NCBI GenBank assembly: GCA_018056545.1 | Contig: JAGPFL010000001.1 | Span: forward strand, 11,574-75,573 | DNA length: 64,000 nt | Reading direction: 5' to 3' | DNA from: Syntrophobacterales bacterium | Lineage (GTDB): Bacteria; Desulfobacterota; Syntrophia; Syntrophales; UBA8958 | In this document: positions 1 through 64,000 of the stretch, in pieces | Layout: each line of letters starts with the position of its first letter | How positions within the stretch are numbered: position 1 is the first letter of the stretch | Made by a program: the position numbers and the translations under genes | Notes under the pieces: generated by a model | Databases searched by the model: none | What the model was told of the DNA's origin: nothing | What the model saw: only the letters and a program-made list of their open reading frames with translations

Positions 1-1790
1 CGGCGGAGATTCAGGCGGCCGTCGCCGACGATGACCCGGAGCGTCGCCGGCGTGTGCTGCAGAAAGGTGAACCAGCGTCGGGCCAGTCCCTCCATATCGG
101 GATCGATTTCATAGAAGTCGAGGACATCCCCCGGACGGGTCAGGGCCCCCACCGTACCGGCCCCCAGCCCGACGGCGGCGATCCGTCGGGGGTGAGGCAG
201 GGCGGCAAAGACGTCCCCCAGACCTCCCTTGACGTGATAATACATCGTCGGCATCTTTTCCCGGTCCCGGTCCCGGAACTGGAGGCCGTGCATGGTGGAA
301 CCATGGATGAGGACCCGCACCCCCGCCGGCGCGTCCTTGTCGGCGGGAAAATCGTAGATCCGGCTCACACCGTAATAATTGCGGTGGGAGAACAAGCGAT
401 CGCCGTAGAAATTCACCCCGGATAGAAGGATCAAAATCAGATACATCGCCCCGGCCGCCCCGATCCGGCTGCTCGTGACCACCACGGATTTCACGGACCA
501 GGACAGGGAGGCGAACCGTCGGTATTTCCATCCGAAGAGAATCGTCAGGAGCCCCAGCATGAGGGGATATTCGTATATCCCGGAGAAGACGAGGGGAGCT
601 CCCAGGGTGATCGCCGCTCCCCCCAGGAAACCGCCCAGGGCGACGGCCAGGTAAAAGCCGGTGAGGCGGGAGACGGCCGGGCGACGCCGGTACAGATCAC
701 CGTGGACCATGACGCAGAGGGCGAAGAACGCCAGCAGCAGCAGGACGTGAAACAACCAGTGGCTGGCGGGGATGACGTACAGGATGAAGCCGAGGATGAT
801 GACCTCCGGCCAGAGGTACATGACGGCGAGGGAAAACCGGTCGCCGTCCCGGAAGGTGATGATGAAGCTCGCCAGATAGAGAGCCAACGGCAGCACCCAG
901 ACGAGGGGAAAGGAACCGATCTCCATGGCGATGAGATTGGTGACGGTGACCAGCAGGGCGGAAGAGATGAAGCTCAGCAGCAGCCACCAGGGGTATCCCC
1001 TGTCCCGTACGACTTCAGCCTTGGCGGGCGGCGCCCCGACCATGATATCGGTTGAGCCCTTTTCTCGCGGGCCCTCAGGGGACGTTTCCGGATTTACCTT
1101 TGTTTCCGGTCCGGAAGCAGACGGCGGTTTTCCTCCCCCTGTTCCGAAGATCCCGTTCCCGCCCGTTGCTGAGATAACCTCTTTCGGCGAACCGTCCAAG
1201 GAGGTGTCCGGGGCGGTGCCGAGCCGGGGGCGGAGAAAGCGCCAGACGCCGGCCGCGGCCAGCAGGTAAACCACATAGCCGCCGCTCCAGATGAGGCTCT
1301 GGGTGCGGAGACCCAGGAACGGCTCCGCCAGGAGGGGGTAGCCCAGCAGGGCCGCCAGAGAACCGGCGTTGGAGGTGGCGTAGAGGATATAGGGGTTGAA
1401 GACCCGACCGAGAGACGCCCGGGCCACCCAGAGCTGGACGACGACCACCGTGGTGGACAGCACCGCGAAGGGCAGGGCTATGTTCCTGGTCAGCGCTGTC
1501 AGGAGCGCCCATACCTCGCCGGTGGGGGCGATCTCCGCCGCCATCGCCAGGGGGAGATCGGACAGGGGCAGCAGGAGGAGCGCCAGATGCCAGCGTCCCA
1601 GTCGGCGGGCCAGAAGATGGGCGTAAAGATACCCCAGCAGCAGGAGGAACTGGAAGTACATCAGGCAGACCAGCCAGATGTGCACCGCTCCGCCGAAGTA
1701 GGGGATCAGGAGGCGGCCGGTCAGGGGTTCCAGGCTGAACAGCAGAAAAGCGCCCAGAAAGACCATGATGTGGAGGAGCAAAAGGCCCAT
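1..1790 (-). CDS. Fused polytopic membrane / spermidine-synthase-like (SAM-MTase fold) protein, partial (C-terminus beyond left edge)
   Basis: Absent from the ORF track because no stop lies inside the window. Hand translation of the minus strand from ATG 1790 (in-frame TAA 21 nt upstream) stays open to position 1: MGLLLLHIMVFLGAFLLFSLEPLTGRLLIPYFGG..., several TM helices, a Gly/Pro/Ser linker (about 1270-1045), a second TM block, then soluble ...IHGSTMHGLQF...RIAAVGLGAGTVGAL...DFYEIDPDM...VIVGDGR. The last part is the GxGxG/acidic-loop pattern of SpeE-like enzymes. Confidence 0.75.
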   Translation of the reverse strand, partial: MGLLLLHIMVFLGAFLLFSLEPLTGRLLIPYFGGAVHIWLVCLMYFQFLLLLGYLYAHLLARRLGRWHLALLLLPLSDLPLAMAAEIAPTGEVWALLTALTRNIALPFAVLSTTVVVVQLWVARASLGRVFNPYILYATSNAGSLAALLGYPLLAEPFLGLRTQSLIWSGGYVVYLLAAAGVWRFLRPRLGTAPDTSLDGSPKEVISATGGNGIFGTGGGKPPSASGPETKVNPETSPEGPREKGSTDIMVGAPPAKAEVVRDRGYPWWLLLSFISSALLVTVTNLIAMEIGSFPLVWVLPLALYLASFIITFRDGDRFSLAVMYLWPEVIILGFILYVIPASHWLFHVLLLLAFFALCVMVHGDLYRRRPAVSRLTGFYLAVALGGFLGGAAITLGAPLVFSGIYEYPLMLGLLTILFGWKYRRFASLSWSVKSVVVTSSRIGAAGAMYLILILLSGVNFYGDRLFSHRNYYGVSRIYDFPADKDAPAGVRVLIHGSTMHGLQFRDRDREKMPTMYYHVKGGLGDVFAALPHPRRIAAVGLGAGTVGALTRPGDVLDFYEIDPDMEGLARRWFTFLQHTPATLRVIVGDGRLNLR

Positions 1791-1808
1791 GTTTTTCAGG
1801 ATACGCCC

Positions 1809-2846
1809 TTACCCCCCACCCTCACCCAGTTCTGTGCAGACGGCAGCCTCTCTTGACTCTCTTATCTTCCATTGCTTTTCCGCTACCTGCTCTTTAACGA
1901 TCTCGAGGGTTTGATGTATGATCTCCGTCATGTCGCCGTCGATGTCCCCTTTGGCCTCCGCCAGAATGCCGTCGACGACCTTCCCCGCCAGTTCATGGAG
2001 GATATGGTCGTTTTCCGGCAGGTGAATGTCCTTGAAGACCTTGTCCAGGCTGTGAAAGGCGATGTCCGCCGCCATACTTTCCACCCGCCGGGAGATAAGT
2101 CTTCCGGCGCCGGGTATCTTTTCCAGAAGCCGGATGTCTTCGCTGCTGGTCAAGGCCTTGCGGATGCATCCTTCTATATAAACGCGCAGATCCTTTTCAA
2201 AGATCTCGTTCATGTCCCGGGCCACCAGCCGCAGCTTTTCCACGAGGAGTTCCGTGAGGACCTGGCGCCTCGGTCGGATCACCTCCCGGACGACTCTTTT
2301 CAGCAGCGGTGTCCCGGCCTGGAGCTCCCGCTGCATGTCCGTCAGGACATTGATCACGACCCGGTCGGAGATCTCCTCCATAATCACGTCCCGGTATTTG
2401 TGATATTTTCGGAAGAGGTAATGGTCGATGCGCACCAGTTTCTGGAGTCGGGCGAAAAAGGCGATGAGCCGGAGAAGACGCAGCCACCGGAATCCGCCGG
2501 GGAGACTGCCCAGGAAATCGTAGATGTGTATGGCGGGATAGAAAAACCCGCGGTGATACTCCTTCCAGTGGACGGACAATCCCCAACGGAGGAAAAATTC
2601 CAGGAGGAAGATTACGGCGAAGACCAGATCGTAAGACCAGTATTTTACATGGATGGGTTCGTAAAAGCGGTACAGCCGCGTCAGGTTTTCCCGGACGAAT
2701 TCGTGGAAGGGCGGGAAGGAGAAGGTCCAGTCGCAGACCATCCAAGCGAGGTTCACCAGCAGGATGACGATCATGACGCCGTCGATCATGATCATGATCT
2801 TCAGGCGTTTCTGGCCTTCGGTATGGCAGTTGGGCGGTTGGTTCAA
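1809..2846 (-). CDS. Voltage-sensor-domain (S1-S4) protein of the ion-transport family lacking a pore module, with ~215-aa cytosolic helical domain
   Basis: 345-aa ORF with four TM segments, including S2-like YDLVFAVIFLLEFFLRW, S3-like IHIYDFLGSLP and Arg-periodic S4 FRWLRLLRLIAFFARLQKL. No S5-P-S6 follows. The stop lies 18 nt upstream of the SpeE-like gene start on the same strand. Confidence 0.65.
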   Translation of the reverse strand: MNQPPNCHTEGQKRLKIMIMIDGVMIVILLVNLAWMVCDWTFSFPPFHEFVRENLTRLYRFYEPIHVKYWSYDLVFAVIFLLEFFLRWGLSVHWKEYHRGFFYPAIHIYDFLGSLPGGFRWLRLLRLIAFFARLQKLVRIDHYLFRKYHKYRDVIMEEISDRVVINVLTDMQRELQAGTPLLKRVVREVIRPRRQVLTELLVEKLRLVARDMNEIFEKDLRVYIEGCIRKALTSSEDIRLLEKIPGAGRLISRRVESMAADIAFHSLDKVFKDIHLPENDHILHELAGKVVDGILAEAKGDIDGDMTEIIHQTLEIVKEQVAEKQWKIRESREAAVCTELGEGGG

Positions 2847-3049
2847 CGTCGCTCCTCACACGGAGACCTTTGAAAAACGGCTGCGCTGCAGTTCAGAAAT
2901 CTTTTTTTTCTTTGTACGGGTAACGTATAACTCTTATTCATGGCCGATACCATTTTCCCGAGGTTATGTTGAGCTTACACACCTTTCCCCGATTGTTTTC
3001 TCTCGGCCAAATACCAAGCCCAGCGGCATCGTGGCAACATGCAGGGCTT

Positions 3050-3079
3050 TTGTCAATGGCAAATTTCATTGTTGATTAT
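3050..3079 (+). promoter_or_regulatory. Candidate sigma70-type promoter for the atoE leader (TTGTCA-18-GATTAT)
   Basis: Hexamers read directly in the AT-rich intergenic region. The match to consensus is only moderate. Confidence 0.3.
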
Positions 3080-3175
3080 TTGTTTCTTTTCCTGTAGAGT
3101 TCCTCCGGTTTAATAGCGACTTGCTTCTCCGATCATCAACACCTACGGGAGGGGTTATGAGGATGAGGTTCAAGA

Positions 3176-3210
3176 AATCCGCGTCAGTGTTTGACGGCGG
3201 ATTTTTTTAT
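3176..3210 (+). terminator. Intrinsic terminator / attenuator hairpin inside the atoE leader
   Basis: AATCCGCGTCA-gtgtt-TGACGGCGGATT stem-loop (one bulged base) followed by TTTTTTTATTTT. It ends about 37 nt upstream of the atoE ATG. Confidence 0.55.
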
Positions 3211-3246
3211 TTTCATCAATCATTTTTTTAAGGAGGAGGTGTTGTC

Positions 3247-4602
3247 ATGTTAAGAAAACTTGCGTCATTCTTTACCTACGTTATGCGTCATTATCTACCC
3301 GACGCCTACCTGTTTGCCATCCTGCTGACGTTTATCTCGGCGGTCCTGGCCCTGATCTTCACGCCGGCGGACGTCTTGAAAGTGATCACCACCTGGGGTG
3401 ATGGGATCTATGGAATCATCGCCTTTGCCATGCAGATGATCCTCATCCTGGTAACGGGATACGTCCTGGCCCTGACACCGCCCATGAAGAAGGTCCTCGA
3501 TTGGGTGGCGGAAATGGCCGACACCCCCGTCAAGGGGGCGATGATCGTCGCCTTCGTGGGCGGCGTGGGCTCCTGGATCAACTGGGGCTTCGGCCTCATC
3601 TTCGCGGGGCTCCTGGCCCTGGAGGTCGCCCGTCGCACCAAGAAGGCCGATTTTCCCGTCCTCGTCGGTGCCGCCTATAGCGGGTTCATCTGCTGGCACA
3701 TGGGGTTCTCCAGCTCCATCGGGCTCCTGCTGGCCACGCCCAAGGCACCCCAGAACCTCATCGAAAAGATCACGGGCAAGGTTGTACCGGTATCCGATAC
3801 GATCTTTGCGACCTGGAACCTGATTCCCGCCGCGATCATCATCCTCGGTCTCCCGGTGCTCTTCTATCTGATTCATCCCAAGGAGGAAGATACGATCAGC
3901 ATCTCCCCGGAACGTCTCAAGGAGATGGAAGGACAGACCGTCAAGGTTGAACGGCCGGCGAATCCCACCCTGGCGGAGCGGATCGACCACAGCTATGTGG
4001 TCAACATGATCTTCGCCGCTATGGGCGTCTTCTACCTCTTACTCCACTTCTCCAAGAAGGGCCTGGATCTCAATCTGAACATCGTGATCTTTATTTTCTT
4101 CATCGCCGGTGTCATCCTCCATGCCAAACCTATCAATTACGTAAACGCTATGAATATCGCCATCCGGTCCGCCGGCGGCATCGCCCTGCAGTTTCCCCTC
4201 TACGGCGGCATCATGGGGATCCTCATCGGCACCGGCCTGGCCAAGGTCATCGCCGGGTGGTTCGTGGCCATTTCCACGCCGGAAACCTTTTACATGTTCC
4301 AGTTCTGGGGGGCCGGGGTGGTCAATATGTTCGTCCCCTCCGGCGGCGGTCAGTGGGCCGTTCAGGGACCCATCACCATCGAGGCGGCGAAGATGATGAA
4401 CATCGATACCGTCAAATCGGCGATGATGGTGGCCTGGGGGGACCAGTGGACCAATATGATCCAACCCTTCTGGGCCCTGCCGCTGCTGGGACTGGCGGGA
4501 CTCTCGGCCAAGGAAATCATGGGTTACACCACCATGACGCTGCTCTGGGCCGGGCTGGTTTTGAGCGGTTTCGCCCTGCTTATCGGTTTCGGGGTGATGT
4601 GA
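3247..4602 (+). CDS. atoE: Short-chain fatty acid transporter (AtoE family)
   Basis: 451 aa, polytopic, colinear with E. coli AtoE as I recall it (WGDG..., AFxMQMxLIxVTG, VPSGGGxWxxQGP, GDQWTNMIQPFWALP). AGGAGGAGG RBS 7 nt upstream of the ATG. Confidence 0.85.
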   Translation: MLRKLASFFTYVMRHYLPDAYLFAILLTFISAVLALIFTPADVLKVITTWGDGIYGIIAFAMQMILILVTGYVLALTPPMKKVLDWVAEMADTPVKGAMIVAFVGGVGSWINWGFGLIFAGLLALEVARRTKKADFPVLVGAAYSGFICWHMGFSSSIGLLLATPKAPQNLIEKITGKVVPVSDTIFATWNLIPAAIIILGLPVLFYLIHPKEEDTISISPERLKEMEGQTVKVERPANPTLAERIDHSYVVNMIFAAMGVFYLLLHFSKKGLDLNLNIVIFIFFIAGVILHAKPINYVNAMNIAIRSAGGIALQFPLYGGIMGILIGTGLAKVIAGWFVAISTPETFYMFQFWGAGVVNMFVPSGGGQWAVQGPITIEAAKMMNIDTVKSAMMVAWGDQWTNMIQPFWALPLLGLAGLSAKEIMGYTTMTLLWAGLVLSGFALLIGFGVM

Positions 4603-4624
4603 GCAAAAAGAGATAGGATTGAAC

Positions 4625-4663
4625 ACGGACGCCTTTCCCCGGAGAAAGGCGTCCGTTTTTTTT
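4625..4663 (+). terminator. Rho-independent terminator of atoE
   Basis: Perfect 13-bp stem ACGGACGCCTTTC / GAAAGGCGTCCGT with 6-nt loop, followed by a T7 run, 22 nt after the atoE stop. Confidence 0.85.
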
Positions 4664-4837
4664 GACACCCGACGCCTTCAGGGTGCCGTCTGCCGGAAAA
4701 AGGTAATGCCCTCCGGAACTTTCCTGATGACATTGAGGTGGAATACCGAAACTTCGGCAATCCCCTTCTCCTTGCCGATGTTGCTGTCCTTTGACGGACC
4801 GCCTGTTTCCCGGTTTGGAAATAACTGATGAATCTGG

Positions 4838-4866
4838 TTTCCACATTGAACGATGTCTGATACAAT
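4838..4866 (+). promoter_or_regulatory. Candidate promoter for the plus-strand polysaccharide genes (TTTCCA-17-TACAAT with TG extended -10)
   Basis: Read directly: tttcca cattgaacgatgtcTGa TACAAT. It would give a ~285-nt leader before the GT gene at 5153. Confidence 0.3.
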
Positions 4867-5152
4867 GCTGCTCATAGCATCGTTTTGTGCGATCAAAAAT
4901 GAAAACAAGAAACACACAGTATGGGAAAACCCGATTACGGTGCGGGTGTTCTTGCTCGTTGTCACGGCTTACGGCGGTGGGTTGCCGGCCCGGCAGATCA
5001 TCAAGGACCGTCCCTGTGGGGGAAAAGATCCCTTGCCGGTGCAGAAGGTTCCGGCAGTGAAACAGTATGACCGGTTCAAGGAAGCTATCAGCTCCCGGCA
5101 GCCGATGAAAATACATCCATCGCAAAATTATTGACCGCCCTTGGAGGTGCAC

Positions 5153-6292
5153 ATGTCCGACAAGACCGCTTCCTCATCCCCCATCACCCTCCGGTTGGCC
5201 ATTATCGGTGCCCGGGGCGTTCCCGCCAATTACGGGGGGTTCGATACCCTCGTGGAAGAGCTGTCCCTTGGTCTGGTGCGCGATCACGGTCTGGAAGTGA
5301 CCGTTTATTGCCGGAGCGACTACTATGAAAAGCGCCCTCCTTTCGTGGGGGGAGTACGTTGTGTCTATATCCCCTCGACGCGGATCAAAGGTTTCGAGAG
5401 TCTCTTCCATACATTTTGCTGTGCCGTCCATGCCTTTTTCGCGCCCTTCGACATCTACTTCGTCGTCGATCCCGGCAATGCCCCTGTGGTGGTCCTCCTG
5501 AGGCTCGGCGGCAAGAAGACGGCGATCCACACCGATGGTCTGGGATGGAAGCGGACGAAGTGGGGCAGGCTGGCACGGAGGTATTACCGATGGGTGGAAT
5601 GGCTCGCCGCCAAAGGGGTGCGGCAAATCGTGACGGACAACCCGGCCATGCAGGAATACTACCGACGGGAGTACGGAACCGACTCGATATGTATCGCTTA
5701 CGGATCAGAAGACCGATACGGTTTGGATCCCACCGTTTATGGGGAAGTGGGGGTGACTGCAGAACGATATCTGCTGGTCGTGGCACGTCTGGAGCGGGAA
5801 AACAACACCGATATCGTCATTCGGGAATATGTCGCAGCGCGGGTGGAAATGCCGCTGGTCATTGTCGGCGATGCCCCTTATGGGGATGAATACCTGAAGG
5901 AACTCCATAGACTGGCCGACGAGAAGGTCATCTTCGCCGGACGGGTAAACGATCAGGGGAAATTGAACGCCCTTTACAGAGGGGCGTATCTCTACCTCCA
6001 CGGTCACGAAGTGGGCGGGACTAATCCCTCGCTCCTCCGGGCGATGGGGCTGGGAACGGTCCCCCTGGCGGTGGATGTGGATTTCAATCGCCGGGTTGTG
6101 GGTGAGCAGGGGTATTTTTTCCGGAAAGATCCGGGAGATCTGGCGGGAATGCTGTCGCGCCTCGTCGCGACGCCCGGAGAGGTGGCCCGCATCCGGTCCG
6201 GCATTGGGGAATGGACCCGAAGCCGTTATTCCTGGAAGGAGGTGGTGGCCCGCTATGCCGATTACTTCCGAGAACTGGCGGTACTGCGATAG
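5153..6292 (+). CDS. Glycosyltransferase family 4 with DUF1972-type N-terminus
   Basis: ORF 5141..6292, with the start moved to ATG 5153 (GGAGG 5 nt upstream). N-terminus RLAIIGARGVPANYGGFDTLVEEL; C-terminal GT1/GT4 region HGHEVGGTNPSLLRAMG. Confidence 0.8.
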   Translation: MSDKTASSSPITLRLAIIGARGVPANYGGFDTLVEELSLGLVRDHGLEVTVYCRSDYYEKRPPFVGGVRCVYIPSTRIKGFESLFHTFCCAVHAFFAPFDIYFVVDPGNAPVVVLLRLGGKKTAIHTDGLGWKRTKWGRLARRYYRWVEWLAAKGVRQIVTDNPAMQEYYRREYGTDSICIAYGSEDRYGLDPTVYGEVGVTAERYLLVVARLERENNTDIVIREYVAARVEMPLVIVGDAPYGDEYLKELHRLADEKVIFAGRVNDQGKLNALYRGAYLYLHGHEVGGTNPSLLRAMGLGTVPLAVDVDFNRRVVGEQGYFFRKDPGDLAGMLSRLVATPGEVARIRSGIGEWTRSRYSWKEVVARYADYFRELAVLR

Positions 6293-6475
6293 GGAGAGGA
6301 GAGCAGGGGGCGATTTTGACCTCGTGAGAACTTTGCCTGACTGCGAAAAAATGGTTTGCCGGCAGCGAAGCAAAGGTTTTTCTCCCCTTTGTTGTCGAGC
6401 TTAACACCTTGTAATGAATAAAATTATACGCAGACCACATAACCGAATCATGGCGGAGGCATACAGGAGGCGGCC

Positions 6476-7252
6476 TTGAAGGAAAGAGAGCTCTATGCGG
6501 CGCCACGGATGATAACGGATATCCGGGACTGTGCCTTCTACCATTCCATGAACATTCCCGGTTATGGAGAGATAAAAGGGGACTGGGATCTGCGGGGCAT
6601 CGAGCATCGCTATCTCGGCGGGGTGGATTTCCGGGGTAAGCGGGTTCTGGAGATGGGAACGGCGTCGGGATTCTTCTGCTTCTATATGGAGCGCCAGGGG
6701 GCTGAGGTCGTCTCTTTCGATCTTTCGGAGGATTACAACTGGGATGTGGTCCCTTTCGCCGGTTTCGACCACGAGCGGATCCTGGCGGAGCGCCGGGAGG
6801 CGATCAGGAAACTCAACAACGGCTACTGGCTGTGTCATCGCGTCCACGGCTCCCGGGCCCGGGTCGTCTATGGCAACATCTACGAGCTGCCGATGGAAAT
6901 CGGACCGGTGGACATCGCCACCTTCGGATCGATCCTCCCGCACCTGCAGAATCCCTTTCTGGCCCTGCAGAAGGTCCTGTCCCTGACCCGGGAAACGGTG
7001 ATCGTCAGTGAAACCGTCTGGAACCGGTATCTGATCAACCATCTCCTCAGTCACTTCACCCCGCCGCAGGCCACCTTCGTTCCCCGGTTCCGGACGCTGG
7101 AGAACTGGGATACCTGGTGGTACCTGCCGCCGCCGGTGTTGAAAAACTACCTCGGCGTCCTGGGCTTCCGCCGGACCAAGGTGCGCTATTTCTTCAACCA
7201 CTATCGGGGCCGCCGCCGACTGGCCTATGCCCTGGTGGGTAAAAGACAATAA
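6476..7252 (+). CDS. Class I SAM-dependent methyltransferase
   Basis: 258 aa; TTG start preceded by AGGAGG. SAM motif I VLEMGTASGFF and acidic loop VVSFDL. Confidence 0.7.
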   Translation: MKERELYAAPRMITDIRDCAFYHSMNIPGYGEIKGDWDLRGIEHRYLGGVDFRGKRVLEMGTASGFFCFYMERQGAEVVSFDLSEDYNWDVVPFAGFDHERILAERREAIRKLNNGYWLCHRVHGSRARVVYGNIYELPMEIGPVDIATFGSILPHLQNPFLALQKVLSLTRETVIVSETVWNRYLINHLLSHFTPPQATFVPRFRTLENWDTWWYLPPPVLKNYLGVLGFRRTKVRYFFNHYRGRRRLAYALVGKRQ

Positions 7253-7281
7253 TTACGTAAAGATATAGTGCGGAGAGATAT

Positions 7282-8502
7282 GTGATCAGGGATCCCGTAA
7301 AAAAACGGCTCGCCCATTTCGTGGATCGCCTCCTCGGGGGGTGGGTGTGGATCCGCCGGTTTCTGGGGGTGAAATATCCCCGGTGCGACAGCCACGTCGC
7401 GGAGAACATCGAGCGCATCCTCGTCGTCCGCCTCGATCATATCGGCGATGTCATCATGACGACGCCGGTCTTCCGCCTTCTGAAGGAACGCTACCCCGCT
7501 GGGCGGATAACCTGTCTGGTAGGTTCCTGGGGAAAGGCGGTGGTGGAAAACAATCCCCACATCGACGAAATCCTGATCTACGATGCCCCGTGGTGGACGA
7601 AATCCCGTCCGGAAGGGAAAAGGTCGGGCTTTACTGTCCGGGGACGGGAACTTCTCCGCCTCCTTGCCGAGCTGCGACGACGTCGCTTTGATCTTCTCCT
7701 CGACCCCCGGGGCGATTTGCGCCACCTGTTTTTGTTCGGTTATCTGGGGCAGGCCAAGTACATCCTGAGTTATGACCGGACCGGGGGGCGATATCTCTTG
7801 GCGGCGGCCACGGCATTTGTGGAGGCAAGCCATGAAATCGACAAGGCCGTCCGGCTCCTGGGCCATTTGGGGATTGCGGTGACCAAGGTGTCTCCCCGGG
7901 TGGAGATCTATCCTGATACCTTGCAGGAGGCATGGGCGGAATCGTTCCTCCGGGAACGGAAGCTCCAGGGGCGGCCCCTGTTCATCTTCGCCCCCGGCGC
8001 CCGGAAGCACCTGAAGCGATGGCCGGAAAAGAACTTTGCCGCCCTGGCGGACTGGCTGCTGACCTGTCGTCCCCCAGGCGTCGTGGTGTTGGCGGGGGCA
8101 TCCTGGGATCGAGAGGTCGCCGCCCGCATAAGGGAGCAATCCCGCTGCGCGGAAGGAATAATCGACATTACGGGCCGGCCGGATATCCTTTCCCTCTACG
8201 CCCTAATGAAACGCTCCCGGCTCATCGTCGCCAATGACGGTCCCATCGCCCACATGGCCTCGGCCCTGGATATTCCGCTCGTCGTCCTCTTCGGTCCTGT
8301 AGAGATGGAGAGATTCCGGCCCCGTGGGGAGCGGAGCGTCGCGATCCAGCATCCGTTCCCCTGCAGCCCCTGCCTGTTGGAAGACGATCGCTGCTCCGTC
8401 AGGAAGTCCGTCGCCGTTCCTGGAGCCTGCATGGAGGCCATTACCGTGACGGAAGTGCAAAGTCACATTGAGGCGCTTTGGGGATACGAAGAGGGGAAGT
8501 AA
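7282..8502 (+). CDS. Glycosyltransferase family 9 (heptosyltransferase-family)
   Basis: 406 aa. ILVVRLDHIGDVIMTTPVFRLLK and VANDGPIAHMASALDIPLVVLFGP are the two hallmark GT9 segments. Confidence 0.8.
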   Translation: MIRDPVKKRLAHFVDRLLGGWVWIRRFLGVKYPRCDSHVAENIERILVVRLDHIGDVIMTTPVFRLLKERYPAGRITCLVGSWGKAVVENNPHIDEILIYDAPWWTKSRPEGKRSGFTVRGRELLRLLAELRRRRFDLLLDPRGDLRHLFLFGYLGQAKYILSYDRTGGRYLLAAATAFVEASHEIDKAVRLLGHLGIAVTKVSPRVEIYPDTLQEAWAESFLRERKLQGRPLFIFAPGARKHLKRWPEKNFAALADWLLTCRPPGVVVLAGASWDREVAARIREQSRCAEGIIDITGRPDILSLYALMKRSRLIVANDGPIAHMASALDIPLVVLFGPVEMERFRPRGERSVAIQHPFPCSPCLLEDDRCSVRKSVAVPGACMEAITVTEVQSHIEALWGYEEGK

Positions 8503-8564
8503 AGTTGTTGATTTAATGATTTTAAATAGTTGATGAGGTATTTTACAATGAAAGGGAAACGCTG

Positions 8565-9560
8565 TTGAAAGAGAAAACCTACATTCGGGAGATGCAGGCG
8601 GCCCGGGGGGCGGGCATTATCCTGGTCGCCCTCGGGCACAGCGAGCCCGTCCGGGAGGCGTATCCCCTGCTTTTTTCCTGGATTTACAGCTTTCACATGC
8701 CACTGTTTTTTCTTCTTTCCGGCTTCTTTTCTTCCCGCCTCACCCAGGGCGGCCCGGCGTGGGAGGTCGGGAAAAATGTCTTGCAGAGGGTTTCGTACCT
8801 ATTTGTCCCCTATCTTACGGTCAGCATCGCCTACGCCGCCCTGAAATACTTCGTTTCCCCCTTGGCCAAAAGGCCCGTCGGCCTGGCGAACCTTCCCTGG
8901 GACATCCTTCTTTATCCCGGCAACAACCCCGCCCTCTTTCTCTGGTTCATCTACGCCCTCATGATCATGTGGCTTTTGGCCCCCCTTCTGGCCCGTCTGC
9001 CGGCGGTTCTCCTCCTGCCCCTCCTGGCGCTGAGTCAGATGTTTTCGCCCGACATCCGGATTTTTGGTCTGGGCAACGTTTTTCATTTTGTCGTGTATTA
9101 TTATCTCGGCATCCTGGCGGCGGCAAGAAAAGATGCGATATTGGTATTTGTCGGCAAGGAGGTGGTCTGGGGGGGCTCCCTGGTGCTGCTTGTGGCCGGC
9201 AATCTCGTGACCCCGGTCCGGTTAATCCCCGGTTTTGAGATGACCGTGGCCGTCGCCGGGAGCGTTTGGATCATCTCCTGTTGTTTCGTCTGCCGGGAAA
9301 GGCTCCCCATGTCTTTTTTCGAAACTTGTGGGCGGTACTCGCTGCAGATCTATCTGCTGCAGTATTTCTTCATCTTTCCCCTCTATTTTCTCCTGAAATC
9401 CCGGGGCGTTCCCGGGGAAGGGATCGTCCCGGCGACCTTCGCCGCGGGGCTGCTCGCGCCGCTGGCCCTCTGCCGCTGGGTTTTCCCCCGCACCGCGGTG
9501 CTCGCTTTCCTGCTCGGCGGCCGTGACTTGGAGGGTCCGAAGGTCGGTCGTCGTTCATGA
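8565..9560 (+). CDS. Membrane O-acyltransferase (Acyl_transf_3 family)
   Basis: 331 aa, about 10 TM. ARGAGIILVALGHS and HMPLFFLLSGFF motifs; TTG start as in the ORF track. Confidence 0.75.
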   Translation: MKEKTYIREMQAARGAGIILVALGHSEPVREAYPLLFSWIYSFHMPLFFLLSGFFSSRLTQGGPAWEVGKNVLQRVSYLFVPYLTVSIAYAALKYFVSPLAKRPVGLANLPWDILLYPGNNPALFLWFIYALMIMWLLAPLLARLPAVLLLPLLALSQMFSPDIRIFGLGNVFHFVVYYYLGILAAARKDAILVFVGKEVVWGGSLVLLVAGNLVTPVRLIPGFEMTVAVAGSVWIISCCFVCRERLPMSFFETCGRYSLQIYLLQYFFIFPLYFLLKSRGVPGEGIVPATFAAGLLAPLALCRWVFPRTAVLAFLLGGRDLEGPKVGRRS

Positions 9561-9677
9561 TGACATAGGGCGAGTCTGGGGCAAGAATGACCCGCAAGGC
9601 TTACCCCGACAAAATATGTAGGGAGATGCTATGTCGTCGGCCCCTATGTGCACCGGGAGGAACGGGAGCGACCAGAA

Positions 9678-12110
9678 TCAATTGCCCGGGCGGGCCGCCA
9701 GGTATCCCCAAGCGAAGGCGTTGGGGGCGATGGTCTGGTGGATGGTGAATTCGCACATCAGGGGATGCCAGAACACATCCCAGTAATTTTCTATGATCGG
9801 CCACTTGTCCGCCTCGGGATAGCAATACTTGCCCGCCTCCTGGTGTTCGCGGTTTTTGCCTCTCCCGCTCCAGTTCGGGTCGAGGGGGCCGAACACGGTA
9901 AGGCCCTCCGGGGGCAACTGGCCGCTGAACCGGGAGTCAAAATGGAGGATATGACGGGGATTCTTGTGCCCAATGCCGGTGGTGTAGCACATATTCCGGG
10001 GGTTGGCGCCGGCCCCGGTCTGGGCGGCGAGGAGCACGGCCCTTAAATACTCTTCCTTTCCCGTCAGGACGTGGGCGAAGATCAAGCACAGGGCGTCCGG
10101 GGTGGTAAAGGCACCGGCGACGGCGGGGCGCCAGGGATTCTTCGCCAGCCGGAAGGCGACCTTCTCCTGGGCGGCGAGACGGATGGCCGCTTCCTCCAGG
10201 ATGGCCTCCCGGCACCGGCGCTGGAGAAGGGGATCGACGCCGCGGCCGGAGAGGCGGGCGTACACCCATGCCGCTTCCGACTGGTCATGATGGCCGTGCC
10301 AGACCAGGGGTTGTGAGGGGTTCCTGAAGACGGTGGTCGCTGCGAACAGTCTGTGCCATCCCGTCTCCCCGGTCAGCCGGAACAGCTCCACCGCCGCCAG
10401 ATTTCTGGCATCGCGGACCTCCGGAGGCCAACTATCCTCCCTTTTCTCCAGAAAGACCTTTTCCGCCCATACCGCCGCCCGTCGGGCGCTCTCTGCATAA
10501 ATCGCCCCCATACGGGGGTTCCTTCCCGGCCCCTGAAACCAGAACGCCGCCCGGGTGGCCGCCCCGGCATAGAGATAGGATGACCAGACATCGGGGGCGT
10601 ATGCCATCAGTATGCCCGTTTCCCGCCAGCTTGTCTCCCCGAACCGGGGATGCCGGGAGGATTCCACGCCGCCCCTGACCGCGCCGTCCCGGTCCTGAAG
10701 GCGGCGGAAGAAGTCGATCCCCCAGAGGGCCTCGTCGATGATGTCGGGAAAATCATCCTTTGTTTTTGGGATGTTGAGAGGAAGGCGGGAAAAATAATCG
10801 GGGAAGAGGAGGGCCAGATCGAGGAGCCTCCGGGCCCCTTCGAGATGCTGGATCCGTCGGTCCCAGTCCCCGGCGTCGCTGTATCCGCCCCAGGCATCCG
10901 GCAACAGTTGCTCCGTCCTGCCGGCGAGGAGGCGGGAAAAGGGCTCCTCCTCGTTCTGCAGAAAGCCATTGGTCGTCTCCATGAACGGGGTGGTAGATTG
11001 ATAGACCCGTTTCCCGTCTTCCGGATGCATGTTCCGCGGGCGCCGGTACCCGGTCCAGGGCGGCCCCAAGGCGATGCCGCTGCGTTGGTGATAGAACCCA
11101 CGTGCCGAGACGATGAAGGCCTTTTCCCATACCTTCGTTCCGATCTCGAAGGGATACGAGCAACCCACGTTTTCTACATACAGGCGGTAGAAGCCGGGGG
11201 TGCGCAAGGGGCTGAAATCCAGTTCATAGACGTCAACACCATTGAAATTTTTGCCGAATGCGTCTTCATCCAGTTCCCCCGCCTTCTTTGTCAGGCGGAT
11301 CTTTCCCCGCCAGACCTCTTTCTCCGTTCCTTGTTCGATGACCGAGAAAGGGGTTTCCTCCCGGAAGGCCATCCCGCCGCCGCTGCCCATCCAGAGCGAC
11401 AGGAATCCGGTTTTGACAGGATCGTCGGGGCGGAAGCCGAGGTGGTTCACATGGACGGCCTCGCTTCTCATGAGGCGGGGTTGCCAGGTGAAGTTGATCC
11501 CGGGCAGCTCCCCGCTGCGGAAGGTGAGACGGTAGGTAACCCCCTGTCGGAGGGGGCGGGAAAAGCGCAGATAAACGGTATGTTCCCGAGGTGCTTCCAG
11601 ACGTTCCCGGCTCACCCGCAGAAGATCGGCGGGGCGGCTCTTGCGATAAACCGTTGTCGGTATCAGCCCCTGGCCGATGGCGGCATCCTCGGACGATGTA
11701 AGTTGGTAGTTCTGCGGATCGTCAAGCCAACTGCCTGATATTCCTTCCCCCGCCAGACGGTCGAGGGGGACGAACCACTTAGCCCCGGGGCCCACCAGGA
11801 CGCCGACGATCCGGTCGCCCCGGATCAGCCAGTCGTTCCCTTCAGCGTCACGTTCGATCCGGTCTTCCGCCCGGCCCTCGTAAGGAAGCTGACGGCCCCG
11901 TTCCCCCGCGTGGGCGAAGACCACGCTGATGGTATCCGGTCCGATGGCGCCCACGGAAATATCGGCGGCGGGCTGCGTTTCAAGTCTCGCCGCCGGGGGT
12001 GGCGGGGAGCAGGAGGCGGTGGAAAAGGAAATGCCGGCCAAAGCGAGGAGCGATATAAAAAGCGATGGCAACAGACGGCCATTACTCCTTTTCCGGGACC
12101 ACATCGTCAC
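9678..12110 (-). CDS. Glycoside hydrolase family 9 lipoprotein with N-terminal Ig-like domain
   Basis: 810 aa. Lipoprotein signal LLALAGISFSTASC. GH9-type segments WGGYSDAGDWDRR, TTGIGHKNPRHILH and CEFTIHQTIAPNAF. The GTG start overlaps the upstream stop (GTGA). Confidence 0.8.
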   Translation of the reverse strand: MTMWSRKRSNGRLLPSLFISLLALAGISFSTASCSPPPPAARLETQPAADISVGAIGPDTISVVFAHAGERGRQLPYEGRAEDRIERDAEGNDWLIRGDRIVGVLVGPGAKWFVPLDRLAGEGISGSWLDDPQNYQLTSSEDAAIGQGLIPTTVYRKSRPADLLRVSRERLEAPREHTVYLRFSRPLRQGVTYRLTFRSGELPGINFTWQPRLMRSEAVHVNHLGFRPDDPVKTGFLSLWMGSGGGMAFREETPFSVIEQGTEKEVWRGKIRLTKKAGELDEDAFGKNFNGVDVYELDFSPLRTPGFYRLYVENVGCSYPFEIGTKVWEKAFIVSARGFYHQRSGIALGPPWTGYRRPRNMHPEDGKRVYQSTTPFMETTNGFLQNEEEPFSRLLAGRTEQLLPDAWGGYSDAGDWDRRIQHLEGARRLLDLALLFPDYFSRLPLNIPKTKDDFPDIIDEALWGIDFFRRLQDRDGAVRGGVESSRHPRFGETSWRETGILMAYAPDVWSSYLYAGAATRAAFWFQGPGRNPRMGAIYAESARRAAVWAEKVFLEKREDSWPPEVRDARNLAAVELFRLTGETGWHRLFAATTVFRNPSQPLVWHGHHDQSEAAWVYARLSGRGVDPLLQRRCREAILEEAAIRLAAQEKVAFRLAKNPWRPAVAGAFTTPDALCLIFAHVLTGKEEYLRAVLLAAQTGAGANPRNMCYTTGIGHKNPRHILHFDSRFSGQLPPEGLTVFGPLDPNWSGRGKNREHQEAGKYCYPEADKWPIIENYWDVFWHPLMCEFTIHQTIAPNAFAWGYLAARPGN

Positions 12111-12679
12111 TCCGTGACCTTGCCGGCATTGGCCGGGGAATCGGGTTCCACATGGACCTCGCTGCCGCCGAAATAGGGGAAATCATCCCCTTGGTGACAA
12201 ACTATGTTCGGTACGGCCACCCAGTAGCAGGTATGGAAATTGACGGGACGGACGGGAATCATGGCGAAGGAGAAACCGTCGCAGTGAAACTCCGGCAGCC
12301 GTCCCCCCTGGAGAACCGCCTGGTCGGGGTTGTTGACGAAGGTATCCAGATCGTGTTGACAGGAGAAAACCGGGGTTCCCTTAGTCAGGGGGACGAACTT
12401 CTTCTCCTGCATCATCTTGACGAAGTGGATGTGGAGGGGGTCGTTGTGAAGATCGATGTCCTTCAGGGGCTGGGAGAATTCGGATTCTCTGGGCATCAGG
12501 GTGCTGTAGGTCCTGTTCTCATGGGCGAAATAGCGGCAGACCCTTTCCACCTGGTAGGGTTGCAGCACCCCGAAGCAGTTTTTGGAGATGTAGCAGCGAC
12601 CGGCGAGAGTCGGGATCGGGGTCAGGATAATCAGGCAGGCGGCCGCAATCAGAAGTGCTTTTATGACGATGGTCTTCAT
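12107..12679 (-). CDS. Exported Cys-rich hypothetical protein
   Basis: ORF 12107..12721, with the start moved to ATG 12679 (signal peptide MKTIVIKALLIAAACLIIL). That ATG overlaps the Wzx-GNAT stop as ATGA. 190 aa, 8 Cys, no motif I recognise. Confidence 0.55.
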   Translation of the reverse strand: MKTIVIKALLIAAACLIILTPIPTLAGRCYISKNCFGVLQPYQVERVCRYFAHENRTYSTLMPRESEFSQPLKDIDLHNDPLHIHFVKMMQEKKFVPLTKGTPVFSCQHDLDTFVNNPDQAVLQGGRLPEFHCDGFSFAMIPVRPVNFHTCYWVAVPNIVCHQGDDFPYFGGSEVHVEPDSPANAGKVTE

Positions 12680-14691
12680 TCGGGCATCCCTCTGCCGATC
12701 TTGTTCATGATCCAGGGCCAACGAAAGAAACTCACCAAAGAATTATACACCGGCCGGACCCCTCTGCTCAAATAGAAATGGAGGGCCGGCAGACGAAAAT
12801 CGTCGGTCAACATCAGGATCTCTTCATAGCCTGCTTCGGGAAAATAGGCAAGGGTCCGGAAAAAAAGCACCTCCGCCAGTCCCCGATGGCGATGCTCCGG
12901 ATGGATGAAGAACCACGATCCGTAACCTCTTTTTCTGGTCGTGGAGGCGTCCTGACAGGCGCAGAAGCAGCCGACCAGACGCCCCCGGAAATAGATCAGC
13001 GTCGCCGCCCCGGGAGCCACCAGACAGTCCACGATTTCCCTCTGTACCCGGGCGGCGTCCCACTTTCCGAAGCTGCCGTCGGTGTTGAGAAGCGCAGCCC
13101 ATTCGTCATAGTCCGTATCGGCATCGGGGGAAGCGACCCGATATTCGCCGGGTAGCGTCCATTGCCTCCCCCTTCCCCGTTGTGCCACTTCTTTTGGGAC
13201 CCGCAGCATGAGCTGGGGGAAGTAGATGAAACCGGCCAGATATTTCAAGATCCTCCCCAAGTGGCGCAAATCGTCCCCAAAATCGAGGCAGGAGATGAAT
13301 TTTGCCATCCCTTCCCGGGGCAGCAGGCGGAACAGGAGCACCGCACCGATGTAGGCGCCGAGGGCGACGGAAATATGGATGAGCGGGGGCAGCCAATCCG
13401 GCCGGTGGTGGAGGAAAAGGCACAAGCCGGCGTTGACGATGACGATTTTCAGCCAGTTTCCGGGTCGGAGGACATTACCGAAATGACGGATAACGAAACC
13501 GGCGGTGATGGACATGAGGAAGATCTCGCAGGCCAGGGCGGCCCAGGCCGAGCCGGCGGCGCCCTGGGAGGGGACGAACAGGTAGTTGAGGGCGATGCTC
13601 AACAGGGCGCCGGCACCGGTGCTCCAGGAGGCGAAATGGACTACCCCCAGGGCGACGGCCAGGGCGGTGAAAAAAAGGGAATAACAGATCAGGAGCCCCA
13701 CCCAGGCCAGGATGTCGAGGACGGGGGCGGCGGGGATAAAGGCCGGGCCGTAGAGGAGACACAGGATCTCGGCAGAGACGAGGGGGCACAGGAGGGCCAC
13801 GGGGATGCCGAAGACGGCCAGGACCTCGAGGGTCAGGGAGAACTCCTCTTTAAGAACCGCCCTTTCCGTTTCCATCCGGGCCGCATAGATGGGGATGAAG
13901 GGACCGGTGATCATCGCCGCGCCCATGGCCGTAAGTTCGACGAACTTGAAGGCGGCGTTGAACAGTCCGACCTCCGCCATGGATCGGAGGTCTTCGAGGA
14001 CGAAGATCGCCGCCCGGCCGGCGATGATCGTGAAGATCGAGGCGATCCCCAGGGGGGCGGCGACGGCGAGGATCCTCTTCAGCCACGGCCAGGCGACGGC
14101 GAAGCGGGGCCGGAGGATCCGCAGGGAGACCCCGAAGGCGGCGGCCAGATAAACGGCGTTCGCCAGACCGTAGGCCGTAATCAGCCAGAGGAGGGAGGGG
14201 TGGAGCCAGAAGGCCAGGCCGGAAAGGAGGAGGAAACTGCTGCCGTAGACCAGGGAGGTGGCGGAAGAGTACCAGGGGCCGTGGAAGACCTGATAGACCG
14301 GTTCGAAGAAGCGACTGGCCAGAAAAGGGATGAACAGGGCCCCGACAACCAGTACCGGGTGGAGGTCCAAGGTGAGAAAGGGCAGGGTCGCCACCGCCAG
14401 GATAGTTACCAGGACGCTGATCGCCAGACGCAGGACGAGATAATTACCCCAGTAGACCGCTTTGGCTTCGACCTGGGCGATGTCCTTTCCCAGCACGGAG
14501 GTCATGCCGAAATCCGCCACGGCGACGGCGACGGCCAGGAAGGAAAGGACATAGGAGTACTGCCCGAAGAATTCGGCGCCGCACAGCCGGGCAACGAGGA
14601 CAAAAACCAGCAGATTGGCCCCGAAGGTCGCGCCTTTGCCGACTCCCTGGGCGACGACGTTGGTGACGTAATTTTTGATGGTCGCCGCCAC
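12676..14691 (-). CDS. Wzx-type (MOP superfamily) polysaccharide flippase fused to a C-terminal GNAT-like acetyltransferase domain
   Basis: ORF 12676..14991. The first 100 codons overlap degT and are Arg/Pro-rich, so I moved the start to GTG 14691 (GGAGA 6 nt upstream). The protein then begins AATIKNYVTNVVAQG, as Wzx proteins do. About 12-14 TM, followed by a soluble ~150 aa with GNAT-like LIYFRGRLVGCFCA...WFFIHPEHRHRGLAEVLF. Confidence 0.75.
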   Translation of the reverse strand: MAATIKNYVTNVVAQGVGKGATFGANLLVFVLVARLCGAEFFGQYSYVLSFLAVAVAVADFGMTSVLGKDIAQVEAKAVYWGNYLVLRLAISVLVTILAVATLPFLTLDLHPVLVVGALFIPFLASRFFEPVYQVFHGPWYSSATSLVYGSSFLLLSGLAFWLHPSLLWLITAYGLANAVYLAAAFGVSLRILRPRFAVAWPWLKRILAVAAPLGIASIFTIIAGRAAIFVLEDLRSMAEVGLFNAAFKFVELTAMGAAMITGPFIPIYAARMETERAVLKEEFSLTLEVLAVFGIPVALLCPLVSAEILCLLYGPAFIPAAPVLDILAWVGLLICYSLFFTALAVALGVVHFASWSTGAGALLSIALNYLFVPSQGAAGSAWAALACEIFLMSITAGFVIRHFGNVLRPGNWLKIVIVNAGLCLFLHHRPDWLPPLIHISVALGAYIGAVLLFRLLPREGMAKFISCLDFGDDLRHLGRILKYLAGFIYFPQLMLRVPKEVAQRGRGRQWTLPGEYRVASPDADTDYDEWAALLNTDGSFGKWDAARVQREIVDCLVAPGAATLIYFRGRLVGCFCACQDASTTRKRGYGSWFFIHPEHRHRGLAEVLFFRTLAYFPEAGYEEILMLTDDFRLPALHFYLSRGVRPVYNSLVSFFRWPWIMNKIGRGMPE

Positions 14692-14809
14692 GATCAGTCT
14701 CCGGGAAACAGGTGATTGTTCGCAGACCACAGCGGCCGGCGCCGCCGCGGGGCCGTTTTCCTTGGCCCCTTCCGACGGTGCCGGCCGGCGCCGGCGGTGG
14801 TCGGGACGA

Positions 14810-16039
14810 TCATGCCAGCACCCGGCGAAAGGCCGTGATGACGTCGGCCACATCGGCGTCGGTGAGGGCCGGCGACAACGGCAGGGAAATGGTGCGGGCG
14901 CCGATCCATTCCGCCTGGGGAAACATCCCCTCCTTCCAGCCGTAGGTCTTGCGGTAGAAAGGATGGGAGTGGATGGGCAGATAATGGACACCGACGCCGA
15001 TATTCTCTTTCCCCATGGCCTCCAGGACCCAGTCCCGGGACCTGCCCAGCCGTTCCGTATCGATCAGAGGCGTGTAAAGATGGTAGGCATGACGGGTGTC
15101 CGGCTCCGGCGGTGCGGGGAGGAAACAGGGCAGGTCGGCGAAGGCGTCGTTGTAAGTCTTCCAGATCTCCTCGCGCCGCCGCCAGTTGTCTTCGATCCTC
15201 GCCAACTGGTGGATCCCCAGGGCGGCCTGGAGGTCCATCATATTGTACTTGAAGCCCCCGAAGACCACCTGGTAGTGACGGTAGCCTGCATCGGAGAAGC
15301 GTTTCCAGGCGTCCTTGCTCATCCCGTGGAGGGCGAGCATCTTGAGGCGGTTGGCGGTGCGCTCGTCATCGGTGACCACCATGCCACCTTCACCGGTGGT
15401 CATGTTCTTGGTCACATAGAAGCTGAAACAGCCCATGTCGCCGTCCGTCCCCGCCTTGCGGCCCCGGTATTCGCTCTCGATGGCATGGGCGCAGTCTTCG
15501 ATGATCATGAGGTCGTAACTCTTCGCCAGATCGAGCAGCGGGTCCATGTCACAGCACCGGCCGGCGAAGTGGACGGGCAGGATCGCCCTGGTCCGGGCCG
15601 TGATCTTCTCCTCGACGAGGGCGGGGGAGATATTCATGTTTTTACGGTCGCAGTCCGCCAGCACCGGGGTGGCCCCGCAATGGATGATGGCGTTGACGGT
15701 GGCGCAGAAGGTCATGGGGGTGGTGATTACCTCGTCGCCCGGCCCGACCCCCGAGGCCAGCATGGACAGATGGAGGGCGGCGGTGCAGGAATGGACGGCG
15801 AGGGCATGCCGCTTGCCCTTGTAGGCCGCGAAGGCCTCCTCGAATTCGTGGGCCCGGGGGCCCGTGCCGATCCAGCCGCTCTTCAGACACGCGACCACCG
15901 CGGCAATTTCCTCGTCGCAAATCTTGGGCGCCCCGAAGACCAGGAAATTCTCCGGATTCCGCACCGGTACCCCGCCGGCGATCGCGGCTTTTTGCACTCC
16001 CCTTCCGGCTCTTTTTCTCTTTCCTTTTTCCGGCATCAT
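14810..16039 (-). CDS. DegT/DnrJ/EryC1/StrS-family sugar aminotransferase
   Basis: ORF 14810..16084, with the start moved to ATG 16039 (AGGAGG RBS). Motifs HSCTAALHL, DEVITTPMTF and FSFYVTKNMTTGEGG (PLP-lysine region). Confidence 0.85.
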   Translation of the reverse strand: MMPEKGKRKRAGRGVQKAAIAGGVPVRNPENFLVFGAPKICDEEIAAVVACLKSGWIGTGPRAHEFEEAFAAYKGKRHALAVHSCTAALHLSMLASGVGPGDEVITTPMTFCATVNAIIHCGATPVLADCDRKNMNISPALVEEKITARTRAILPVHFAGRCCDMDPLLDLAKSYDLMIIEDCAHAIESEYRGRKAGTDGDMGCFSFYVTKNMTTGEGGMVVTDDERTANRLKMLALHGMSKDAWKRFSDAGYRHYQVVFGGFKYNMMDLQAALGIHQLARIEDNWRRREEIWKTYNDAFADLPCFLPAPPEPDTRHAYHLYTPLIDTERLGRSRDWVLEAMGKENIGVGVHYLPIHSHPFYRKTYGWKEGMFPQAEWIGARTISLPLSPALTDADVADVITAFRRVLA

Positions 16040-16275
16040 GTTCGACCTCCTCGCACCCTGATTATCCCTTTCATATCCCCCCACCTATGATTTCATAAAA
16101 CTTTTGATACTATTCCCTATCATAAACCATCTTTCTTTTTTCCTTGATCGCCCCCTCCCGCCGGCCAGGGGAAATTCCGGTGGGGACGTACCGCCCTGTG
16201 TCGGTCATCCCTCTTGTCGTGGCGCTTTCCGTCTGCGGGCCCGCGTCTTGGGAAGTCCTTTGCGGGATGAAAGGC

Positions 16276-17403
16276 TCAACCGGACAACTCCGCGACGATC
16301 TCCAGAAATTTCGTCGCCGTCCGCCGCCAGGTGAACTCCGCGGCTCTGGCCAGACCGCGGACGATCATCTCCCTGCGCCGGTCGCCGTCGTCGAGCACGG
16401 CCTCCATGGCGGCGCATATCTCCCGGTGCTCGTTCGGATTCACCATGATCGCCGCATCGCCCACCACTTCGGGCAGGGAGGTGGTGTTCGAGGTCACGAC
16501 GGGACAGCCGCAGGCCATGGCCTCCAGGCAGGGCAGGCCGAACCCCTCGAAGAGGCTGGGATAGACGAAGAGGGCCGCCGTGCCGTAGAGGAGCGGGAGA
16601 TGCCCGTCGGGGACGTAGCCGGTGAAGACCACGTCCTCCCGGTACGGGGAGGAGTCGATCGTCGCCATGTCCTCGGCGGGGAGGAAATCCCGGCGTCCCA
16701 CGACGACGAGTTGGTGCGGACGTGTCCCCCGCCGCTTGAATTCATTGAAGGCCGCGATGAGGGCCTGCAGGTTCTTTCTCCGGTTGAGACGGCCGATATA
16801 GAGGAGAAAATCCTTCCCGATGCCGTAACCCGTGAGGATCTTCTCCGCTTCCCCACGGTCTTCCAAGGGGCGGAACAGGGGGTTCACGCCGTTGTAGCCC
16901 ACGACGATCTTTTCCGGCGCCGCCCCGTAAACGGCCACCATATCCTGCTTGGAGTACTCCGATACGGTCAGGACCCGGGCGGCCCGGTGGAGGTAAAAGG
17001 GGATGAAGATTTCGTTCTTGAGACGCTCCCGGAAGGGAAAACAGTCGGGCAGATGGTGATAGGAGATATCGTGGACAGTGACCACTAACTTCCCCCGGTA
17101 AACGGGCGGGGCGTAATAATTGACATGGAAAATGTCGGGGCGGTCCCGGAAGGTCGCCCGGGCCAGACCGAGCATCCGGGCCGGGGCCCAACTCCCCGGG
17201 ACTGGGGAAAGCACGGCGTTCTTACAGGTGCGGAACCGTTCGTAGTAGGGATGGGCGGGCTGGGTGATATAGAGGAGATAAAGACGCTCGTGGTCCATCG
17301 CCAATACGCTCTCCACGAGATTGCGCATGTAGGTGCAATTCCCCGTGCCTTCCCGCTCGGCGTAATGAAAGTCGATGCCGATCTTCGCCTTACCAGCCAT
17401 CAC
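16276..17403 (-). CDS. Glycosyltransferase family 4
   Basis: 375 aa. C-terminal GT4 motif PSLFEGFGLPCLEAMACGCPVV. Confidence 0.8.
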   Translation of the reverse strand: MMAGKAKIGIDFHYAEREGTGNCTYMRNLVESVLAMDHERLYLLYITQPAHPYYERFRTCKNAVLSPVPGSWAPARMLGLARATFRDRPDIFHVNYYAPPVYRGKLVVTVHDISYHHLPDCFPFRERLKNEIFIPFYLHRAARVLTVSEYSKQDMVAVYGAAPEKIVVGYNGVNPLFRPLEDRGEAEKILTGYGIGKDFLLYIGRLNRRKNLQALIAAFNEFKRRGTRPHQLVVVGRRDFLPAEDMATIDSSPYREDVVFTGYVPDGHLPLLYGTAALFVYPSLFEGFGLPCLEAMACGCPVVTSNTTSLPEVVGDAAIMVNPNEHREICAAMEAVLDDGDRRREMIVRGLARAAEFTWRRTATKFLEIVAELSG

Positions 17404-18403
17404 CGTCCCGGACCTGATGGTATAGGGCTACATAGTCCGCCGCCATCCGTTCGGCGCGGTAACGCTCCTCGGCGTACTGCCTACAGATCCGGGGATCGAT
17501 GCGGCCGATATCTGCCATGGCGGCGGCGAGGTCGCCGGCGTTTTTACAAAGATAACCGTTGATTCCCGGATCGATCTGTTCCGGGATGCCTCCCTCCCCC
17601 AGGGCGATGACCGGGGTTCCCGAGGCGAAAGATTCGAGGATCACCAGGGGAAAGGCGTCGAACCACCGGGGGGTCTGGATCAGGGCCCGGGCCCGCCGGA
17701 GGGCATCGTTGGTTCCGTGGAGCTCTCCTATGTAACTGACATACTTGGGAAAAAGGAAGGTGAGGGGCCTGATGACGCCGTAATAATAGGCCTTGTCCTC
17801 CACGTTGCCCGCCACGGCCAGGCGGGAACCGCTTCGGACGGCGGCGAGAATGGCCAGATGCTGCCCCTTGTAACGGGCGATCTTGGAGATGTGGATGAAG
17901 TGCTCCTCTTTCTCGAAATCGTAGCGGTAGCTTTCCAGATCGAGGCCGTAATAGACATATTTGGTCGTGCCGCCGCAGAGACGGGCGTGGGCCCGGCTGC
18001 AGGCGACGAGGTTGCGGCGCCGGAAATCCGGGGGCGGGGGGATGCAGGTGGAGACGATAAAGGGAAAATCCTCGGGATGACGGCGAACGAAGAGACTCTC
18101 GAAGGACCAGTCATGGATCACGTCCACGGGGTTTTCCCGCAGGTACTCCCGCATCGTTTCGTAGAGGGGTTCCTCGGAAACGGCGTCGGACTTCTTGATG
18201 ATCCCGCTGGGGGCCCGGGCGGGATCGTAGGCCGGGACGACAACGGTCTTCCCGGAGCAGTAGCTTCCGGGGGTGGCGAACATCACGACCTCGTGTCCCC
18301 CGCGGACCAGGGCCTCCACGAGGTTGTAAACCACCCGCTCGATGCCCCCGTAGGCTGGCGGCGGCGTCTGCTTGAACATGATGGAAACGACAGCGATTTT
18401 CAT
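17390..18403 (-). CDS. Glycosyltransferase family 4
   Basis: 337 aa. MKIAVVS...PPPAYGGIERVV and FDAFPLVILESFASGTPVIA. The 3' end overlaps the next gene start by 14 nt. Confidence 0.8.
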   Translation of the reverse strand: MKIAVVSIMFKQTPPPAYGGIERVVYNLVEALVRGGHEVVMFATPGSYCSGKTVVVPAYDPARAPSGIIKKSDAVSEEPLYETMREYLRENPVDVIHDWSFESLFVRRHPEDFPFIVSTCIPPPPDFRRRNLVACSRAHARLCGGTTKYVYYGLDLESYRYDFEKEEHFIHISKIARYKGQHLAILAAVRSGSRLAVAGNVEDKAYYYGVIRPLTFLFPKYVSYIGELHGTNDALRRARALIQTPRWFDAFPLVILESFASGTPVIALGEGGIPEQIDPGINGYLCKNAGDLAAAMADIGRIDPRICRQYAEERYRAERMAADYVALYHQVRDGDGW

Positions 18404-18419
18404 GGTCTTGTCTCCATGA

Positions 18420-19373
18420 CTATTCCCTTGCCAGTTCCCGGCGGATATGCTCCCGTTCGATGGCCTTGTACAATTTCCGGTACAGCAGCAGGGCGCCCCC
18501 CTCCCAGCGGTCGGTGAGGAAGCGGGCCCAGAAAAGCCAGCAGGGCCGGGCGGCGGGGAAGAAAACCAGATCCGCCAAGAGGTATTTGAGCCGGGCGAGT
18601 CCCGGGACGCCGAGATAGAAACCGAGGCCCGCCAGTTCCTTTTTCAGGCCGGGGGCGCGTTTGTACCATACGGCCAGGGAAGTGCCGCTTTTCTTGGCGA
18701 TGCCGAGAAAGTCCGCTTCCGTGAGGTAGTGATCGTGATACCCCAGGGAGGCGGGATGGTAGAGAATCCGCAGGCCGTGATGGGAGAGACGTTCGCCGAG
18801 TTCCACGTCGTCGTTGTATCGGAGTGATTCGTCGTAAATCCCGAACTTGTCGAGGAAGGACTTCTTTACGGAGAGATTGCAGGTGATGAAGGACCGCCAG
18901 TCCAACTCCCGGCGTCCCTCCCACTGGGCGTAGGTCTCATCGAGGTGGAGGGTGGCGAAGATGTTCCAGGGAATCTCCCGGGAACGGGTGACCCGGCCCA
19001 GAACGGCGACATTCTCCTCAGGATGGGCCTCGTGGCAGCGGTAATGTTCGCCCACCATATCCGGTGCGGCGATGGTGTCGTCGTTGATAAACAGGAGGAG
19101 GTTGCCCCGGGCGACGGCCATGGCGCGGTTCCGGGCGGCGTTTTGCCCGCTGTTGGGTTGCTTCAGGTATGTGAGCCGTTCCCCGAAGACCTCGGACCGG
19201 AATCTGGCGGCGACGGCGGTTGTGTCGTCCCGGGAGCCGTCATCGACGACGATCATCTCGAAGCGCGCCGCGGGCAGGGTCTGGGCGTGGAGGGCCGCCA
19301 GACACTTTTCCAGGATGTCGCAGCGATTGTAAGTGGGAATGATCACGGAAATGTAAAAACCATCTTCACTCAT
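18420..19373 (-). CDS. Glycosyltransferase family 2
   Basis: 317 aa. ISVIIPTYNR...IVVDDGSRDDT. Confidence 0.8.
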   Translation of the reverse strand: MSEDGFYISVIIPTYNRCDILEKCLAALHAQTLPAARFEMIVVDDGSRDDTTAVAARFRSEVFGERLTYLKQPNSGQNAARNRAMAVARGNLLLFINDDTIAAPDMVGEHYRCHEAHPEENVAVLGRVTRSREIPWNIFATLHLDETYAQWEGRRELDWRSFITCNLSVKKSFLDKFGIYDESLRYNDDVELGERLSHHGLRILYHPASLGYHDHYLTEADFLGIAKKSGTSLAVWYKRAPGLKKELAGLGFYLGVPGLARLKYLLADLVFFPAARPCWLFWARFLTDRWEGGALLLYRKLYKAIEREHIRRELARE

Positions 19374-20316
19374 CGCCTCTGCCCCCCTTGCGGATCAGAA
19401 ACATAAAGTAATCCCACATCTGCCGGGCCCGTTGCCGTTCCCGATCCCGCCCCGTCCGCAGATATATAGCATAATAAAGAAAAGAGCGCAGCAGAAGACC
19501 GGCGGAAAAAATCACATCGAAACAGATCCGGGGCTCTCGGGGGTGGAAGAGGCCGTACATGCGGCGGAGGTTCTGGAGCCAGAGATTGGCAAAGCCCGCC
19601 GGCTTACCCTTCCGGCCGCTCATGCCCACGAGATGGACGATGACGAACTGGGGGAGATAATAGACTTCATAGCCGTGATCCCGGACCCGGCAGCCCCATT
19701 CCACGTCTTCGGCATACATGAAGAGGCTCTCGTCCAGGAGCCCCACCTTTTCCAGGACATCCCGGCGGGTCATCAGGGCGGCGCCGCTGATCCAGTCCAC
19801 GGCCAGGGGACCGGCAAGGCGGCCTTCGTTGAGAAACAGGCCCGGGCAGCCCCGGGGGAAGTATCGGGAGAGGAAGAAGGAATAACAAAAGACGGTACGC
19901 AGGGAGGGACGAAAACCGGCGTCGCCTACCCAGCGTCGGCCGTCGGCGGTGACGAGGCGGCAGCCGCTGGCCCCGATCTCGGGCCGGGTGTCCAGAAAGG
20001 CGAGCCAGAGGCGGAAGATGCCGGGATCGGGGACAACGGTGTCGGAATTGAGGAGGAGGATGTATTTTCCCCGGGCTGTCCGGATCGCCTGGTTGTTCGC
20101 CCGGGCGAAGCCGACGTTGTCACTGTTTTGCAGGAGCCGCACCGCAGGGAAGTCCCGGGCGACCATTTCCGCAGAACCGTCCTGGGAGGCGTTGTCGACG
20201 ACGATGATCTCCCGGGGTACCTCCGGATCCTCGTCCCCGAGGGAGGCCAGACAGTCCCGGAGGAGCTCCCGGGTGTTCCAGTTGACGATGATCACCGACA
20301 GTCGGAAATCGGTCAT
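19366..20316 (-). CDS. Glycosyltransferase family 2
   Basis: 316 aa. LSVIIVNWNTRELL...IIVVDNASQDGS...LLNSDT. Overlaps the next gene by 8 nt. Confidence 0.8.
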   Translation of the reverse strand: MTDFRLSVIIVNWNTRELLRDCLASLGDEDPEVPREIIVVDNASQDGSAEMVARDFPAVRLLQNSDNVGFARANNQAIRTARGKYILLLNSDTVVPDPGIFRLWLAFLDTRPEIGASGCRLVTADGRRWVGDAGFRPSLRTVFCYSFFLSRYFPRGCPGLFLNEGRLAGPLAVDWISGAALMTRRDVLEKVGLLDESLFMYAEDVEWGCRVRDHGYEVYYLPQFVIVHLVGMSGRKGKPAGFANLWLQNLRRMYGLFHPREPRICFDVIFSAGLLLRSFLYYAIYLRTGRDRERQRARQMWDYFMFLIRKGGRGDE

Positions 20317-20320
20317 GAGC

Positions 20321-21841
20321 TTACGGGGCGGCCGGCGCCTTGTTTTGCGCTTCCGCGGCGCCGCCGGGTGTTTTCATGAGGCTTACGGCGCCGGCGATGC
20401 CGAAGAAGGTGTAAACCAGGGTGGAAAGACTCATGAGCATCCGGTAGCCGGGGTCGAAGAGACCATGGATCATCTGGGCGAGCAGGCCGGCGGAGATCCC
20501 GATGAGGACCGCGGACTGCCATTCATCCAGACGGTTGCGCGCCCGGAAGGCCACCAGAAAGACGGCGAGAAACATCCAAACAAAGGCCATAAGACCGAAG
20601 ATCCCCATTTCCCCCCCGACGAGGAGATACATGTTGTGCACCACGTGGGAATAACCGCGGAGAATCCGGGAGCCGCCGGAGATGTCGTACTTTTTGAACG
20701 CCGGGGCGAAATTGTTGACCCCGATGCCCGTGAGGGGGAACTGTTTGATGATGGACAGGGCCGCCATATTCAAGGGGATTCGGGATCGGGCGGAACCGTA
20801 ATCTTCGTAATAGAAACGCTTCTGGATCGTCGGGTAGTAGGCGTAGAGGAACATGACGGCGAACATGGCGAATGCCCCGACGATCAAAACGGTCTGGGCG
20901 CGGAAGATGCGGCGCCGCAGAGTCAGGATGAAGACCAGGGGCAGCGAGACCGGCAGGGTGAGCCAGGCGGCCCGGGAGAGGGTGGTGACGATACCCACCA
21001 TGCCGAGAGCGAAAGCGACAAAATACCAGATCTTCAAGGAGGTTTTCTTCTCGATCAAGGTCATGGCCAAGGTCAGGGGCAGGAGGATTTCGAAGAAGTA
21101 CGCCAGGGTGTTGGGATGACCGATGGTGCCCGTGGCCCGACTGATCATCCCCCCGAGCAACTGACCGACGATGGACTGCTCCCCCAGGAACCTCAAGCCC
21201 AGATTCTCCCCGGTCCGGTACTGAATGATGGCGAGGACGGCCTGGGAAAAAACGCCGAAGCTCAATAAAAACAGCAGTATGCGTATGTGACGCTCCTCCT
21301 TGAGGTTCATGATGACAAAGAAGACCAGGATCAGGACCAGGGTCCGGACGATTTCAAAGAGGCTGAGGATCTTGTCGTCCGCGGCGCTGACGCTCCAGAG
21401 CATGGCGGCGAAGAAGAAGAAATGGGGCCATAGGAGGGTGGAATTGTATTGGAAAATCGGCCGTTGTTGCGACTTCAACCCTTTGTAGACCATGATGAGG
21501 AGCAGCAGAAGGATAGAGACGTGGATCGCCGAGATATCGATGCCGATGGCGCCGCCGACGTGTTCCTTGCGGTAGAAGAAACCGAGATTGATGCGGACGG
21601 GGATGGCCAGGGCGAAGACGACGAGGAAGTAGTCGAAGAGCTTGTCGCTGCTCTGCATCGTCAGGGCCAGGGAGAAGATGGCGATGGCCCCGAAGACGCC
21701 GAAGAGATACTTGAATTCCAGTTCGCTGAAATAGACGGCCAGGGGCAGGGCGAGCAGCCCGGCAAGCAGATAGAGGAATATCCCCGGCCACCTGAGTTTG
21801 TTTTCCGGCGGTGGCGCCGCCGGTGAGACAATCTGATTCAT
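20321..21841 (-). CDS. O-antigen ligase-like / Wzy-type polysaccharide polymerase
   Basis: 506 aa, at least 10 TM. Wzy_C-like loop region around TLSRAAWLTLPV. Confidence 0.7.
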   Translation of the reverse strand: MNQIVSPAAPPPENKLRWPGIFLYLLAGLLALPLAVYFSELEFKYLFGVFGAIAIFSLALTMQSSDKLFDYFLVVFALAIPVRINLGFFYRKEHVGGAIGIDISAIHVSILLLLLIMVYKGLKSQQRPIFQYNSTLLWPHFFFFAAMLWSVSAADDKILSLFEIVRTLVLILVFFVIMNLKEERHIRILLFLLSFGVFSQAVLAIIQYRTGENLGLRFLGEQSIVGQLLGGMISRATGTIGHPNTLAYFFEILLPLTLAMTLIEKKTSLKIWYFVAFALGMVGIVTTLSRAAWLTLPVSLPLVFILTLRRRIFRAQTVLIVGAFAMFAVMFLYAYYPTIQKRFYYEDYGSARSRIPLNMAALSIIKQFPLTGIGVNNFAPAFKKYDISGGSRILRGYSHVVHNMYLLVGGEMGIFGLMAFVWMFLAVFLVAFRARNRLDEWQSAVLIGISAGLLAQMIHGLFDPGYRMLMSLSTLVYTFFGIAGAVSLMKTPGGAAEAQNKAPAAP

Positions 21842-21847
21842 GAGAGT

Positions 21848-22564
21848 TTACAGATATTTGTAAATCTGTTCGGGGATAAAGAAATGCTTACGGTTCAAAA
21901 TGGCGCCGATGATGTTCGTGCCCGTCATCTGTAGGTATTTCTTCGCGATTCCGGCAACTTCCCAGCTTGTGGACTCGTGTTCGATGACCAGGATCACGCC
22001 GTCCGTGCGGCTGGCCAGGAGGGACGATTCGGGATACCGTACCAGCGGTGAGCCGTCGATGATGATGAACGGAAAGATCCGCCGCAGCTCGTCGAGACGG
22101 GTCTGAAATGCCTGGGACTGGAAGAAGATGGTGGGGTTGGGCACCGGCCGGCCGGCGGGCAGAAAATGAAAGCTCGGTGCGGTAGGCCGCCCGTGGACAG
22201 AAACGTCCGTCTCTTCCAGGTTTATCTTGAGCATGATCTCTTCGATATTCAGCCCTTCTTCCACCATGTCCGTCAGCCCCTTTTCCCGGGGAACGCCGAA
22301 ATGGGCATGGAGGCTGGGGTTGCGGAGGTTGCCGTCGATAAGCAGGGCCCTTTTGGCGGAATCGTGGGCATAGGAATATACCAGATTCAGGGAGATGGTG
22401 CTGGCACCTTCGCCGATATTGGCGGCGCTGATGAGCAGGACATGACTCTCCTTGGCTTTGAAACCGGGCAGATTGATGATCACCCGGTAAAACTGATCGA
22501 ACATGTGGGTCATTACCGGGAGGCGGGGCGAGTATTCCGGGATGGTGGTTTTCTTCCCTCTCAC
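21848..22564 (-). CDS. CpsD/CapB (BY-kinase)-like P-loop protein with degenerate Walker A
   Basis: 238 aa. Overall order matches BY-kinase catalytic domains: Walker A region SAANIGEGASTISLNL, A'-like LLIDGNLRNPSL, Walker B FIIIDGSPL. The codon at the invariant P-loop Lys position is GCC (Ala), checked on the DNA. Confidence 0.7.
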   Translation of the reverse strand: MRGKKTTIPEYSPRLPVMTHMFDQFYRVIINLPGFKAKESHVLLISAANIGEGASTISLNLVYSYAHDSAKRALLIDGNLRNPSLHAHFGVPREKGLTDMVEEGLNIEEIMLKINLEETDVSVHGRPTAPSFHFLPAGRPVPNPTIFFQSQAFQTRLDELRRIFPFIIIDGSPLVRYPESSLLASRTDGVILVIEHESTSWEVAGIAKKYLQMTGTNIIGAILNRKHFFIPEQIYKYL

Positions 22565-22576
22565 AGTGAAGCCTTT

Positions 22577-24544
22577 CTATTTATTCTTTTTCCCACGCTT
22601 GGGTGCCGGTTTGTCGTCGTCAATGATTTCGATATTGGTCATGTTGATCCGGCCGGTGCTCTTTTCCGGCGGCCAGAGGTCATGACGTTTCTCGGTGATA
22701 TAGGCCCCGGTGCGTTTGACGGGTTCCGGGGACGCCGTCTCCAGGGGCCGGGTTTCCTTCACCGCCGGTTGTGATGCGGCTCCGGAAATCACGTCCGGTG
22801 CCGCCGGCCTTTCTTGCGGTTCCCTAACCGAATCGGCGGCCGCGGGTGCCGTGACGGGCGGCACCTCGGTCCTTTCAGGGCTGCTGTACCGAGGCTGCTC
22901 GGGTAGGGGCGGTGCCGCTGTCGGCGCCGCCAGCCGCTGCTGCGTCGGCGCCGTCACCATGAGATGATAGACGAAAATCGCTCCGACAACGATCAGGGCC
23001 GTAGTGGCCGCCGGGGCCGCCCGGCTTACAGAGAAGCGCGCCCGGGAGGTCCTCCGGTCGCCTTGTTCCCCTTCTCCGGCCTCCTCCCTTCCCGTCCCCG
23101 CCACGATCGGGACAGTCATGAGGAGGGGGATGCCGAGGATGGCGGCGACATCGTCGTCGTCCTTGAAGGTATGGCTGAAGAACTCGTGGACTGCCGCCAG
23201 GGAGATGGCGAAGAAGAGTCCCAAGAGGCAGGCCAGACCGATGATCAAAGTATAATTGGGGAAAAAGGCCTTGAAGGGTACGATCGCCGGATTGACGATC
23301 CGGACGCTGGAGATCTTCCGGGTGTCCAGGTCGTCGGAGATCCGCAAATCTTCCGCCTTTTTCTTGTAGATGGCGTAATTGGCCTCGGTGATTTCCTTCT
23401 GTCTCTCCAGTTGCCGCAGTTTCGTCGTCAGACCGTTGATCTCCTCCAGTTGCTTCTTCTGGGCGGTCCACTCCTTGTAAAGGCTGTCCTTCTTGGCGCC
23501 AGCCATGGCCACTTCCGTGTTGATGATGTTGAGGAGGCTGTCCGTCTTCTGCTTCCGCAGTCCGTTGAGTTGGCGGTCCACGCTCTGCACCTCGTTGGAT
23601 TTGACGGTGTAGTTCTTCAGCAGCCGATCCCTTTCCACCTTGAGGCGGAAGTACTGCTGATCGAGGGCGGCCAGATAGGCCAGCTTGTCGGCGTTGGGCG
23701 ATCCCAGCTCCGGTGTTTCGATCCAGCCGTCGGGGCGGGCGGACATCTTTTTCACGCTGTTGAGTTTTGTGACCCCCTGCTCGAAGATCACGCGATTGGC
23801 CACGTATTCCGCCTCGAGATCGCTGATCCGTTTCAGGAGCAGTTCCTTCTGCAGGGAAAGGTTGGCGATGTTGGTGTCGTTGAGGAAGGTCTGCAGTTCC
23901 GCTTCTGCCTTCTTCAGGAGGCCGTCGTAGAGGTCGAGCTGTTCCAGGTAGAACCGATAGGTCTGCTTCGATTCATGGACCTTGGTGTGCTGGGTAATGT
24001 ATTCGTCGGCGTAGGCGTTGGCGGCGAGGGCGGCGAAAGCGGGATCGGTCCACCGGAAGGAGATGTTGAGCATGTCCGTGTCTTCGATATAAGTCACCCT
24101 TACGGCTTTGGTAAATGCGGCGACGAGACCCTTCTCGTCAAAGACCTTCCGGTGCATTCCGAAAAACTCCAGGAGCTTGTCACCCATGCTAGGAATGAGG
24201 CCCTCCTTTTTCTTCTGCCGTTCGATGTCTTCCCGCATCCGCTGGACGACCTTCTGGGCAAGGAATTCTCCCTTGATGAGTTCGACCTCGTTGTGGATAT
24301 TGGCCGAGCGCTCCTGGAAGAGGATGTTGTAGTTTTCCGGGCGGTACTGCTCCATGCCCGCAAACTGGGCCTTGCCGAGCTTCACGATGATCTTGGTTTC
24401 CGCCATGTAGAGCGGCGAGACGAAGAGGCAGTAGAGAGTGGAAGAAACGAGGGCAAAGAGGAACACCGAGACGATGAGCGCCTTGTTCTTGAAGAGGATG
24501 TAGGCGATATCCTTGGCGGAAAATGCCTTTTTCTTTTCTTCCAT
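22577..24544 (-). CDS. Polysaccharide co-polymerase (Wzz/GumC chain-length determinant family) with unusual C-terminal extension
   Basis: 655 aa. N-terminal TM, Wzz motif SPLYMAETKIIV, long coiled-coil region, second TM and the usual ILGIPLL end. After that come an extra TM and a Pro/Ala-rich tail. Confidence 0.8.
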   Translation of the reverse strand: MEEKKKAFSAKDIAYILFKNKALIVSVFLFALVSSTLYCLFVSPLYMAETKIIVKLGKAQFAGMEQYRPENYNILFQERSANIHNEVELIKGEFLAQKVVQRMREDIERQKKKEGLIPSMGDKLLEFFGMHRKVFDEKGLVAAFTKAVRVTYIEDTDMLNISFRWTDPAFAALAANAYADEYITQHTKVHESKQTYRFYLEQLDLYDGLLKKAEAELQTFLNDTNIANLSLQKELLLKRISDLEAEYVANRVIFEQGVTKLNSVKKMSARPDGWIETPELGSPNADKLAYLAALDQQYFRLKVERDRLLKNYTVKSNEVQSVDRQLNGLRKQKTDSLLNIINTEVAMAGAKKDSLYKEWTAQKKQLEEINGLTTKLRQLERQKEITEANYAIYKKKAEDLRISDDLDTRKISSVRIVNPAIVPFKAFFPNYTLIIGLACLLGLFFAISLAAVHEFFSHTFKDDDDVAAILGIPLLMTVPIVAGTGREEAGEGEQGDRRTSRARFSVSRAAPAATTALIVVGAIFVYHLMVTAPTQQRLAAPTAAPPLPEQPRYSSPERTEVPPVTAPAAADSVREPQERPAAPDVISGAASQPAVKETRPLETASPEPVKRTGAYITEKRHDLWPPEKSTGRINMTNIEIIDDDKPAPKRGKKNK

Positions 24545-24579
24545 CCTTGCAGTCTCCCTCGCTCAGGTTCGTGTTGTCG

Positions 24580-25671
24580 TTAATAACGTTCAAACGGTAC
24601 GGGCACCTTGTGAACCTCATAGGTAAAGGAAAGATTGGCGCCCTGCCATAACAAAAGCTGCCTTATGTATTGATCTACAAATTGATCGGCCTTGGCGATG
24701 GCCGTCTTGGGAACATAGACAACACTGTTGTTGGGCAGCACGATATCCTCTTCCGTCTTGGCGCCCAGGAGGACGTTTTCCAGATTGATCGTGCGGACCG
24801 TGGCCTGGTTGCTTTCGTTCCAGTAGAGGACCTTGACCTTTTCCAGGGATCCCGTGGATAGAACGTTGCCCGTAAAGGCGATGGCCTGGAGGACCGTGAG
24901 GGGCTGGCTCATGGGCACCGGCCCGGGTCGGGCCACCTCGCCGAAGACGAATACCCGGTTGCCCGCCACGCTCTCCACAAGGACGGAAATCTCGATATTG
25001 CCGAAGCCGCGCTTGTATTCCCGGGAGAGTTCGTCCCGGACGTCGTCGGCGGTCCGACCGGCGGCACGGATGCTCTTGAGCAGCGGCGGATAGATCTTGC
25101 CGTCCGGGGCGATGGTGAGAAGCCGGGCCTGGCCGCGGGGGGCGTTGGTGACGGCCTTTTGCAATTCCGAGATATGAGAGGAGAATTTGTTGACGTTCAC
25201 CGTCACCAGGGGATCCTGAAGGATGTCGGCATAGGCCTGACCGATGATGCGGGCCAGCTCCGGAGGCTTGAGCCCCGCCGCCCGGAAGTCCCCCTTGATG
25301 GGCATGGTGATCTTGCCGTCCGGCCTGATCACCAGGGTACGGTTGAGCTGGGGATGATAATAGAACTCCACGTTGATCTCGTCGTTAACCCCGAGGTTGT
25401 ATTCCTCGGCCTGGGGCACCAGGGAGATGTGGTACATCACCTCGATCTGATCCCCCGGCGCCAGCCGGTAACGCTGGAGACCCTCTTTGATCCTGCCGGC
25501 GATATCGGCCCGGATCTTGGTCTTTTCGATGTCGCTGAGCTGATCGACGTAATTTTTTGTCCCATTGGCGGTATGTTGATGGGTCCGCACGGTCGTACAA
25601 CCGGTAATGGCAAGAAATAACAACGGGAGCATCAGGGATAGAAGAGAAATTTGCCTGTTCATAGCCTCCAA
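24580..25671 (-). CDS. Outer-membrane polysaccharide export lipoprotein (Wza/OPX-like, Poly_export + SLBB)
   Basis: 363 aa. Lipobox LFLAITGC and Poly_export-type YRLAPGDQIEV. The start is ambiguous (TTG 25671 or ATG 25662). Confidence 0.75.
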   Translation of the reverse strand: MEAMNRQISLLSLMLPLLFLAITGCTTVRTHQHTANGTKNYVDQLSDIEKTKIRADIAGRIKEGLQRYRLAPGDQIEVMYHISLVPQAEEYNLGVNDEINVEFYYHPQLNRTLVIRPDGKITMPIKGDFRAAGLKPPELARIIGQAYADILQDPLVTVNVNKFSSHISELQKAVTNAPRGQARLLTIAPDGKIYPPLLKSIRAAGRTADDVRDELSREYKRGFGNIEISVLVESVAGNRVFVFGEVARPGPVPMSQPLTVLQAIAFTGNVLSTGSLEKVKVLYWNESNQATVRTINLENVLLGAKTEEDIVLPNNSVVYVPKTAIAKADQFVDQYIRQLLLWQGANLSFTYEVHKVPVPFERY

Positions 25672-25967
25672 TCAGATCTATCTGCTGCCGCTTGAGGATA
25701 GGTTCGATAACTGTCTCGTGAAAACCATCTTCGCTGCTGGAGATTCGCAACGGTCCGGCATCCCCGGGCAAAGTCGCTGTGTCTGCGGTCGTCGAGGAAG
25801 CATTCGACAATGGTAATCCTAAATAACATTTCGCTGCCAGGCAAGCAAGAAAAAATCACGGGACGGAAAATAAAAACCCCCCTCTTTTCCATTGAGAGAA
25901 GTCCTGGGATGTGGTAGAAAAAACCAATTTCTTTACCTTCAATTCTAAGACAAAAGGTGCATAAGCA

Positions 25968-26771
25968 ATGAAGAAGACATTGGTGTTTATCGTCATCGTC
26001 CTTTTGGCGGCAGCGGCGTCCTGGGCGGATGAGCCTGCCGCGGGAGGGGCGAGAAACTTCAAGAACAGGCAGGGGATGTCTTTCGTCCTCATTCCCGCCG
26101 GCAGTTACATGATGGGGTCGCCGCCGGGTGAACGGGAGGGTGACCGCCGCGAGCGATACCACCGGGCCACGATCACCATGCCTTTTTATCTTCAGACCAC
26201 GGAGGTCACCCAGGAACAATGGGAGGCGGTAATGGGATACAATCCCTCCTTCTTCAAGGACTGCGGCGGCAGTTGTCCGGTGGAGCAGGTCAGTTGGCAG
26301 GAGGTTCAGGAGTTCATCCGTCGCCTCAACCGGCTGGAAAACAGCGACAAATACCGGCTGCCCACAGAGGCGGAATGGGAGTATGCCGCCCGGGCCGGCA
26401 CGACCACCGTTTTCAATACCGGCCCCTGTCTGCTTACGGACCAGGCGAATTACAACGGCGATTTTCCCCTCGCCGGATGCCCCCGGGGGGAGTACCGCGC
26501 CCGGCCCATGCCCGCGGCGAGTTTTCCTCCCAATCAGTGGGGCCTTTACGATATGCACGGGAACGTCAGCGAATGGGTCCAGGATGGGAATGGTTCGTAT
26601 CCCGCCGGGGAGGCCACGGACTATAGAGGGGCTGATCAGGGCAGCACGCGGGTGTTTCGCGGCGGTGATTGGAGCCACGATGCCTGGTCCTGCCGGTCGG
26701 CGGGCCGCTTCGCCGGTCATCCCGCCGGAGGGGACAACTATCTGGGTTTGCGACTCCTGAGGACGCCGTGA
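25968..26771 (+). CDS. Secreted FGE-sulfatase-domain (SUMF1/EgtB/PvdO family) protein, paralog 1
   Basis: 267 aa with signal peptide. Motifs MSFVLIPAGSYMMGS, CPVEQVSW, RLPTEAEWEYAARAG, WGLYDMHGNVSEWV, RGGDW, LGLRLLR. Confidence 0.8.
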   Translation: MKKTLVFIVIVLLAAAASWADEPAAGGARNFKNRQGMSFVLIPAGSYMMGSPPGEREGDRRERYHRATITMPFYLQTTEVTQEQWEAVMGYNPSFFKDCGGSCPVEQVSWQEVQEFIRRLNRLENSDKYRLPTEAEWEYAARAGTTTVFNTGPCLLTDQANYNGDFPLAGCPRGEYRARPMPAASFPPNQWGLYDMHGNVSEWVQDGNGSYPAGEATDYRGADQGSTRVFRGGDWSHDAWSCRSAGRFAGHPAGGDNYLGLRLLRTP

Positions 26772-26785
26772 ATTACCTATCGGTC

Positions 26786-27421
26786 ATGAAAGGGGCGGCG
26801 GTTTTCGTCTGCCTGGTCTTCCTGTCGATCACCGCGCCGGAAATGGCCGCGGCCATTTCGCCGGAGGCGGAAGGCGGCAGTGCCGCGGCGGCGAGAAGCC
26901 AATCTTGGCAGTACATCGACCAAAAAGCCCGGGCCGCCGGGGAGGCCAAAATCCGGACGCTTCCCCTTCAGCCGGAGCGGGGAAAGACGGTGCCGGTACA
27001 GGAAAAGACCATTGCTCCCGCCCCCCAGGCGACAGTGGCTCACGTCGATCTCTTCCGGGATGTCTTTTTCACCGTCAACAGTCATGCCATCAATCCGCGG
27101 GATCAGGAACGTCTCCGCCGACTGGCGGCCTGGCTCCGGGAAAACAGGTCGGTGAAACTTACCGTTGTGGGACATTGCGACGAACGGGGTAGCCGGAACT
27201 ACAATCTGGTCTTGGGAAAGAAAAGGGCCGAAGTGGTGAAGGATTTCCTCATCCAGTCCGGGGCCGATCCGGAGAGGATAGCAACGCTCTCCCAAGGCAA
27301 GGACAAACCTTTCGATCGCCGGCGAACCAAGGCAGCGCGGGCATCGAACCGGCGGGTTCATTTTATGTTCACACCGGCGACGGTGACCGGAGAAGGGGTA
27401 AAGAGCGGTGTGGCGAGATAG
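26786..27421 (+). CDS. OmpA-C/Pal-like peptidoglycan-binding protein
   Basis: ORF 26669..27421, with the start moved to ATG 26786 (signal MKGAAVFVCLVFL). C-terminal VVGHCDERGSRNYNLVLGKKRAEVVKDFL...GKDKP. Confidence 0.75.
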   Translation: MKGAAVFVCLVFLSITAPEMAAAISPEAEGGSAAAARSQSWQYIDQKARAAGEAKIRTLPLQPERGKTVPVQEKTIAPAPQATVAHVDLFRDVFFTVNSHAINPRDQERLRRLAAWLRENRSVKLTVVGHCDERGSRNYNLVLGKKRAEVVKDFLIQSGADPERIATLSQGKDKPFDRRRTKAARASNRRVHFMFTPATVTGEGVKSGVAR

Positions 27422-27431
27422 GATCACTCTC

Positions 27432-28316
27432 ATGCGGGGCGGGGTCCTGGCCGGCCTGTTTTTCCTGGTCCTGACCACTTTTCTTGTGGAATTCGCCGGG
27501 GCGCAACCGCCGGACTTCCGGAATTCCCTGGGTATGACCTTCGTGTGGATTCCCCCCGGCGATTTCATGATGGGGGCAGCGGGTCAGGAATCCGGCCGTG
27601 GTAGCGATGAACCGCGGCATCAGGTGACCATCACCCGGCCTTTCTACCTTCAGAACCGGGAAGTTACCCAGGGTCAATGGGAGCAGGTCATGGGGAGCAA
27701 TCCCTCCCGATTCCGATCCTGCGGCAGAGAATGTCCGGTGGAACAGGTTTCCTGGCATGACGTCCAGGAGTTTATCCGCCGCCTCAATGCCCGGGAGGGG
27801 AAGGAAGTGTACCGGCTCCCCACGGAGGCGGAATGGGAATACGCCGCCCGGGGAGCGGACCGCAACGATCCCGGTGCCGGTTTCCTCTATCTGACCGGTG
27901 GGGACTCCCCGCCGCTGTTGGAAGAGGCGGCCTGGTACAAGGGGAATAGTTGTCTGGCGGGGACGGGTACCTGGGGACTCAATGATTCCAGTTACTACTT
28001 CGATGGCGCGGAATATGCCCCGGAATGCGGTCCCCGGCCCGGGGGAAGAAAAAGGCCCAATTCCTGGGGACTTTACGATATGTTGGGTAATGTATGGGAG
28101 TGGGTTCAGGATTGGCATGGTCCCTATCCGACGGGGCCGGTGGTCGATCCTGTCGGTCCGTCCGGGGGAGAGCTCCGCGTTTACCGGGGGGGGAGCTGGC
28201 TAAGCTCTCCCGGGTATTGTCTTCCCGCGGTCCGGGGCGGTGCAGAGCCGGGGCTACGGGATATGGCCGTGGGCTTCCGCCTGGTGCGAGCGGTGTCGCC
28301 GGTGCCTTTTCGTTAA
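27432..28316 (+). CDS. Secreted FGE-sulfatase-domain protein, paralog 2
   Basis: ORF 27408..28316; probable start is ATG 27432 (MRGGVLAGLFFLVL signal). Same motif set as paralog 1 (CPVEQVSWHDVQEFIRRLN, RLPTEAEWEYAARG, WGLYDMLGNVWEWV, RGGSW, VGFRLVR). Confidence 0.8.
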   Translation: MRGGVLAGLFFLVLTTFLVEFAGAQPPDFRNSLGMTFVWIPPGDFMMGAAGQESGRGSDEPRHQVTITRPFYLQNREVTQGQWEQVMGSNPSRFRSCGRECPVEQVSWHDVQEFIRRLNAREGKEVYRLPTEAEWEYAARGADRNDPGAGFLYLTGGDSPPLLEEAAWYKGNSCLAGTGTWGLNDSSYYFDGAEYAPECGPRPGGRKRPNSWGLYDMLGNVWEWVQDWHGPYPTGPVVDPVGPSGGELRVYRGGSWLSSPGYCLPAVRGGAEPGLRDMAVGFRLVRAVSPVPFR

Positions 28317-28338
28317 GGGCCCCCCATCCCCGCGGCCT

Positions 28339-28854
28339 TCATTTGCTCCCGGCTTCCCTGATTTCGAGCAGGAAGAGATTCTGCGACTTTAGGAACGAAG
28401 GTTTCACGAGGTAATTCAGGGCCGGATCCATGTCCAGGACGATACGGAGATTCCTTTTCTTCCGGTCATGATAGGAGCGCATCTGCTTGATGTGCTTGCC
28501 GTTGACGATCACCCGGGACTGTTGCTCCTGGGTGATGCTCTTGACGGGACGGAGATCGAGAATTATCCGGGGGTTGCTGCCTTCCAGGCGGGAAAACTCC
28601 GGGATGTAGAACCGGTCGAGGAATATCTGGAGGATCTCCTTTTCCAGCTCGATTTTCAGCGATATTTCCTTGATATTGACCGGCGTTGCAGAGGACGCGG
28701 CTGCCGGCAGGCGCTGGTTTTTGCCTTTTCCCTTTACTTCCCCCCCCACCGGCGCCGGGCATGCAGTCCAGACCAAGGCGCAGGACAGCACCAACGCCAT
28801 GAGCCGGGGCAGATAGTCTTTGGCCATGAGAGGAAGTGAAGGTCCTTTATTCAT
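28339..28854 (-). CDS. Exported AMIN-domain-like protein
   Basis: 171 aa. Signal/lipobox-like LMALVLSCAL...TAC. The C-terminal ~100 aa resemble an AMIN domain (LEGSNPRIILDLRPV ... LRIVLDMDP). Start uncertain (28854 or 28827). Confidence 0.5.
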   Translation of the reverse strand: MNKGPSLPLMAKDYLPRLMALVLSCALVWTACPAPVGGEVKGKGKNQRLPAAASSATPVNIKEISLKIELEKEILQIFLDRFYIPEFSRLEGSNPRIILDLRPVKSITQEQQSRVIVNGKHIKQMRSYHDRKKRNLRIVLDMDPALNYLVKPSFLKSQNLFLLEIREAGSK

Positions 28855-28919
28855 AGGTGGCCGTCTTTATAACATGATGGGCTTTCTTTGTAAAAGACGT
28901 TTCTTGATTGGAACGACCG

Positions 28920-28947
28920 CCGCGGTTACGGCCGGCCGTGACCGCGG
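28920..28947. repeat. 28-bp GC-rich inverted repeat in a divergent promoter region (candidate operator)
   Basis: CCGCGGTTACGGCC|GGCCGTGACCGCGG: 14-bp arms with one mismatch and no spacer. It lies between the divergently transcribed AMIN gene (start 28854) and the sugar transferase (start 29013). Confidence 0.5.
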
Positions 28948-29012
28948 GGACTTAACGATCAGGGAAAACCTCGAAAACGATGGTCAGTAACCGGCGTTAA
29001 TACCAAAGAATC

Positions 29013-30473
29013 ATGATCAAACGGGAAGAGCGCTATTACTCTTATATAATAATCTGTATGGATTATCTGGCGGTCCTGGCGGCCTATGCCGTCGCCGCAC
29101 CCCTGTCCGGATGGCTTATTTCCCGGTTGTATCCCGAGAGCGGGACATGGTTGCCCGGGGGGGGCTTTTGGACGGTGATAGCGCCTCATTGGTGGCATTT
29201 CTACGATATCTTTTTCCCTCTCCTCCTCTTTCCCCTCCTGGCCATGAATCTCACCCATGTCTATCGTCTGAGCCGGATCTCCTCTCTGGGGGGGATGCTG
29301 CGGCAAACCGCCCCGCTCTTCCTGATCAGCGGTTTCTTGCTGTTCGCCTTTTTTGTTTTTACCACCCGTTATCTGGAAATGGCGGTGATGATCACCCTCG
29401 TCATGATTGTGACCTGGTGCTTTTTTCTTGCCGACCGCCTGTTGTTGGTCTTATTCCTACGCAAGGGCATGCGCCAGGAGGAAGTGCTGAACCATCTTCT
29501 GATTGTAGGGACGGGACGGCGGGCGGTGGAGACGGCCCGGACCTTTTCCCGACATCGGGAGTGGCCGGTCCGCGTGGTCGGTTTCTTGAGTGATCAGAGC
29601 GAGGAAGTGGGGGGCACCAAAGAGGGCCTTCCCATCCTGGGAGGGATCGAAGACTTGCCCAAGGTGCTTACCACAACCGTGGTGGACAGTGTCCTTGTTT
29701 CCGAAACCATCCGGGAACTGGTTGTTCTCCGACAGATCGCGGCCCTTTGCGATCTCGCGGGGGTGGATTTCACCTTGAATTCGTCCTTGGTTTCCGGAAA
29801 GCCTAAGGCCCCGTTTCTGGAGCGCTACGATCAAACGAATCTCCTGGTCTACAAATTCGTCGATCCCGCCCCCTTCAAGCTCTTCGTCAAGCGCCTCCTC
29901 GACCTGACGGCGGCGTCCTGCCTTATCGTCGCCCTGATACCCCTGTGGATCGTCGTTCCCCTCCTCATCTATCTCGATTCCCCGGGCCCGATATTGTTCG
30001 CCCAGGAACGGGTGGGAAAGAACGGCCGGCGGTTCAGGATGTGGAAGTTCCGTTCCATGATCCCCGACGCCGACCGGATGAAGGCCTCCCTGGCCCACCT
30101 CAACGAAATGGACGGTCCGGTTTTCAAGATCAGGGACGATCCGCGTATCACCAAGATGGGAAAATTCATCAGGAAAACGAGCATCGACGAGCTGCCCCAG
30201 TTGTTCAACGTCTTGGTGGGCAACATGAGTCTCGTCGGTCCCCGTCCCCCCGTCCCGGGGGAAGTGGCCCAGTACGGTCTCTGGCAGAAGAAACGTCTGT
30301 CCGTGAAACCGGGCATTACCTGCCTGTGGCAGATCAGCGGCCGGAACGAGATCAAGTTCGACGAGTGGATGCGGCTGGACCGACAGTACATCGACAACTG
30401 GTCGTTGCGCCTGGATATCATGATCCTCCTCAAGACCGTTGGGGTTGTGCTGTCGCGGAAAGGGGCGGAATAA
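29013..30473 (+). CDS. Polyprenyl-phosphate glycosyl-1-phosphate transferase (WbaP/EpsB-type priming sugar transferase)
   Basis: 486 aa. N-terminal TM bundle and C-terminal bacterial sugar transferase domain: LDSPGPILFAQERVGKNGRRFRMWKFRSM, DELPQLFNVLVGNMSLVGPRP. Confidence 0.85.
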   Translation: MIKREERYYSYIIICMDYLAVLAAYAVAAPLSGWLISRLYPESGTWLPGGGFWTVIAPHWWHFYDIFFPLLLFPLLAMNLTHVYRLSRISSLGGMLRQTAPLFLISGFLLFAFFVFTTRYLEMAVMITLVMIVTWCFFLADRLLLVLFLRKGMRQEEVLNHLLIVGTGRRAVETARTFSRHREWPVRVVGFLSDQSEEVGGTKEGLPILGGIEDLPKVLTTTVVDSVLVSETIRELVVLRQIAALCDLAGVDFTLNSSLVSGKPKAPFLERYDQTNLLVYKFVDPAPFKLFVKRLLDLTAASCLIVALIPLWIVVPLLIYLDSPGPILFAQERVGKNGRRFRMWKFRSMIPDADRMKASLAHLNEMDGPVFKIRDDPRITKMGKFIRKTSIDELPQLFNVLVGNMSLVGPRPPVPGEVAQYGLWQKKRLSVKPGITCLWQISGRNEIKFDEWMRLDRQYIDNWSLRLDIMILLKTVGVVLSRKGAE

Positions 30474-30606
30474 ACGAGAATGAGGACATCGGCAGCGGCA
30501 ACCGGCGCGGGCGGGAAGGAACGACCGCGCCGGCGTCCGTAGCTGCGTAAGGTGATAAAAGTCAACCGGTAACAGAAATATGGTCTCAATATGATGAGGT
30601 GATGAA

Positions 30607-32220
30607 ATGACGGGCATTTTGAAAAAATTATGGCGATCCGGCAAGAGCAAGGAGTTCGACCAGGCCATGGAGTTGTACAACGCCCGACGTTATGCCGAGG
30701 CGGTGCCGAAATTCGAGGCCATTATGACGGCGAGGAAGGGATCCGGCGACGTCTATTACAACCTGGCCGCGGTTTATTGCAGCCAGTCCTACCATCACCT
30801 CGGGTTTCGTGAATTCCTCCAGGGTCAATATGCCCGGGCCTGCATAAACTTTGAGAAGGCGATCGAATTCCAGCCCGGGCAACTGGACATCTACCTATTC
30901 ATCGGTGTCTGCCGGAACAATATGCGGGACTACGAGGAAGCCTCCGAGGCGTTCCAACTGCTTCTGACCCTCGACCATTCCCGATCTTCGGTCCGGATCA
31001 TGCAGGGGATCGTCCTCCACAACCTCCAGGACTGGGAGCGGTCCGTCAAACATCATCGCGCCATCCTCCAGGACTTTCCCTACTACCCGGATATTCATTA
31101 TCGCCATGGCCTGGCCCTGGTGGCACTGGACAGGTTCCATGAAGCCCGGGATGCCTTCCAGCGGGCGGCCGCCCTGAATCCCGACTATAAGGGGGCGCTG
31201 CTGGAACTGGCGTTGATCAACGCTTACTTCGGTTCCGAAGATGAGGCAGACAAGCTCATCGACCGGGCGGCCGCCCGGAATCCATTGGATACGGCCATTT
31301 ATTACGCCCGGGGCTCCATCCTCCTGGAACGCCGGGACTGGGAAGGGGCCGCTGCGGCGTTTCGGGAAATCCTCGCCTTGGCGCCGGAGGACATCAATGC
31401 CATGATCAACCTGGCCCTGGTTTTTGTACAAAAGGGGAATCTATCAGGGGCCCTGGAGATCTTCAACCGGCTCGGAAAGTTGAAACCTCAGGACCGGAGG
31501 TTCGCAAAGGCGGCGGCGGTCCTGACCGCCGCCCGGAGCACCCCGGCGGAACATCCCCGACCGCTGGACGAACTCCGTCCCTATTTTCGTTCCGTGACCC
31601 TGATCGACAACATGAAACGGGATCTCACCCGTCATGTGGACATCGCCCCCGATTTCGAGGACATCGTAAAGCTCATTTTCAGCCTGCCGGAGAGCGACAG
31701 CCACCTGTGCCGGCCCTTTCTCGACTTCATCGAGGAATACACGGCCAAGCACCCCGATTATCCCGATTTGTACTACAGCCTCGGGCTGCTTTACCTACGG
31801 CTGCAGCAGGACGCCGAGGGAGAGAGGGCCCTGCGGGCGGCGCTGCTTCTCAATCCCCGTTATCTGAAAGCGCGCCTGAGTCTCTTTTCCTACCTCAAGG
31901 AGAAGGGGAAGGACGATGCGGCGCTGGTGGAGGGAGAGATACTCTTGCAGGAGGCCGAGCCGGGCCCCGATCTGGTTACCGATCTGGCGGAGATCTGCCT
32001 CCGGTGCGGGGAAACGGACCGGGCCCTCTCCCTGGCCACCGCCGCCCGGGAGAAAAACGACCACTATGCCCGGGCCTGGCTGGTGGAAGCTCAAGCCCTG
32101 GAGAAACTCGGACGGCGGGGAGAGGCAGCCGCGGCGGCCAAGGCCTGCCTCGCGGCGTCCGCCGATACCGCCGTTACGGCGGCGGCTCTGGCGTTGCAGC
32201 AAAGGATCGGGAATTCATAG
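30607..32220 (+). CDS. TPR-repeat protein
   Basis: 537 aa. Tandem 34-aa-like repeats with W/Y-A-Y-A-P spacing throughout. No signal peptide seen. Confidence 0.7.
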   Translation: MTGILKKLWRSGKSKEFDQAMELYNARRYAEAVPKFEAIMTARKGSGDVYYNLAAVYCSQSYHHLGFREFLQGQYARACINFEKAIEFQPGQLDIYLFIGVCRNNMRDYEEASEAFQLLLTLDHSRSSVRIMQGIVLHNLQDWERSVKHHRAILQDFPYYPDIHYRHGLALVALDRFHEARDAFQRAAALNPDYKGALLELALINAYFGSEDEADKLIDRAAARNPLDTAIYYARGSILLERRDWEGAAAAFREILALAPEDINAMINLALVFVQKGNLSGALEIFNRLGKLKPQDRRFAKAAAVLTAARSTPAEHPRPLDELRPYFRSVTLIDNMKRDLTRHVDIAPDFEDIVKLIFSLPESDSHLCRPFLDFIEEYTAKHPDYPDLYYSLGLLYLRLQQDAEGERALRAALLLNPRYLKARLSLFSYLKEKGKDDAALVEGEILLQEAEPGPDLVTDLAEICLRCGETDRALSLATAAREKNDHYARAWLVEAQALEKLGRRGEAAAAAKACLAASADTAVTAAALALQQRIGNS

Positions 32221-32260
32221 ACAAGCCGGACCGCCAAACGAGGGGCGGGATGCTTCGTGT

Positions 32261-33289
32261 TCAAATACTGTCGGCACAAATATTGTTTCTTCCCCGGGCT
32301 TTTGCCTCGTAGAGCAGCCGGTCCACTTTACGGATCAGCTCATTTTCCCTGGGATCGGGGGCGCCTTTGACGGTGAGTAGCCCGCCGCTGAGGGTGACCG
32401 CTACGTTGTTCCCCCGGATGGAAAGGGGTTGGGCGGCGCATTGCGCATGGATCCGGGCGGCGATCTTCTTCGCCTCCTCGGCGCCGATGTCGGTCATGAG
32501 GATCATGAACTCGTCCCCCCCGTAGCGACAGACAACATCCAGTTTGTCCCGCAGACAGGTCTTGAATGTTTTCGCCAGCTTCTTAAGGACGATGTCGCCC
32601 CCGTCGTGTCCTAAGGTGTCGTTGATCTTCTTGAAATGGTCGATATCCAGCATCAACAGGGAGAATACCCCCCGATGCCGCTTCATCCTCGCCAACTCCT
32701 CCCGGAGACGGATCTCGAAGATGTTCCGAATGAACAGGCCCGTCAGGGAATCGTGGGTGGCCAAGTGGAAGAGAGACGAGTTTTCCAGGGAGATGGCGAT
32801 CACCGTGGTCAAAATATGCAACATCTGCATTTCCTTGGTGGTTCGTTGCCGGTTGTCGGATGTGGTTACGGCGACTACGCCGATGATCTTCGCGCCGATC
32901 CCCGCCAGGGGGAGGCATAGACAGAATCCTTCCCCCGCATCTCCTTTCGCCGCCGGCATGGGATAGTCGTATCCCCGGCGATTGGGATAAATGTGGAACT
33001 CCTTGTTTATCATTATCTCTTCCAAAGGTGTCCCCGGAAAGGGGATCGCCTCGTGGACGACCTGGAACCGGCGATCCTTGAACAACCCCTCCAGGCAGAA
33101 ATGACTTTCGCTTTCCCGCCAGATGTAAAGAGCTGCATTCTTGTTGGCGCTGAAATCGGAAAGGGCCTCCAAGGCCCTTTCCAACAGAACTTCCCTTTGC
33201 AGATCCAGGGCCATCAGCCGGGTGGCGTAATTTAGAATGATCAGGCAGTCTTCGTTGTCCAGCAAGGCTTGGGTTCGGATGTCGTTCAT
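32261..33289 (-). CDS. GAF-GGDEF diguanylate cyclase
   Basis: ORF 32261..33391, with the start moved to ATG 33289 (GGGGGA RBS). GAF-like N-terminus and a GGDEF domain with intact RYGGDEF and ...LLYEAKARGRNN. Confidence 0.8.
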   Translation of the reverse strand: MNDIRTQALLDNEDCLIILNYATRLMALDLQREVLLERALEALSDFSANKNAALYIWRESESHFCLEGLFKDRRFQVVHEAIPFPGTPLEEIMINKEFHIYPNRRGYDYPMPAAKGDAGEGFCLCLPLAGIGAKIIGVVAVTTSDNRQRTTKEMQMLHILTTVIAISLENSSLFHLATHDSLTGLFIRNIFEIRLREELARMKRHRGVFSLLMLDIDHFKKINDTLGHDGGDIVLKKLAKTFKTCLRDKLDVVCRYGGDEFMILMTDIGAEEAKKIAARIHAQCAAQPLSIRGNNVAVTLSGGLLTVKGAPDPRENELIRKVDRLLYEAKARGRNNICADSI

Positions 33290-33465
33290 TGTTCCCCCGC
33301 TTATGTAATATCGTCTGGGGCACACGAACTCACTAGCCCGTGTCCCGTGAGCGCTCGCTGTCCCTATACCACGACGGTGTTGATTAGGCAACGGTTCGAG
33401 ATGCGGAAAATTTTGACTTTTTTCAGGAAGTTGAATATATTTTTCCCGTCGATATCGAGTTTTTG

Positions 33466-35961
33466 ATGTCTCGGACTTGTAACGGTGTCTACAGCGATTG
33501 TATTATGAAAGAAGCGAACGCAGAGCGCCCCCGTACCGATTCATCCCTGGCGATTACGGAATCCCTCTTTCACAGCATCGTGGATCATATGCTGGACGCC
33601 CTGCTGATTCTCGACTGGAACGGCGTCATCATCTTCGCGAATCGGGCGGCGGCCGATCTGGTCGAGTTGGCGTCGCCGGAAGAGGGAATCGGCCGCAACG
33701 CCGCCGAATTCATTCACCCCGATTTTTATGAGACCGTGCTCACCGACCTGTTGAACGTCCGAGAGGGCGGCGGCGGTTATCTGAATCGTTACAAGGTGAT
33801 AACGAACCGCGGTCGGGAGCGCTGGGTCGAAGGGCTGGGGACGCGGATACCCCTGGGGGACGGGACGGCCAACTTGGTGACGATCCGGGATATCGGGGAG
33901 ATCAAGGAATCCGAACGAATGCTCCAGGAGCGGGAAACCCGCCTCCGGGAGCTCTCCGTGCTGCAGCAGGCCGTCCTGGACGGAGCCAATTACTCCATCA
34001 TTTCCACCGGTCCCGACGGGACGATCAAGACCTTCAACGCCGCCGCCGAGCGCTGGCTCGGCTGGCGGGCCGAGGAGTTGATCGGCCGCCACACCCCGGC
34101 GGTCTTCCATGACCCGGAAGAGATCCGCCTGCGGGCGGCGGAATTGTCCCGGGAACTGGGTACGGACATCCCGCCGGGCTTCGAGGTTTTTGTCGCCAAG
34201 ACCCGCCTCGGCATCCCCGACGAACAGGAGTGGACTTACATCCGGAAAGACAGGAGCCGTTTTCCCGTTTCCCTTTCCGTGACGGTGTTGCAGAGTGCGG
34301 ACGGCGAGATAACGGGCTTCCTGGGGATCGGAAGCGATATCACCGCCCGCCGTCAGGCGGAGGAAGAACTGCGCAAGCTCTCCCAGGCCGTAAAACAGAG
34401 CCCGGTGGCGGTGATCATCACTACTCCGGACGGTAAAATGGATTATGTGAATCCCCGTTTTACGGAGCTGACCGGGTACACCGCCGCGGAGGCGGCGGGT
34501 CAAAATCCCCGGATCCTGAAATCGGGGGAAAAGACCGCGGCGGAGTACCGGGAGCTCTGGGAGACGATCTGCTCCGGACGGATCTGGCAGGGCGTCTTTC
34601 ATAACCGGAAGAAAGACGGCGGCTATTACTGGGCCTCGGCTTCCATATCGCCGATCAAAAACGCCTCCGGGGAAATCACCCATTTTGTGGGCATCCAGGA
34701 GGACATCACGTCCCTCAAGATGACGGAACAGGCCCTGAAGGAGGCGAAAGAAGCTGCCGAGGCCGCCAACATCGCCAAGAGTGAATTCTTGGCCGGTATG
34801 AGTCATGAGATCCGGACGCCCATGAATGCCATCATCGGCATGGCGGAACTCCTGGCCGAAACGCCGTTGAACCCGGAACAGCAGCAGTATCTGCAGATAT
34901 TCCGGTCCGCCGGCGAGAGCCTCCTGAGTCTGATAAACGATATCCTCGATTTATCCAAAGTGGAAGCGGGGCGTCTTATCCTGGACACCTCCCCCTTCCA
35001 TCTCGGGGAAGTAGTGGAAAAGACTTGCGAGATCATGTCCGTCCGGGCCCATCAAAAAGGCATCGAACTGGCCTGCCGGATTGCCCCCGATGTCTCCATG
35101 GACCTCCTGGGCGACGCCCCCCGCCTCCAGCAGGTCCTCATCAATCTTATCGGTAATGCCGTCAAGTTCACCGATAAGGGGGAGGTCATCGTCCAGGTGG
35201 ACTGCGCCGAAGCGGACCGCCCGTCGGGGAAGGATAACGAATGCCTCCTCCACTTTTCCGTCCGGGACACCGGAATCGGGATCCCGGCGGACAAGCAGGA
35301 GCGGATTTTCGAGCGTTTCACCCAGGCCGATGCCTCGACGACGAAAAAATACGGCGGCACCGGCCTGGGCTTGACCATCTCCCGGCAACTGGTGGAACTC
35401 ATGGGGGGCAGGATCTGGCTGGAGAGCGAGTTCGGCCGGGGAAGCGTCTTTCATTTTACAGCGCGTTTCCGACGTGGGGAGGCCATCGCCCCTTCCGAAA
35501 CGATCGCCGTGATCCCCCCCCGGGCGGAGACACGGCCCCTGCGCATCCTCCTGGTGGACGATTCGGACGACAACCGGTTTCTCATGAAGGCCTATCTCAA
35601 GAACACCCCCCACACCGTGGAGATGGCGGAAAACGGCGCCCAGGCTGCGGAAAAATTTCGGGGCGGTGATTACGATCTGGTGCTCATGGATATGCAGATG
35701 CCCGTCATGGACGGATACACGGCGACCCGGGCCATAAGGTCATGGGAGCAGGAACAGGGGCGGCGGCGTACCCCCATCGTGGCTCTGACGGCTTACGCCC
35801 TGAAGGAAGACGAGGAGAAAAGTCTCGCGGCGGGTTGTGACGCCCATCTGACCAAGCCGATAAAAAAGGCCCGCCTCATGGACGTCATTGCGTCCTGCAC
35901 CGCGGGGAACTGCCGGGAAGAGGTCGCCGGAGAAGAAACCGGCAAGAAGACCGAACGATGA
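33466..35961 (+). CDS. PAS-domain hybrid sensor histidine kinase with C-terminal receiver
   Basis: About 830 aa. Three PAS-like modules, H-box MSHEIRTPMNAIIG, HATPase_c (DTGIGI, GGTGLGL), receiver LLVDDSDDN...MDMQMPVMDG...KP. Start ambiguous (33463/33466/33505). Confidence 0.85.
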   Translation: MSRTCNGVYSDCIMKEANAERPRTDSSLAITESLFHSIVDHMLDALLILDWNGVIIFANRAAADLVELASPEEGIGRNAAEFIHPDFYETVLTDLLNVREGGGGYLNRYKVITNRGRERWVEGLGTRIPLGDGTANLVTIRDIGEIKESERMLQERETRLRELSVLQQAVLDGANYSIISTGPDGTIKTFNAAAERWLGWRAEELIGRHTPAVFHDPEEIRLRAAELSRELGTDIPPGFEVFVAKTRLGIPDEQEWTYIRKDRSRFPVSLSVTVLQSADGEITGFLGIGSDITARRQAEEELRKLSQAVKQSPVAVIITTPDGKMDYVNPRFTELTGYTAAEAAGQNPRILKSGEKTAAEYRELWETICSGRIWQGVFHNRKKDGGYYWASASISPIKNASGEITHFVGIQEDITSLKMTEQALKEAKEAAEAANIAKSEFLAGMSHEIRTPMNAIIGMAELLAETPLNPEQQQYLQIFRSAGESLLSLINDILDLSKVEAGRLILDTSPFHLGEVVEKTCEIMSVRAHQKGIELACRIAPDVSMDLLGDAPRLQQVLINLIGNAVKFTDKGEVIVQVDCAEADRPSGKDNECLLHFSVRDTGIGIPADKQERIFERFTQADASTTKKYGGTGLGLTISRQLVELMGGRIWLESEFGRGSVFHFTARFRRGEAIAPSETIAVIPPRAETRPLRILLVDDSDDNRFLMKAYLKNTPHTVEMAENGAQAAEKFRGGDYDLVLMDMQMPVMDGYTATRAIRSWEQEQGRRRTPIVALTAYALKEDEEKSLAAGCDAHLTKPIKKARLMDVIASCTAGNCREEVAGEETGKKTER

Positions 35962-36018
35962 GAAAGAAAGAAAGAGGAATCTCTACCCGCAATACCTCGC
36001 AGCTTGCTGCGGGGACGT

Positions 36019-36240
36019 TCATTCCTGCCATTCAACGCGGTTTCTGCCGTTGTTCTTGGCCACGTACAAGGCCTGATCGGCCTTGTCCAACAGCTCCGTC
36101 GCCGAATTTTCACGGGATGGAGACAGGACGGCGCCGCAGAGACTGATCGTCACAAGATGAATCAACAAATTTTGCAGATCCAAGGGCAGTGCTTCGCCGC
36201 GGTGCTGCGCCGGGCGGTCGTTGCGAACCATCCTTCGCAC
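36019..36240 (-). pseudogene. Relic of the C-terminal end of a GGDEF-domain gene
   Basis: 73-codon ORF ending ...VTISLCGAVLSPSRENSATELLDKADQALYVAKNNGRNRVEW, the canonical tail of a GGDEF domain. No GGDEF strand or N-terminal domain is present upstream. Confidence 0.55.
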
Positions 36241-36422
36241 TGCAAAAGCCGTTTCCCGTTTTCCCCCCCTCCGCGCGGTGCCGCCGGGGAAACACCGGAT
36301 AGTTAGTTAAGAAAAAAATCAAATAATACCGGGGGATGTTGCCTTTAGTCCCGTGCCTCGGAAGGCTTTGGTACGGATTCTGCTTATGGGCGGGTGATTT
36401 TTCCGAAAAAGGAGACAGGTTC

Positions 36423-37373
36423 ATGCCGAATGCCGAGAAAAGTGTCGCGGTGGTCTTTCCCGGTCAGGGTGCCCAGCGTCCCGGGATGGGAAAGGATTTT
36501 TGTGAGTGTCTCAGCGTCTGCCGTCAGGCCTATGAAGAGGCCTCTTCAGCCTTGGGCTGGGATGTGGCCCGGATGTGTTTCGACGGGGATGAGCGGCTGG
36601 ATCAGACGGAATTTACCCAGCCGTGTCTTCTCACCACGGAAATCGCCATGTTTCGCGGTCTCAAGCACCTTTACGGGCTGTCCCCGGATTATTTCGGCGG
36701 CCACAGTCTGGGCGAATTCACCGCCCTGGTAGCGGCCGGCGTCCTGCCGCTGGGACAGGCGGCCGTCATCGTTCATACCCGGGGCCGGCTCATGCAGCAG
36801 GCCGTGCCTCTGGGCTTGGGAAGCATGGCGGCCGTCATCGCCGACGGCCTCGACGCCGAGGAACTGGAAGGTGCCCTGGCAGGTCTGCCCGTGGATATCG
36901 CCAACGTCAATTCCCCGCGGCAGATCGTCATCAGTGGTGATGCCGGGGCGCTTCCCGACGCGGCGGTGCGGATTACGGACATTCTCGGTGCCGACGCCGC
37001 CTGCCGTTTCGTTCCTCTCAACGTGAGCGCCCCGTTCCACAGCCGTTTCATGCGGCCGGTGGAACGGGAATTTTCGGGGGTTCTGAAGGCCGTGAGTGAG
37101 TGCTTGAACCCCCAACGGGCCTCGGCGGTCACCTCGAATTACACCGGCCGCTTCCATACCCGCTACCGGGAGGATCTCCTGTGCTACCTCACCTATCAAT
37201 TGGGCAGCCGGGTGCGGTGGCGGGAGAACATGGAAATCCTTGCAGCCGAGGCCGACGAGATTTACGAGATCGGTCCGGGGCGCCCCCTGCGGGATTTTTT
37301 CAAGACCATCGGCGTCAACTGCCTTTCCGTGACCACCCTTTCGGCGGCGGCACGGATCTTCGGGAGCAACTGA
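36423..37373 (+). CDS. fabD: Malonyl-CoA:ACP transacylase
   Basis: ORF 36336..37373, with the start moved to ATG 36423 (GGAGA RBS). VAVVFPGQGAQRPGMG, GHSLGEF nucleophile, SAPFHS. Confidence 0.85.
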   Translation: MPNAEKSVAVVFPGQGAQRPGMGKDFCECLSVCRQAYEEASSALGWDVARMCFDGDERLDQTEFTQPCLLTTEIAMFRGLKHLYGLSPDYFGGHSLGEFTALVAAGVLPLGQAAVIVHTRGRLMQQAVPLGLGSMAAVIADGLDAEELEGALAGLPVDIANVNSPRQIVISGDAGALPDAAVRITDILGADAACRFVPLNVSAPFHSRFMRPVEREFSGVLKAVSECLNPQRASAVTSNYTGRFHTRYREDLLCYLTYQLGSRVRWRENMEILAAEADEIYEIGPGRPLRDFFKTIGVNCLSVTTLSAAARIFGSN

Positions 37374-37378
37374 AAACT

Positions 37379-38578
37379 ATGGACTTCAATTTATCGGATC
37401 AGCAACGGTCCTATGTGGAAACGGTGCGCCGGTTCGTCCGGGGAGAGATCCTTCCCCACAGCCTGGCGATGGACCGGCGGCACGAGTTTCCCTACGGGAT
37501 CATCCGTCAGGCCTGGGAACTGGGGATCCTCAATCTGAGCATCCCCGCCGCCGTCAAGGGTTACGAACTGGATACCGTTTCCTCCGCCCTGATTATCGAG
37601 GAGCTGTCCTACGGCGATTCCGGAATCGCCACCTCAGCCATGTGCAACGATCTGGCCAACGCCGTCATCGCCCAGCATGGCACGGATGAGCAACAGGAGA
37701 CCCTGTTGCGACCCTTTGTGGAAAAGCCGCTGCTGGCCTCCTTCTGCCTGACGGAGCCGGGCGCCGGTTCGGACAACAGTGCTATGACCACCTTCATTAA
37801 ACGCCGGGAGGACGGTTCCTATCTCCTCAACGGGTCCAAATGTTTCATAACCAATGCCTCCTTCGCCTCCCAGTTCACCGTCTTCGCCAAGGTGGGGAAG
37901 CCGACGGGAAATTTCATGGCCTGCCTCGTCGTGCCGGTTCCGGCGCCGACGCCGGAGGAGGTGGCGGGCGGTTTCCCCTCCGGGCGGGAGATCGTCCTGG
38001 CCGGCGGCGGGCGGATCAGCGTGGGACGGCCGGAAGACAAGCTGGGACAGCGCCTTTCCAACACCGCCGCTGTGACTTTTGAAGAGGTGATCGTCTCGCC
38101 GGAGCAGATCATCGGAGACCGGAGGCTGGGATTCCGTTATGTCATCGACGTCCTCGACTACGCCCGGCCTATGGTGGCGGCCATCGGCGTCGGCCTGGCC
38201 CGCCGGGCCCTCGATTTGACCCTGAACTATACCCGGGAACGCAAGCAGTTCGGTCAGCGGGTCTGCGACCTGCCCGTGGCCCGGGAGACCCTGACGGCCA
38301 TGTGGAAGAAGGTGGAACTGGCGGAAATGGCCCTGATGAAGGCGGCCTGCTGTCTCCAGGAGAAACGGGAAGACCGGGGCCTCTACGCCTCCCTGGCGAA
38401 GAATACCGCCGCCGAGGCGGCCCTCTTCTGCGCCAACGAGGGGCTCCATCTTCACGGGGGTTACGGCTTCATGACGGAATACGAGATCTCGAAACTGGCC
38501 CGGGACGCCCACATCATCGATATCTATGAAGGGGTCCGAGAGGTGCAGAACATGATCATCGGCCGGGAGATCTGCTGA
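37379..38578 (+). CDS. Acyl-CoA (or acyl-ACP) dehydrogenase family flavoprotein
   Basis: ORF 37100..38578, with the start moved to ATG 37379, 6 nt after the fabD stop. MDFNLSDQQRSYVETVRRF..., CLTEPGAGSD, C-terminal catalytic-Glu region IYEGVREVQ. Carries a ~30-aa insertion (VPVPAPTPEEVAGGFPSGREIVLAGGG). Confidence 0.8.
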   Translation: MDFNLSDQQRSYVETVRRFVRGEILPHSLAMDRRHEFPYGIIRQAWELGILNLSIPAAVKGYELDTVSSALIIEELSYGDSGIATSAMCNDLANAVIAQHGTDEQQETLLRPFVEKPLLASFCLTEPGAGSDNSAMTTFIKRREDGSYLLNGSKCFITNASFASQFTVFAKVGKPTGNFMACLVVPVPAPTPEEVAGGFPSGREIVLAGGGRISVGRPEDKLGQRLSNTAAVTFEEVIVSPEQIIGDRRLGFRYVIDVLDYARPMVAAIGVGLARRALDLTLNYTRERKQFGQRVCDLPVARETLTAMWKKVELAEMALMKAACCLQEKREDRGLYASLAKNTAAEAALFCANEGLHLHGGYGFMTEYEISKLARDAHIIDIYEGVREVQNMIIGREIC

Positions 38579-38580
38579 GC

Positions 38581-39594
38581 ATGCTCTATCTCCACGGCTT
38601 GGGTCATTTCCATCCGGAAAACGTGATCACCAATCGCTTCCTCGAAGAGCTGGACATCGGGACGAGCAATGAGTGGATTCTGGAGCGGGTGGGGATTCGG
38701 GAGCGTCGCACCGCCTTGGATCTGGACTACATCCGGGAAACCAGAAACCGGGATCCCCGGGCGGCGGGGGAGGCAAGTCTTTGCTCCAACGCCCGGGCGG
38801 GCGCAGCGGCGGCACGGCAGGCCCTGACCCGGGCCGGGATTGCCGCGGCGGATGTGGGACTGGTGATCTCCGGGAGCTCGGCGCCGGATCACGTCACCCC
38901 TTCCGAGGCGGCCACCGTGGCGGCGGAGCTGGAAATCGAGGCCCCCTGCCTGGACATCAACGCCGCCTGTGCCACCTTCGGCGTCCAGTTGAGCATTCTG
39001 GACCGGATGAAACCGGAAAGCCTGCCTCCCTTCGTGTTGGTGGTGAACCCGGAAAGCCTCACCCGCTGTATCGATTACGGGGATCGCAACACGGCGGTCC
39101 TCTTCGGTGACGGCAGCGCCGCCGCCGTCGTCTCCGCCCGGGAACCTGCCGCGCTGCGGCTGGTGGCCTGTGACTGCGCCTCGAAGCCGGCGGCCTGGCA
39201 AAAGGCCGTCATCCCCCGGACGGGCTACTTCCGGCAGGAAGGCAACGCCGTCCAGGGGTTTGCCATTCGCAAAATGACCGAGGCGGTCCGGTCTTTTCAG
39301 AATGGCGGTCCGGAGGGGGGGAGGCGGCCGATTTTCATCGGCCATCAGGCGAACCTCGGCATCCTGGAAACCGTCCGTGAGCGGGCGTCCATCCCGGGGG
39401 ACCGCCATTGGCACAATGTGACTATGTTCGGCAATACGGGCTGCTCCGGCGCCCCGGCCGTGCTCAGCCAGCACCGGCGGGAGCTGCAACCGGGGGACTG
39501 GGTGATCATGGCCCTGGTCGGGGCGGGTTTGACCTGGGCGACGCTGGTCTGGCATGTGGCCGGACAGGGGGAAGATAAGGAGGAGACGGGGTGA
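38581..39594 (+). CDS. FabH-like 3-oxoacyl-ACP synthase III
   Basis: 337 aa, starting 3 nt after the ACAD stop. Cys-His-Asn triad contexts INAACATF, GHQANLG, FGNTGCSG. Confidence 0.8.
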   Translation: MLYLHGLGHFHPENVITNRFLEELDIGTSNEWILERVGIRERRTALDLDYIRETRNRDPRAAGEASLCSNARAGAAAARQALTRAGIAAADVGLVISGSSAPDHVTPSEAATVAAELEIEAPCLDINAACATFGVQLSILDRMKPESLPPFVLVVNPESLTRCIDYGDRNTAVLFGDGSAAAVVSAREPAALRLVACDCASKPAAWQKAVIPRTGYFRQEGNAVQGFAIRKMTEAVRSFQNGGPEGGRRPIFIGHQANLGILETVRERASIPGDRHWHNVTMFGNTGCSGAPAVLSQHRRELQPGDWVIMALVGAGLTWATLVWHVAGQGEDKEETG

Positions 39595-39685
39595 AGAACG
39601 GCAACGAGGGAAAAAGGCCCGTCTTCGGCCCGGCGCTTCTTCCCTGGAAGAAGAGGGGGTGTCGGTACCTACCGCGAGGTTATCA

Positions 39686-40279
39686 ATGCTGACTTACGGA
39701 GATTTCACCCGGAAAAATGCCTTCAACCTGAACGAGCTGATCGCTTTTTCCTACGGGAGACTCGTGGCGGACCCTCCCCCGGGCTTCGAGGCCCGGTTGC
39801 CCGCCCCGCCTTTCCTCATGATCGACCGCATCCTCCGGATGGAGGCGGACGGAAAACGGGGCAGGATCGTCGCGGAGCAGGATATCCGCCTGGATGCCTG
39901 GTATTTTCAGTGTCACATGCCCGGCGATCCCGTACAGCCGGGATGCCTGGGCGTGGATGCCGTCTGGCAACTCCTGGGATTCTACGGGGCTTGGCGCGGC
40001 GGCCTGGGGGCCGGGCGGGCTCTGGGTTGCGACGGGGTGACCTTCAACGGACAGATCCGGCCCCATCACCGCGTCGTGCGATACGAGGTCGCCGTCCGGC
40101 GGTTTTCCGCCCTTACGGAATCAGGGGCGAGCGTCATTATCGGTGACGGGGTCATCTCCGTGGACGGAGAACCGGTCGCCGAGGTGCAGCAGGCCCGCAC
40201 CGGCCTCTTCCGGGATATCGTCTATGGGGACTACCCCCGGACGGACCATGACGGCGGGCGGCAAATGATGAAATCATGA
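39686..40279 (+). CDS. fabA: FabA-type 3-hydroxyacyl-ACP dehydratase/isomerase
   Basis: ORF 39554..40279, with the start moved to ATG 39686. Colinear with E. coli FabA as I recall it: LPAPPFLMIDRILRM, WYFQCHMPGDPVQPGCLGVDAVWQLLGFYGAWRGG.GAGRALG (active-site His and Asp contexts kept). Confidence 0.8.
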   Translation: MLTYGDFTRKNAFNLNELIAFSYGRLVADPPPGFEARLPAPPFLMIDRILRMEADGKRGRIVAEQDIRLDAWYFQCHMPGDPVQPGCLGVDAVWQLLGFYGAWRGGLGAGRALGCDGVTFNGQIRPHHRVVRYEVAVRRFSALTESGASVIIGDGVISVDGEPVAEVQQARTGLFRDIVYGDYPRTDHDGGRQMMKS

Positions 40280-40378
40280 GGACACTTTCCCTATTTCTTG
40301 TTATGCAAGTGGTTGAATAATTTAATCATTCGTTGTGCCCGTCTTTAGGCATGGCGATTACCATGAAACAGGGGGAAG

Positions 40379-40397
40379 AATCCGGACGGTCCGGATT
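40379..40397. repeat. Perfect 19-bp palindrome between fabA and fabG (candidate operator or RNA hairpin)
   Basis: AATCCGGAC-G-GTCCGGATT read directly, 30 nt upstream of the fabG-like ATG, inside a 147-nt comparatively AT-rich gap in an otherwise tightly packed operon. Confidence 0.5.
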
Positions 40398-40426
40398 TCC
40401 ATCCCCGATGTGAGGCTGATTTATCC

Positions 40427-41155
40427 ATGGAAGATAAGAAGGTGGCAGTTATTACCGGCGGGGGCTCCGGGATCGGGGCCGCTTGTGTCCGGGCGCTGGC
40501 GGCCCGGGGATTTTGGGTGGGGATCCATTACCGCCGCCGCGCAGAGGCGGCCCGAGCCCTGCTGGCCGAGGTGGGGGAAGGGTTTCTCCTGTCCGGCGAT
40601 CTGACCCGCAGCGAGGACATCGATGCCCTGATCGAGAGCATCAAGACCGCGGCCGGTCGCCTGGATGTGTTGGTGCACAACGCCGGTTTCTCCCTCAATG
40701 GGGACATCAACGCCATGCGCCTGGAACAGTTCGACGCCCAGCGGCTCCTGGCCAGGGGGGTCTGGTATCTCACCAAACGGGCGCTCCGCCAGTTCATGCT
40801 CCGCCGCAACGAGGGGCGGATCATCACGATCTCCAGCGTCGTGGGCCATACGGGCAACAGCGGTCAGATCCCTTATACTATGGAAAAGGCGGCCCTCGAC
40901 GCCTTCACGAAATCCCTGGCCAAAGAGCTGGCGGGGCGCAATATCCTCGTCAACGCCGTCGCCCCCGGCTTCATTGACACGGAGATGACGGCGACGCTCC
41001 CCGCAGAGGTCCGGGAGCGGATCATGGCCAACATTCCCCTGCAGCGTATGGGGCGGCCGGAGGAGGTGGCGGAGGCGGTGGCCTTCCTGGCTATGGGCGG
41101 TACCTATATCAACGGATCGGTTCTGCATGTAAACGGAGGTCTTTATGGAGGCTGA
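40427..41155 (+). CDS. fabG: 3-oxoacyl-ACP reductase (SDR)
   Basis: 242 aa. VAVITGGGSGIGAA, NAGF, S...Y..EKAAL catalytic context, PGFIDTEMT, ending GSVLHVNGGLY. Confidence 0.8.
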   Translation: MEDKKVAVITGGGSGIGAACVRALAARGFWVGIHYRRRAEAARALLAEVGEGFLLSGDLTRSEDIDALIESIKTAAGRLDVLVHNAGFSLNGDINAMRLEQFDAQRLLARGVWYLTKRALRQFMLRRNEGRIITISSVVGHTGNSGQIPYTMEKAALDAFTKSLAKELAGRNILVNAVAPGFIDTEMTATLPAEVRERIMANIPLQRMGRPEEVAEAVAFLAMGGTYINGSVLHVNGGLYGG

Positions 41156-41627
41156 CCGGCGCCTGCGGGAAATGGTTCTCCAGGCCGTTCCCCAGCAACC
41201 CCCCTTTCGCTTCCTCGACGAGATCCGGGAAATGGACGCCGAGGGAATCGTCGGCGCCTATCGCTTCCGGCGGGATGAATATTTCTACCGGGGGCATTTT
41301 CCCGGGCGGCCGGTGACTCCCGGGGTGATCCTCATCGAGGCCATGGCCCAGACCGGGGTCGTGGCCCACGGTCTTTACCTGTCTCTGTTGCAGGAGGGAA
41401 ACGGCGGCGAGGAATGGAGAAAACTAACCACGCTGTTTACCCTGGCCGAAGAGGTGGAATTTCTGGGCATAGTCGTTCCCGGGGAGCTGATCGTCCTCCG
41501 GGGGCGCAAACTATATTTTCGCCGGAACAGCCTGAAGGCCGCCGTGACGGCGGAGCGGGAAAACGGCGAGATGGTCTGTCGGGGAACCCTGGCCGGCATG
41601 GGGGGTAAGATGATTCATGAAGGATGA
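41145..41627 (+). CDS. FabZ-like hotdog-fold 3-hydroxyacyl-ACP dehydratase
   Basis: 160 aa. PPFRFLDEI...YRGHFPGRPVTPGVILIEAMAQTG. GGAGG RBS; overlaps the fabG end by 11 nt. Confidence 0.75.
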   Translation: MEADRRLREMVLQAVPQQPPFRFLDEIREMDAEGIVGAYRFRRDEYFYRGHFPGRPVTPGVILIEAMAQTGVVAHGLYLSLLQEGNGGEEWRKLTTLFTLAEEVEFLGIVVPGELIVLRGRKLYFRRNSLKAAVTAERENGEMVCRGTLAGMGGKMIHEG

Positions 41628-41640
41628 GGGTGGCGGGAAA

Positions 41641-42921
41641 ATGAAAAAAAGAGTGGTGATCACGGGCATGGGGGTGGCCGCCCCCAATGCCCACGGGTTG
41701 GAGGATTTTGCCGTGGCCCTCCGGGAGGGACGTTCGGGCATCCGGCACATCCGGGAACTGGCCGAGTTGAACTTTGCCTGTCAGGTCGGGGGTATTCCGG
41801 AGAATTTCGAGGCCATTCGCCGGAGTTATTTCGATCACGAAAAGCTCATGTCCATCAACGACAATATCGGTTACGCCTCCGTGTCCGCCATCGATGCCTG
41901 GCGGGACGCCGGTTTCGCCGTTCCCGAAGGGGACGGCGGGGAGGTGGACTGGGACACGGGGGTGATCCTCGGCTCGGGCATCGGCGGCATGGACACCATC
42001 GCCCGGACCGTCGTCCCCATGGTGAACGAGGGCAAGGTCCGCCGCATGGGAAGCCGCATCGTGGAACAGGTGATGAACAGCGGCACGAGCGCCCGGATCG
42101 CCGGACTGCTGGCCCTGGGCAATCAGGTCACCTCCAATTCCTCGGCCTGCTCCACGGGCAACGAGGCCATCATCGAGGCCATGTGGCGGATTCGCACGGG
42201 CCTGGCAAAGCGGATGCTGGCCGGAGGTTCCGAGGGAGCCTCCCCTTACATCTGGTCCGGGTTCGACGCCATGCGGGTGATCTGCCGGAAATTCAACGAG
42301 GAACCGGAACGGGCCTCCCGCCCCATGAGCGCCAGCGCCGCCGGCTTTGTCCCCGGCGCCGGGGGTGCCGTGCTGGTGCTCGAGGAACTGGAAACGGCCC
42401 GGCGCCGGGGGGCGCGGATCTATGCCGAGATCGCCGGGGGGGCGGTGAACTGCGGCGGTCAGCGCCGCGGCGGGTCCATGACGGCCCCGAATCCCGAAGG
42501 GGTGCGCCGGTGCATCCAGGGGGCCATCGCCGACGCCGCCGTTTCCCCCGGAGACATCCAGGCGATCAACGGTCACCTCACGGCCACCTATGCGGATCCC
42601 ATGGAGGTGAAGAACTGGGCCGCCGCCCTGGAAAGATCCCCGGAGGATTTTCCCTACATCAACTCGACGAAGTCCCTGATCGGCCATTGTCTCGGGGCTG
42701 CAGGGGCCATCGAATCGGTGGCCGTGGTCCTGCAGCTCCACCGGGGATTTCTCCATCCTTCGGTGAACAGCGAGGATATTCATCCCGAGATCGCGGCCTT
42801 CGGCCACAAGGTGCCCCAGCGGGCAATGGACATGCCGGAGCTGCGGGTGATCGCCAAGGCGGGCTTCGGCTTCGGAGACGTGAACAGTTGTCTGATTTTC
42901 AAAAAGTGGGAAGATAATTGA
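41641..42921 (+). CDS. Beta-ketoacyl-ACP synthase I/II (FabB/FabF-like)
   Basis: ORF 41617..42921; probable start ATG 41641 (MKKRVVITGMGV). Active-site contexts SSACSTGNEAI, NGHLTAT, KSLIGHCLGAAGA. Confidence 0.8.
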   Translation: MKKRVVITGMGVAAPNAHGLEDFAVALREGRSGIRHIRELAELNFACQVGGIPENFEAIRRSYFDHEKLMSINDNIGYASVSAIDAWRDAGFAVPEGDGGEVDWDTGVILGSGIGGMDTIARTVVPMVNEGKVRRMGSRIVEQVMNSGTSARIAGLLALGNQVTSNSSACSTGNEAIIEAMWRIRTGLAKRMLAGGSEGASPYIWSGFDAMRVICRKFNEEPERASRPMSASAAGFVPGAGGAVLVLEELETARRRGARIYAEIAGGAVNCGGQRRGGSMTAPNPEGVRRCIQGAIADAAVSPGDIQAINGHLTATYADPMEVKNWAAALERSPEDFPYINSTKSLIGHCLGAAGAIESVAVVLQLHRGFLHPSVNSEDIHPEIAAFGHKVPQRAMDMPELRVIAKAGFGFGDVNSCLIFKKWEDN

Positions 42922-42999
42922 GACCCGGGGAGACAGGTTTCCCCAAACGGCGCCGGCGGCAATGCCGGCATGTGAATAAATCATATCGAGGAGATTAAA

Positions 43000-43248
43000 A
43001 TGGAAGAGACGCAAATTCTCAAGGAAATGATAGAGATTCTGAGGCTCTACGCCAAGGACAAAACGAAACTGGACCAGGCGGGGATGGACACCCACATCCT
43101 CGATGACCTCAAGGTCAATTCCGCCCGGCTGGTGGATGTGATCATCAAGTGCGAAGACGTCTTCGGAATCACCATCGAAGACGACGAGGCCGACAAGATC
43201 CGTACCATCGGCGACGCCGTGAACCTGATCGGGAAGAAACTCGGTTAA
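43000..43248 (+). CDS. Divergent acyl carrier protein
   Basis: 82 aa with GAGGAG RBS. Four-helix ACP pattern, with LKVNSARLVDV replacing the usual LGxDSLDxVEL around the phosphopantetheine Ser. Confidence 0.7.
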   Translation: MEETQILKEMIEILRLYAKDKTKLDQAGMDTHILDDLKVNSARLVDVIIKCEDVFGITIEDDEADKIRTIGDAVNLIGKKLG

Positions 43249-43286
43249 GCCTTACTGGATTTACCGAGGAAAAAAGGCGGGGGAGG

Positions 43287-44147
43287 ATGAAGGAAAGCGG
43301 GGATAAACTGCCAAGGGGAGCGGGCTTCTCGCTGCGCCTCCAGGCGGCCCTGGGGATGCTTGCCGTGGGAATCGTAGCGCCGCTGTATTTTCTCTTCCTG
43401 AGATGGCGGGGATACCGGGTCCGGGATCTGGCGGCGACACGCCGCCGCTGGGCGGAACTGCGCCGTGAACATCCGGGACCGTGGCTGATCTGCGGGAATC
43501 ACCTCACCCTCATCGATTCGGCGCTCATCACCTATGCCCTCATGTCCCTGGGGAGTCATTTCACCGAGTTCCGGGCCATTCCCTGGAATCTTCCGGAGCG
43601 GGCGAATTTTCAGCGGCAGCTCTGGAAAGCGGCGCTCTGCTATCTGGCGAAATGCATCCCCGTCAGCCGGGGCGGAGATCGGGGGGAGATGCAGGCCACC
43701 CTGGCGAAATGCCGCCAGGTCCTGATGTGGCGGCAACTGCTCATGATCTTTCCGGAAGGAGGGCGTTCCCGCACCGGTCGGGTCGATCAGGAGAACTTTT
43801 CCTACGGCGTAGGCCGTTTTCTCCAGGAGCACCATGATTGCCGGGTGCTCTGTGTCTATCTCCGGGGGGACGGCCAGGAGATATACGGCGACCTGCCGGC
43901 CCGGGGCGAGAGCTTCACCATCGCCATTGAGGCCTTTACCCCCCGGCGCCCGGAGAGAGAAGGACTGCGGGGACAGCGGGATCTGGCGGGGCAGATCGTC
44001 GCCCGCCTGGTCCGCATGGAGGAGGAATATTTTGCTCGTCATCGGCAACGACATCGTGGATTTGACGGCGCCGGAGAACCGGGGAAAGAGTGGGGACCGG
44101 CGCTTTCGCGCCCGCGTCTTCACGGCGGCGGAGGAGGAATGGATTGA
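43287..44147 (+). CDS. PlsC/LPLAT-family (lysophospholipid-type) acyltransferase
   Basis: ORF 43149..44147, with the start moved to ATG 43287 (GGGAGG RBS). N-terminal TM, HX4D motif in CGNHLTLIDS, FPEGGRSRTG motif. The last ~38 codons overlap the next gene. Confidence 0.75.
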   Translation: MKESGDKLPRGAGFSLRLQAALGMLAVGIVAPLYFLFLRWRGYRVRDLAATRRRWAELRREHPGPWLICGNHLTLIDSALITYALMSLGSHFTEFRAIPWNLPERANFQRQLWKAALCYLAKCIPVSRGGDRGEMQATLAKCRQVLMWRQLLMIFPEGGRSRTGRVDQENFSYGVGRFLQEHHDCRVLCVYLRGDGQEIYGDLPARGESFTIAIEAFTPRRPEREGLRGQRDLAGQIVARLVRMEEEYFARHRQRHRGFDGAGEPGKEWGPALSRPRLHGGGGGMD

Positions 44148-44919
44148 CGCCGCCCCGTCGCCCGACACCGCCCTCTGGACGCTCTGGGCGGCCAAGGAGG
44201 CGGCCTTCAAGACGGCGGTCAAGCTCAAGCCCGGACTGACCTTCCGTCACCGGGAATACGCCGTTACCAATCTGCCGCCGGCGGACTTCTCCGGATCGGT
44301 TTGCGCCGGTGCAGACCGGAGCGACCCCCGGTCAGTTCCTGCGGATTGGGTATGGGTACAATCGGTTGTTGCAGGACAAGGAGGTAAGCATGCCGACGGC
44401 AGGGTAAGCACGGATTTACCTTTCCAGGGACCATGTTTCCCCGATGGCGCCGAACAAGCAACGGAAAGCAGGAAAGGGCGGCAGTTACCTGCAGGGGTGG
44501 CGGTGGCTGGGAGCGGCACCGCACCCCTTTCGGGCTACGGCGCCGTTATGACCCCGGCGGGTTTGGTGGACGTCCTTTTTTCCGTGTCGCCCTTCCGGGT
44601 CCACTGCCTGGCCCTGGGGGGAAACGGCCACGGCACGGGAAAAAAAAGAGAACCGCGGCTCCATTGGCAGGAGGAGAGGCGCAGCGGAGTTTTCGATCCC
44701 TCCGGGGCCGTCCGCCGGGCGGCCATTCATTATCTGGCCGAGGTCTTGCGCACCTCTCCATATTTTCTCGCCATTCGCCGTCCCCGGACGACCTCGGGAG
44801 AAGGCGGGACGCCGCGGGTCTTTCTGGAGGGACGGGAAACCGACATCGACCTCAGCCTTACCCACGACGGGGCCTACCTCGCCTTCGCCGTCCGTCTCGG
44901 ACATGACGCCGGGGAATAA
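44032..44919 (+). CDS. 4'-phosphopantetheinyl transferase superfamily protein (AcpS-like core with long insertion)
   Basis: ORF 43834..44919. The proposed TTG 44032 start (GGAGGAGG upstream) gives LLVIGNDIVDL..., WAAKEAAFK, and a C-terminal DIDLSLTHDGAYLAFAV. About 150 non-conserved residues lie between the motifs. Confidence 0.65.
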   Translation: MLVIGNDIVDLTAPENRGKSGDRRFRARVFTAAEEEWIDAAPSPDTALWTLWAAKEAAFKTAVKLKPGLTFRHREYAVTNLPPADFSGSVCAGADRSDPRSVPADWVWVQSVVAGQGGKHADGRVSTDLPFQGPCFPDGAEQATESRKGRQLPAGVAVAGSGTAPLSGYGAVMTPAGLVDVLFSVSPFRVHCLALGGNGHGTGKKREPRLHWQEERRSGVFDPSGAVRRAAIHYLAEVLRTSPYFLAIRRPRTTSGEGGTPRVFLEGRETDIDLSLTHDGAYLAFAVRLGHDAGE

Positions 44920-45001
44920 ACACCTTTCTTGCTCTAAACATAAGCAAATAACTGCGGATTTGCCCTGCAGCTAACTGGTTTTATCGGTGTCCGGTGGCGA
45001 T

Positions 45002-46273
45002 TTACTTCAGGGGCAGCAACTGGCCGATGTCCATGACCAGGAGTTGATCCGCTTTGACGCCCGAGGACCGGAGTTCCCTGGCCAAGGCCCGGGGGGCGTG
45101 GCCGATGGGTTCGTCGCCCAGGCGGAAGGCCCCCCACTGGGTGGGGATGAAATGGCGGGCGCCGAGATCCCGAAAGGCGGCGAGGGCCTCCCGGGCGTCC
45201 AAGTGGGGGTAGTGCATGAACCAGCGGGGATCGTAGGCGGTGACGGGGAGCAGGGCATAGGCGATCCCGGGGTAGCGGCGCCCGATCTCCCGATAGCCGA
45301 GGAAATAACCGCTGTCGCCGCCGTAGTATATCTTCTTTCCCGCCGTTTCCAGGAGAAAACTTGCCCAGAGGGTGGCGTTCGTGTCGGTCAGGGTGCGCCG
45401 GGACCAATGCTGGGCGGGGAGGCAGACCAGCCGGCAGCCGTCGCCGCAGGAAATCTCCTGCCACCAGTCCATCTCCACGACGTTGTTTTTCCCCAACTCC
45501 TGCATCAGCGGCTTGAGCCCCAGGGGAACATATATCCTTGTTTCCGCCGGTAATCCCCGGATGCTGGCGGCGTCCAGATGGTCGTAGTGATTGTGGGAGA
45601 TAATGACGTTTTTTTCGCCGGGCAGGGAGAGAAATTCCGCCAAGGAGAGGGCCGGTGGTGTCCGGCGCTTCGGCAGGAGGGCCCGGTCAGAGAACATGGG
45701 GTCCGTGAGCCAATAGACGCCGCCGCTCCGGATCAGGAACGAGGCGTGGCCGATCCAGGCGATGAAGTCTCCGGAAGCGGCTATGATCCTCCGGTGCAGC
45801 TCCGGCATTACCCGGGGCAGGGCATCCTCTTCCTCCGGGGGATAGGAGGTCCGTTCCGACAGCCACCAGGTCAGTACCTCCCCGAACTCCTTTTCCACAG
45901 GCATCCAGGGATTAAAAAACCGCCCGTCGCGATAGTGGGGGGCGTATAGGAGGGCGGGATCCGTGGCGGCTACCGCTTCCCGCCATTTGTCTTCGTCGAA
46001 GGGACGGACGGAAAAGCCGCAGGAGGAGATGAGAAAGGTCAGAACCAGCAGCAGGAAGGCCGCAGTGATCCCGGTCCAACACCCCTGGACGGGTGCGGTC
46101 TTTGCTGTGCCGTGAGCAGGCTTGCCTCGGTGTCCGTCGGCAGGAAGCACCCGGAGCGTATCCGTTCCGTTTTCGGCAGGAACTGCCGGTGTCGGCGATG
46201 ATTCTTGGGCCGTGGGGCGCACATGTGACGACGGTTTCTCTGTCTTCGTCCCTGAAAAACTCTGCGCCTTCAA
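45002..46273 (-). CDS. Membrane-anchored MBL-fold metallo-hydrolase (NAPE-PLD / beta-lactamase_3-like)
   Basis: 423 aa. N-terminal TM ITAAFLLLVLTFLISS, metal motif ISHNHYDHLD, later GGDSGY and HW...D contexts. Confidence 0.7.
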   Translation of the reverse strand: MKAQSFSGTKTEKPSSHVRPTAQESSPTPAVPAENGTDTLRVLPADGHRGKPAHGTAKTAPVQGCWTGITAAFLLLVLTFLISSCGFSVRPFDEDKWREAVAATDPALLYAPHYRDGRFFNPWMPVEKEFGEVLTWWLSERTSYPPEEEDALPRVMPELHRRIIAASGDFIAWIGHASFLIRSGGVYWLTDPMFSDRALLPKRRTPPALSLAEFLSLPGEKNVIISHNHYDHLDAASIRGLPAETRIYVPLGLKPLMQELGKNNVVEMDWWQEISCGDGCRLVCLPAQHWSRRTLTDTNATLWASFLLETAGKKIYYGGDSGYFLGYREIGRRYPGIAYALLPVTAYDPRWFMHYPHLDAREALAAFRDLGARHFIPTQWGAFRLGDEPIGHAPRALARELRSSGVKADQLLVMDIGQLLPLK

Positions 46274-46653
46274 ATAGTCTCTCCGTCGCCGATGAGGGGC
46301 AATACCTTTTCCACCTTAAAATACACAAGGAAGCGGTTTTTTACCTCGTAACGGGAATAGTCGCAACGCCGGCAGATCTCCCTACGGAGCTCCTCGTTCT
46401 GTTCCTCCCAGAGCTTTTTCAGATACAGTCTCTTTCCCGTCCAGCCATCTCCCGCTTTGATGAACGAATAAGCCGCCCAAGGGTTGACCTGGAGGTTTTC
46501 ATGGGTCAGTTTTTCTCCCATGATAAAGATCACGGTGTGTTCGTCCAGGAAATGGGGCCGGGCATAGACGGCGACATTTACCTTTCCCGCGGCATCCGCT
46601 GTAGCCAGCACGCCGTATCCTTTGTTGTTTTCGAAATAGTCCTTTAAACTCAT
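46270..46653 (-). CDS. Pyridoxamine-5'-phosphate-oxidase-like (split-barrel flavin-binding) protein
   Basis: ORF 46270..46755, with the start moved to ATG 46653 (AGGAG RBS). MSLKDYFENNKGYGVLATADAAGKVNVAVYARPHF... The stop overlaps the MBL gene start by 4 nt. Confidence 0.6.
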   Translation of the reverse strand: MSLKDYFENNKGYGVLATADAAGKVNVAVYARPHFLDEHTVIFIMGEKLTHENLQVNPWAAYSFIKAGDGWTGKRLYLKKLWEEQNEELRREICRRCDYSRYEVKNRFLVYFKVEKVLPLIGDGETI

Positions 46654-46867
46654 GGCCAAACTCCTGAAAGGCTCCGTTCGCAAGGATATGTTTTTTCCGC
46701 CCCCGCCGCTTGCAGGGTTGTCCGGTAAGATAGTCAACGCTCTTGCCGGTGTCAATGGCGAAGATTTTGACCATGATAAATCTCCTTGAAATAAATGGCG
46801 TTATCGGGTAAGGAATATATCGTCTAAGTGGGAAAAGGAGGGGGAATCTTTTTTCCAAGGAGACGAT

Positions 46868-48664
46868 ATGCACACATACAAGCTCGACAAACCGGACAAC
46901 CTGGTGGCGCTGCTGGAAGAGAGCGTCGCCAAATATCCCGACAACCTCCTGTTCGGTACCAAGAATCAACAGAAGATTTACGAATGGATCACCTACCGTG
47001 ATTTCGGCAGGCGGGTGGACAACCTCCGCGGCGGCCTGGCGCAACTGGGGGTGACCAAGGGCGACGCCGTCGGCCTCATCGCCAACAACCGCGTCGAATG
47101 GGCAGTGGCCTCCTTTGCGACCTATGGTCTGGGCGGTCGTTACGTTCCCATGTACGAGGCGGAGCTCCTTCATGTCTGGAAGTACATCGTCAAGGACAGC
47201 GGGGTCAAGATCCTCTTCGTCGCCAATCCGGCCGTCTATGAAAAGGTGAAGGATTTTCCCCAGGACATTCCGACCCTGGAGAAGATCTTCCTCATCGACG
47301 GCACCGGAGAGAATACCATGGCGGCGGTGGAGAAACTGGGGGCCGCCCATCCCGTGCCCTCCGTCCGCCCCGATCCCGACGACATCGCCGGTCTGATCTA
47401 TACCTCGGGGACCACGGGCGATCCCAAAGGTGTCCTGCTGTCCCACGGGAATCTCACCAGCAACACCCTGGCGGGTATCAAGAAATATCCCGAGCTCAAC
47501 GAAAAGGCACGCACTCTGGCCATTCTCCCCTGGGCCCATTCCTACGGCCAGACGGCGGAACTCCATGCCGTCATCAGAATGGGGGCGTCCATGGGCCTGG
47601 CGGAGAGCCCGGCGACGATTGCAGGCGACCTGGCCCTGGTGAAGCCGAACTGGCTGGTGGCCGTGCCCCGGGTCTTCAACCGGATTTACGACGGCCTCAT
47701 GAAAAAGATGGAGGAGACCGGAGGCTTGGCCAAGACCCTCTTCGACATGGGGGTGGCCGCGGCGAAGGAGAAAAGGGAGCTGGCGGCGCAAGGCAAGTCA
47801 TGTATGCTGACGAATCTCAAATTCAAGATCGCCGACAAGGTGGTCTTCGCCAAGGTACGGGAGAAAATGGGCGGGCGGCTAATGGGCTGCATGAGCGGCA
47901 GTGCCGCCATGAACCCCGACATCGCCCAGTTTTTCTTCGATATCGGGATCCCGATCTATGATTGCTACGGGATGACCGAGACCTCCCCCGCCATCGCCAT
48001 GAACGCCTCTTATGCCTACCGGCTGGGCAGCGTGGGCCAGGCCATCGACAAGGTCAAGATCGTCATCGACTCCTCCGTGGTCCAGGAAGGGGCCACGGAC
48101 GGCGAGATCGTGGTTTACGGCCCCAACGTGATGAAGGGTTATCACAACAAGCCGGAACAGACCCGGGAGGTCATGACCGCCGACGGGGGCATCCGCACCG
48201 GCGACCGGGGCCGTCTCGACCAGGATGGGTTCCTCTACATCACCGGCCGGATCAAGGAGCAGTTCAAACTGGAAAACGGGAAGTTCGTCTTCCCCGCCTC
48301 CATGGAGGAGGACATCTGTCTCCATCCCTATGTCCAAAACGCCGTGGTTTACGGAGAGAACCGGCCCTACACGATCTGTCTGGTCGTTCCCGATTTTGTC
48401 GCCGTGGAGGCCTATGCGGAGAAGAATCATCTCCCCAAGGAGATGGATGTCCTCATGGAGCGGGAGGAGATCCGCTTCATGATCGGCAACGGGATCACGG
48501 AACTGCTGAAAAAGAAGTACGGCGGTTACGAGATTCCCAAGAAATACGTCTTCCTCAAGGAGAATTTCACCCTGGAAAACGGCTTGTTGACCCAGACCAT
48601 GAAACTCAAGCGCCGGGTGGTAGTGGAGAGATATCGGGATCTCATCGAGGCTCAGTACAGATAA
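46868..48664 (+). CDS. Long-chain fatty acid-CoA ligase (AMP-binding family)
   Basis: 598 aa. AMP-binding signature LIYTSGTTGDPKGV, plus YGMTE, TGDRG, and C-terminal K in TMKLKR. Confidence 0.85.
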   Translation: MHTYKLDKPDNLVALLEESVAKYPDNLLFGTKNQQKIYEWITYRDFGRRVDNLRGGLAQLGVTKGDAVGLIANNRVEWAVASFATYGLGGRYVPMYEAELLHVWKYIVKDSGVKILFVANPAVYEKVKDFPQDIPTLEKIFLIDGTGENTMAAVEKLGAAHPVPSVRPDPDDIAGLIYTSGTTGDPKGVLLSHGNLTSNTLAGIKKYPELNEKARTLAILPWAHSYGQTAELHAVIRMGASMGLAESPATIAGDLALVKPNWLVAVPRVFNRIYDGLMKKMEETGGLAKTLFDMGVAAAKEKRELAAQGKSCMLTNLKFKIADKVVFAKVREKMGGRLMGCMSGSAAMNPDIAQFFFDIGIPIYDCYGMTETSPAIAMNASYAYRLGSVGQAIDKVKIVIDSSVVQEGATDGEIVVYGPNVMKGYHNKPEQTREVMTADGGIRTGDRGRLDQDGFLYITGRIKEQFKLENGKFVFPASMEEDICLHPYVQNAVVYGENRPYTICLVVPDFVAVEAYAEKNHLPKEMDVLMEREEIRFMIGNGITELLKKKYGGYEIPKKYVFLKENFTLENGLLTQTMKLKRRVVVERYRDLIEAQYR

Positions 48665-48718
48665 CACCCAGCGGGCAAGGACTTACCTTTGCGCATGCCC
48701 TTCCGGTTTTGGCGAAAG

Positions 48719-48754
48719 CAAAAAAGCGGCTGGAGAATTTCATCTCCAGCCGCT
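48719..48754 (-). terminator. Rho-independent terminator of groEL (weakly bidirectional)
   Basis: Perfect 12-bp stem AGCGGCTGGAGA / TCTCCAGCCGCT with 6-nt loop. On the minus strand it is followed by TTTTTTGC. Confidence 0.85.
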
Positions 48755-48793
48755 GCTGTTTGCGGTATGCTTCAGAAGAAGATTCCGGCCTGA

Positions 48794-50452
<1,659 letters not shown>

Positions 50453-50463
50453 TTATTCCCTCC

Positions 50464-50754
50464 TTATTCTTCCAGAACGCCGAGAATGTCGTCCGCTCTC
50501 ATCATGAGATGCTCCACGCCATCGATCTTGATTTCCGTGCCGGCGTAACGGCCGAACAGGACGCGGTCCCCTTCCTTGACCTCCATGGGGATGCGCTGTC
50601 CGTCCTTGCCCATCTTACCGGGTCCGACAGCGACCAGCCTTCCCTCGATCGGCTTTTCCTTGGCCGTATCGGGAATGATGATGCCCCCGGCGGTCTTCTG
50701 TTCGCTTTCCTGACGGATTACGAGTACTTGATCGTGAAGCGGTCTAATGTTCAT
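50464..50754 (-). CDS. groS: Co-chaperonin GroES
   Basis: 96 aa. [12 protein letters not shown]...[13 protein letters not shown]...GDRVLF. Confidence 0.97.
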
Positions 50755-50832
50755 AGGCTGTACCTCCCATTGAATAAATTATTCTTTATATGGTTTATTC
50801 TTGAAATTATGATGCATTAAAAGTACGGCGGC

Positions 50833-50860
50833 AATATAATCACGATCCAGGTCTTGTCAA
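50833..50860 (-). promoter_or_regulatory. Near-consensus sigma70-type promoter of groES-groEL (TTGACA-16-TATATT)
   Basis: Read on the minus strand: cTTGACAagacctggatcgtgatTATATTgcc. It predicts a ~72-nt AT-rich leader. Confidence 0.6.
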
Positions 50861-50898
50861 GACTTCGGGGAAAAAAACAGGGAGAAGAGGAAAACCCT

Positions 50899-50927
50899 TT
50901 GACATGGCCCGGACCGATAGCTAATAT
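50899..50927 (+). promoter_or_regulatory. Near-consensus sigma70-type promoter of the FeS/cytochrome b operon (TTGACA-17-TAATAT)
   Basis: Read on the plus strand: TTGACAtggcccggaccgatagcTAATAT, about 45 nt upstream of ATG 50976. Confidence 0.6.
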
Positions 50928-50975
50928 ACCCTGAAGTGGATCTTGTCTGATCGAGCTCAAAGAAGGAGGATGGCG

Positions 50976-51989
50976 ATGAAGAAAGAAAAGCACGGCGGTC
51001 TGAGTCGCCGGTCGTTTCTCAAGGCCGCGACCGGTGTGGCCGCGGCGGGTGCCGGGCTTTCCCTGCCGGAGAAGACGTGGGCTGCGGGGAACGACAAACG
51101 ACAGGCCACCTTGATTGACCTGAGCCTCTGCGACGGTTGCCCGGACCGGGAAGTTCCCGCCTGTGTCTCCGTTTGCAAGGAGATCAACAAGGACAAGATT
51201 CCCAGGATTGCCGAACCCATTCCCGTGCCCTGGCCGCAGAAGAAAGTCGAGGACTGGTCGAAGAAGCGGGAGGTGTTCGACCGTTTGACCCCTTACAACT
51301 TCATCTACGTGCATCGGGCGGAGGTCGAGGAAGGAGGGCAGAAAAAAAACATCTTCGTCCCCCGGCGTTGTATGCACTGCGACAACCCGGCCTGCGCCAC
51401 GATCTGTCCCTTTTCGGCGAACCACAAGTATGAAAACGGGGCGGTGGTCATCGACCAGGATCTCTGTTTCGGCGGGGCCAAGTGCAAAGCCGTCTGCCCC
51501 TGGGAGATTCCCCAGCGCCAGTCCGGGGTGGGAATATATCTTCATATCCTGCCTACGCTGGCCGGCAACGGGGTCATGTACAAGTGCGATCTCTGCCAGG
51601 AGAGACTGATGGTGGGAAAACTTCCGGGCTGCATCGAGGCCTGCCCGCGCCAGGCCATGCTGATCGGCGAGCGCAAGAAAATCTACGCCCTGGCGGAGGA
51701 AAGGGCCAAAGGGATGAACGGTTATCTGTACGGAAAAAGGGAAAACGGCGGGACCGCCACCCTTTACGTATCCCCGGTTTCCTTTGCCGCCCTCAACGGG
51801 ACGATGAAAAAACAACCCGGACGTCCCGATATGAAGGCGGAGGAAAGGCGGATGGCCAGGACGGACAAAATGGGCAAAGCGGTGCTCCAGGCGCCCCTGT
51901 ACGGCATGGCCGCCGGGGTGGCCGGGGCTTTCCTGTCCCTCTCCCGGCGGAAGGACCGGCGGAAAGGAGGAGAAAAAGACCATGAGTGA
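50976..51989 (+). CDS. Tat-exported 4Fe-4S ferredoxin-type subunit (DmsB/FdnH/HybA-like)
   Basis: ORF 50943..51989, with the start moved to ATG 50976 (AGGAGG 6 nt upstream). Twin-arginine signal SRRSFLKAA. Cys clusters CDGC..C..C, CMHCDNPACATICP, CFGGAKCKAVCP, CDLC...C..CP. C-terminal TM anchor. Confidence 0.8.
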   Translation: MKKEKHGGLSRRSFLKAATGVAAAGAGLSLPEKTWAAGNDKRQATLIDLSLCDGCPDREVPACVSVCKEINKDKIPRIAEPIPVPWPQKKVEDWSKKREVFDRLTPYNFIYVHRAEVEEGGQKKNIFVPRRCMHCDNPACATICPFSANHKYENGAVVIDQDLCFGGAKCKAVCPWEIPQRQSGVGIYLHILPTLAGNGVMYKCDLCQERLMVGKLPGCIEACPRQAMLIGERKKIYALAEERAKGMNGYLYGKRENGGTATLYVSPVSFAALNGTMKKQPGRPDMKAEERRMARTDKMGKAVLQAPLYGMAAGVAGAFLSLSRRKDRRKGGEKDHE

Positions 51990-52785
51990 AAGGATCTTAA
52001 CGGAAAAGGGCCTCGTGGTTCGTCACAGCCTCGTCGAGATCATCGAACACTGGGCCATAGCCATCTCGGGGCTGGTGCTCCTCATCACGGGGATTTTCGA
52101 GCTGCCCATGGCTAACCGGTACTACATAACCTCCCTGCCCGGTCTCGGCTGGTCGGGGGATTTCATCAAATCCCTTTACCTCCACTATGCCGCCTCGGTG
52201 GTTTTCATTGCCGCCTCGGTCTTCCATCTACTCTATCACGGCATTCTGGGCGAGTGGGGAATGCTCCCCAAACGGGGGGATGTCGGGACCTCCCTCTTGG
52301 TGATCAAGAGCTTCTTCGGCAAGGGAGAGGAGCCGCCCTTCGAAAAATATCTTCCGGAACAGCGCCTGGCCTATGTCGGGATGGCCTTCATCATCGCCAT
52401 GCTCATCCTGTCGGGACTGGTGAAGACCTACAAGAACCTCTATGCCCCCGACATGTCCCTGACCCTGGTGCTCTGGGCGACGTGGGTCCACAACATCTTC
52501 TTCCTCCTCTTTATCCTGGCCTTTGCGGCCCATATCGGCGCCCTGATCCTGAAACCGAACCGCCCCATGTTCCGGGGAATCTTCACGGGAACGGTCGATC
52601 TTGAGTATGCCCGGCACCGCCATCCCTTGTGGCTTGCCGAACTGGAATCCGATGGCGGGGGAAAACTCTCGCCGCCGCCGGAGCGCATGCTCCGGGAAGA
52701 AGCGGACGAGGCGGGAGGAGAAAAGCCGGCAGCGGAAGGTAGGGAACCCATGATCGAGGAAGAAGAGGAAAAGCCGCCGGCATGA
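51982..52785 (+). CDS. Membrane b-type cytochrome (FdnI/HyaC-like)
   Basis: 267 aa, 4-5 TM, with conserved His in HWAIAISG, HYAASV, HNIFF and HIGA. Overlaps the FeS gene by 8 nt. Confidence 0.7.
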   Translation: MSERILTEKGLVVRHSLVEIIEHWAIAISGLVLLITGIFELPMANRYYITSLPGLGWSGDFIKSLYLHYAASVVFIAASVFHLLYHGILGEWGMLPKRGDVGTSLLVIKSFFGKGEEPPFEKYLPEQRLAYVGMAFIIAMLILSGLVKTYKNLYAPDMSLTLVLWATWVHNIFFLLFILAFAAHIGALILKPNRPMFRGIFTGTVDLEYARHRHPLWLAELESDGGGKLSPPPERMLREEADEAGGEKPAAEGREPMIEEEEEKPPA

Positions 52786-52857
52786 TTCTTGACAATTGCC
52801 GGCTGGTCGGGTAAAGGAGCGCCGGCAGGAAGACAAAACAAATCGGGAGGATTGAAG

Positions 52858-53064
52858 ATGGTATTGAGCAGTTCAGCGGAAAAGTTGAAGAAGATGATCG
52901 ACAAGGCGATCGAAGATCACGAGATTACCGTTACGGAATATGAGAAGATCCTGCATCTGGCCGACGAGGATCACAGGATCGATCCCCAGGAGAAGGCCCT
53001 TTTACAGAGTCTCCAGGATCTCATCGAGAGCGGTGCGGTGAAGAGGGTACCCGATAGAAAATAA
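52858..53064 (+). CDS. Small acidic hypothetical protein (68 aa)
   Basis: ORF 52789..53064, with the start moved to ATG 52858 (GGGAGG 7 nt upstream). MVLSSSAEKLKKMIDKAIEDHEITVTEYEKILHLADEDHRIDPQEKALLQSL... No family recognised. Confidence 0.5.
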   Translation: MVLSSSAEKLKKMIDKAIEDHEITVTEYEKILHLADEDHRIDPQEKALLQSLQDLIESGAVKRVPDRK

Positions 53065-53293
53065 CCTCCGGTGGCTTACTCTCGGGGCGGGAAGGGGGGC
53101 AGCAACCTCCCCCCATCCTCTCCAGCCCTGGAGAGTCGGCAAAAAAGTTCATGTCTCGCAGTGTGCCGCGCAGCGTGGGACAACTGTTTTTCCAAGTAAA
53201 TTTTCATGCCGGGGCGGTCCCCGCGAACGAGGAGAATCTTTTCCAGAAGCTCAGCGGAATCATTTTCCGACCAACTGTTTTCCCTAATAAATA

Positions 53294-54211
53294 TTATCGC
53301 TTCCGGGCCTTTTCGGCGGCCGTGATCCGGCGGTAAAGATCCTCGTTGACCGGGACGGGCACCCCGTGCTTCCGCCCCAGGGCAATGACGACACCGGAGA
53401 GCATCTCCACTTCCGTTTTTCTTCCCGCTTCCATGTCCTGCAACATGGAAGTCTTGCCCTCCGGACCGAGACCGGCCAGTACCGCATACCATTTTTCCAC
53501 ATCATTCTCGGTGAGCGCGATGCCCATTTTTCCGGCCAGGAGAATTACCTCCCGCATGGAGGCGACCATGAGTTCCCGGGCCGGTCCCGGTCGCTGAAAC
53601 ACACCGTAATTTCCCCCGGTGACCGCCGAGGCCTGATTGATTCCCACATTGATCATGAATTTCCACCACATATCGTGAATGATGTCGTCGGGAACCACGT
53701 AGTTGATCCCGGCGCGATCGAACAGTTCCTGTACCTTCTCCACCCGGCGGGAGGCGCCGCGCAAACCTTTTTCCCCGAAAAAGATCTTTCCCTGGGTGGT
53801 ATAGGTGACCGCGTTTCCCTGACGCAGGGCATCAATGCCCACCACCACCGCATAGAGAAGTTTCTCGGGTCCGTAAGCATCGCCGATGCGCTCCTCGCTG
53901 TCGATGCCGTTCATTAGCGAAATGACGATGGTTTTGTCACCGATTGCGTATTTCATCTCGCCGATGGCCTGCGAAAGATGATAGTGCTTTACCGCCACGA
54001 TCAACAGTTCCGCAGGGGGATGAGACGCCCCGGTATCGAGGACGGGAATGGGATAGGCCTTGCCGTTGACGACGATACCTTCCTTCCGGAGGCGCGCCAG
54101 TCGGTCGCCCGAGGCGAGGAAGGAAACACTTTGCGGATCCATGTCGTACAGGAGGGCTGCATAGGCGGACCCGACGGCCCCGGCGCCGATAATCTGGATA
54201 TTGCCGATCAT
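53294..54211 (-). CDS. panE: 2-dehydropantoate 2-reductase (ketopantoate reductase)
   Basis: 305 aa. IQIIGAGAVGSAYA Rossmann motif and ApbA/PanE-like C-terminal helical domain. Confidence 0.8.
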   Translation of the reverse strand: MIGNIQIIGAGAVGSAYAALLYDMDPQSVSFLASGDRLARLRKEGIVVNGKAYPIPVLDTGASHPPAELLIVAVKHYHLSQAIGEMKYAIGDKTIVISLMNGIDSEERIGDAYGPEKLLYAVVVGIDALRQGNAVTYTTQGKIFFGEKGLRGASRRVEKVQELFDRAGINYVVPDDIIHDMWWKFMINVGINQASAVTGGNYGVFQRPGPARELMVASMREVILLAGKMGIALTENDVEKWYAVLAGLGPEGKTSMLQDMEAGRKTEVEMLSGVVIALGRKHGVPVPVNEDLYRRITAAEKARKR

Positions 54212-54458
54212 TTTTCTCTCCTTGTTCGGATCTCCGCTTTAATCTCTTCGGGCGCAATTCCCCGAAGCTCGCAGCGACATGAGGATTTATTACACTTGAT
54301 ACCTCACAGCTTGCTAAGAGGAGGTTCGTTTCCCTATACACCGCTTCGGTGTCGTTAGTAAAGCGGCTAATATCAAGAATATAACAACCGGTTGACACCC
54401 ATCACGATCTGGGTTAAGCAGCGCCGTTGCAGAGTGACTCTGGAGGGGAGAAGGGCCG

Positions 54459-56213
54459 ATGAGGAAGATACAGAGGATCTTGATCGCCAACCGGGGCGAG
54501 ATCGCCTTGCGGATCATCAGGACCGTCCGGGAGATGAATATCGAGGCCGTGGCCATTTATGAAAAGCAGGACCGCGATGCTTACTTTCACCGCTTTGCCG
54601 ACCGGGTCGTCCAGATCGGCGACGAACCCAACCGGGGTTATCTGGATATGGAGCGGATCATTCGGGCCGCCGTCAACACCGGCGCCGATGCCATACACCC
54701 CGGATACGGTTTCCTGGCGGAGAACGCCGATTTTGCCCAGGCCTGCCAGGAGGCGGGGATCGTCTTCATCGGCCCGCCCCCGGCGGTGATCCGTGATCTG
54801 GGGAACAAGGTTTATGCCCGGCAGATGATGGCCAAGGCCGGCATTCCCGTGGTGCCCGGTACGGAGAGCCTGCCGGCGGGCCGGGAGGGTATCGAGGCGG
54901 CATCGGACTTTGCCGCCCGGGCCGGTTACCCGATTATTCTCAAGGCAACGGCAGGCGGCGGCGGCCGTGGGGTAAGAAGGATCAACAATGAGCAGGAGCT
55001 GAAGCTCAACATGTCTTCGGCCCGGGCGGAGGCCCTGGCGGCCTTCCACGACGACCGCGTCTATGCCGAGAAGTATGTGGAGAAACCCCGGCATGTGGAG
55101 GTGCAGATCCTGGCCGACCGTTACGGACATGTCGTCCATCTGGGGACGAGGGATTGCTCCATCCAGCGACGGCACCAGAAACTGCTGGAGATCGCCCCTG
55201 CCGGCCTGCCCGGTGCGGTCTGCGACCAGCTCCAGGAGGCGGCGGTGCTGGCGGCCGTAACCGCCGGATATGTAAATGCGGGCACGGTGGAATTCCTCGT
55301 CGATTCCCGGACTCATGATTTCTGGTTCATGGAGGTGAACACCCGCCTCCAGGTCGAACACACGGTCACGGAGATGATCACGGGCGAGGACTTGGTGCAG
55401 GAGCAGATCCGTATCGCCGAGGGACGCCCCCTCCAGATCCGCCAGGAAGAGGTGCGCCTGCACGGCATCGCCATCGAGGTGCGCATCAACGCCGAAGATC
55501 CCAAAAACAACTTTCTTCCCGAGGGCGGCAAACTCATCGAGGTCTATAACCCACCGGGAGGGCCGGGCATCCGGGTGGACGGCAATGTTTACAAGGGTTA
55601 TGTCGTCCCGTCCGTCTATGATTCCCTTCTGGCGAAACTCATCGTCTGGGGGTACGAATGGGAGCAGACGGTCAACCGCCTCCGCCGGTCCCTGAGGGAT
55701 TTCACCATCGTCTGGCCGAAAACGACCATTCCCCTGTATCTGTCCATCTGCGACGAACCAGATTTCCAAAACAGGATTTTCGATACGGCTTATCTGGACG
55801 AGCATCCTCAAATCTTCCAGTATCCCGAAGCGGAGCATTATGTCCTGGACGATGCCGTCTATAAACTGCTGCTGGCCCCCCATGAGGGGATGGAAGGCAG
55901 GTCGGAAGAGGATATGGCGAGGGATCGCGAGCCGGGTTGGTGGCAGCACCGGCGGATTCTCACCCCTCAGGATATCGAGGAACTAAAAAGGGAAGGGGTC
56001 GTCAAATCCTCCATCAAGGGGAAGGTTACGGATATCCTGGTGGAGGTCGGTGACGAGGTTATGGTTGGGGATGTCCTCGTGGATCTGGAGGCGATGAAGA
56101 TGCACACCCACGTCATCTGTGAGGTGGACGGCAAGGTAACGGATATCCTCATCGAACCCGGAGATGCCGTGGACGTGGGCGATACGCTGGTGATGGTCAA
56201 GGTGGGCCGGTAG
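54459..56213 (+). CDS. Biotin carboxylase fused to a C-terminal biotinyl (BCCP) domain (acyl-CoA/pyruvate carboxylase alpha-type subunit)
   Basis: 584 aa. ILIANRGEIA, GYGFLAEN, KATAGGGGRGVR, MEVNTRLQVEHTVTE. C-terminal LEAMKMHT biotin-lysine motif. Confidence 0.85.
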   Translation: MRKIQRILIANRGEIALRIIRTVREMNIEAVAIYEKQDRDAYFHRFADRVVQIGDEPNRGYLDMERIIRAAVNTGADAIHPGYGFLAENADFAQACQEAGIVFIGPPPAVIRDLGNKVYARQMMAKAGIPVVPGTESLPAGREGIEAASDFAARAGYPIILKATAGGGGRGVRRINNEQELKLNMSSARAEALAAFHDDRVYAEKYVEKPRHVEVQILADRYGHVVHLGTRDCSIQRRHQKLLEIAPAGLPGAVCDQLQEAAVLAAVTAGYVNAGTVEFLVDSRTHDFWFMEVNTRLQVEHTVTEMITGEDLVQEQIRIAEGRPLQIRQEEVRLHGIAIEVRINAEDPKNNFLPEGGKLIEVYNPPGGPGIRVDGNVYKGYVVPSVYDSLLAKLIVWGYEWEQTVNRLRRSLRDFTIVWPKTTIPLYLSICDEPDFQNRIFDTAYLDEHPQIFQYPEAEHYVLDDAVYKLLLAPHEGMEGRSEEDMARDREPGWWQHRRILTPQDIEELKREGVVKSSIKGKVTDILVEVGDEVMVGDVLVDLEAMKMHTHVICEVDGKVTDILIEPGDAVDVGDTLVMVKVGR

Positions 56214-56439
56214 CGGCGCGGGAGCCGCCTGTCCGGTCTTTCCGACACCTTCCACGGAACCGAGGCGGCGCTTTATCAAAGATAGAATTCGGGAAACCCT
56301 CTCAGAAGGGATGTTCCTGTCCCGCTGGTAGAAATCGTCTGCCGGGTGCGCAGCCTTTTACCATACCAATATGCCTCGGCCATCTTACAAAACAGGATAG
56401 CCCGCCGGTGGGAAGGAGCGGGCCATCTGTGAGGGTTTG

Positions 56440-56574
56440 CTATGCCGCGTTGGTTGTCTTCGGCGTTTCGCCTTCAGCAATGCGGTTCGATTTCATGGCC
56501 GGCATCTTCCTTTCGCAAAGGAGCTTTCCCCGTATCCGGACCGTCTTTTCCTGACCTTCCTTGCTCGTTTCCAT
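56440..56574 (-). CDS. Small basic hypothetical protein (44 aa)
   Basis: ATG 56574 preceded by GAGGAGG (5-6 nt spacing). METSKEGQEKTVRIRGKLLCERKMPAMKSNRIAEGETPKTTNAA. A GCCCGC/GCGGGC hairpin plus a short T run (56400-56423) follows the stop on the minus strand. No homology recognised. Confidence 0.3.
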   Translation of the reverse strand: METSKEGQEKTVRIRGKLLCERKMPAMKSNRIAEGETPKTTNAA

Positions 56575-56728
56575 ATTCCGCCTCCTCAGATCATCTTGCT
56601 TGCCGATAGGATATAGAGGCAAGGACTTTTTTGCCATCAGTGCCGTTCCCAATTTCGATTCCGAGATGCGCTGAAGAAATGATCGGCCGGACGCCGCACG
56701 CCGCCTGGGAGTTTGTCCGATAGGGATT

Positions 56729-56953
56729 TCAGCCGGCTGCCTCGATAACCAGCAGCAAATCGTCCGCTTCGACCTCCCTGTTCTCCTCGACCGCGATTTC
56801 GACGACCTTTCCCGTTGCGGGGGAGTAGATGGGGTTTTCCATCTTCATAGACTCCATTTTTATCACTTCATCGTCTTCGTTGACCTCTTCTCCAACATTG
56901 ACGAGTATTTTCATGATTTTTCCCGGTATGGGCGATGTCAGTTCTATCTTCAC
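56729..56953 (-). CDS. Stand-alone biotinyl carrier protein (decarboxylase gamma/MmdC-like)
   Basis: 74 aa; GTG start with AGGAGG RBS. Biotinyl/lipoyl fold with the ESMKME biotin-lysine motif. Confidence 0.75.
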   Translation of the reverse strand: MKIELTSPIPGKIMKILVNVGEEVNEDDEVIKMESMKMENPIYSPATGKVVEIAVEENREVEADDLLLVIEAAG

Positions 56954-56968
56954 ACTGCCTCCTTGCTG

Positions 56969-57213
56969 TTAAATAATTCCCATCCCCTGGGGCACGGAGA
57001 GCATGACGGCGGCGGCGATTACCGAACCTATCTGCCCGGCGTCATTGGCGCCCGCGTCGTGCATCAGGGGATATTTCTTCCGGTTGTATTTTTGCCCCCC
57101 TTCATCACCACCCGGGCGGACATTACAGCGTAACCGCCCGCGGCGCCCACAAAGGGGTTGATCTGGCCTTTGATGACGACATAATAAGAAAAACCGCTTT
57201 CCGTGTCAACCAT
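56969..57213 (-). pseudogene. Frameshifted C-terminal remnant of a Na+-translocating decarboxylase beta subunit (OadB/MmdB/GcdB family)
   Basis: Minus-strand translation gives MVDTESGFSYYVVIKGQINPFVGAAGGYAVMSARVVMKGGKNTTGRNIP*. In the +1 frame it continues ...YPLMHDAGANDAGQIGSVIAAAVMLSVPQGMGII*. Adding one G to the G6 run at 57095-57100 joins the two frames. The motifs resemble the family's ...NPLIGxAGVSAVPMAARV...LLMHAMGPNVAGVIGSA... tail as I recall it. About 300 N-terminal codons are absent. Confidence 0.5.
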
Positions 57214-57241
57214 AAGTAGCGATGAGCCGCACCGGCCGTTT

Positions 57242-58741
57242 TCAGAAGTGGGGCCGCCGGCGGCGGGTTGGGGGAGAGGGCCGCCCACCTCCTGTGGATT
57301 TACGAACGTCCCGCGAACGCTGCTTCTTTTCCGGATAAAGCGCCGTCGGTTTGACCAGCAGTTCTTCATCGGGCTCGATGCAGTGCAGTTGCCTGCCCAT
57401 GAATTCCTCGATGGGGGCGATGTAGAAGGCGTCCCCCTCGTCGGCGAAGCTCACGGCGGTGCCGCTGGCGCCGGCACGGCCGGTGCGGCCGATGCGGTGT
57501 ACGTAATCCTCCGGATCATGGGGCAGGGTGAAATTGATGACATGATCCATCCCCTCGATGTGGATGCCCCGGCCGGCCACGTCCGTAGCGACCAGGACCC
57601 TGATCTTGCCGTTCTTGAAATCCTCAAGACGGCGGATCCGGTTCCGTTGGGGAATGTCTCCCGAGATTTCCGAGCAGTTCACGCCATAGCGGGTCAACCG
57701 TTCCGCGAGGCGCCGCACCTCGTCGCGACGGTTGCAGAAAACCAGCACCCTTTCCAGCCCCTGCTTGACGATGATGTTGTGGAGGAGATCGAATTTTTGC
57801 TCTTCCGTGACGATATAGACGATCTGTTCCACCGTATCGACGGCGACCTGCTCCGGCTCGATCTCCACCATCACGGGATTAACGGTCCACTGGGAGGCGA
57901 GACGGGTGATCATCTCGGTCAACGTGGCGCTGAACAGGAGCGTCTGGCGTTTTTCCTTGGGCGGGGTGCTGTGGATGATCATGCGCACGTCGGGAATGAA
58001 CCCCATATCGAGCATCCGGTCCGCCTCGTCGATGATCAGGATCTCGATCTTTTTCAGAGAGATGTCTCCTCGGCGCTGGAAGTCGAGGAGACGTCCCGGT
58101 GTCGCCACGACGATGTCGGCCGGCCCCGACGCCAGCATCCGTCGCTGTTTTTCGTAATCCATCCCGCCGAACACGGACATGATCTTGATCCCGCAATACT
58201 TGGCAAGCTCCCGGGCCTCGTTGGCGATCTGCACGACCAGTTCTCTGGTCGGAGCCAGGATCAGGACTCGGGGGGTGCCGGGAAGACGTTCTTCCGTATG
58301 GGGATGGTTGAGGAGCCGGGTGATGACGGTGATGAGAAAGGCCGCCGTCTTTCCTGTGCCGGTCTGGGCCCGGCCGCCCGCATCCTTGCCCGACAGGGCG
58401 CTGGGGAGAATCTCCGCCTGTATGGGCGTACAGTATTGGTATCCCAAGTCATAAATGGCGTGGAGCAAAGGTACAGGAAGGTCGAAATCCTGAAACCTGG
58501 TTTTGCCCTCCGCCGGGGCGACCTTGAACTGACGAGGGTCCCAGTGTTCATCCGGCGGGGATACGTCGTCGGCACCGTAAGGAGCCGCCGGAGCGGAGGA
58601 TGTTTTTCTCGGTTTCCGGGATGGGCGTCGTCGCCGCTTTTTGTCTTCAACTATCGGGGTGTCGCTACCGGGCAAGGCCTCCGTTCCTGCGGTTGACGTT
58701 GTTGCCTTTCCCGGTACTGTCGGGGTTTCTGTTTCGTTCAT
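57242..58741 (-). CDS. DEAD-box ATP-dependent RNA helicase (RhlB/RhlE-like)
   Basis: 499 aa. [35 protein letters not shown]. Basic N- and C-terminal tails. Confidence 0.9.
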
Positions 58742-59059
58742 AGCTCGCTTCTCTTCACCGGCGGTCTAAAGACCGCTTTCCGGTCGGTATGTCGGAATCT
58801 TACGGATCATAAACTCATCCGCTCCAAGATAGCAAGGATTATTACCAATCCCGCCGGGAGTGAATACATTGTCCGGTTTGGCGCCACATGAACGGTTGAC
58901 GATCCCGGTTCGTAAGGGGGGAACATTCGGGAACAGGGAGGGAGCGGCGGACTTGACCGGAGGGAAGCCTTGGGCTATGAGTAAGGCAAAAAGCAATGGT
59001 TAAACCATGACGAATCGTGCTTCTGCCATAGCAGGGAGTTCTTGCGAGGAAAAGAAAAG

Positions 59060-60340
59060 ATGAATGATTCTTGCCGTCCGTCCGTTGACCGGGAACGTGC
59101 CGCAACGCCGGCGCGGCCCCATGGGAAAAGCCTCCTGCTGGTGCTGCTGGCCTGTCTGTTCGTTGCCGGTTGCGCCGCCTCGCCGCCCCGCTTGCAGCCT
59201 TCCGGTCTCAACACCGTCTTCAACTGTGCCGACGACGTCCCTTTTGCCGCCTATGTGCGACAGACCCGGGAGATGATGCTTCGGGCCCGGGTGGATATCG
59301 ATGAACACAATCGGGAGAAAATCCTGAAGGCAAATATGCCCTTTGAACTGCGACCGGAGGAGGGGGAAAACATTCGCGACGGAAAGGGAAGGTACCGACG
59401 GGGGGCCCTGCTTGTCCACGGTCTTTCCGATTCGCCTTATCTGTTGCAGCCTCTGGCCCGTCACCTGCAGAAAAGGGGCTTCCTGGTTCGTACCGTTCTG
59501 TTGCCGGGACACGGGACGGTGCCGGGCGATCTCCTGGAGGTGAGGTGGGAGGATTGGCGCCGGGCGGTGGACTACGGCATCCGGGGCATGCGGGCCGAGG
59601 TCGGGGAACTCTATCTGGGAGGTTTTTCCACCGGCGGGGCCCTCAGTGTGCTGGCGGCCTTGAACCATGGGGAAATCAGCGGCCTTATCCTCCTTTCCCC
59701 CTCCCTGGCGGTGAAGGACCGGCGGGCCGCCCTCGCCGGACTGGCGAGGGGACTCCGGAATTGGGTGGGGAATGTCCAGGACGATGTGGATTACGCCAAA
59801 TACGAGACCTTCGCCGTGAACGCCGCTTATCAGATTTATCTTCTGACCAGGGAAATCGACGGCCTTCTCGCCGCCGGCCGGCGTATAGAAGTCCCGGTAT
59901 TTGCGGTCCTTTCCGAGGAGGATATCACGATCGACGCCGGATATGCCCGGGAGGTCCTGGGGCTTTATGCCCCTTCGCCGAAAAATCTCTTGCTGGTTTA
60001 CGCCCGGAACGCCGCTGACGGGGGAAAGACAATTTCGGGAAACATCCATTACGAGCAAAGCCGTCTCCCCGAGCGGCGGATCCTGGACTTCTCCCATGTG
60101 GCCCTGCCCGTTCCCTGCGACGATCCTCACTACGGCAGCGCGGGAGGCTACCGGAGCTGCCTCCATTACAGTCGGGACCGGGAGAAAAGGGCGATATGCC
60201 GCCACGGAGATGCGGTCTGGCAGGGGGAGATATCGGAGGAGAATCTCCGGGCCCACACCGTCCGCCGGCTGACCTGCAACCCGAAGTATGATGTCCTGCT
60301 GGCGCTGCTGGACCGGTTTCTCAAAAACGCTGGCCGATGA
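59060..60340 (+). CDS. Alpha/beta-hydrolase lipoprotein (lysophospholipase/esterase-like)
   Basis: ORF 59042..60340; probable start ATG 59060. Lipobox LLACLFVAGC, HGLSDSP, nucleophile elbow GFSTGG. Confidence 0.7.
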   Translation: MNDSCRPSVDRERAATPARPHGKSLLLVLLACLFVAGCAASPPRLQPSGLNTVFNCADDVPFAAYVRQTREMMLRARVDIDEHNREKILKANMPFELRPEEGENIRDGKGRYRRGALLVHGLSDSPYLLQPLARHLQKRGFLVRTVLLPGHGTVPGDLLEVRWEDWRRAVDYGIRGMRAEVGELYLGGFSTGGALSVLAALNHGEISGLILLSPSLAVKDRRAALAGLARGLRNWVGNVQDDVDYAKYETFAVNAAYQIYLLTREIDGLLAAGRRIEVPVFAVLSEEDITIDAGYAREVLGLYAPSPKNLLLVYARNAADGGKTISGNIHYEQSRLPERRILDFSHVALPVPCDDPHYGSAGGYRSCLHYSRDREKRAICRHGDAVWQGEISEENLRAHTVRRLTCNPKYDVLLALLDRFLKNAGR

Positions 60341-62699
60341 AGAGCCCCACGGTTTGATGGCCTCCCTCCGCCATGCCGTAGGCGATGTAGGCGGGTCCGA
60401 TGAAGGTGTTGGCGCCCAGAAAGACGCTCCCGGCGTAGATGAGGGACGAAAAGGTGATGTCGCTGCGCTGCTGCCAGGCGTTGCCCGCCTCGAGGGAGAA
60501 ACCCAGATAGAGGGGAGTGTGGAAATCCCCCAGCCCGGCGGTGCCCATGTTTCGGTAACAGATCAGGCGTGCCAGCCCCACGTGCTGACCCGCCAACTCG
60601 TCGGGGAGGTATCCGGAGAGATTGAACAGCCCCCCGATGGTATAGGCATCCTGAATCTGATTGTCGCCGTCCAGCGTTCCACCGTACATGATGCCCGGGA
60701 TGATCGTATATCTTCCCCAGGTCTTGGCTAAGAGGGCATTGCTGTTGATGCCGGAGCCCTTGAAATCCGAACCCATCTCCGGCAGGTTGAACACCCCCAC
60801 CACCTGGACATCGGCCCCGCGAAGGGGAAAATTGAAGTTGTCGAGGGTGTCGTAGGCCAGGGAGGAGAACAAACCCCCGATGTTGTAGCTCCCCGACTGC
60901 AGCTCCGGACCGCCGACGTTGATCCGGGTGGCGCCGTAGCCCCGGCGGACCCCCAGACGCAACTCCCCCCAGTTACCGAACTGCCTTCCCAGATCGAGCC
61001 CGCCGCTGCACTGCTTCAGACGGTATTTGGCCAGGACGTTGCCGGATTTGTCCGTGTTGTAGATATTGGCGTTCCACTCCCGGTATTCGATCCGGGGGGC
61101 GAGGAAGTAACGGGTGGAAAAATCCAGGGGTTGGTAAAATTCCGAGAATATCTTGGGTGTCTCCCCGATCTGTAATTCATTCCGCCATTCCGCTCCCAAG
61201 GCGTTGATCTCGGTCTGGGTGATCCGCGTGCCGATGGTGTAGGAGCTCGATCCCTGGAAATTGTCCTCCAGGCTGAGACTGAAGCGCACATAGGTGGGGC
61301 CCCAGGATTTTTCCACGGGATCGAACACCAGGCCCGTCTTTCCTTCCTTCTTTTCGAGATGGAAATCCACTCGCTCGAAGGTGTCCAGGCCGTAAATGCG
61401 GGTGATGTCCTTTTCGAGGGTATCCAGATCCAGTTTCCGGCCCGGTTTGGTCTCGATCTGGGCCTCGAGGACCCGGGGAGAGAGCTTGGATCGGCCGGCG
61501 GTCAGGGTCCCGATGCCGGGTAATTGTGCCGGCTTGCCGGCCGGAGCGCCGTCTTTTCCCTCCCGGACCACTCCGGTATTGTCCCGGGCCGGCACTTTTG
61601 CTTGAGGCTGCGGTGTGGAGGGTTTGATTTCCACCTTCACATAATCCACAATGGGTGCGACATAGGGTTGCCGTCGCTGCCGAGCCAGGTAGGCATGGTA
61701 GTTTTCCGGCGACACGGCAAGTTGCGCCAGCAGCTCCTTTTTCTGTAAGGCGGCCTCGGCGCCGATCTTCATGGCCGCGGGGCTGCGGGAAAAGTCTGTG
61801 GTTCCCAGGTTGCCCAGTTCCGGTTTGATGAGGATATCACCGGGCTTCAGGGACCGAAGTTGGGCCTGGACATTTCTCTGGATAAGGATGGTCATGACCT
61901 GGGCGGTGATGCTGGCGGTGGAGGCGAGTCCTTCCCGGGTGCGCAGAGGTGTGCCGATATCCACGGCGATGATGATGTCGGCGCCCATTTGCCGGACCAC
62001 ATTCACCGGCAGGTTGTTGGCGATACCACCGTCGACGAGCATTCGGCCGTCGATTTCCATGGGCACGAATATGCCGGGGATGGACATGCTGGCCCGGAGC
62101 GCCTCCGCCAAATCTCCCGCACCGATCACCACCGCCTCGCCCGTTTCTATGTCCGCCGCCACCGCCCGGAAGGGGATCCGGAGCCGGTCGAAATCCTTGA
62201 TGTCCGCCGTGTGGAGCAGCAGCTTTTTCAGGAGCAGATTCAGATTCTGTCCCTGGACCAGCCCCCGGGAGGTGGCCAGCCGTCCGTCCCGCACCCCTAA
62301 GTTGAGGTCGATCTTGTAGGCCTGGCTGTCCTCCTTGCGGCGGAAGGAGAGCTTGTCGGCCGTCTGTTTGTCCGTGAAGGCCTCGTTCCAGGAAATGCCC
62401 GTCACCATCTTTTCCAATTCCTCCGGGGAGGCACCGGCGGCATAGAGACCGCCGACAATGGCCCCCATGCTGGTTCCGGCGATGCAGTCGACGGGCACCC
62501 GCATTTCCTCCAGGACCTTCAGGACGCCGATATGGGCGATGCCCCGGGCCCCCCCACCGCTGAGCACCAGGCCTATCCGGGGTCTTCTTTCCTCTGCGGC
62601 GGCGGTTTCCGCAACAACCCCGGTAAGGATGAAGGCAAAGGTGAAAAACATGAACCATAAAGGCAGTGAAGGCGACAGGTTTTTTCGAGGTGACATCAT
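60321..62699 (-). CDS. Patatin-like phospholipase fused to an Omp85-type beta-barrel (PlpD-like, type Vd secretion architecture)
   Basis: ORF 60321..62762; probable start ATG 62699 (MMSPRKNLSPSLPLWFMFF signal). Patatin motifs GLVLSGGGARG, GTSMG, VDGG. The C-terminal ~450 aa are beta-rich and end with the aromatic GQRF. Confidence 0.8.
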   Translation of the reverse strand: MMSPRKNLSPSLPLWFMFFTFAFILTGVVAETAAAEERRPRIGLVLSGGGARGIAHIGVLKVLEEMRVPVDCIAGTSMGAIVGGLYAAGASPEELEKMVTGISWNEAFTDKQTADKLSFRRKEDSQAYKIDLNLGVRDGRLATSRGLVQGQNLNLLLKKLLLHTADIKDFDRLRIPFRAVAADIETGEAVVIGAGDLAEALRASMSIPGIFVPMEIDGRMLVDGGIANNLPVNVVRQMGADIIIAVDIGTPLRTREGLASTASITAQVMTILIQRNVQAQLRSLKPGDILIKPELGNLGTTDFSRSPAAMKIGAEAALQKKELLAQLAVSPENYHAYLARQRRQPYVAPIVDYVKVEIKPSTPQPQAKVPARDNTGVVREGKDGAPAGKPAQLPGIGTLTAGRSKLSPRVLEAQIETKPGRKLDLDTLEKDITRIYGLDTFERVDFHLEKKEGKTGLVFDPVEKSWGPTYVRFSLSLEDNFQGSSSYTIGTRITQTEINALGAEWRNELQIGETPKIFSEFYQPLDFSTRYFLAPRIEYREWNANIYNTDKSGNVLAKYRLKQCSGGLDLGRQFGNWGELRLGVRRGYGATRINVGGPELQSGSYNIGGLFSSLAYDTLDNFNFPLRGADVQVVGVFNLPEMGSDFKGSGINSNALLAKTWGRYTIIPGIMYGGTLDGDNQIQDAYTIGGLFNLSGYLPDELAGQHVGLARLICYRNMGTAGLGDFHTPLYLGFSLEAGNAWQQRSDITFSSLIYAGSVFLGANTFIGPAYIAYGMAEGGHQTVGLFIGQRF

Positions 62700-62816
62700 A
62701 AAGGGGGCTTTCTTGATTCCATGTTTGCCTTTACGCTTAACCGAGGCGCCGGGATTTGTCAATCATCGGCCTTTTCCCTTGACACATCCAAGATGTTGTG
62801 GCAATTAGCAATCCAC

Positions 62817-62832
62817 ACACTACATATTGTGC
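62817..62832 (+). promoter_or_regulatory. Candidate NrdR box upstream of nrdJ
   Basis: ACACTACATATTGTGC matches 14 of 16 positions of the NrdR-box consensus acaCwAtATaTwGtgt as I recall it. It lies 56 nt upstream of the nrdJ ATG. Confidence 0.4.
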
Positions 62833-62887
62833 TTATTTTACCGGCTTGCCATTTCGTTCAACGAGGAGACAATCGCAATGAAAAAGA

Positions 62888-64000
62888 AGACTTCCCAGTC
62901 GGAGACCCCCTGTCTGACCAAGAACGCCGTTACGGTTCTGGAGAGGCGGTACCTGAAGCGGGACAAGGAAGGAAGGGTGCTGGAGACGGCGGCGCATATG
63001 TTCAGAAGGGTGGCGGAAAGCATCGCGGCGGCGGATCGCATCTTCGTCAGGCAGACCGATACGGAGGCGCTGGCGGAGAAGTTTTATGCGCTGATGGCCA
63101 ATCTGGAATTCCTTCCCAACTCCCCGACCCTGATGAACGCCGGCCGGGAGCTGGGGCAGCTCTCGGCCTGTTTCGTCCTTCCCGTCGGCGACTCCATGGA
63201 AGAGATCTTCGATGCCGTCAAATACACCGCCCTGATTCACAAATCCGGCGGCGGGACCGGGTTTTCCTTTTCCCGGCTCCGGCCCGCCAACGACGTGGTC
63301 ATGACCACCACGGGCATCTCCAGCGGTCCCATCTCCTTCATGCGGGTTTTCGACATCGCCACGGAAACGATCAAACAGGGGGGAACCCGCCGGGGGGCCA
63401 ACATGGGTATCCTGCGCGTCGATCATCCGGATATCATGGATTTCATCATGTGTAAGGCCGACAAGAACCAGTTGAACAACTTCAATATCTCCGTAGGCCT
63501 GACCGAGGTCTTCATGGCGGCGGTGGAGAAGGACGAGAACTACGACCTGATAAATCCCCGCAACGGCCAGGTCACCGGGACGCTGAACGCCAGAAAGGTA
63601 TTCAACCGCATCGTCGCCCAGGCCTGGGAAAACGGCGAGCCGGGGATCGTCTTTCTGGACCGCCTGAACCGCGACAATCCCACCCCCCACATCGGGGCCA
63701 TCGAATCCACCAACCCCTGCGGGGAGCAGCCGCTGCTGCCTTATGAATCGTGCAATCTGGGATCGATCAATCTGGCCAAGATGGTGAAAAACGGTGCTAT
63801 CGACTGGAAACGCCTGCGGGAAGTGGTGCATCTGGCGGTGCATTTTCTCGACAACGTCGTGGAGGTGAACAAGTATCCCCTGCCCGTCATCGCGGAGATG
63901 ACCTTCGGCAACCGGAAGATCGGTCTGGGGGTCATGGGCTGGGCGGACATGCTGATTATGCTGGGTATTCCCTATGATACCGAGGAGGCCCTCCGGTTGG
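62888..64000 (+). CDS. nrdJ: Class II (adenosylcobalamin-dependent) ribonucleotide reductase, N-terminal 371 codons (partial, runs off right edge)
   Basis: Not in the ORF track because there is no stop in the window. Hand translation from ATG 62888 (GAGGAG RBS): [26 protein letters not shown]...[12 protein letters not shown]...SACFVLPV...[13 protein letters not shown]...[22 protein letters not shown] (thiyl-radical Cys loop). Confidence 0.9.

Follow-up and report, generated by a model that had tools for sequence, protein, structure and literature searches.

Gene A (positions 1809 to 2846, minus strand) of the 64,000-nucleotide stretch of DNA analyzed here (the window) encodes a pore-less voltage-sensor-like protein of 345 amino acids (aa), with a TTG start and a TAA stop at 1809-1811. 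The family to which it belongs is homologous to the voltage sensors of channels, has no pore, strongly conserves both its sensor residues and a cytoplasmic EEISDRVV motif, and has a wide taxonomic spread. The best explanation, which we regard as likely, is that this bacterial family consists of a stand-alone S1-S4 voltage sensor carrying a ~200-aa all-helical cytoplasmic domain on S4 in place of a pore, that voltage is passed to this cytoplasmic bundle, and that the neighboring gene B is incidental.

Genes A and B are real genes and not chance open reading frames: the gene A family comprised 472 cluster representatives at E ≤ 1e-3 in a 50%-identity library, and both genes are annotated in GenBank, gene A as MBP8979623.1, a 'hypothetical protein' of 345 aa. 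A Shine-Dalgarno-like GAGGAG was read from the sequence (2852 to 2857, minus strand), 5 nt 5' of the gene A TTG. The first 17 aa of the protein were kept in an alignment of Syntrophales homologues, which supports the long (TTG) start. The 18-nt spacer (1791 to 1808, minus strand) separates the gene A stop from the gene B ATG at 1790, and no terminator-like site was found in it. Genes A and B are probably co-transcribed in this genome. The spacing is also compatible with a local functional link between the two genes in this genome.

Conservation in the gene A family was counted over 103 diverse members. All features of genes A and B described below lie on the minus strand. S1 (2724 to 2792, ~aa 19-41) coincided with a hydropathy peak and with an AF2 helix at 9-43, and contained D22 (102 of 103 members), N32 (92), and D39 (D or E in 93). 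N32 and D39 aligned with N25 and E32 of NavAb. S2 (2571 to 2642, ~aa 69-92) contained the outer acid D73 (D or E in 99), the aromatic F80 (F or Y in 97), the inner acid E83 (102), R87 (80), and W88 (103); the motif FLLEFF occupies aa 80-85. The S2 spacing, D-x6-F-x2-E-x3-R, was the same as that of E283/F290/E293/R297 in Shaker and N49/F56/E59/R63 in NavAb.

S3 (2499 to 2546, ~aa 101-116) was short and equivalent to S3a only, with AF2 helices at 102-106 and 108-114 and the motif YDFLG at aa 109-113. Its D110 and P116 were each kept in 102 of 103 members and aligned with Shaker D316 and P322 and with KvAP E93 and P99. S4 (2430 to 2495, ~aa 118-139; FRWLRLLRLIAFFARLQK at aa 119-136) contained R120 (R or K in 94), R123 (101), R126 (103), a small residue at position 129 (S, A, G, or T in 89), R133 (R or K in 101), and K136. 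At least three basic residues thus stood at every third position (R120, R123, R126). Together, F80, E83, and D110 completed the charge-transfer center, with D73 as the outer acid.

A four-helix topology was indicated by hydropathy peaks at S1 and S2, amphipathic S3 and S4, and AF2 helices at 9-43, 69-94, 102-114, and 118-138. The basic residues ahead of S1 and in the S2-S3 loop, along with the soluble domain after the fourth helix, fit a protein with both termini in the cytoplasm.

The S3-S4 connection diverged in length from known sensors: the S3 aspartate and first S4 arginine were 10-11 residues apart in the family vs. 19 in NavAb, 20 in NaChBac, and 46 in Shaker. Gene A lacked the S3b-S4 'paddle', a hairpin extending to the outer surface, and hhalign placed a gap at that site. 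With a hairpin this short, any travel of S4 in the family is probably small. The short hairpin departs from every characterized voltage sensor and might not permit canonical S4 translocation. The missing paddle would suit an S1-S4 domain that has degenerated into a relic, no longer sensing voltage and serving merely as a membrane anchor for the cytoplasmic helices; some eukaryotic relatives of voltage sensors, TMEM266 among them, also have weak or unclear voltage dependence. An anchor has no need of buried charges, however, yet 98-100% of members, across several phyla, retained R123, R126, E83, and D110, and 94-96% retained F/Y80 and D/E73. A relic is therefore very unlikely.

S4 was followed by a helix (2319 to 2420, aa 143-176; AF2 helix 143/145-176) containing EEISDRVV (aa 157-164), the most conserved cytoplasmic motif of the family, with E157 in 96, E158 in 101, D161 in 99, and R162 in 90 of the 103 members. 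The rest of the C-terminal domain (1812 to 2318, aa 177-345) was soluble and all-helical, with conserved P192, P245-x-x-G248, and W326. AF2 predicted helices only for the C-terminal domain, with pLDDT values of 52-79. It had no significant match to a known family in Pfam, NCBIfam, or the PDB.

Gene A is, on profile and alignment evidence, a remote homologue of the S1-S4 half of Ion_trans channels. PF00520 was matched at E ≤ 1 by 32 of the 103 members (best E = 6.1e-5), while no other family matched more than five. The gene A protein itself had no match in Pfam (E ≤ 1) or NCBIfam. The listed examples scored 13.6-15.4 bits on PF00520, below the 25-bit Pfam gathering cut-off, and the best member, with an estimated score of ~23 bits, probably falls short of it as well. 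The two PF00520 matches inspected individually spanned profile positions 4-117 of 241, the S1-S4 half, and left positions 118-241 unmatched.

A profile of the family membrane domain aligned by hhalign to five voltage sensors gave a probability of 90.5% (P = 1.3e-6), compared with 6.9% for the reversed control and no more than 0.9% for 30 column shuffles. The five template sequences were verified against PDB entries. In the per-template alignments, D73/F80/E83/R87/D110/P116/R120/R123/R126 fell on Shaker E283/F290/E293/R297/D316/P322/R362/R365/R368 and also on the KvAP and NaChBac equivalents. Across the 103 members, eight of these nine residues had a conservation of 91-100%, and R87 of 78%. The S4 arginines aligned with gating charges fully in NaChBac, KvAP, and Shaker and partly in NavAb and Hv1, the S4 register shifting by one charge between templates. 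NaChBac was the best single-template match (83% probability) and the sole channel matched in a PDB profile search (E = 8).

Support from structure was weak: the AF2 model of aa 1-180 was of moderate confidence (pLDDT 73, pTM 0.59), and Foldseek with the membrane-domain model returned no significant match (all E ≥ 1.4, TM-scores 0.21-0.35). Nine of the 14 listed, non-significant Foldseek matches were channels with voltage-sensor-type S1-S4 domains: CatSper, TPC1, TRPV2, GORK, KCNQ1, KCNQ2, Cav3.2, and hERG. Hydropathy revealed no hydrophobic segment past residue 140 of gene A, and hence no S5-P-S6. Listed full-length members were ~315-385 aa long, or 445-490 aa where the S1-S2 loop carried an insertion. 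The initial annotation had pointed to an arginine at every third residue of S4, to acidic countercharges in S2 and S3, and to soluble helices where a pore would follow. These motifs were present, with gating charges and countercharges aligned to those of known sensors, and neither hydropathy nor PF00520 coverage uncovered a cryptic pore ahead of the ~200-aa soluble helical domain.

Gene A was compared with several known systems. It shared with the bacterial sodium channels NaChBac and NavAb the S1 N-x6-D/E, the S2 D/N-x6-F-x2-E-x3-R, the S3 aspartate, and the S4 R-x-x-R repeats. Unlike these channels it contained no S4-S5 linker, pore, or C-terminal tetramerization bundle; the main S4 repeat had three arginines instead of four; the S3 aspartate lay 10-11 rather than 19-20 residues from the first S4 arginine; and S4 was followed by the conserved ~200-aa helical cytoplasmic domain. 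With Ci-VSP/TPTE it shared a sensor whose S4 is coupled to an output domain that is cytoplasmic and not a pore. In gene A, however, the output domain resembled neither a phosphatase nor C2 and had no recognizable catalytic motif; a Pfam scan of gene A showed no phosphatase family, nor did the 25 families that the 103 members matched most frequently include one.

Hv1 resembled gene A in having a four-helix sensor without a pore and an S4 that contains three arginines and then an uncharged residue and runs straight into cytoplasmic helices. The two differed in origin, Hv1 being eukaryotic and gene A bacterial, and in the C-terminal domain, which is a short coiled coil in Hv1 and ~200 aa with several helices in gene A. 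The resemblance bears on whether the S1-S4 domain itself conducts protons or small cations, as Hv1 does and as mutant voltage sensors do in omega currents, with the cytoplasmic helices used for oligomerization or regulation. Several members are named 'ion transporter' by NCBI, the fourth S4 position is small or polar in 89 of 103 members, comparable with N214 at that position of Hv1, and an S3-S4 hairpin as short as this one would be expected to leave a thinner outer septum. The isolated Shaker voltage sensor is also known to pass cations (reviewed in PMC12332018 and PMC13095418). Against this, the position aligned with the Hv1 selectivity aspartate D112, in mid-S1, was asparagine (N32) in 92 of the 103 members and aspartate in seven. 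The Hv1 S4 motif R-x-W-R-x-x-R was likewise missing from gene A, where R123 is preceded by L122 and the tryptophan at 121 varies within the family. The plug formed by the aromatic F80 was intact, as were the two inner acids, features that go with a sealed gating pore in the voltage sensors of channels. On balance, conduction by the S1-S4 domain is unlikely.

Under the favored explanation of a stand-alone sensor with a cytoplasmic output, a change in membrane potential would shift the S4 arginines relative to F80, E83, and D110. As S4 is continuous with the conserved helix at aa 143-176, its movement would displace the bundle of cytoplasmic helices, which in turn would either act on a partner encoded by another gene or alter the oligomeric state of the protein.

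At least 589 confirmed loci of the gene A family were present in a species-representative genome collection. The 80 retained genome loci came from Bacteroidota, Gammaproteobacteria, Calditrichota, Spirochaetes, Myxococcota, and Desulfobacterota. PADLOC anti-phage defense models did not match gene A or two orthologues. A literature search found no prior description of the family. According to a 2023 review, every voltage sensor known to date from prokaryotes has a pore domain, and no Hv channels are reported from prokaryotes (PMC10377628), and the stand-alone sensors cited in a 2025 review of modular channel evolution are eukaryotic only (PMC12332018). The family may be the first of autonomous pore-less voltage sensors in prokaryotes, turning membrane potential into a cytoplasmic signal through S4-linked helices, possibly feeding c-di-GMP or other signaling, and could descend from the free-standing module of models in which sensor and pore fused. 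We offer this broader reading tentatively, as possible rather than probable.

Non-pore uses of voltage sensors (Hv1, the voltage-sensing phosphatases, and SLC9C1) are documented in eukaryotes only. This gap would be filled by a family that is widespread, bacterial, and pore-less and that keeps every charge-transfer residue. The family would provide candidates for the means by which bacteria sense their membrane potential, and a small system in culturable organisms (Alloalcanivorax, Acinetobacter, and Ketobacter) for the workings of a minimal sensor. As an outgroup, it would also bear on the question of whether the sensor module existed before it became fused to pores.

The neighbors of the family genes were also compared. 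Among 73 close same-strand neighbors, no Pfam family occurred more than nine times. Another reading makes S1-S4 a detached regulatory subunit, whose membrane partner would be a pore or transporter encoded by a separate gene, either in a split channel or with S1-S4 as an auxiliary sensor for a neighboring ion transporter. A CDF cation-efflux gene precedes gene A on the same strand in three loci of Syntrophales relatives, and ion-transporter genes lie nearby in various loci (Kup, an Na+/H+ exchanger with a TrkA domain, an Na/Pi cotransporter, and SCFA transporters). Sensors and pores can function when split or co-assembled, according to PMC13095418 (Eag1) and bioRxiv 10.64898/2026.08.07.743441. 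No transporter family recurred family-wide, however, with Cation_efflux in two of the 73 close same-strand neighbors, and the conserved ~200-aa cytoplasmic domain suggests an output in the cytoplasm and not in the membrane. A detached subunit is therefore improbable.

Of gene B (positions 1 to 1790; MBP8979622.1, fused MFS/spermidine synthase), 596 of 735 aa lie in the window before the gene leaves its left end. In this Syntrophales lineage, genes A and B could work together as a unit, in which the sensor controls a membrane SpeE/methyltransferase-like enzyme by membrane potential. The two genes share a strand, with the 18-nt gap and no terminator-like site between them, and the arrangement is kept in two sub-lineages that are ~20% apart in protein (the window with L001, and L012). 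The nearest precedent for a sensor that controls a non-channel polytopic membrane protein is eukaryotic, the sperm Na+/H+ exchanger SLC9C1, in which a voltage sensor sits on a transporter (PMC12332018). In SLC9C1 sensor and transporter form one polypeptide and are always together, whereas genes A and B are separate and their adjacency is not conserved.

By tblastn with gene B, adjacency was found only in L001-L004 and L012 among 92 loci. L012 was a relative at 79% identity, and pairing was seen only in relatives at or above this value. Gene B was beside gene A in none of the 80 loci from species-representative genomes and in none of the next-closest Syntrophales relatives, at 70-73% identity (L005, L011, and L096). 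Conversely, gene B homologues stood without gene A in L093 and L095. In L093 the homologue directly adjoins an SCFA-transporter gene, and its flanks carry the same gene families as L012 and the window. In a single-sequence search the gene B family had more than 2,000 matches, many in Syntrophales, vs. 24 for gene A, so most gene B-type proteins work without a gene A partner. The A/B adjacency is lineage-specific and looks incidental rather than a conserved functional pair, and a functional unit of the two, even within this lineage, is very unlikely.

The initial annotation had proposed a conserved membrane-potential-responsive enzyme system made up of the two genes. With pairing not conserved, this idea of a voltage-controlled SpeE-like enzyme is unsupported and fails, while the pore-less voltage-sensor homologue, as a real family, and the fused membrane/SpeE-like nature of gene B both stand. 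The same annotation gave the distance from the gene A stop to the gene B start as 18 nt, in agreement with the coordinates above, and described gene B as an open frame of more than 596 aa with two membrane blocks, a low-complexity linker, and a SpeE-like domain.

Full-length gene B was recovered from two identical contigs (L001 and L002) as a protein of 735 aa, its first 596 aa identical to the window translation, and hydropathy and family matches agreed with the described layout. Membrane block 1 (1221-1790, ~aa 1-190) and membrane block 2 (396-995, ~aa 266-465) were located by hydropathy and are joined by a Gly/Pro/Ser-rich low-complexity linker (996-1220, ~aa 191-265). The SpeE/methyltransferase-like domain starts at ~aa 466 (1-395).

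The 735-aa L001 copy matched NF037959 ("fused MFS/spermidine synthase") at 67.3 bits (E = 1.1e-18, cut-off 40), and the 596-aa window piece alone scored 12.1 bits. TIGR00417 speE was matched by the 735-aa copy at 1.3e-5, Pfam Spermine_synth and Methyltransf_24 matches were sub-threshold, and PADLOC returned only a weak methyltransferase-type match (mad2, 27.5 bits). These profile scores make gene B a typical member of the NF037959 family. It shares with that family a polytopic N-terminal part and a SpeE-like Rossmann domain (G-x-G-x-G, E-I-D, D-A-F-S-G-D-G; VGLGAGT, YEIDPD, and LVDAFSGDG in gene B), and it differs in that its two membrane blocks are parted by a ~75-aa low-complexity linker. 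The nucleotide-binding loop of SpeE is GGGDG. Since the gene B loop, GLGAGT, does not carry the aspartate of this motif, gene B may not be an aminopropyltransferase.

Gene A, which encodes a 345-aa pore-less voltage-sensor-like protein with helices S1–S4 and a cytoplasmic domain, occupied 1809–2846 (−) and began with TTG, with GAGGAG located 5 nt upstream. A shorter start used by some gene callers (M18, 328 aa) was rejected because the preceding 17 aa were conserved in homologues and because GAGGAG precedes the TTG. Within the protein, FLLEFF lay at aa 80–85, YDFLG at aa 109–113 and FRWLRLLRLIAFFARLQK at aa 119–136. Gene A's stop codon (1809–1811) was separated by 18 nt from the ATG at 1790 of gene B (−), which encodes a membrane/SpeE-like protein and whose ORF exited the window at its left end after 596 aa; no terminator-like site was found between the two genes. 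The ORFs, the motifs and the gap were thus all as the initial annotation had reported. Identical copies of both genes occurred on two metagenomic contigs, where gene B was 735 aa. GenBank listed gene A as MBP8979623.1 (hypothetical protein, 345 aa) and gene B as MBP8979622.1 (fused MFS/spermidine synthase), both from the same Syntrophobacterales metagenome-assembled genome. Rfam (gathering threshold) and tRNA scans of the whole 64-kb window returned no family and no tRNA gene.

When 92 loci were searched by tblastn with gene B, it stood beside gene A only in L001–L004, which match the window exactly, and in L012 (79% identity for gene A, 78% for gene B). The next closest loci, from Syntrophales relatives at 70–73% identity (L005, L011, and L096), were arranged differently: the sensor gene was preceded by a same-strand CDF cation-efflux gene and followed by MFS_1 or Kup in convergent orientation. 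The sites of this pairing of CDF (Cation_efflux plus ZT_dimer) and sensor gene were L005 6918–7886, L011 1658–2620, and L096 3774–4736. Of the best 80 species-representative genome loci (out of at least 589), none had a gene B homologue within 5 kb. Two further contigs carried gene B homologues without gene A. In L093 the homologue (72% identity in the best local alignment, about half of the query covered) had a divergent SCFA-transporter gene as its immediate neighbour, gene A being absent from the gap, and its remaining upstream genes came from the families found ahead of gene A in L012; in L095 the homologue stood alone. Because the pairing was limited to the window lineage and L012, and gene B homologues occurred without gene A, their juxtaposition in the window appears to reflect a local rearrangement. 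A functional link between the two genes confined to this lineage was judged very unlikely. The initial annotation had proposed that the pair could be a membrane-potential-responsive enzyme system, an idea that would fail if the pairing was not conserved. Its reading of the protein as a pore-less voltage-sensor homologue held; the two-gene system did not, as the pairing was not conserved, and the object of interest is the gene family rather than the operon.

No family-wide partner emerged when 428 neighbours within three genes were clustered and 73 same-strand neighbours at less than 150 nt were scanned with Pfam; the only synteny found was lineage-restricted. The commonest of the 73 close neighbours were QueG (9, in Balneolales), DUF1631-GGDEF-EAL proteins (5, in one gammaproteobacterial lineage), and HemN (5). 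The family gene behaves as a stand-alone unit. That gene A serves as a separately encoded regulatory subunit for a transporter or pore was given a low probability, though a little higher than that of a local link to gene B.

A word-indexed search with gene A retrieved 24 relatives, all without any Pfam domain, and an exhaustive profile search retrieved 472 cluster representatives at E ≤ 1e-3, 195 of them at E ≤ 1e-30. The peptide pattern [HY][WF]YD[VLI][LI]G[CSL][ILF]P matched at least 600 stretches in the species-representative genome collection, and tblastn confirmed at least 589 loci. The best 80 of these came from Bacteroidota, Gammaproteobacteria (Alcanivorax, Ketobacter, Moraxellaceae, and Oleiphilaceae), Calditrichota, Spirochaetes, Myxococcota, and Desulfobacterales; a member was also found in Gimesia (Planctomycetota). 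Family proteins were usually about 335–360 aa. A sub-group of 445–490 aa (P0255, P0257, P0261, P0264, and P0265) had an insertion of ~130–150 aa in the periplasmic S1–S2 loop, which might be an added extracellular sensing element, and otherwise the same S1–S4 signature and cytoplasmic domain. Members were named "hypothetical protein" or, in Alloalcanivorax and Ketobacter, "ion transporter". RefSeq and UniRef call Acinetobacter members (P0363, P0378, P0380, and P0389; e.g., WP_445115083.1) "preprotein translocase subunit SecA", and one IMG copy of the Alloalcanivorax protein is labelled "ArsR family regulator"; each name looks like a propagated annotation error.

Gene A itself had no significant match when scanned directly against Pfam and NCBIfam. 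Individual scans of 103 diverse members gave 32 with a match to PF00520 (Ion_trans) at E ≤ 1 (best 6.1e-5), and the next commonest Pfam family was matched by only five. The two PF00520 alignments inspected singly covered profile positions 4–117 of 241, the S1–S4 half. PDB profile searches with two homologue alignments (A1 and A2) gave a weak NaChBac match (E = 8), helical-repeat noise from the C-terminal domain and nothing else. The family membrane-domain profile was compared by hhalign with five voltage sensors, namely NaChBac residues 18–133 and the sensor sequences of NavAb, KvAP, Shaker, and Hv1, the last four matching their PDB entries at 239–385 bits. This comparison gave a probability of 90.5% (P = 1.3e-6), against 6.9% for a reversed template and at most 0.9% for 30 column-shuffled templates.

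The per-template alignments placed the family residues at canonical positions. Relative to Shaker, the family residues corresponded as D73=E283, F80=F290, E83=E293, and R87=R297 in S2; D110=D316 and P116=P322 in S3; and R120=R362, R123=R365, and R126=R368 in S4. The KvAP equivalents were D62, D72, R76, E93, P99, R117, R120, and R123, along with R133 and K136; those of NaChBac (full-length numbering) were D60, F67, E70, R74, D93, R116, R119, and R122. In S1, N32 and D39 corresponded to N25 and E32 of NavAb. Conservation among the 103 members was high in S2 (D/E73 in 99, F/Y80 in 97, E/D83 in 102, R87 in 80, and W88 in 103), S3 (D/E110 in 102 and P116 in 102), and S4 (R/K120 in 94, R123 in 101, R126 in 103, and R/K133 in 101). 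From this alignment and conservation it follows that the S4 arginines do match gating charges, one of the points on which the voltage-sensor reading could have failed. The gene A family is homologous to channel voltage sensors, and every charge-transfer residue, together with the helix after S4, is under purifying selection. A non-sensing membrane anchor in place of a sensor is disfavoured by the conservation of the buried charges and was considered the least probable of the alternatives.

The family differed from known voltage sensors in the S3–S4 hairpin, which is extremely short. The S3 aspartate and the first S4 arginine were 10–11 residues apart, whereas the spacing is 19 in NavAb, 20 in NaChBac, and 46 in Shaker, and the chain turned directly into S4 after the proline that marks Shaker's S3a/S3b break. 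The short hairpin suggests that S4 travel is small. After the three arginines of the main S4 repeat, position 129 was occupied by a small residue, namely S, A, G, or T in 89 of 103 members. The position aligned with the Hv1 selectivity aspartate was an asparagine (N32), as in bacterial sodium channels. An Hv1-like conducting domain was the least improbable of the alternatives, yet still unlikely, and is not favoured given N32 and an intact aromatic plug.

Gene A has no pore: hydropathy revealed no hydrophobic stretch beyond residue 140. The remainder (aa 143–345) was predicted by AF2 to be wholly helical and was rich in charge, with 37 acidic and 33 basic residues between aa 146 and 345. Its most conserved motif, EEISDRVV, lay in the helix directly after S4 (aa 143–176; E157 in 96, E158 in 101, D161 in 99, and R162 in 90 of 103 members), and P192, P245-x-x-G248, and W326 were also conserved. 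The cytoplasmic domain matched no family in Pfam, NCBIfam, PADLOC, or the PDB, and the PADLOC scan gave no link to defence systems. Matches of the DUF6285, DUF445, and TetR-C types to the C-terminal domain, each in five or fewer of 103 members, were rejected as noise.

The full-length AF2 model of gene A was of low confidence (pLDDT 67.9, pTM 0.37), and Foldseek with it returned only long-helix proteins (e.g., chemoreceptors and coiled coils), none significant. For this reason aa 1–180 were re-modelled with a deeper alignment of 111 sequences (pLDDT 73, pTM 0.59). Nine of the 14 Foldseek matches of this model in the PDB were channels with a voltage-sensor-type S1–S4 domain (CatSper, TPC1, TRPV2, GORK, KCNQ1, KCNQ2, Cav3.2, and hERG), none of the 14 being significant (E ≥ 1.4; TM-scores 0.21–0.35). 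Support for voltage-sensor identity from the predicted structures was weaker than that from sequence.

In the favoured sensor reading, the S4 arginines would most likely move relative to F80, E83, and D110 as the membrane potential changes. As S4 is continuous with the EEISDRVV helix, the shift would be passed on to the cytoplasmic bundle, which would then act on a separately encoded partner or alter the protein's own assembly. The family presents a known module in a new architecture: its bacterial sensor lacks a pore, has a minimal S3–S4 hairpin and carries a novel cytoplasmic domain. It may bear on channel evolution and bacterial electrophysiology. In reviews from 2024 and 2025 the non-pore contexts listed are Hv1, voltage-sensing phosphatases, and SLC9C1 alone (PMC13095418, PMC12332018). 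The full-text literature, of which coverage was incomplete, yielded no account of this family or of any bacterial voltage sensor without a pore, and a prior description is possible.

The initial description of gene B was also correct. The protein has two hydrophobic blocks, a Gly/Pro/Ser-rich linker of ~75 aa and the Rossmann-type motifs VGLGAGT, YEIDPD, and LVDAFSGDG. A full-length copy passed the 40-bit cut-off of NF037959, "fused MFS/spermidine synthase", with 67.3 bits. Matches at aa 530–652 to polyamine aminopropyltransferase and speE models were below cut-off, and Pfam matches to Spermine_synth and Methyltransf_24 were both sub-threshold. More than 2,000 matches, many of them in Syntrophales, mark this as a very large family, named but functionally unstudied, in which gene B is an unremarkable member. 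In the SpeE-like domain (window 1–395, aa 466–596; L001 3958–4770), the nucleotide-binding loop VGLGAGT lacked the aspartate found in the GGGDG loop of canonical spermidine synthases; from this missing aspartate it is proposed that the domain may use SAM in the manner of a methyltransferase instead of decarboxylated SAM.

Several neighbourhoods recurred within lineages. In five gammaproteobacterial loci (L023, L027, L028, L043, and L052; family gene at about 5000–6000 in each) the sensor gene lay between an upstream same-strand PilZ-DUF1631-GGDEF-EAL gene (~1,330 aa) and a convergent HD-GYP (HD_5) gene. In the window lineage, a response-regulator-PAS-HD_5 gene converged on gene B just past the window's left end (L001 4785–6989; L012 9420–10919). 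The GGDEF-EAL and HD-GYP neighbours may link the family to c-di-GMP signalling. Besides CDF, Kup, Na+/H+ exchanger (with TrkA domain), and SCFA-transporter genes were near the sensor gene in the 70–73% Syntrophales relatives, an ion-transport setting not seen beyond this Syntrophales clade. In the window, a full-length SCFA transporter gene (PF02667, E = 3.5e-137) at 3247–4602 (+) was divergent from gene A, with 400 nt of intergenic sequence between them; SCFA_trans genes were also near gene A or gene B in the related contigs L005, L093, and L096. A polysaccharide biosynthesis cluster at 5141–19373 encoded GT4, GT9, and GT2 glycosyltransferases, a methyltransferase, an Acyl_transf_3 protein, a GH9 hydrolase with a CelD_N domain and a flippase-GNAT acetyltransferase fusion (771 aa), along with two ORFs without a Pfam match (14675–16090 and 16144–17088).

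What the first reader, a model, noticed from the sequence alone, without database searches (positions are those of the whole stretch)
36423..44919. Self-contained type II FAS-like cassette with its own ACP, PPTase and PlsC-type acyltransferase, an acyl-CoA-dehydrogenase-like flavoprotein, and no enoyl-ACP reductase
Ten co-directional genes with gaps of -116 to +147 nt encode FabD, an ACAD-family flavoprotein, FabH-like KAS III, a true FabA (His/Asp contexts conserved), FabG, a FabZ-like dehydratase, a KAS I/II, a divergent ACP (NSA instead of DSL around the Ppant serine), an HX4D lysophospholipid-type acyltransferase, and an AcpS-like PPTase.

The order differs from the housekeeping plsX-fabH-fabD-fabG-acpP-fabF arrangement. 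A private carrier protein plus a private PPTase plus a terminal acyltransferase is the logic of dedicated lipid pathways such as the rhizobial acpXL-lpxXL very-long-chain acyl cluster or aryl-polyene clusters. I do not recognise this exact gene set as either of those.

No FabI/FabK/FabL/FabV-type enoyl reductase is present in the window. An ACAD with an intact catalytic-Glu region (IYEGVREVQ) is wedged between fabD and fabH. In carrier-protein pathways, ACAD homologs usually desaturate ACP-tethered acyl chains. Together with FabA and its KAS partner, this suggests a specially unsaturated acyl chain that is built and then transferred to a lyso-lipid or glycolipid acceptor.

The cassette sits directly beside the EPS locus and c-di-GMP signalling genes on one side and lipid-metabolic genes on the other.
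Basis: partly seen in the sequence, partly recalled or inferred. Interest (0 to 1): 0.8.

Follow-up and report, generated by a model that had tools for sequence, protein, structure and literature searches.

The report
Second fatty-acid synthase cassette in Syntrophales
This is a real ten-gene operon for a second, self-contained fatty-acid-building system found throughout the methane-linked Syntrophales bacteria; no known enoyl reductase lies in the cassette or the window, and a flavoprotein of the fat-burning (acyl-CoA dehydrogenase) family is the only cassette gene left for that step.

Summary
Ten co-directional genes (36423-44919) encode FabD, an ACAD flavoprotein, KAS III, FabA, FabG, a FabZ/ApeI-like dehydratase, KAS I/II, an ACP, an HX4D acyltransferase and a PPTase. 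Catalytic motifs are intact. No FabI/K/L/V-type reductase is in the window.

The cassette is syntenic in about 80 Syntrophales species genomes. ACAD, dehydratase, KAS, ACP and acyltransferase are present in 63 of 63 complete loci. FabD, FabH, FabA and FabG are each missing in some lineages. The flanks, including the EPS and c-di-GMP genes, are not conserved.

It is not the only FAS set. One related contig carries the cassette plus a canonical yceD-rpmF-fabG-acpP-fabF cluster 8 kb away. That cluster lacks plsX, fabH and fabD, so the cassette's FabD and FabH may be shared.

The ACAD forms an isolated clade (no more than 40% identity to most others). One distant low-GC relative sits in the same gene order beside an acetyl-CoA carboxylase.

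Best reading (about 0.45): an orthogonal FAS-II-like module whose enoyl reduction is done by the ACAD, probably with ETF. The product is passed to a lyso-lipid acceptor. I found no characterised equivalent. This is a new variant of a known kind.

The parts
36423..37373 (+). fabD, malonyl-CoA:ACP transacylase (316 aa)
   Evidence: PF00698, E = 3.6e-29. TIGR00128 236 bits against a cut-off of 261. Adjacent to the ACAD in 46 of 63 complete loci, and absent within 10 kb in the 'fen' Syntrophaceae clade.
37379..38578 (+). Acyl-CoA-dehydrogenase-family flavoprotein (399 aa); candidate enoyl-ACP reductase
   Evidence: Three ACAD Pfam domains. Best PDB match is MCAD, 1.9e-72. The catalytic Glu is invariant in 76 orthologs, and the positions I recall as the ETF-docking site of MCAD are conservatively retained. 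Present in 63 of 63 loci. Isolated clade.
38581..39594 (+). FabH-like KAS III (337 aa)
   Evidence: PF08545/PF08541. NF006829 199 bits against a cut-off of 249. Cys, His and Asn motifs read directly from the translation. Present in 61 of 63 loci.
39686..40279 (+). FabA, 3-hydroxydecanoyl-ACP dehydratase/isomerase (197 aa)
   Evidence: NF003509 191.8 bits, above the cut-off of 124. 40% identical to E. coli FabA with the His70 and Asp84 contexts kept. Present in 37 of 63 loci and absent from Smithella-type cassettes.
40427..41155 (+). FabG-like 3-oxoacyl-ACP reductase (242 aa)
   Evidence: PF13561/PF00106. TIGR01830 228 bits against a cut-off of 298. Present in 61 of 63 loci; missing in L089 and L090.
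41145..41627 (+). FabZ/ApeI-like 3-hydroxyacyl-ACP dehydratase (160 aa)
   Evidence: PF07977, E = 1.2e-16. NF000582 75 bits against a cut-off of 113. Precomputed Pfam hits to ApeI-like, and weakly to ApeP-like. Present in 63 of 63 loci.
41641..42921 (+). KAS I/II, FabF/FabB-like condensing enzyme (426 aa; alternative start at 41617)
   Evidence: PF00109/PF02801. TIGR03150 295 bits against a cut-off of 494; FabB model 254 bits. Cys-His-His motifs read from the translation. 73-89% identical across the order; present in 63 of 63 loci. Only 34% identical to the canonical FabF of L105.
43000..43248 (+). Private acyl carrier protein (82 aa) with N-S-A around the presumed phosphopantetheine serine
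   Evidence: PF00550, E = 6.8e-6. Best NCBIfam ACP model scores 49.8 bits, below its cut-off of 66. LKVNSARLV in 58 of 59 orthologs. 29% identical to the canonical AcpP of L105.
43287..44147 (+). LPLAT/PlsC-superfamily acyltransferase (286 aa) with an N-terminal hydrophobic segment
   Evidence: PF01553, E = 4.5e-12. HX4D and FPEGxR conserved in 58 of the 59 orthologs examined. Present in 63 of 63 loci. No sequence relative in the PDB.
44032..44919 (+). 4'-phosphopantetheinyl transferase (295 aa from TTG; overlaps the LPLAT by 116 nt; carries an in-frame insertion of about 65 aa)
   Evidence: PF01648, E = 1.7e-11. A GGAGGA sequence lies upstream of the start. Orthologs are about 210 aa and are called with PF01648 in L087 and L090. 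Alignment and insertion shown. The N-terminal 60 aa align to E. coli AcpS residues 5-64.

Best explanation
The region is one operon for a second, largely orthogonal type II fatty-acid synthase/elongase. It is conserved across the order Syntrophales and runs beside a canonical AcpP/FabF/FabG system.

Proposed mechanism:
- The PPTase converts the private ACP (conserved N-S-A motif) to its holo form.
- FabD loads malonate, and the KAS III primes synthesis from an acyl-CoA.
- The FabF/FabB-like KAS, the FabG-like reductase and the FabZ/ApeI-like dehydratase run the elongation cycle. In Syntrophaceae, FabA diverts part of the flux to cis-unsaturated chains.
- The LPLAT hands the finished acyl chain from the ACP to a lyso-lipid-type acceptor in the membrane.
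- The enoyl-reduction step, for which no FabI/K/L/V is encoded in the cassette, is most likely done by the clade-specific ACAD flavoprotein working in the reductive direction on enoyl-ACP. It would draw electrons from reduced ETF, as catabolic ACADs of Syntrophus do with enoyl-CoA.

Shown: the gene set, the intact motifs, order-wide synteny, the invariant core, the coexistence of a canonical AcpP/FabF/FabG cluster in one related lineage, and the isolation of the ACAD clade.

Inferred: the direction of the ACAD reaction, its thioester carrier and its electron donor; the nature of the product and of the acceptor; and the sharing of FabD and FabH with housekeeping synthesis.
For: - Domains and motifs are intact.
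- Synteny holds in the 80 genome loci plus further metagenome loci, all Syntrophales. ACAD, dehydratase, KAS, ACP and LPLAT are present in 63 of 63 loci; FabD is in 46, FabH in 61, FabA in 37 and FabG in 61.
- The flanks are not conserved, and the cassette sits in core-genome surroundings.
- A canonical yceD-rpmF-fabG-acpP-fabF cluster lies 8 kb from a full cassette on one contig. Its AcpP (89 bits, cut-off 70.45) and FabF (608 bits, cut-off 494) pass their equivalog cut-offs. They are only 29% and 34% identical to the cassette ACP and KAS.
- The cassette holds KS, KR and DH but no known ER class, and the window holds none either.
- The ACAD is never lost. In three Smithellaceae loci it stays next to FabD although the rest of the cassette is not adjacent there.
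- Among 1.84 billion cluster representatives, the ACAD clade has one full-length representative at 72% identity. The next full-length hits are at 40% or less. The single intermediate (P0325) sits in the same gene order, in a 30%-GC contig next to a multidomain acetyl-CoA carboxylase.
- The catalytic Glu is invariant. The positions that I recall as the ETF-docking and electron-transfer residues of MCAD are conservatively kept in 76 orthologs.
- S. aciditrophicus ACADs act physiologically as ETF-dependent enoyl-CoA reductases (PMC8805022).
Against: - No ACAD-type enoyl-ACP reductase is known. A 2022 review lists only FabI, FabK, FabV, FabL, FabL2 and FabI2 (PMC9260719).
- The papers I retrieved with the phrase 'acyl-ACP dehydrogenase' were mostly natural-product biosynthesis papers (titles and abstract starts only). 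From my own knowledge, the carrier-protein-linked ACAD homologs described there act as oxidants.
- The ACAD's nearest solved relative is ordinary MCAD. Nothing in the sequence shows that it prefers ACP over CoA.
- No ETF gene lies in or next to the cassette in any locus whose genes I could see.
- I could not scan a whole Syntrophales genome, so a FabI, FabK or FabV encoded elsewhere may do the reduction.
- The canonical cluster was seen in only one lineage (L103 and L105 are identical sequences), not in the window's own genome.
- The product and the acceptor are unknown.
Confidence: 0.45

Rival explanations
1. The ACAD is an acyl-ACP dehydrogenase (desaturase). It oxidises a saturated ACP-bound chain to the 2-enoyl form, which FabA (or the FabZ-like enzyme) isomerises and the KAS elongates. 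The result would be a specially unsaturated acyl chain. This would be a two-enzyme analogue of H. pylori FabX or of mycobactin MbtN.
For: - From my own knowledge, the characterised carrier-protein-linked ACAD homologs act as oxidants; the papers retrieved with the phrase 'acyl-ACP dehydrogenase' were mostly natural-product biosynthesis papers (titles and abstract starts only).
- FabX shows that backward dehydrogenation of decanoyl-ACP can feed unsaturated fatty-acid synthesis (PMC8626469).
- In locus L076 an ACAD ortholog sits directly next to FabA without the rest of the cassette.
- The ACAD is never lost, although a housekeeping reductase might exist elsewhere. That pattern would fit a product-defining tailoring step.
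Against: - FabA is absent from 26 of 63 cassettes, while the ACAD is present in all.
- trans-2-Enoyl-ACP is already made in every cycle by the cassette's own dehydratases, so a dehydrogenase is redundant wherever FabA is present.
- The cycle would still lack a reductase.
- FabX uses O2 as electron acceptor. In strictly anaerobic syntrophs, disposing of electrons at about -10 mV is the costliest step of metabolism.
- The MbtN family model scores only 40 bits against a cut-off of 700.
Confidence: 0.2
2. The ACAD is an ordinary acyl-CoA enzyme. It makes or trims the acyl-CoA primer used by the adjacent KAS III, for example by reducing an enoyl-CoA to the saturated starter. The elongation-cycle reductase would be a FabI/K/V encoded elsewhere.
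For: - The default substrate of the family is acyl-CoA, and the closest structure is MCAD at 1.9e-72.
- The ACAD stop codon and the KAS III start codon are 2 nt apart, and the pair is adjacent in 61 of 63 loci.
- KAS III enzymes take acyl-CoA primers (established knowledge).
- Syntrophus is rich in enoyl-CoA and acyl-CoA intermediates and in reductive ACADs.
Against: - The ACAD persists where KAS III is missing (L048, L050). In three other loci it is kept next to FabD with no cassette KAS III adjacent (L040, L067, L077).
- The clade is sharply separated from all catabolic ACADs, yet it is 65-92% conserved across the complete loci of the order (62-92% over all fetched loci). That is unusual for a mere primer-supply enzyme.
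- The distant low-GC cassette keeps the ACAD as its first gene.
Confidence: 0.15
3. The cassette is simply the housekeeping fatty-acid synthase of these bacteria. Its ACP, AcpS-like PPTase and PlsC-like acyltransferase would be the cell's general ones.
For: - Conservation is very high: ACAD about 74%, KAS 76% and ACP 71% median identity across families.
- The cassette lies in core-genome surroundings.
- FabD is near-canonical.
- The only canonical rpmF cluster I could see lacks plsX, fabH and fabD. At least FabD and FabH of the cassette may therefore serve general synthesis.
Against: - A canonical AcpP and FabF above their equivalog cut-offs, plus a canonical-type FabG (TIGR01830 268.6 bits, below the 297.75 equivalog cut-off; FabG subfamily model NF009466 229.2 bits, above its cut-off of 222), coexist with the cassette on one contig.
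- Every cassette protein except FabA falls below its equivalog cut-off.
- The cassette ACP has an invariant N-S-A in place of the near-universal D-S-L.
- Cassettes lacking FabG, FabH or FabD exist, which implies that copies elsewhere complement them.
Confidence: 0.07
4. The cassette is an aryl-polyene-like or other reductase-free type II PKS-like pathway. It would make a polyunsaturated pigment or lipid that is anchored by the LPLAT, with the ACAD as a tailoring enzyme.
For: - The dehydratase hits the ApeI-like model, and weakly the ApeP-like model.
- An LPLAT is also part of aryl-polyene clusters (from my own knowledge).
- No known reductase is in the cassette.
Against: - The KAS scores as FabF/FabB (295 and 254 bits). 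It scores poorly on the three other beta-ketoacyl-ACP synthase models that I take, from memory, to be the aryl-polyene-type ones (NF006618 110 bits, NF005084 46 bits, NF004798 19 bits).
- There is a single KAS, with no chain-length-factor partner.
- There is no adenylating starter enzyme, glycosyltransferase, thioesterase, or LolA/MMPL export gene in or beside the cassette in any lineage.
- A true FabA and a FabD are present.
Confidence: 0.05

Closest known systems
Mycobacterial FAS-II (fabD-acpM-kasA-kasB with mtFabH, MabA, HadABC, InhA)
   Same: - It is a second fatty-acid elongation system that runs beside the primary synthase.
- It has its own divergent ACP, its own condensing enzyme and FabD in one operon.
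- A KAS III links acyl-CoA primers to the private ACP.
   Different: - The reductase there is InhA, an SDR of the FabI type; here the only candidate is an ACAD.
- Mycobacteria have no LPLAT or PPTase in the operon.
- The products there are meromycolates; the product here is unknown.
- The cassette ACP scores only 38 bits on the AcpM model, against a cut-off of 146.
Rhizobial acpXL-fabZXL-fabF2XL-fabF1XL-adhA2XL-lpxXL cluster (very-long-chain acyl group of lipid A)
   Same: The logic is the same: a private ACP, a dedicated dehydratase and KAS, and a terminal acyltransferase that delivers the special chain to a lipid.
   Different: - The acyltransferase there is of the LpxL/LpxXL type; here it is an HX4D LPLAT (PF01553).
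- That cluster has two FabF paralogs and an alcohol dehydrogenase, and no ACAD, FabD, FabH, FabA, FabG or PPTase.
- It borrows its reductases from housekeeping FAS.
The cluster composition is quoted from my own knowledge.
Aryl-polyene (APE) gene clusters
   Same: - They are type II, ACP-based.
- They have ApeI/ApeP-like dehydratases, a FabG-like reductase and an LPLAT.
- They contain no enoyl reductase.
   Different: APE clusters have a KS/CLF pair, an adenylating starter enzyme, a glycosyltransferase, a thioesterase and LolA/MMPL export genes. None of these is present here. Here there are FabD, FabA, a FabF/B-like KAS and an ACAD.
ETF-dependent reductive acyl-CoA dehydrogenases (Syntrophus 'enoyl-CoA respiration'; clostridial Bcd/EtfAB, AcrC, CarC)
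   Same: - The protein family is the same.
- There is a physiological precedent for running an ACAD as an enoyl-thioester reductase with reduced ETF, in the same order of bacteria (PMC8805022).
- The best NCBIfam hit of the cassette ACAD is the acryloyl-CoA reductase AcrC (254 bits, far below its cut-off of 640).
   Different: - Those enzymes act on CoA thioesters in catabolism.
- They are no more than 40% identical to the cassette ACAD.
- They are not embedded in an ACP, KAS, KR and DH operon.
Helicobacter pylori FabX and mycobactin MbtN (acyl-ACP dehydrogenases)
   Same: They are flavoproteins that act on ACP-bound acyl chains within, or next to, fatty-acid synthesis.
   Different: - FabX belongs to the FabK/NPD-like family, with FMN and a [4Fe-4S] cluster, and uses O2. 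It is not an ACAD.
- MbtN is an ACAD, but the cassette ACAD scores only 40 bits on its model, against a cut-off of 700.
- Both work oxidatively.
Housekeeping type II FAS (rpmF-plsX-fabH-fabD-fabG-acpP-fabF)
   Same: It has the same enzyme families and the same chemistry of initiation and elongation. FabD and FabA are near-canonical.
   Different: - The gene order is different.
- All cassette proteins except FabA fall below the equivalog cut-offs.
- The ACP has N-S-A in place of D-S-L.
- ACAD, LPLAT and PPTase are part of the operon.
- A canonical fabG-acpP-fabF cluster coexists with the cassette in L105.

Membership tests
Housekeeping type II FAS | Component proteins reach the curated NCBIfam equivalog cut-offs (FabD, FabH, FabG, FabZ, FabF, AcpP) | tested here: not met
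   Scores against cut-offs: FabD 236/261, FabH 199/249, FabG 228/298, FabZ 75/113, FabF 295/494, ACP 49.8/66. Only FabA passes (191.8/124).
Housekeeping type II FAS | It is the only ACP/KAS/KR set of the genome | tested here: not met
   L105 (identical to L103) carries a full cassette and, 8 kb away, yceD-rpmF-fabG-acpP-fabF. AcpP scores 89.2 (cut-off 70.45) and FabF 608 (cut-off 494). This was tested in one related lineage, not in the window's own genome.
Housekeeping type II FAS | It supplies the genome's FabD and FabH | tested here: inconclusive
   The canonical cluster in L105 lacks plsX, fabH and fabD between rpmF and fabG. No second FabD or FabH was seen in the 1.7 Mb of fetched loci. 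Whole genomes could not be scanned.
Acyl-CoA dehydrogenase superfamily | N-terminal, middle and C-terminal ACAD domains with a catalytic Glu in the YEG motif | tested here: met
   PF02771, PF02770 and PF00441 are all above their cut-offs. IYEGVREVQ, or a one-residue variant of it, is found in 77 of 80 orthologs. The Glu aligned to MCAD E376 is invariant.
Known enoyl-ACP reductase classes (FabI/FabL/FabV SDRs; FabK FMN TIM-barrel) | SDR fold with the Y-x6-8-K motif, or an NPD/NMO-type FMN domain | tested here: not met
   No such protein is in the cassette or the window. The only SDR is FabG-like. A 2022 review lists no ACAD-type reductase.
Enoyl-ACP reductase (function) | Reduces trans-2-enoyl-ACP to acyl-ACP | not testable with these tools
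   This needs an enzyme assay or fabI(Ts) complementation. It is inferred only from the gene content of the cassette and from the Syntrophus precedent.
MbtN-type acyl-ACP dehydrogenase | Match to the NF037942 equivalog | tested here: not met
   40.1 bits against a cut-off of 700.
acpXL/lpxXL very-long-chain acyl cluster | LpxL/LpxXL-type lipid A acyltransferase, two FabF-XL paralogs, an alcohol dehydrogenase and AcpXL | tested here: not met
   The acyltransferase is PF01553, not the LpxL type. There is one KAS and no ADH. The ACP scores 18.6 bits (cut-off 83) on NF005079 and 29 bits (cut-off 65) on NF003757, both ACP equivalog models.
Aryl-polyene cluster | APE-type KS/CLF pair, adenylating starter enzyme, glycosyltransferase, thioesterase and LolA/MMPL export genes | tested here: not met
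   There is a single FabF/B-like KAS. The three beta-ketoacyl-ACP synthase models that I take, from memory, to be the APE-type ones (NF006618, NF005084, NF004798) score no more than 110 bits. None of the accessory genes is in or beside the cassette. Only the dehydratase gives ApeI-like and weak ApeP-like Pfam hits.
LPLAT / PlsC superfamily | PF01553 domain with the HX4D and FPEGxR motifs | tested here: met
   PF01553 scores 46.4 bits, above the cut-off of 23. HLT[LM][IV]D and FPEGxR occur together in 58 of the 59 orthologs examined. The PlsC subfamily model TIGR00530 scores only 23.9 bits against a cut-off of 103, so this is not a canonical PlsC.
4'-phosphopantetheinyl transferase superfamily | ACPS domain with the GxD...KEA..K core | tested here: met
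   PF01648 scores 44.5 bits, above the cut-off of 25. hhalign to E. coli AcpS residues 5-64 gives E = 5.7e-5. Conserved N- and C-terminal motifs are shown. The AcpS equivalog models fall far below their cut-offs, so this is not canonical AcpS.
FabA | Equivalog match, plus the active-site His and Asp | tested here: met
   NF003509 scores 191.8 bits, above the cut-off of 124 (TIGR01749 scores 157.7, below 238).

The most novel reading that the evidence does not exclude
The cassette ACAD is a previously unrecognised class of enoyl-ACP reductase: an FAD/ETF-linked enzyme of the acyl-CoA dehydrogenase fold. It may be the only enoyl reductase of Syntrophales, serving both the private ACP and AcpP. 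If so, lipid synthesis in these energy-starved syntrophs would consume the high-potential ETF electrons released by beta-oxidation instead of spending NAD(P)H. This reading fits several observations. The ACAD is never lost. It stays paired with FabD in three loci where the rest of the cassette is not adjacent. It is wedged between the fabD and fabH genes that are missing from the canonical rpmF cluster.
Probability: 0.3. Interest if true: 0.85.

Novelty: new variant of a known kind. Interest (0 to 1): 0.66.

Why it matters
Syntrophales (Syntrophus, Smithella) are bottleneck organisms in methanogenic carbon turnover and live close to the thermodynamic limit.

An order-wide, strongly conserved second fatty-acid synthase with its own carrier protein points to a membrane or envelope lipid that nobody has described. 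That lipid could serve as a biomarker.

If the embedded ACAD is the enoyl reductase, it would add a new enzyme class to a well-studied, drug-targeted step of bacterial lipid synthesis. It would also show a direct redox link between fatty-acid breakdown (the ETF pool) and fatty-acid synthesis.

The case also shows that housekeeping fabD and fabH can be absorbed into a specialised operon. This blurs the usual annotation split between primary and secondary FAS.

Tried and rejected
- **Canonical FAS in Syntrophales.** Three literature searches on Syntrophus and fatty-acid synthesis, ACP or FabI gave nothing useful. The Syntrophus genome paper is not held in the library. The acyl-proteome paper has no held supplements and does not mention FAS.
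- **FabD homolog searches.** Two searches were meant to find a FabD in a canonical context. Every hit whose context I looked up was cassette-linked.
- **How the canonical cluster was found.** It turned up by chance, in the flank of a metagenome locus.
- **Search for relatives outside Syntrophales.** The metagenome scan with the distant ACAD P0325 returned Syntrophales cassette loci plus a few ACADs of 26-31% identity with no cassette genes detected beside them (L107, L109, L110), and no second L091-type cassette.
- **Structure prediction.** The LPLAT model from a single sequence was unusable (mean pLDDT 39). No fold search was run.
- **PDB sequence searches for the LPLAT.** These gave nothing significant.
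- **Functional link to the neighbouring genes.** I rejected a link to the EPS, c-di-GMP, FadD-like or beta-lactamase-fold genes next to the cassette, because none of them travels with it.
- **RNA elements.** Rfam and tRNA scans of the window were empty.
- **Promoter and terminator scan.** It was uninformative.
- **Broad literature searches.** One search with many terms returned only generic FAS papers. Searches for the gene combination returned nothing.

Full report
**1. The observation**

The ten + strand ORFs exist as described. Their coordinates are:

| Gene | Coordinates |
|---|---|
| fabD | 36423-37373 |
| ACAD | 37379-38578 |
| KAS III | 38581-39594 |
| fabA | 39686-40279 |
| fabG-like | 40427-41155 |
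| FabZ-like dehydratase | 41145-41627 |
| KAS I/II | 41641-42921 (alternative start 41617) |
| ACP | 43000-43248 |
| LPLAT | 43287-44147 |
| PPTase | 44032-44919 |

The gaps run from -116 to +147 nt. Pfam and NCBIfam confirm every assignment.

Only FabA reaches an NCBIfam equivalog cut-off (NF003509, 191.8 bits against 124). FabD (236/261), KAS III (199/249), FabG (228/298), FabZ (75/113), KAS (295/494) and ACP (49.8/66) all fall short. These are therefore diverged paralogs rather than textbook housekeeping genes.

The catalytic motifs are intact:
- Cys-His-Asn in KAS III and Cys-His-His in the KAS, and the S...YxxxK of FabG, all read directly from the translations.
- His and Glu in the FabZ-like protein.
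- His and Asp in FabA.
- IYEGVREVQ in the ACAD.
- HX4D and FPEGxR in the LPLAT.

The PPTase was not called by the public gene caller on the matching MAG contig. That caller annotated a 139-aa ORF on the opposite strand. The + strand gene is nevertheless real. It hits PF01648 at 1.7e-11 and has a GGAGGA sequence upstream of its TTG start. It is conserved at the same place in orthologous loci, where it is about 210 aa and is called with PF01648. Its N- and C-terminal motifs align with those orthologs around an in-frame insertion of about 65 residues that is specific to this lineage. Its first 60 residues align with E. coli AcpS residues 5-64.

No FabI, FabK, FabL or FabV-type gene occurs anywhere in the window.

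**2. Source and distribution**

The cassette proteins are identical to those of MAG contig JAHZTK010001025.1 (GCA_020047475.1) and of contigs from three other samples. The closest named homologs are from Syntrophales, Syntrophaceae and Smithellaceae.

A scan of one genome per GTDB species with the ACAD found 157 relatives. The best 80 loci are all from MAGs labelled Syntrophales, Syntrophus or Smithella, or more loosely 'delta proteobacterium', and in one case 'Pseudomonadota bacterium'.

I ran tblastn with the ten window proteins against these loci. The order ACAD, KAS III, (FabA), FabG, dehydratase, KAS, ACP, LPLAT, PPTase holds in nearly every locus long enough to show it.

Presence among the 63 loci that span ACAD to LPLAT:

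| Gene | Loci (of 63) | Median identity to window |
|---|---|---|
| ACAD | 63 | 74% |
| FabZ-like dehydratase | 63 | 60% |
| KAS | 63 | 76% |
| ACP | 63 | 71% |
| LPLAT | 63 | 51% |
| FabH | 61 | 60% |
| FabG | 61 | 69% |
| PPTase | 58 at 38% identity or more; weaker matches of 26-30% at the same position in three of the other five loci (L012, L047, L060) | 47% |
| FabD | 46 | 58% |
| FabA | 37 | 64% |

Lineage variants:
- Smithella-type cassettes lack FabA. They also carry a PycB/OadA-like carboxyltransferase between FabD and the ACAD.
- A monophyletic 'fen' Syntrophaceae group has no FabD within 10 kb.
- L048 and L050 lack KAS III.
- L089 and L090 lack FabG.
- L040, L067 and L077 have only FabD, ACAD and a second SDR at this site.

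The genes flanking the window's cassette do not travel with it. These are the EPS locus, the PAS/GGDEF genes, a beta-lactamase-fold protein and a FadD-like ligase. Elsewhere the cassette sits between ordinary core genes such as BacA, TIM, GAPDH and SecG, or LeuRS, LptE and S20. The module is therefore self-contained, and its neighbourhood in this window carries no functional information.

**3. Is it the housekeeping FAS?**

Literature searches and two FabD-seeded homolog searches led only back to cassettes.

The answer came from the flank of a metagenome locus. L105 (a 106-kb contig; L103 is the identical sequence) has a complete cassette whose ACAD is 74% identical to the window's. About 8 kb upstream, on the other strand, it has this cluster:

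| Gene | Evidence |
|---|---|
| yceD | PF02620 |
| rpmF | PF01783 |
| fabG | TIGR01830 268.6 bits (cut-off 297.75); FabG subfamily model NF009466 229.2 bits (cut-off 222) |
| acpP | TIGR00517, 89.2 bits against a cut-off of 70.45 |
| fabF | TIGR03150, 608 bits against a cut-off of 494 |

The canonical AcpP, FabF and FabG are only 29%, 34% and 39% identical to the cassette ACP, KAS and FabG.

So at least this Syntrophales lineage has a normal AcpP/FabF/FabG set, and the cassette is a second system. The existence of cassettes that have lost FabG, FabH or FabD points the same way.

There is a twist. In L105 the classical rpmF-plsX-fabH-fabD-fabG-acpP-fabF cluster lacks exactly plsX, fabH and fabD. 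The only FabD and KAS III visible on that contig are the cassette's. The cassette's FabD, the most canonical-looking member after FabA, and perhaps its KAS III may therefore serve both systems. I could not test this genome-wide.

**4. The ACAD**

Its closest solved relative is medium-chain acyl-CoA dehydrogenase (1.9e-72). Its best NCBIfam model is the acryloyl-CoA reductase AcrC, at 254 bits against a cut-off of 640. The sequence by itself therefore looks like a generic ACAD.

Its evolutionary position is not generic. Among 1.84 billion 50%-identity cluster representatives, the clade collapses to one full-length representative (72% identity, 664 bits) plus fragments. After that, identity drops to 40% or less.

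The single intermediate is P0325. The representative search gives 48% identity over its matched stretches, and a pairwise BLASTP alignment gives 38%. It lies on a 30%-GC contig (L091) with the same gene order: ACAD, KAS III, a FabA didomain, an SDR, a FabZ-like didomain, KAS, ACP and LPLAT. A 1,586-aa multidomain acetyl-CoA carboxylase is encoded divergently upstream.

The association of ACAD and FAS is thus old and is kept in two very different lineages. A metagenome scan seeded with P0325 found no further cassette of the L091 type. Its hits were Syntrophales cassette loci plus a few ACADs of 26-31% identity with no cassette genes detected beside them.

Within Syntrophales the catalytic Glu, and the residues aligned to MCAD Y375, T168 and R256, are invariant. 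The positions that, as I recall from the human ETF:MCAD complex literature, form the ETF-docking pocket and electron path are F23, L61, L73, I83, E34, W166 and E212. In the cassette ACAD they are conservatively retained as Y, I/L, Y/F, I, E, F and E. Both the human MCAD sequence and this residue list were taken from memory, so this is a lead rather than a test.

**5. Mechanism**

The invariant core supplies a carrier, its activating enzyme, a condensing enzyme, a dehydratase and a terminal acyltransferase. A ketoreductase is nearly always present as well. The only cycle step with no obvious catalyst is enoyl reduction, and the only unassigned invariant enzyme is the ACAD.

ACADs are reversible. 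In S. aciditrophicus they have been shown to act physiologically as terminal enoyl-CoA reductases fed by reduced ETF (PMC8805022).

For a syntroph, the electrons from acyl-CoA oxidation (about -10 mV) are the hardest to dispose of. An ETF-linked enoyl-ACP reductase would make lipid synthesis a sink for those electrons and would save NAD(P)H. I therefore rank 'ACAD = enoyl-ACP reductase of this module' first, at about 0.45. A sub-case is that it is the general reductase of the cell, at about 0.3.

This is inference. No ACAD-type enoyl-ACP reductase is known (PMC9260719). No ETF gene is linked to the cassette. A FabI, FabK or FabV elsewhere in the genome cannot be excluded.

The rivals are:
It has precedents in MbtN and, functionally, in FabX. 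It is weakened because FabA is dispensable while the ACAD is not. The cassette's dehydratases already make 2-enoyl-ACP. An oxidative step is also energetically awkward in these anaerobes.
- **An acyl-CoA primer role coupled to KAS III (0.15).** This is weakened because the ACAD persists where KAS III is missing.
- **The plain housekeeping FAS (0.07).** This is contradicted by L105.
- **An aryl-polyene-like pathway without a reductase (0.05).** This is contradicted by the FabF/B-type KAS and by the absence of all accessory genes of aryl-polyene clusters.

The LPLAT has the HX4D and FPEGxR motifs and an N-terminal hydrophobic segment. Its weak best matches are the Aas and PlsC models. It has no sequence relative in the PDB, and a single-sequence structure model failed. 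The acceptor is therefore unknown. 'Lyso-lipid-type acceptor' is a family-level inference.

**6. Comparison with what is known**

In logic, the module works like the mycobacterial FAS-II system and like the rhizobial acpXL/lpxXL cluster. Both have a private ACP and dedicated KAS and dehydratase genes, and deliver the chain to a specific lipid. The module is a member of neither, and it is not an aryl-polyene cluster. The defining components of each were tested and are absent (see the membership table).

I found no paper describing this gene combination. The literature library is incomplete, so this is absence of evidence only.

**7. Verdict**

A dedicated second system with a conserved, clade-specific ACAD is correct. 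The link to the neighbouring genes, and the FabA-centred desaturation story, are not supported.
- Novelty: a new variant of a known kind, namely a dedicated type II FAS-like lipid module whose new feature is an integral ACAD.
- Interest is moderately high. The cassette is universal in an ecologically important order and has not been characterised. It also makes a concrete, testable proposal for a new class of enoyl-ACP reductase.

Noticed in passing
window 44032-44919 (+) versus 44485-44904 (-): The public gene call on the matching MAG contig annotates a 139-aa minus-strand ORF and misses the + strand PPTase. The window's PPTase also carries an in-frame, low-complexity insertion of about 65 aa that orthologs (about 210 aa) lack.
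   Followed up: yes
L105:104-3192 (identical in L103): A canonical yceD-rpmF-fabG-acpP-fabF cluster from which plsX, fabH and fabD are missing. Its FabG also seems to lack about 20 residues near the N-terminal cofactor-binding region (the profile match starts at position 53 for residue 34).
   Followed up: partly
L091:520-13719 (ENA ERZ24794647, 30% GC): A distant version of the cassette in an unidentified low-GC organism. It has a tandem FabA-FabA didomain and a FabZ-FabZ didomain, an enlarged KAS III (409 aa), an ACP with the usual D-S motif, and a divergently encoded 1,586-aa fused acetyl-CoA carboxylase.
   Followed up: partly
L034:8462-9874, and the same position in about 25 Smithella loci: A PycB/OadA/5S-transcarboxylase-like carboxyltransferase (NF006761, 633 bits) with no biotinyl domain is inserted between FabD and the ACAD in Smithella-type cassettes. 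It may be linked to malonyl-CoA supply.
   Followed up: partly
L034:17000-19195; L077:11289-12056; L040; L067: In a Smithella subclade, a 459-aa FMN-reductase/flavodoxin-fold protein and a second FabG-like SDR are conserved just downstream of the cassette. In three Smithellaceae loci the site holds only FabD, ACAD and this SDR. The flavin reductase might be a redox partner of the ACAD.
   Followed up: partly
L076:7730-14394: The ACAD ortholog (67% identity) is followed only by FabA and a SAM methyltransferase. A separate set lies nearby on the minus strand: a KS, a nitroreductase, an ACP, an SDR and a dehydratase.
   Followed up: partly
L089/L090:13198-14357: A cassette variant with no FabG between FabA and the FabZ-like dehydratase (NCBI MAG GCA_002383495.1 and a JGI contig).
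   Followed up: no
window 54459-56213 (+) and about 56.7 kb (-): A fused biotin carboxylase-BCCP protein (584 aa) whose best models are pyruvate carboxylase and AccC, with a separate 74-aa biotinyl/lipoyl protein next to it. This could be the carboxylase that supplies malonyl-CoA or oxaloacetate.
   Followed up: no
window 1-3200: The window extends about 3.2 kb beyond the end of MAG contig JAHZTK010001025.1 (by coordinate arithmetic), so it comes from a longer sibling contig. The ORFs there have no Pfam hits, and GC is 63% in the first 2 kb.
   Followed up: partly
window 3247-4602 (+): A short-chain fatty-acid transporter (PF02667, 459 bits) lies at the edge of the EPS/LPS glycosyltransferase region.
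   Followed up: no
window 50.9-52.8 kb (+): A 4Fe-4S ferredoxin-domain protein is followed by a Ni-hydrogenase-type cytochrome b, next to groES/groEL. This may be a membrane redox module. It is not linked to the cassette in other genomes.
   Followed up: no
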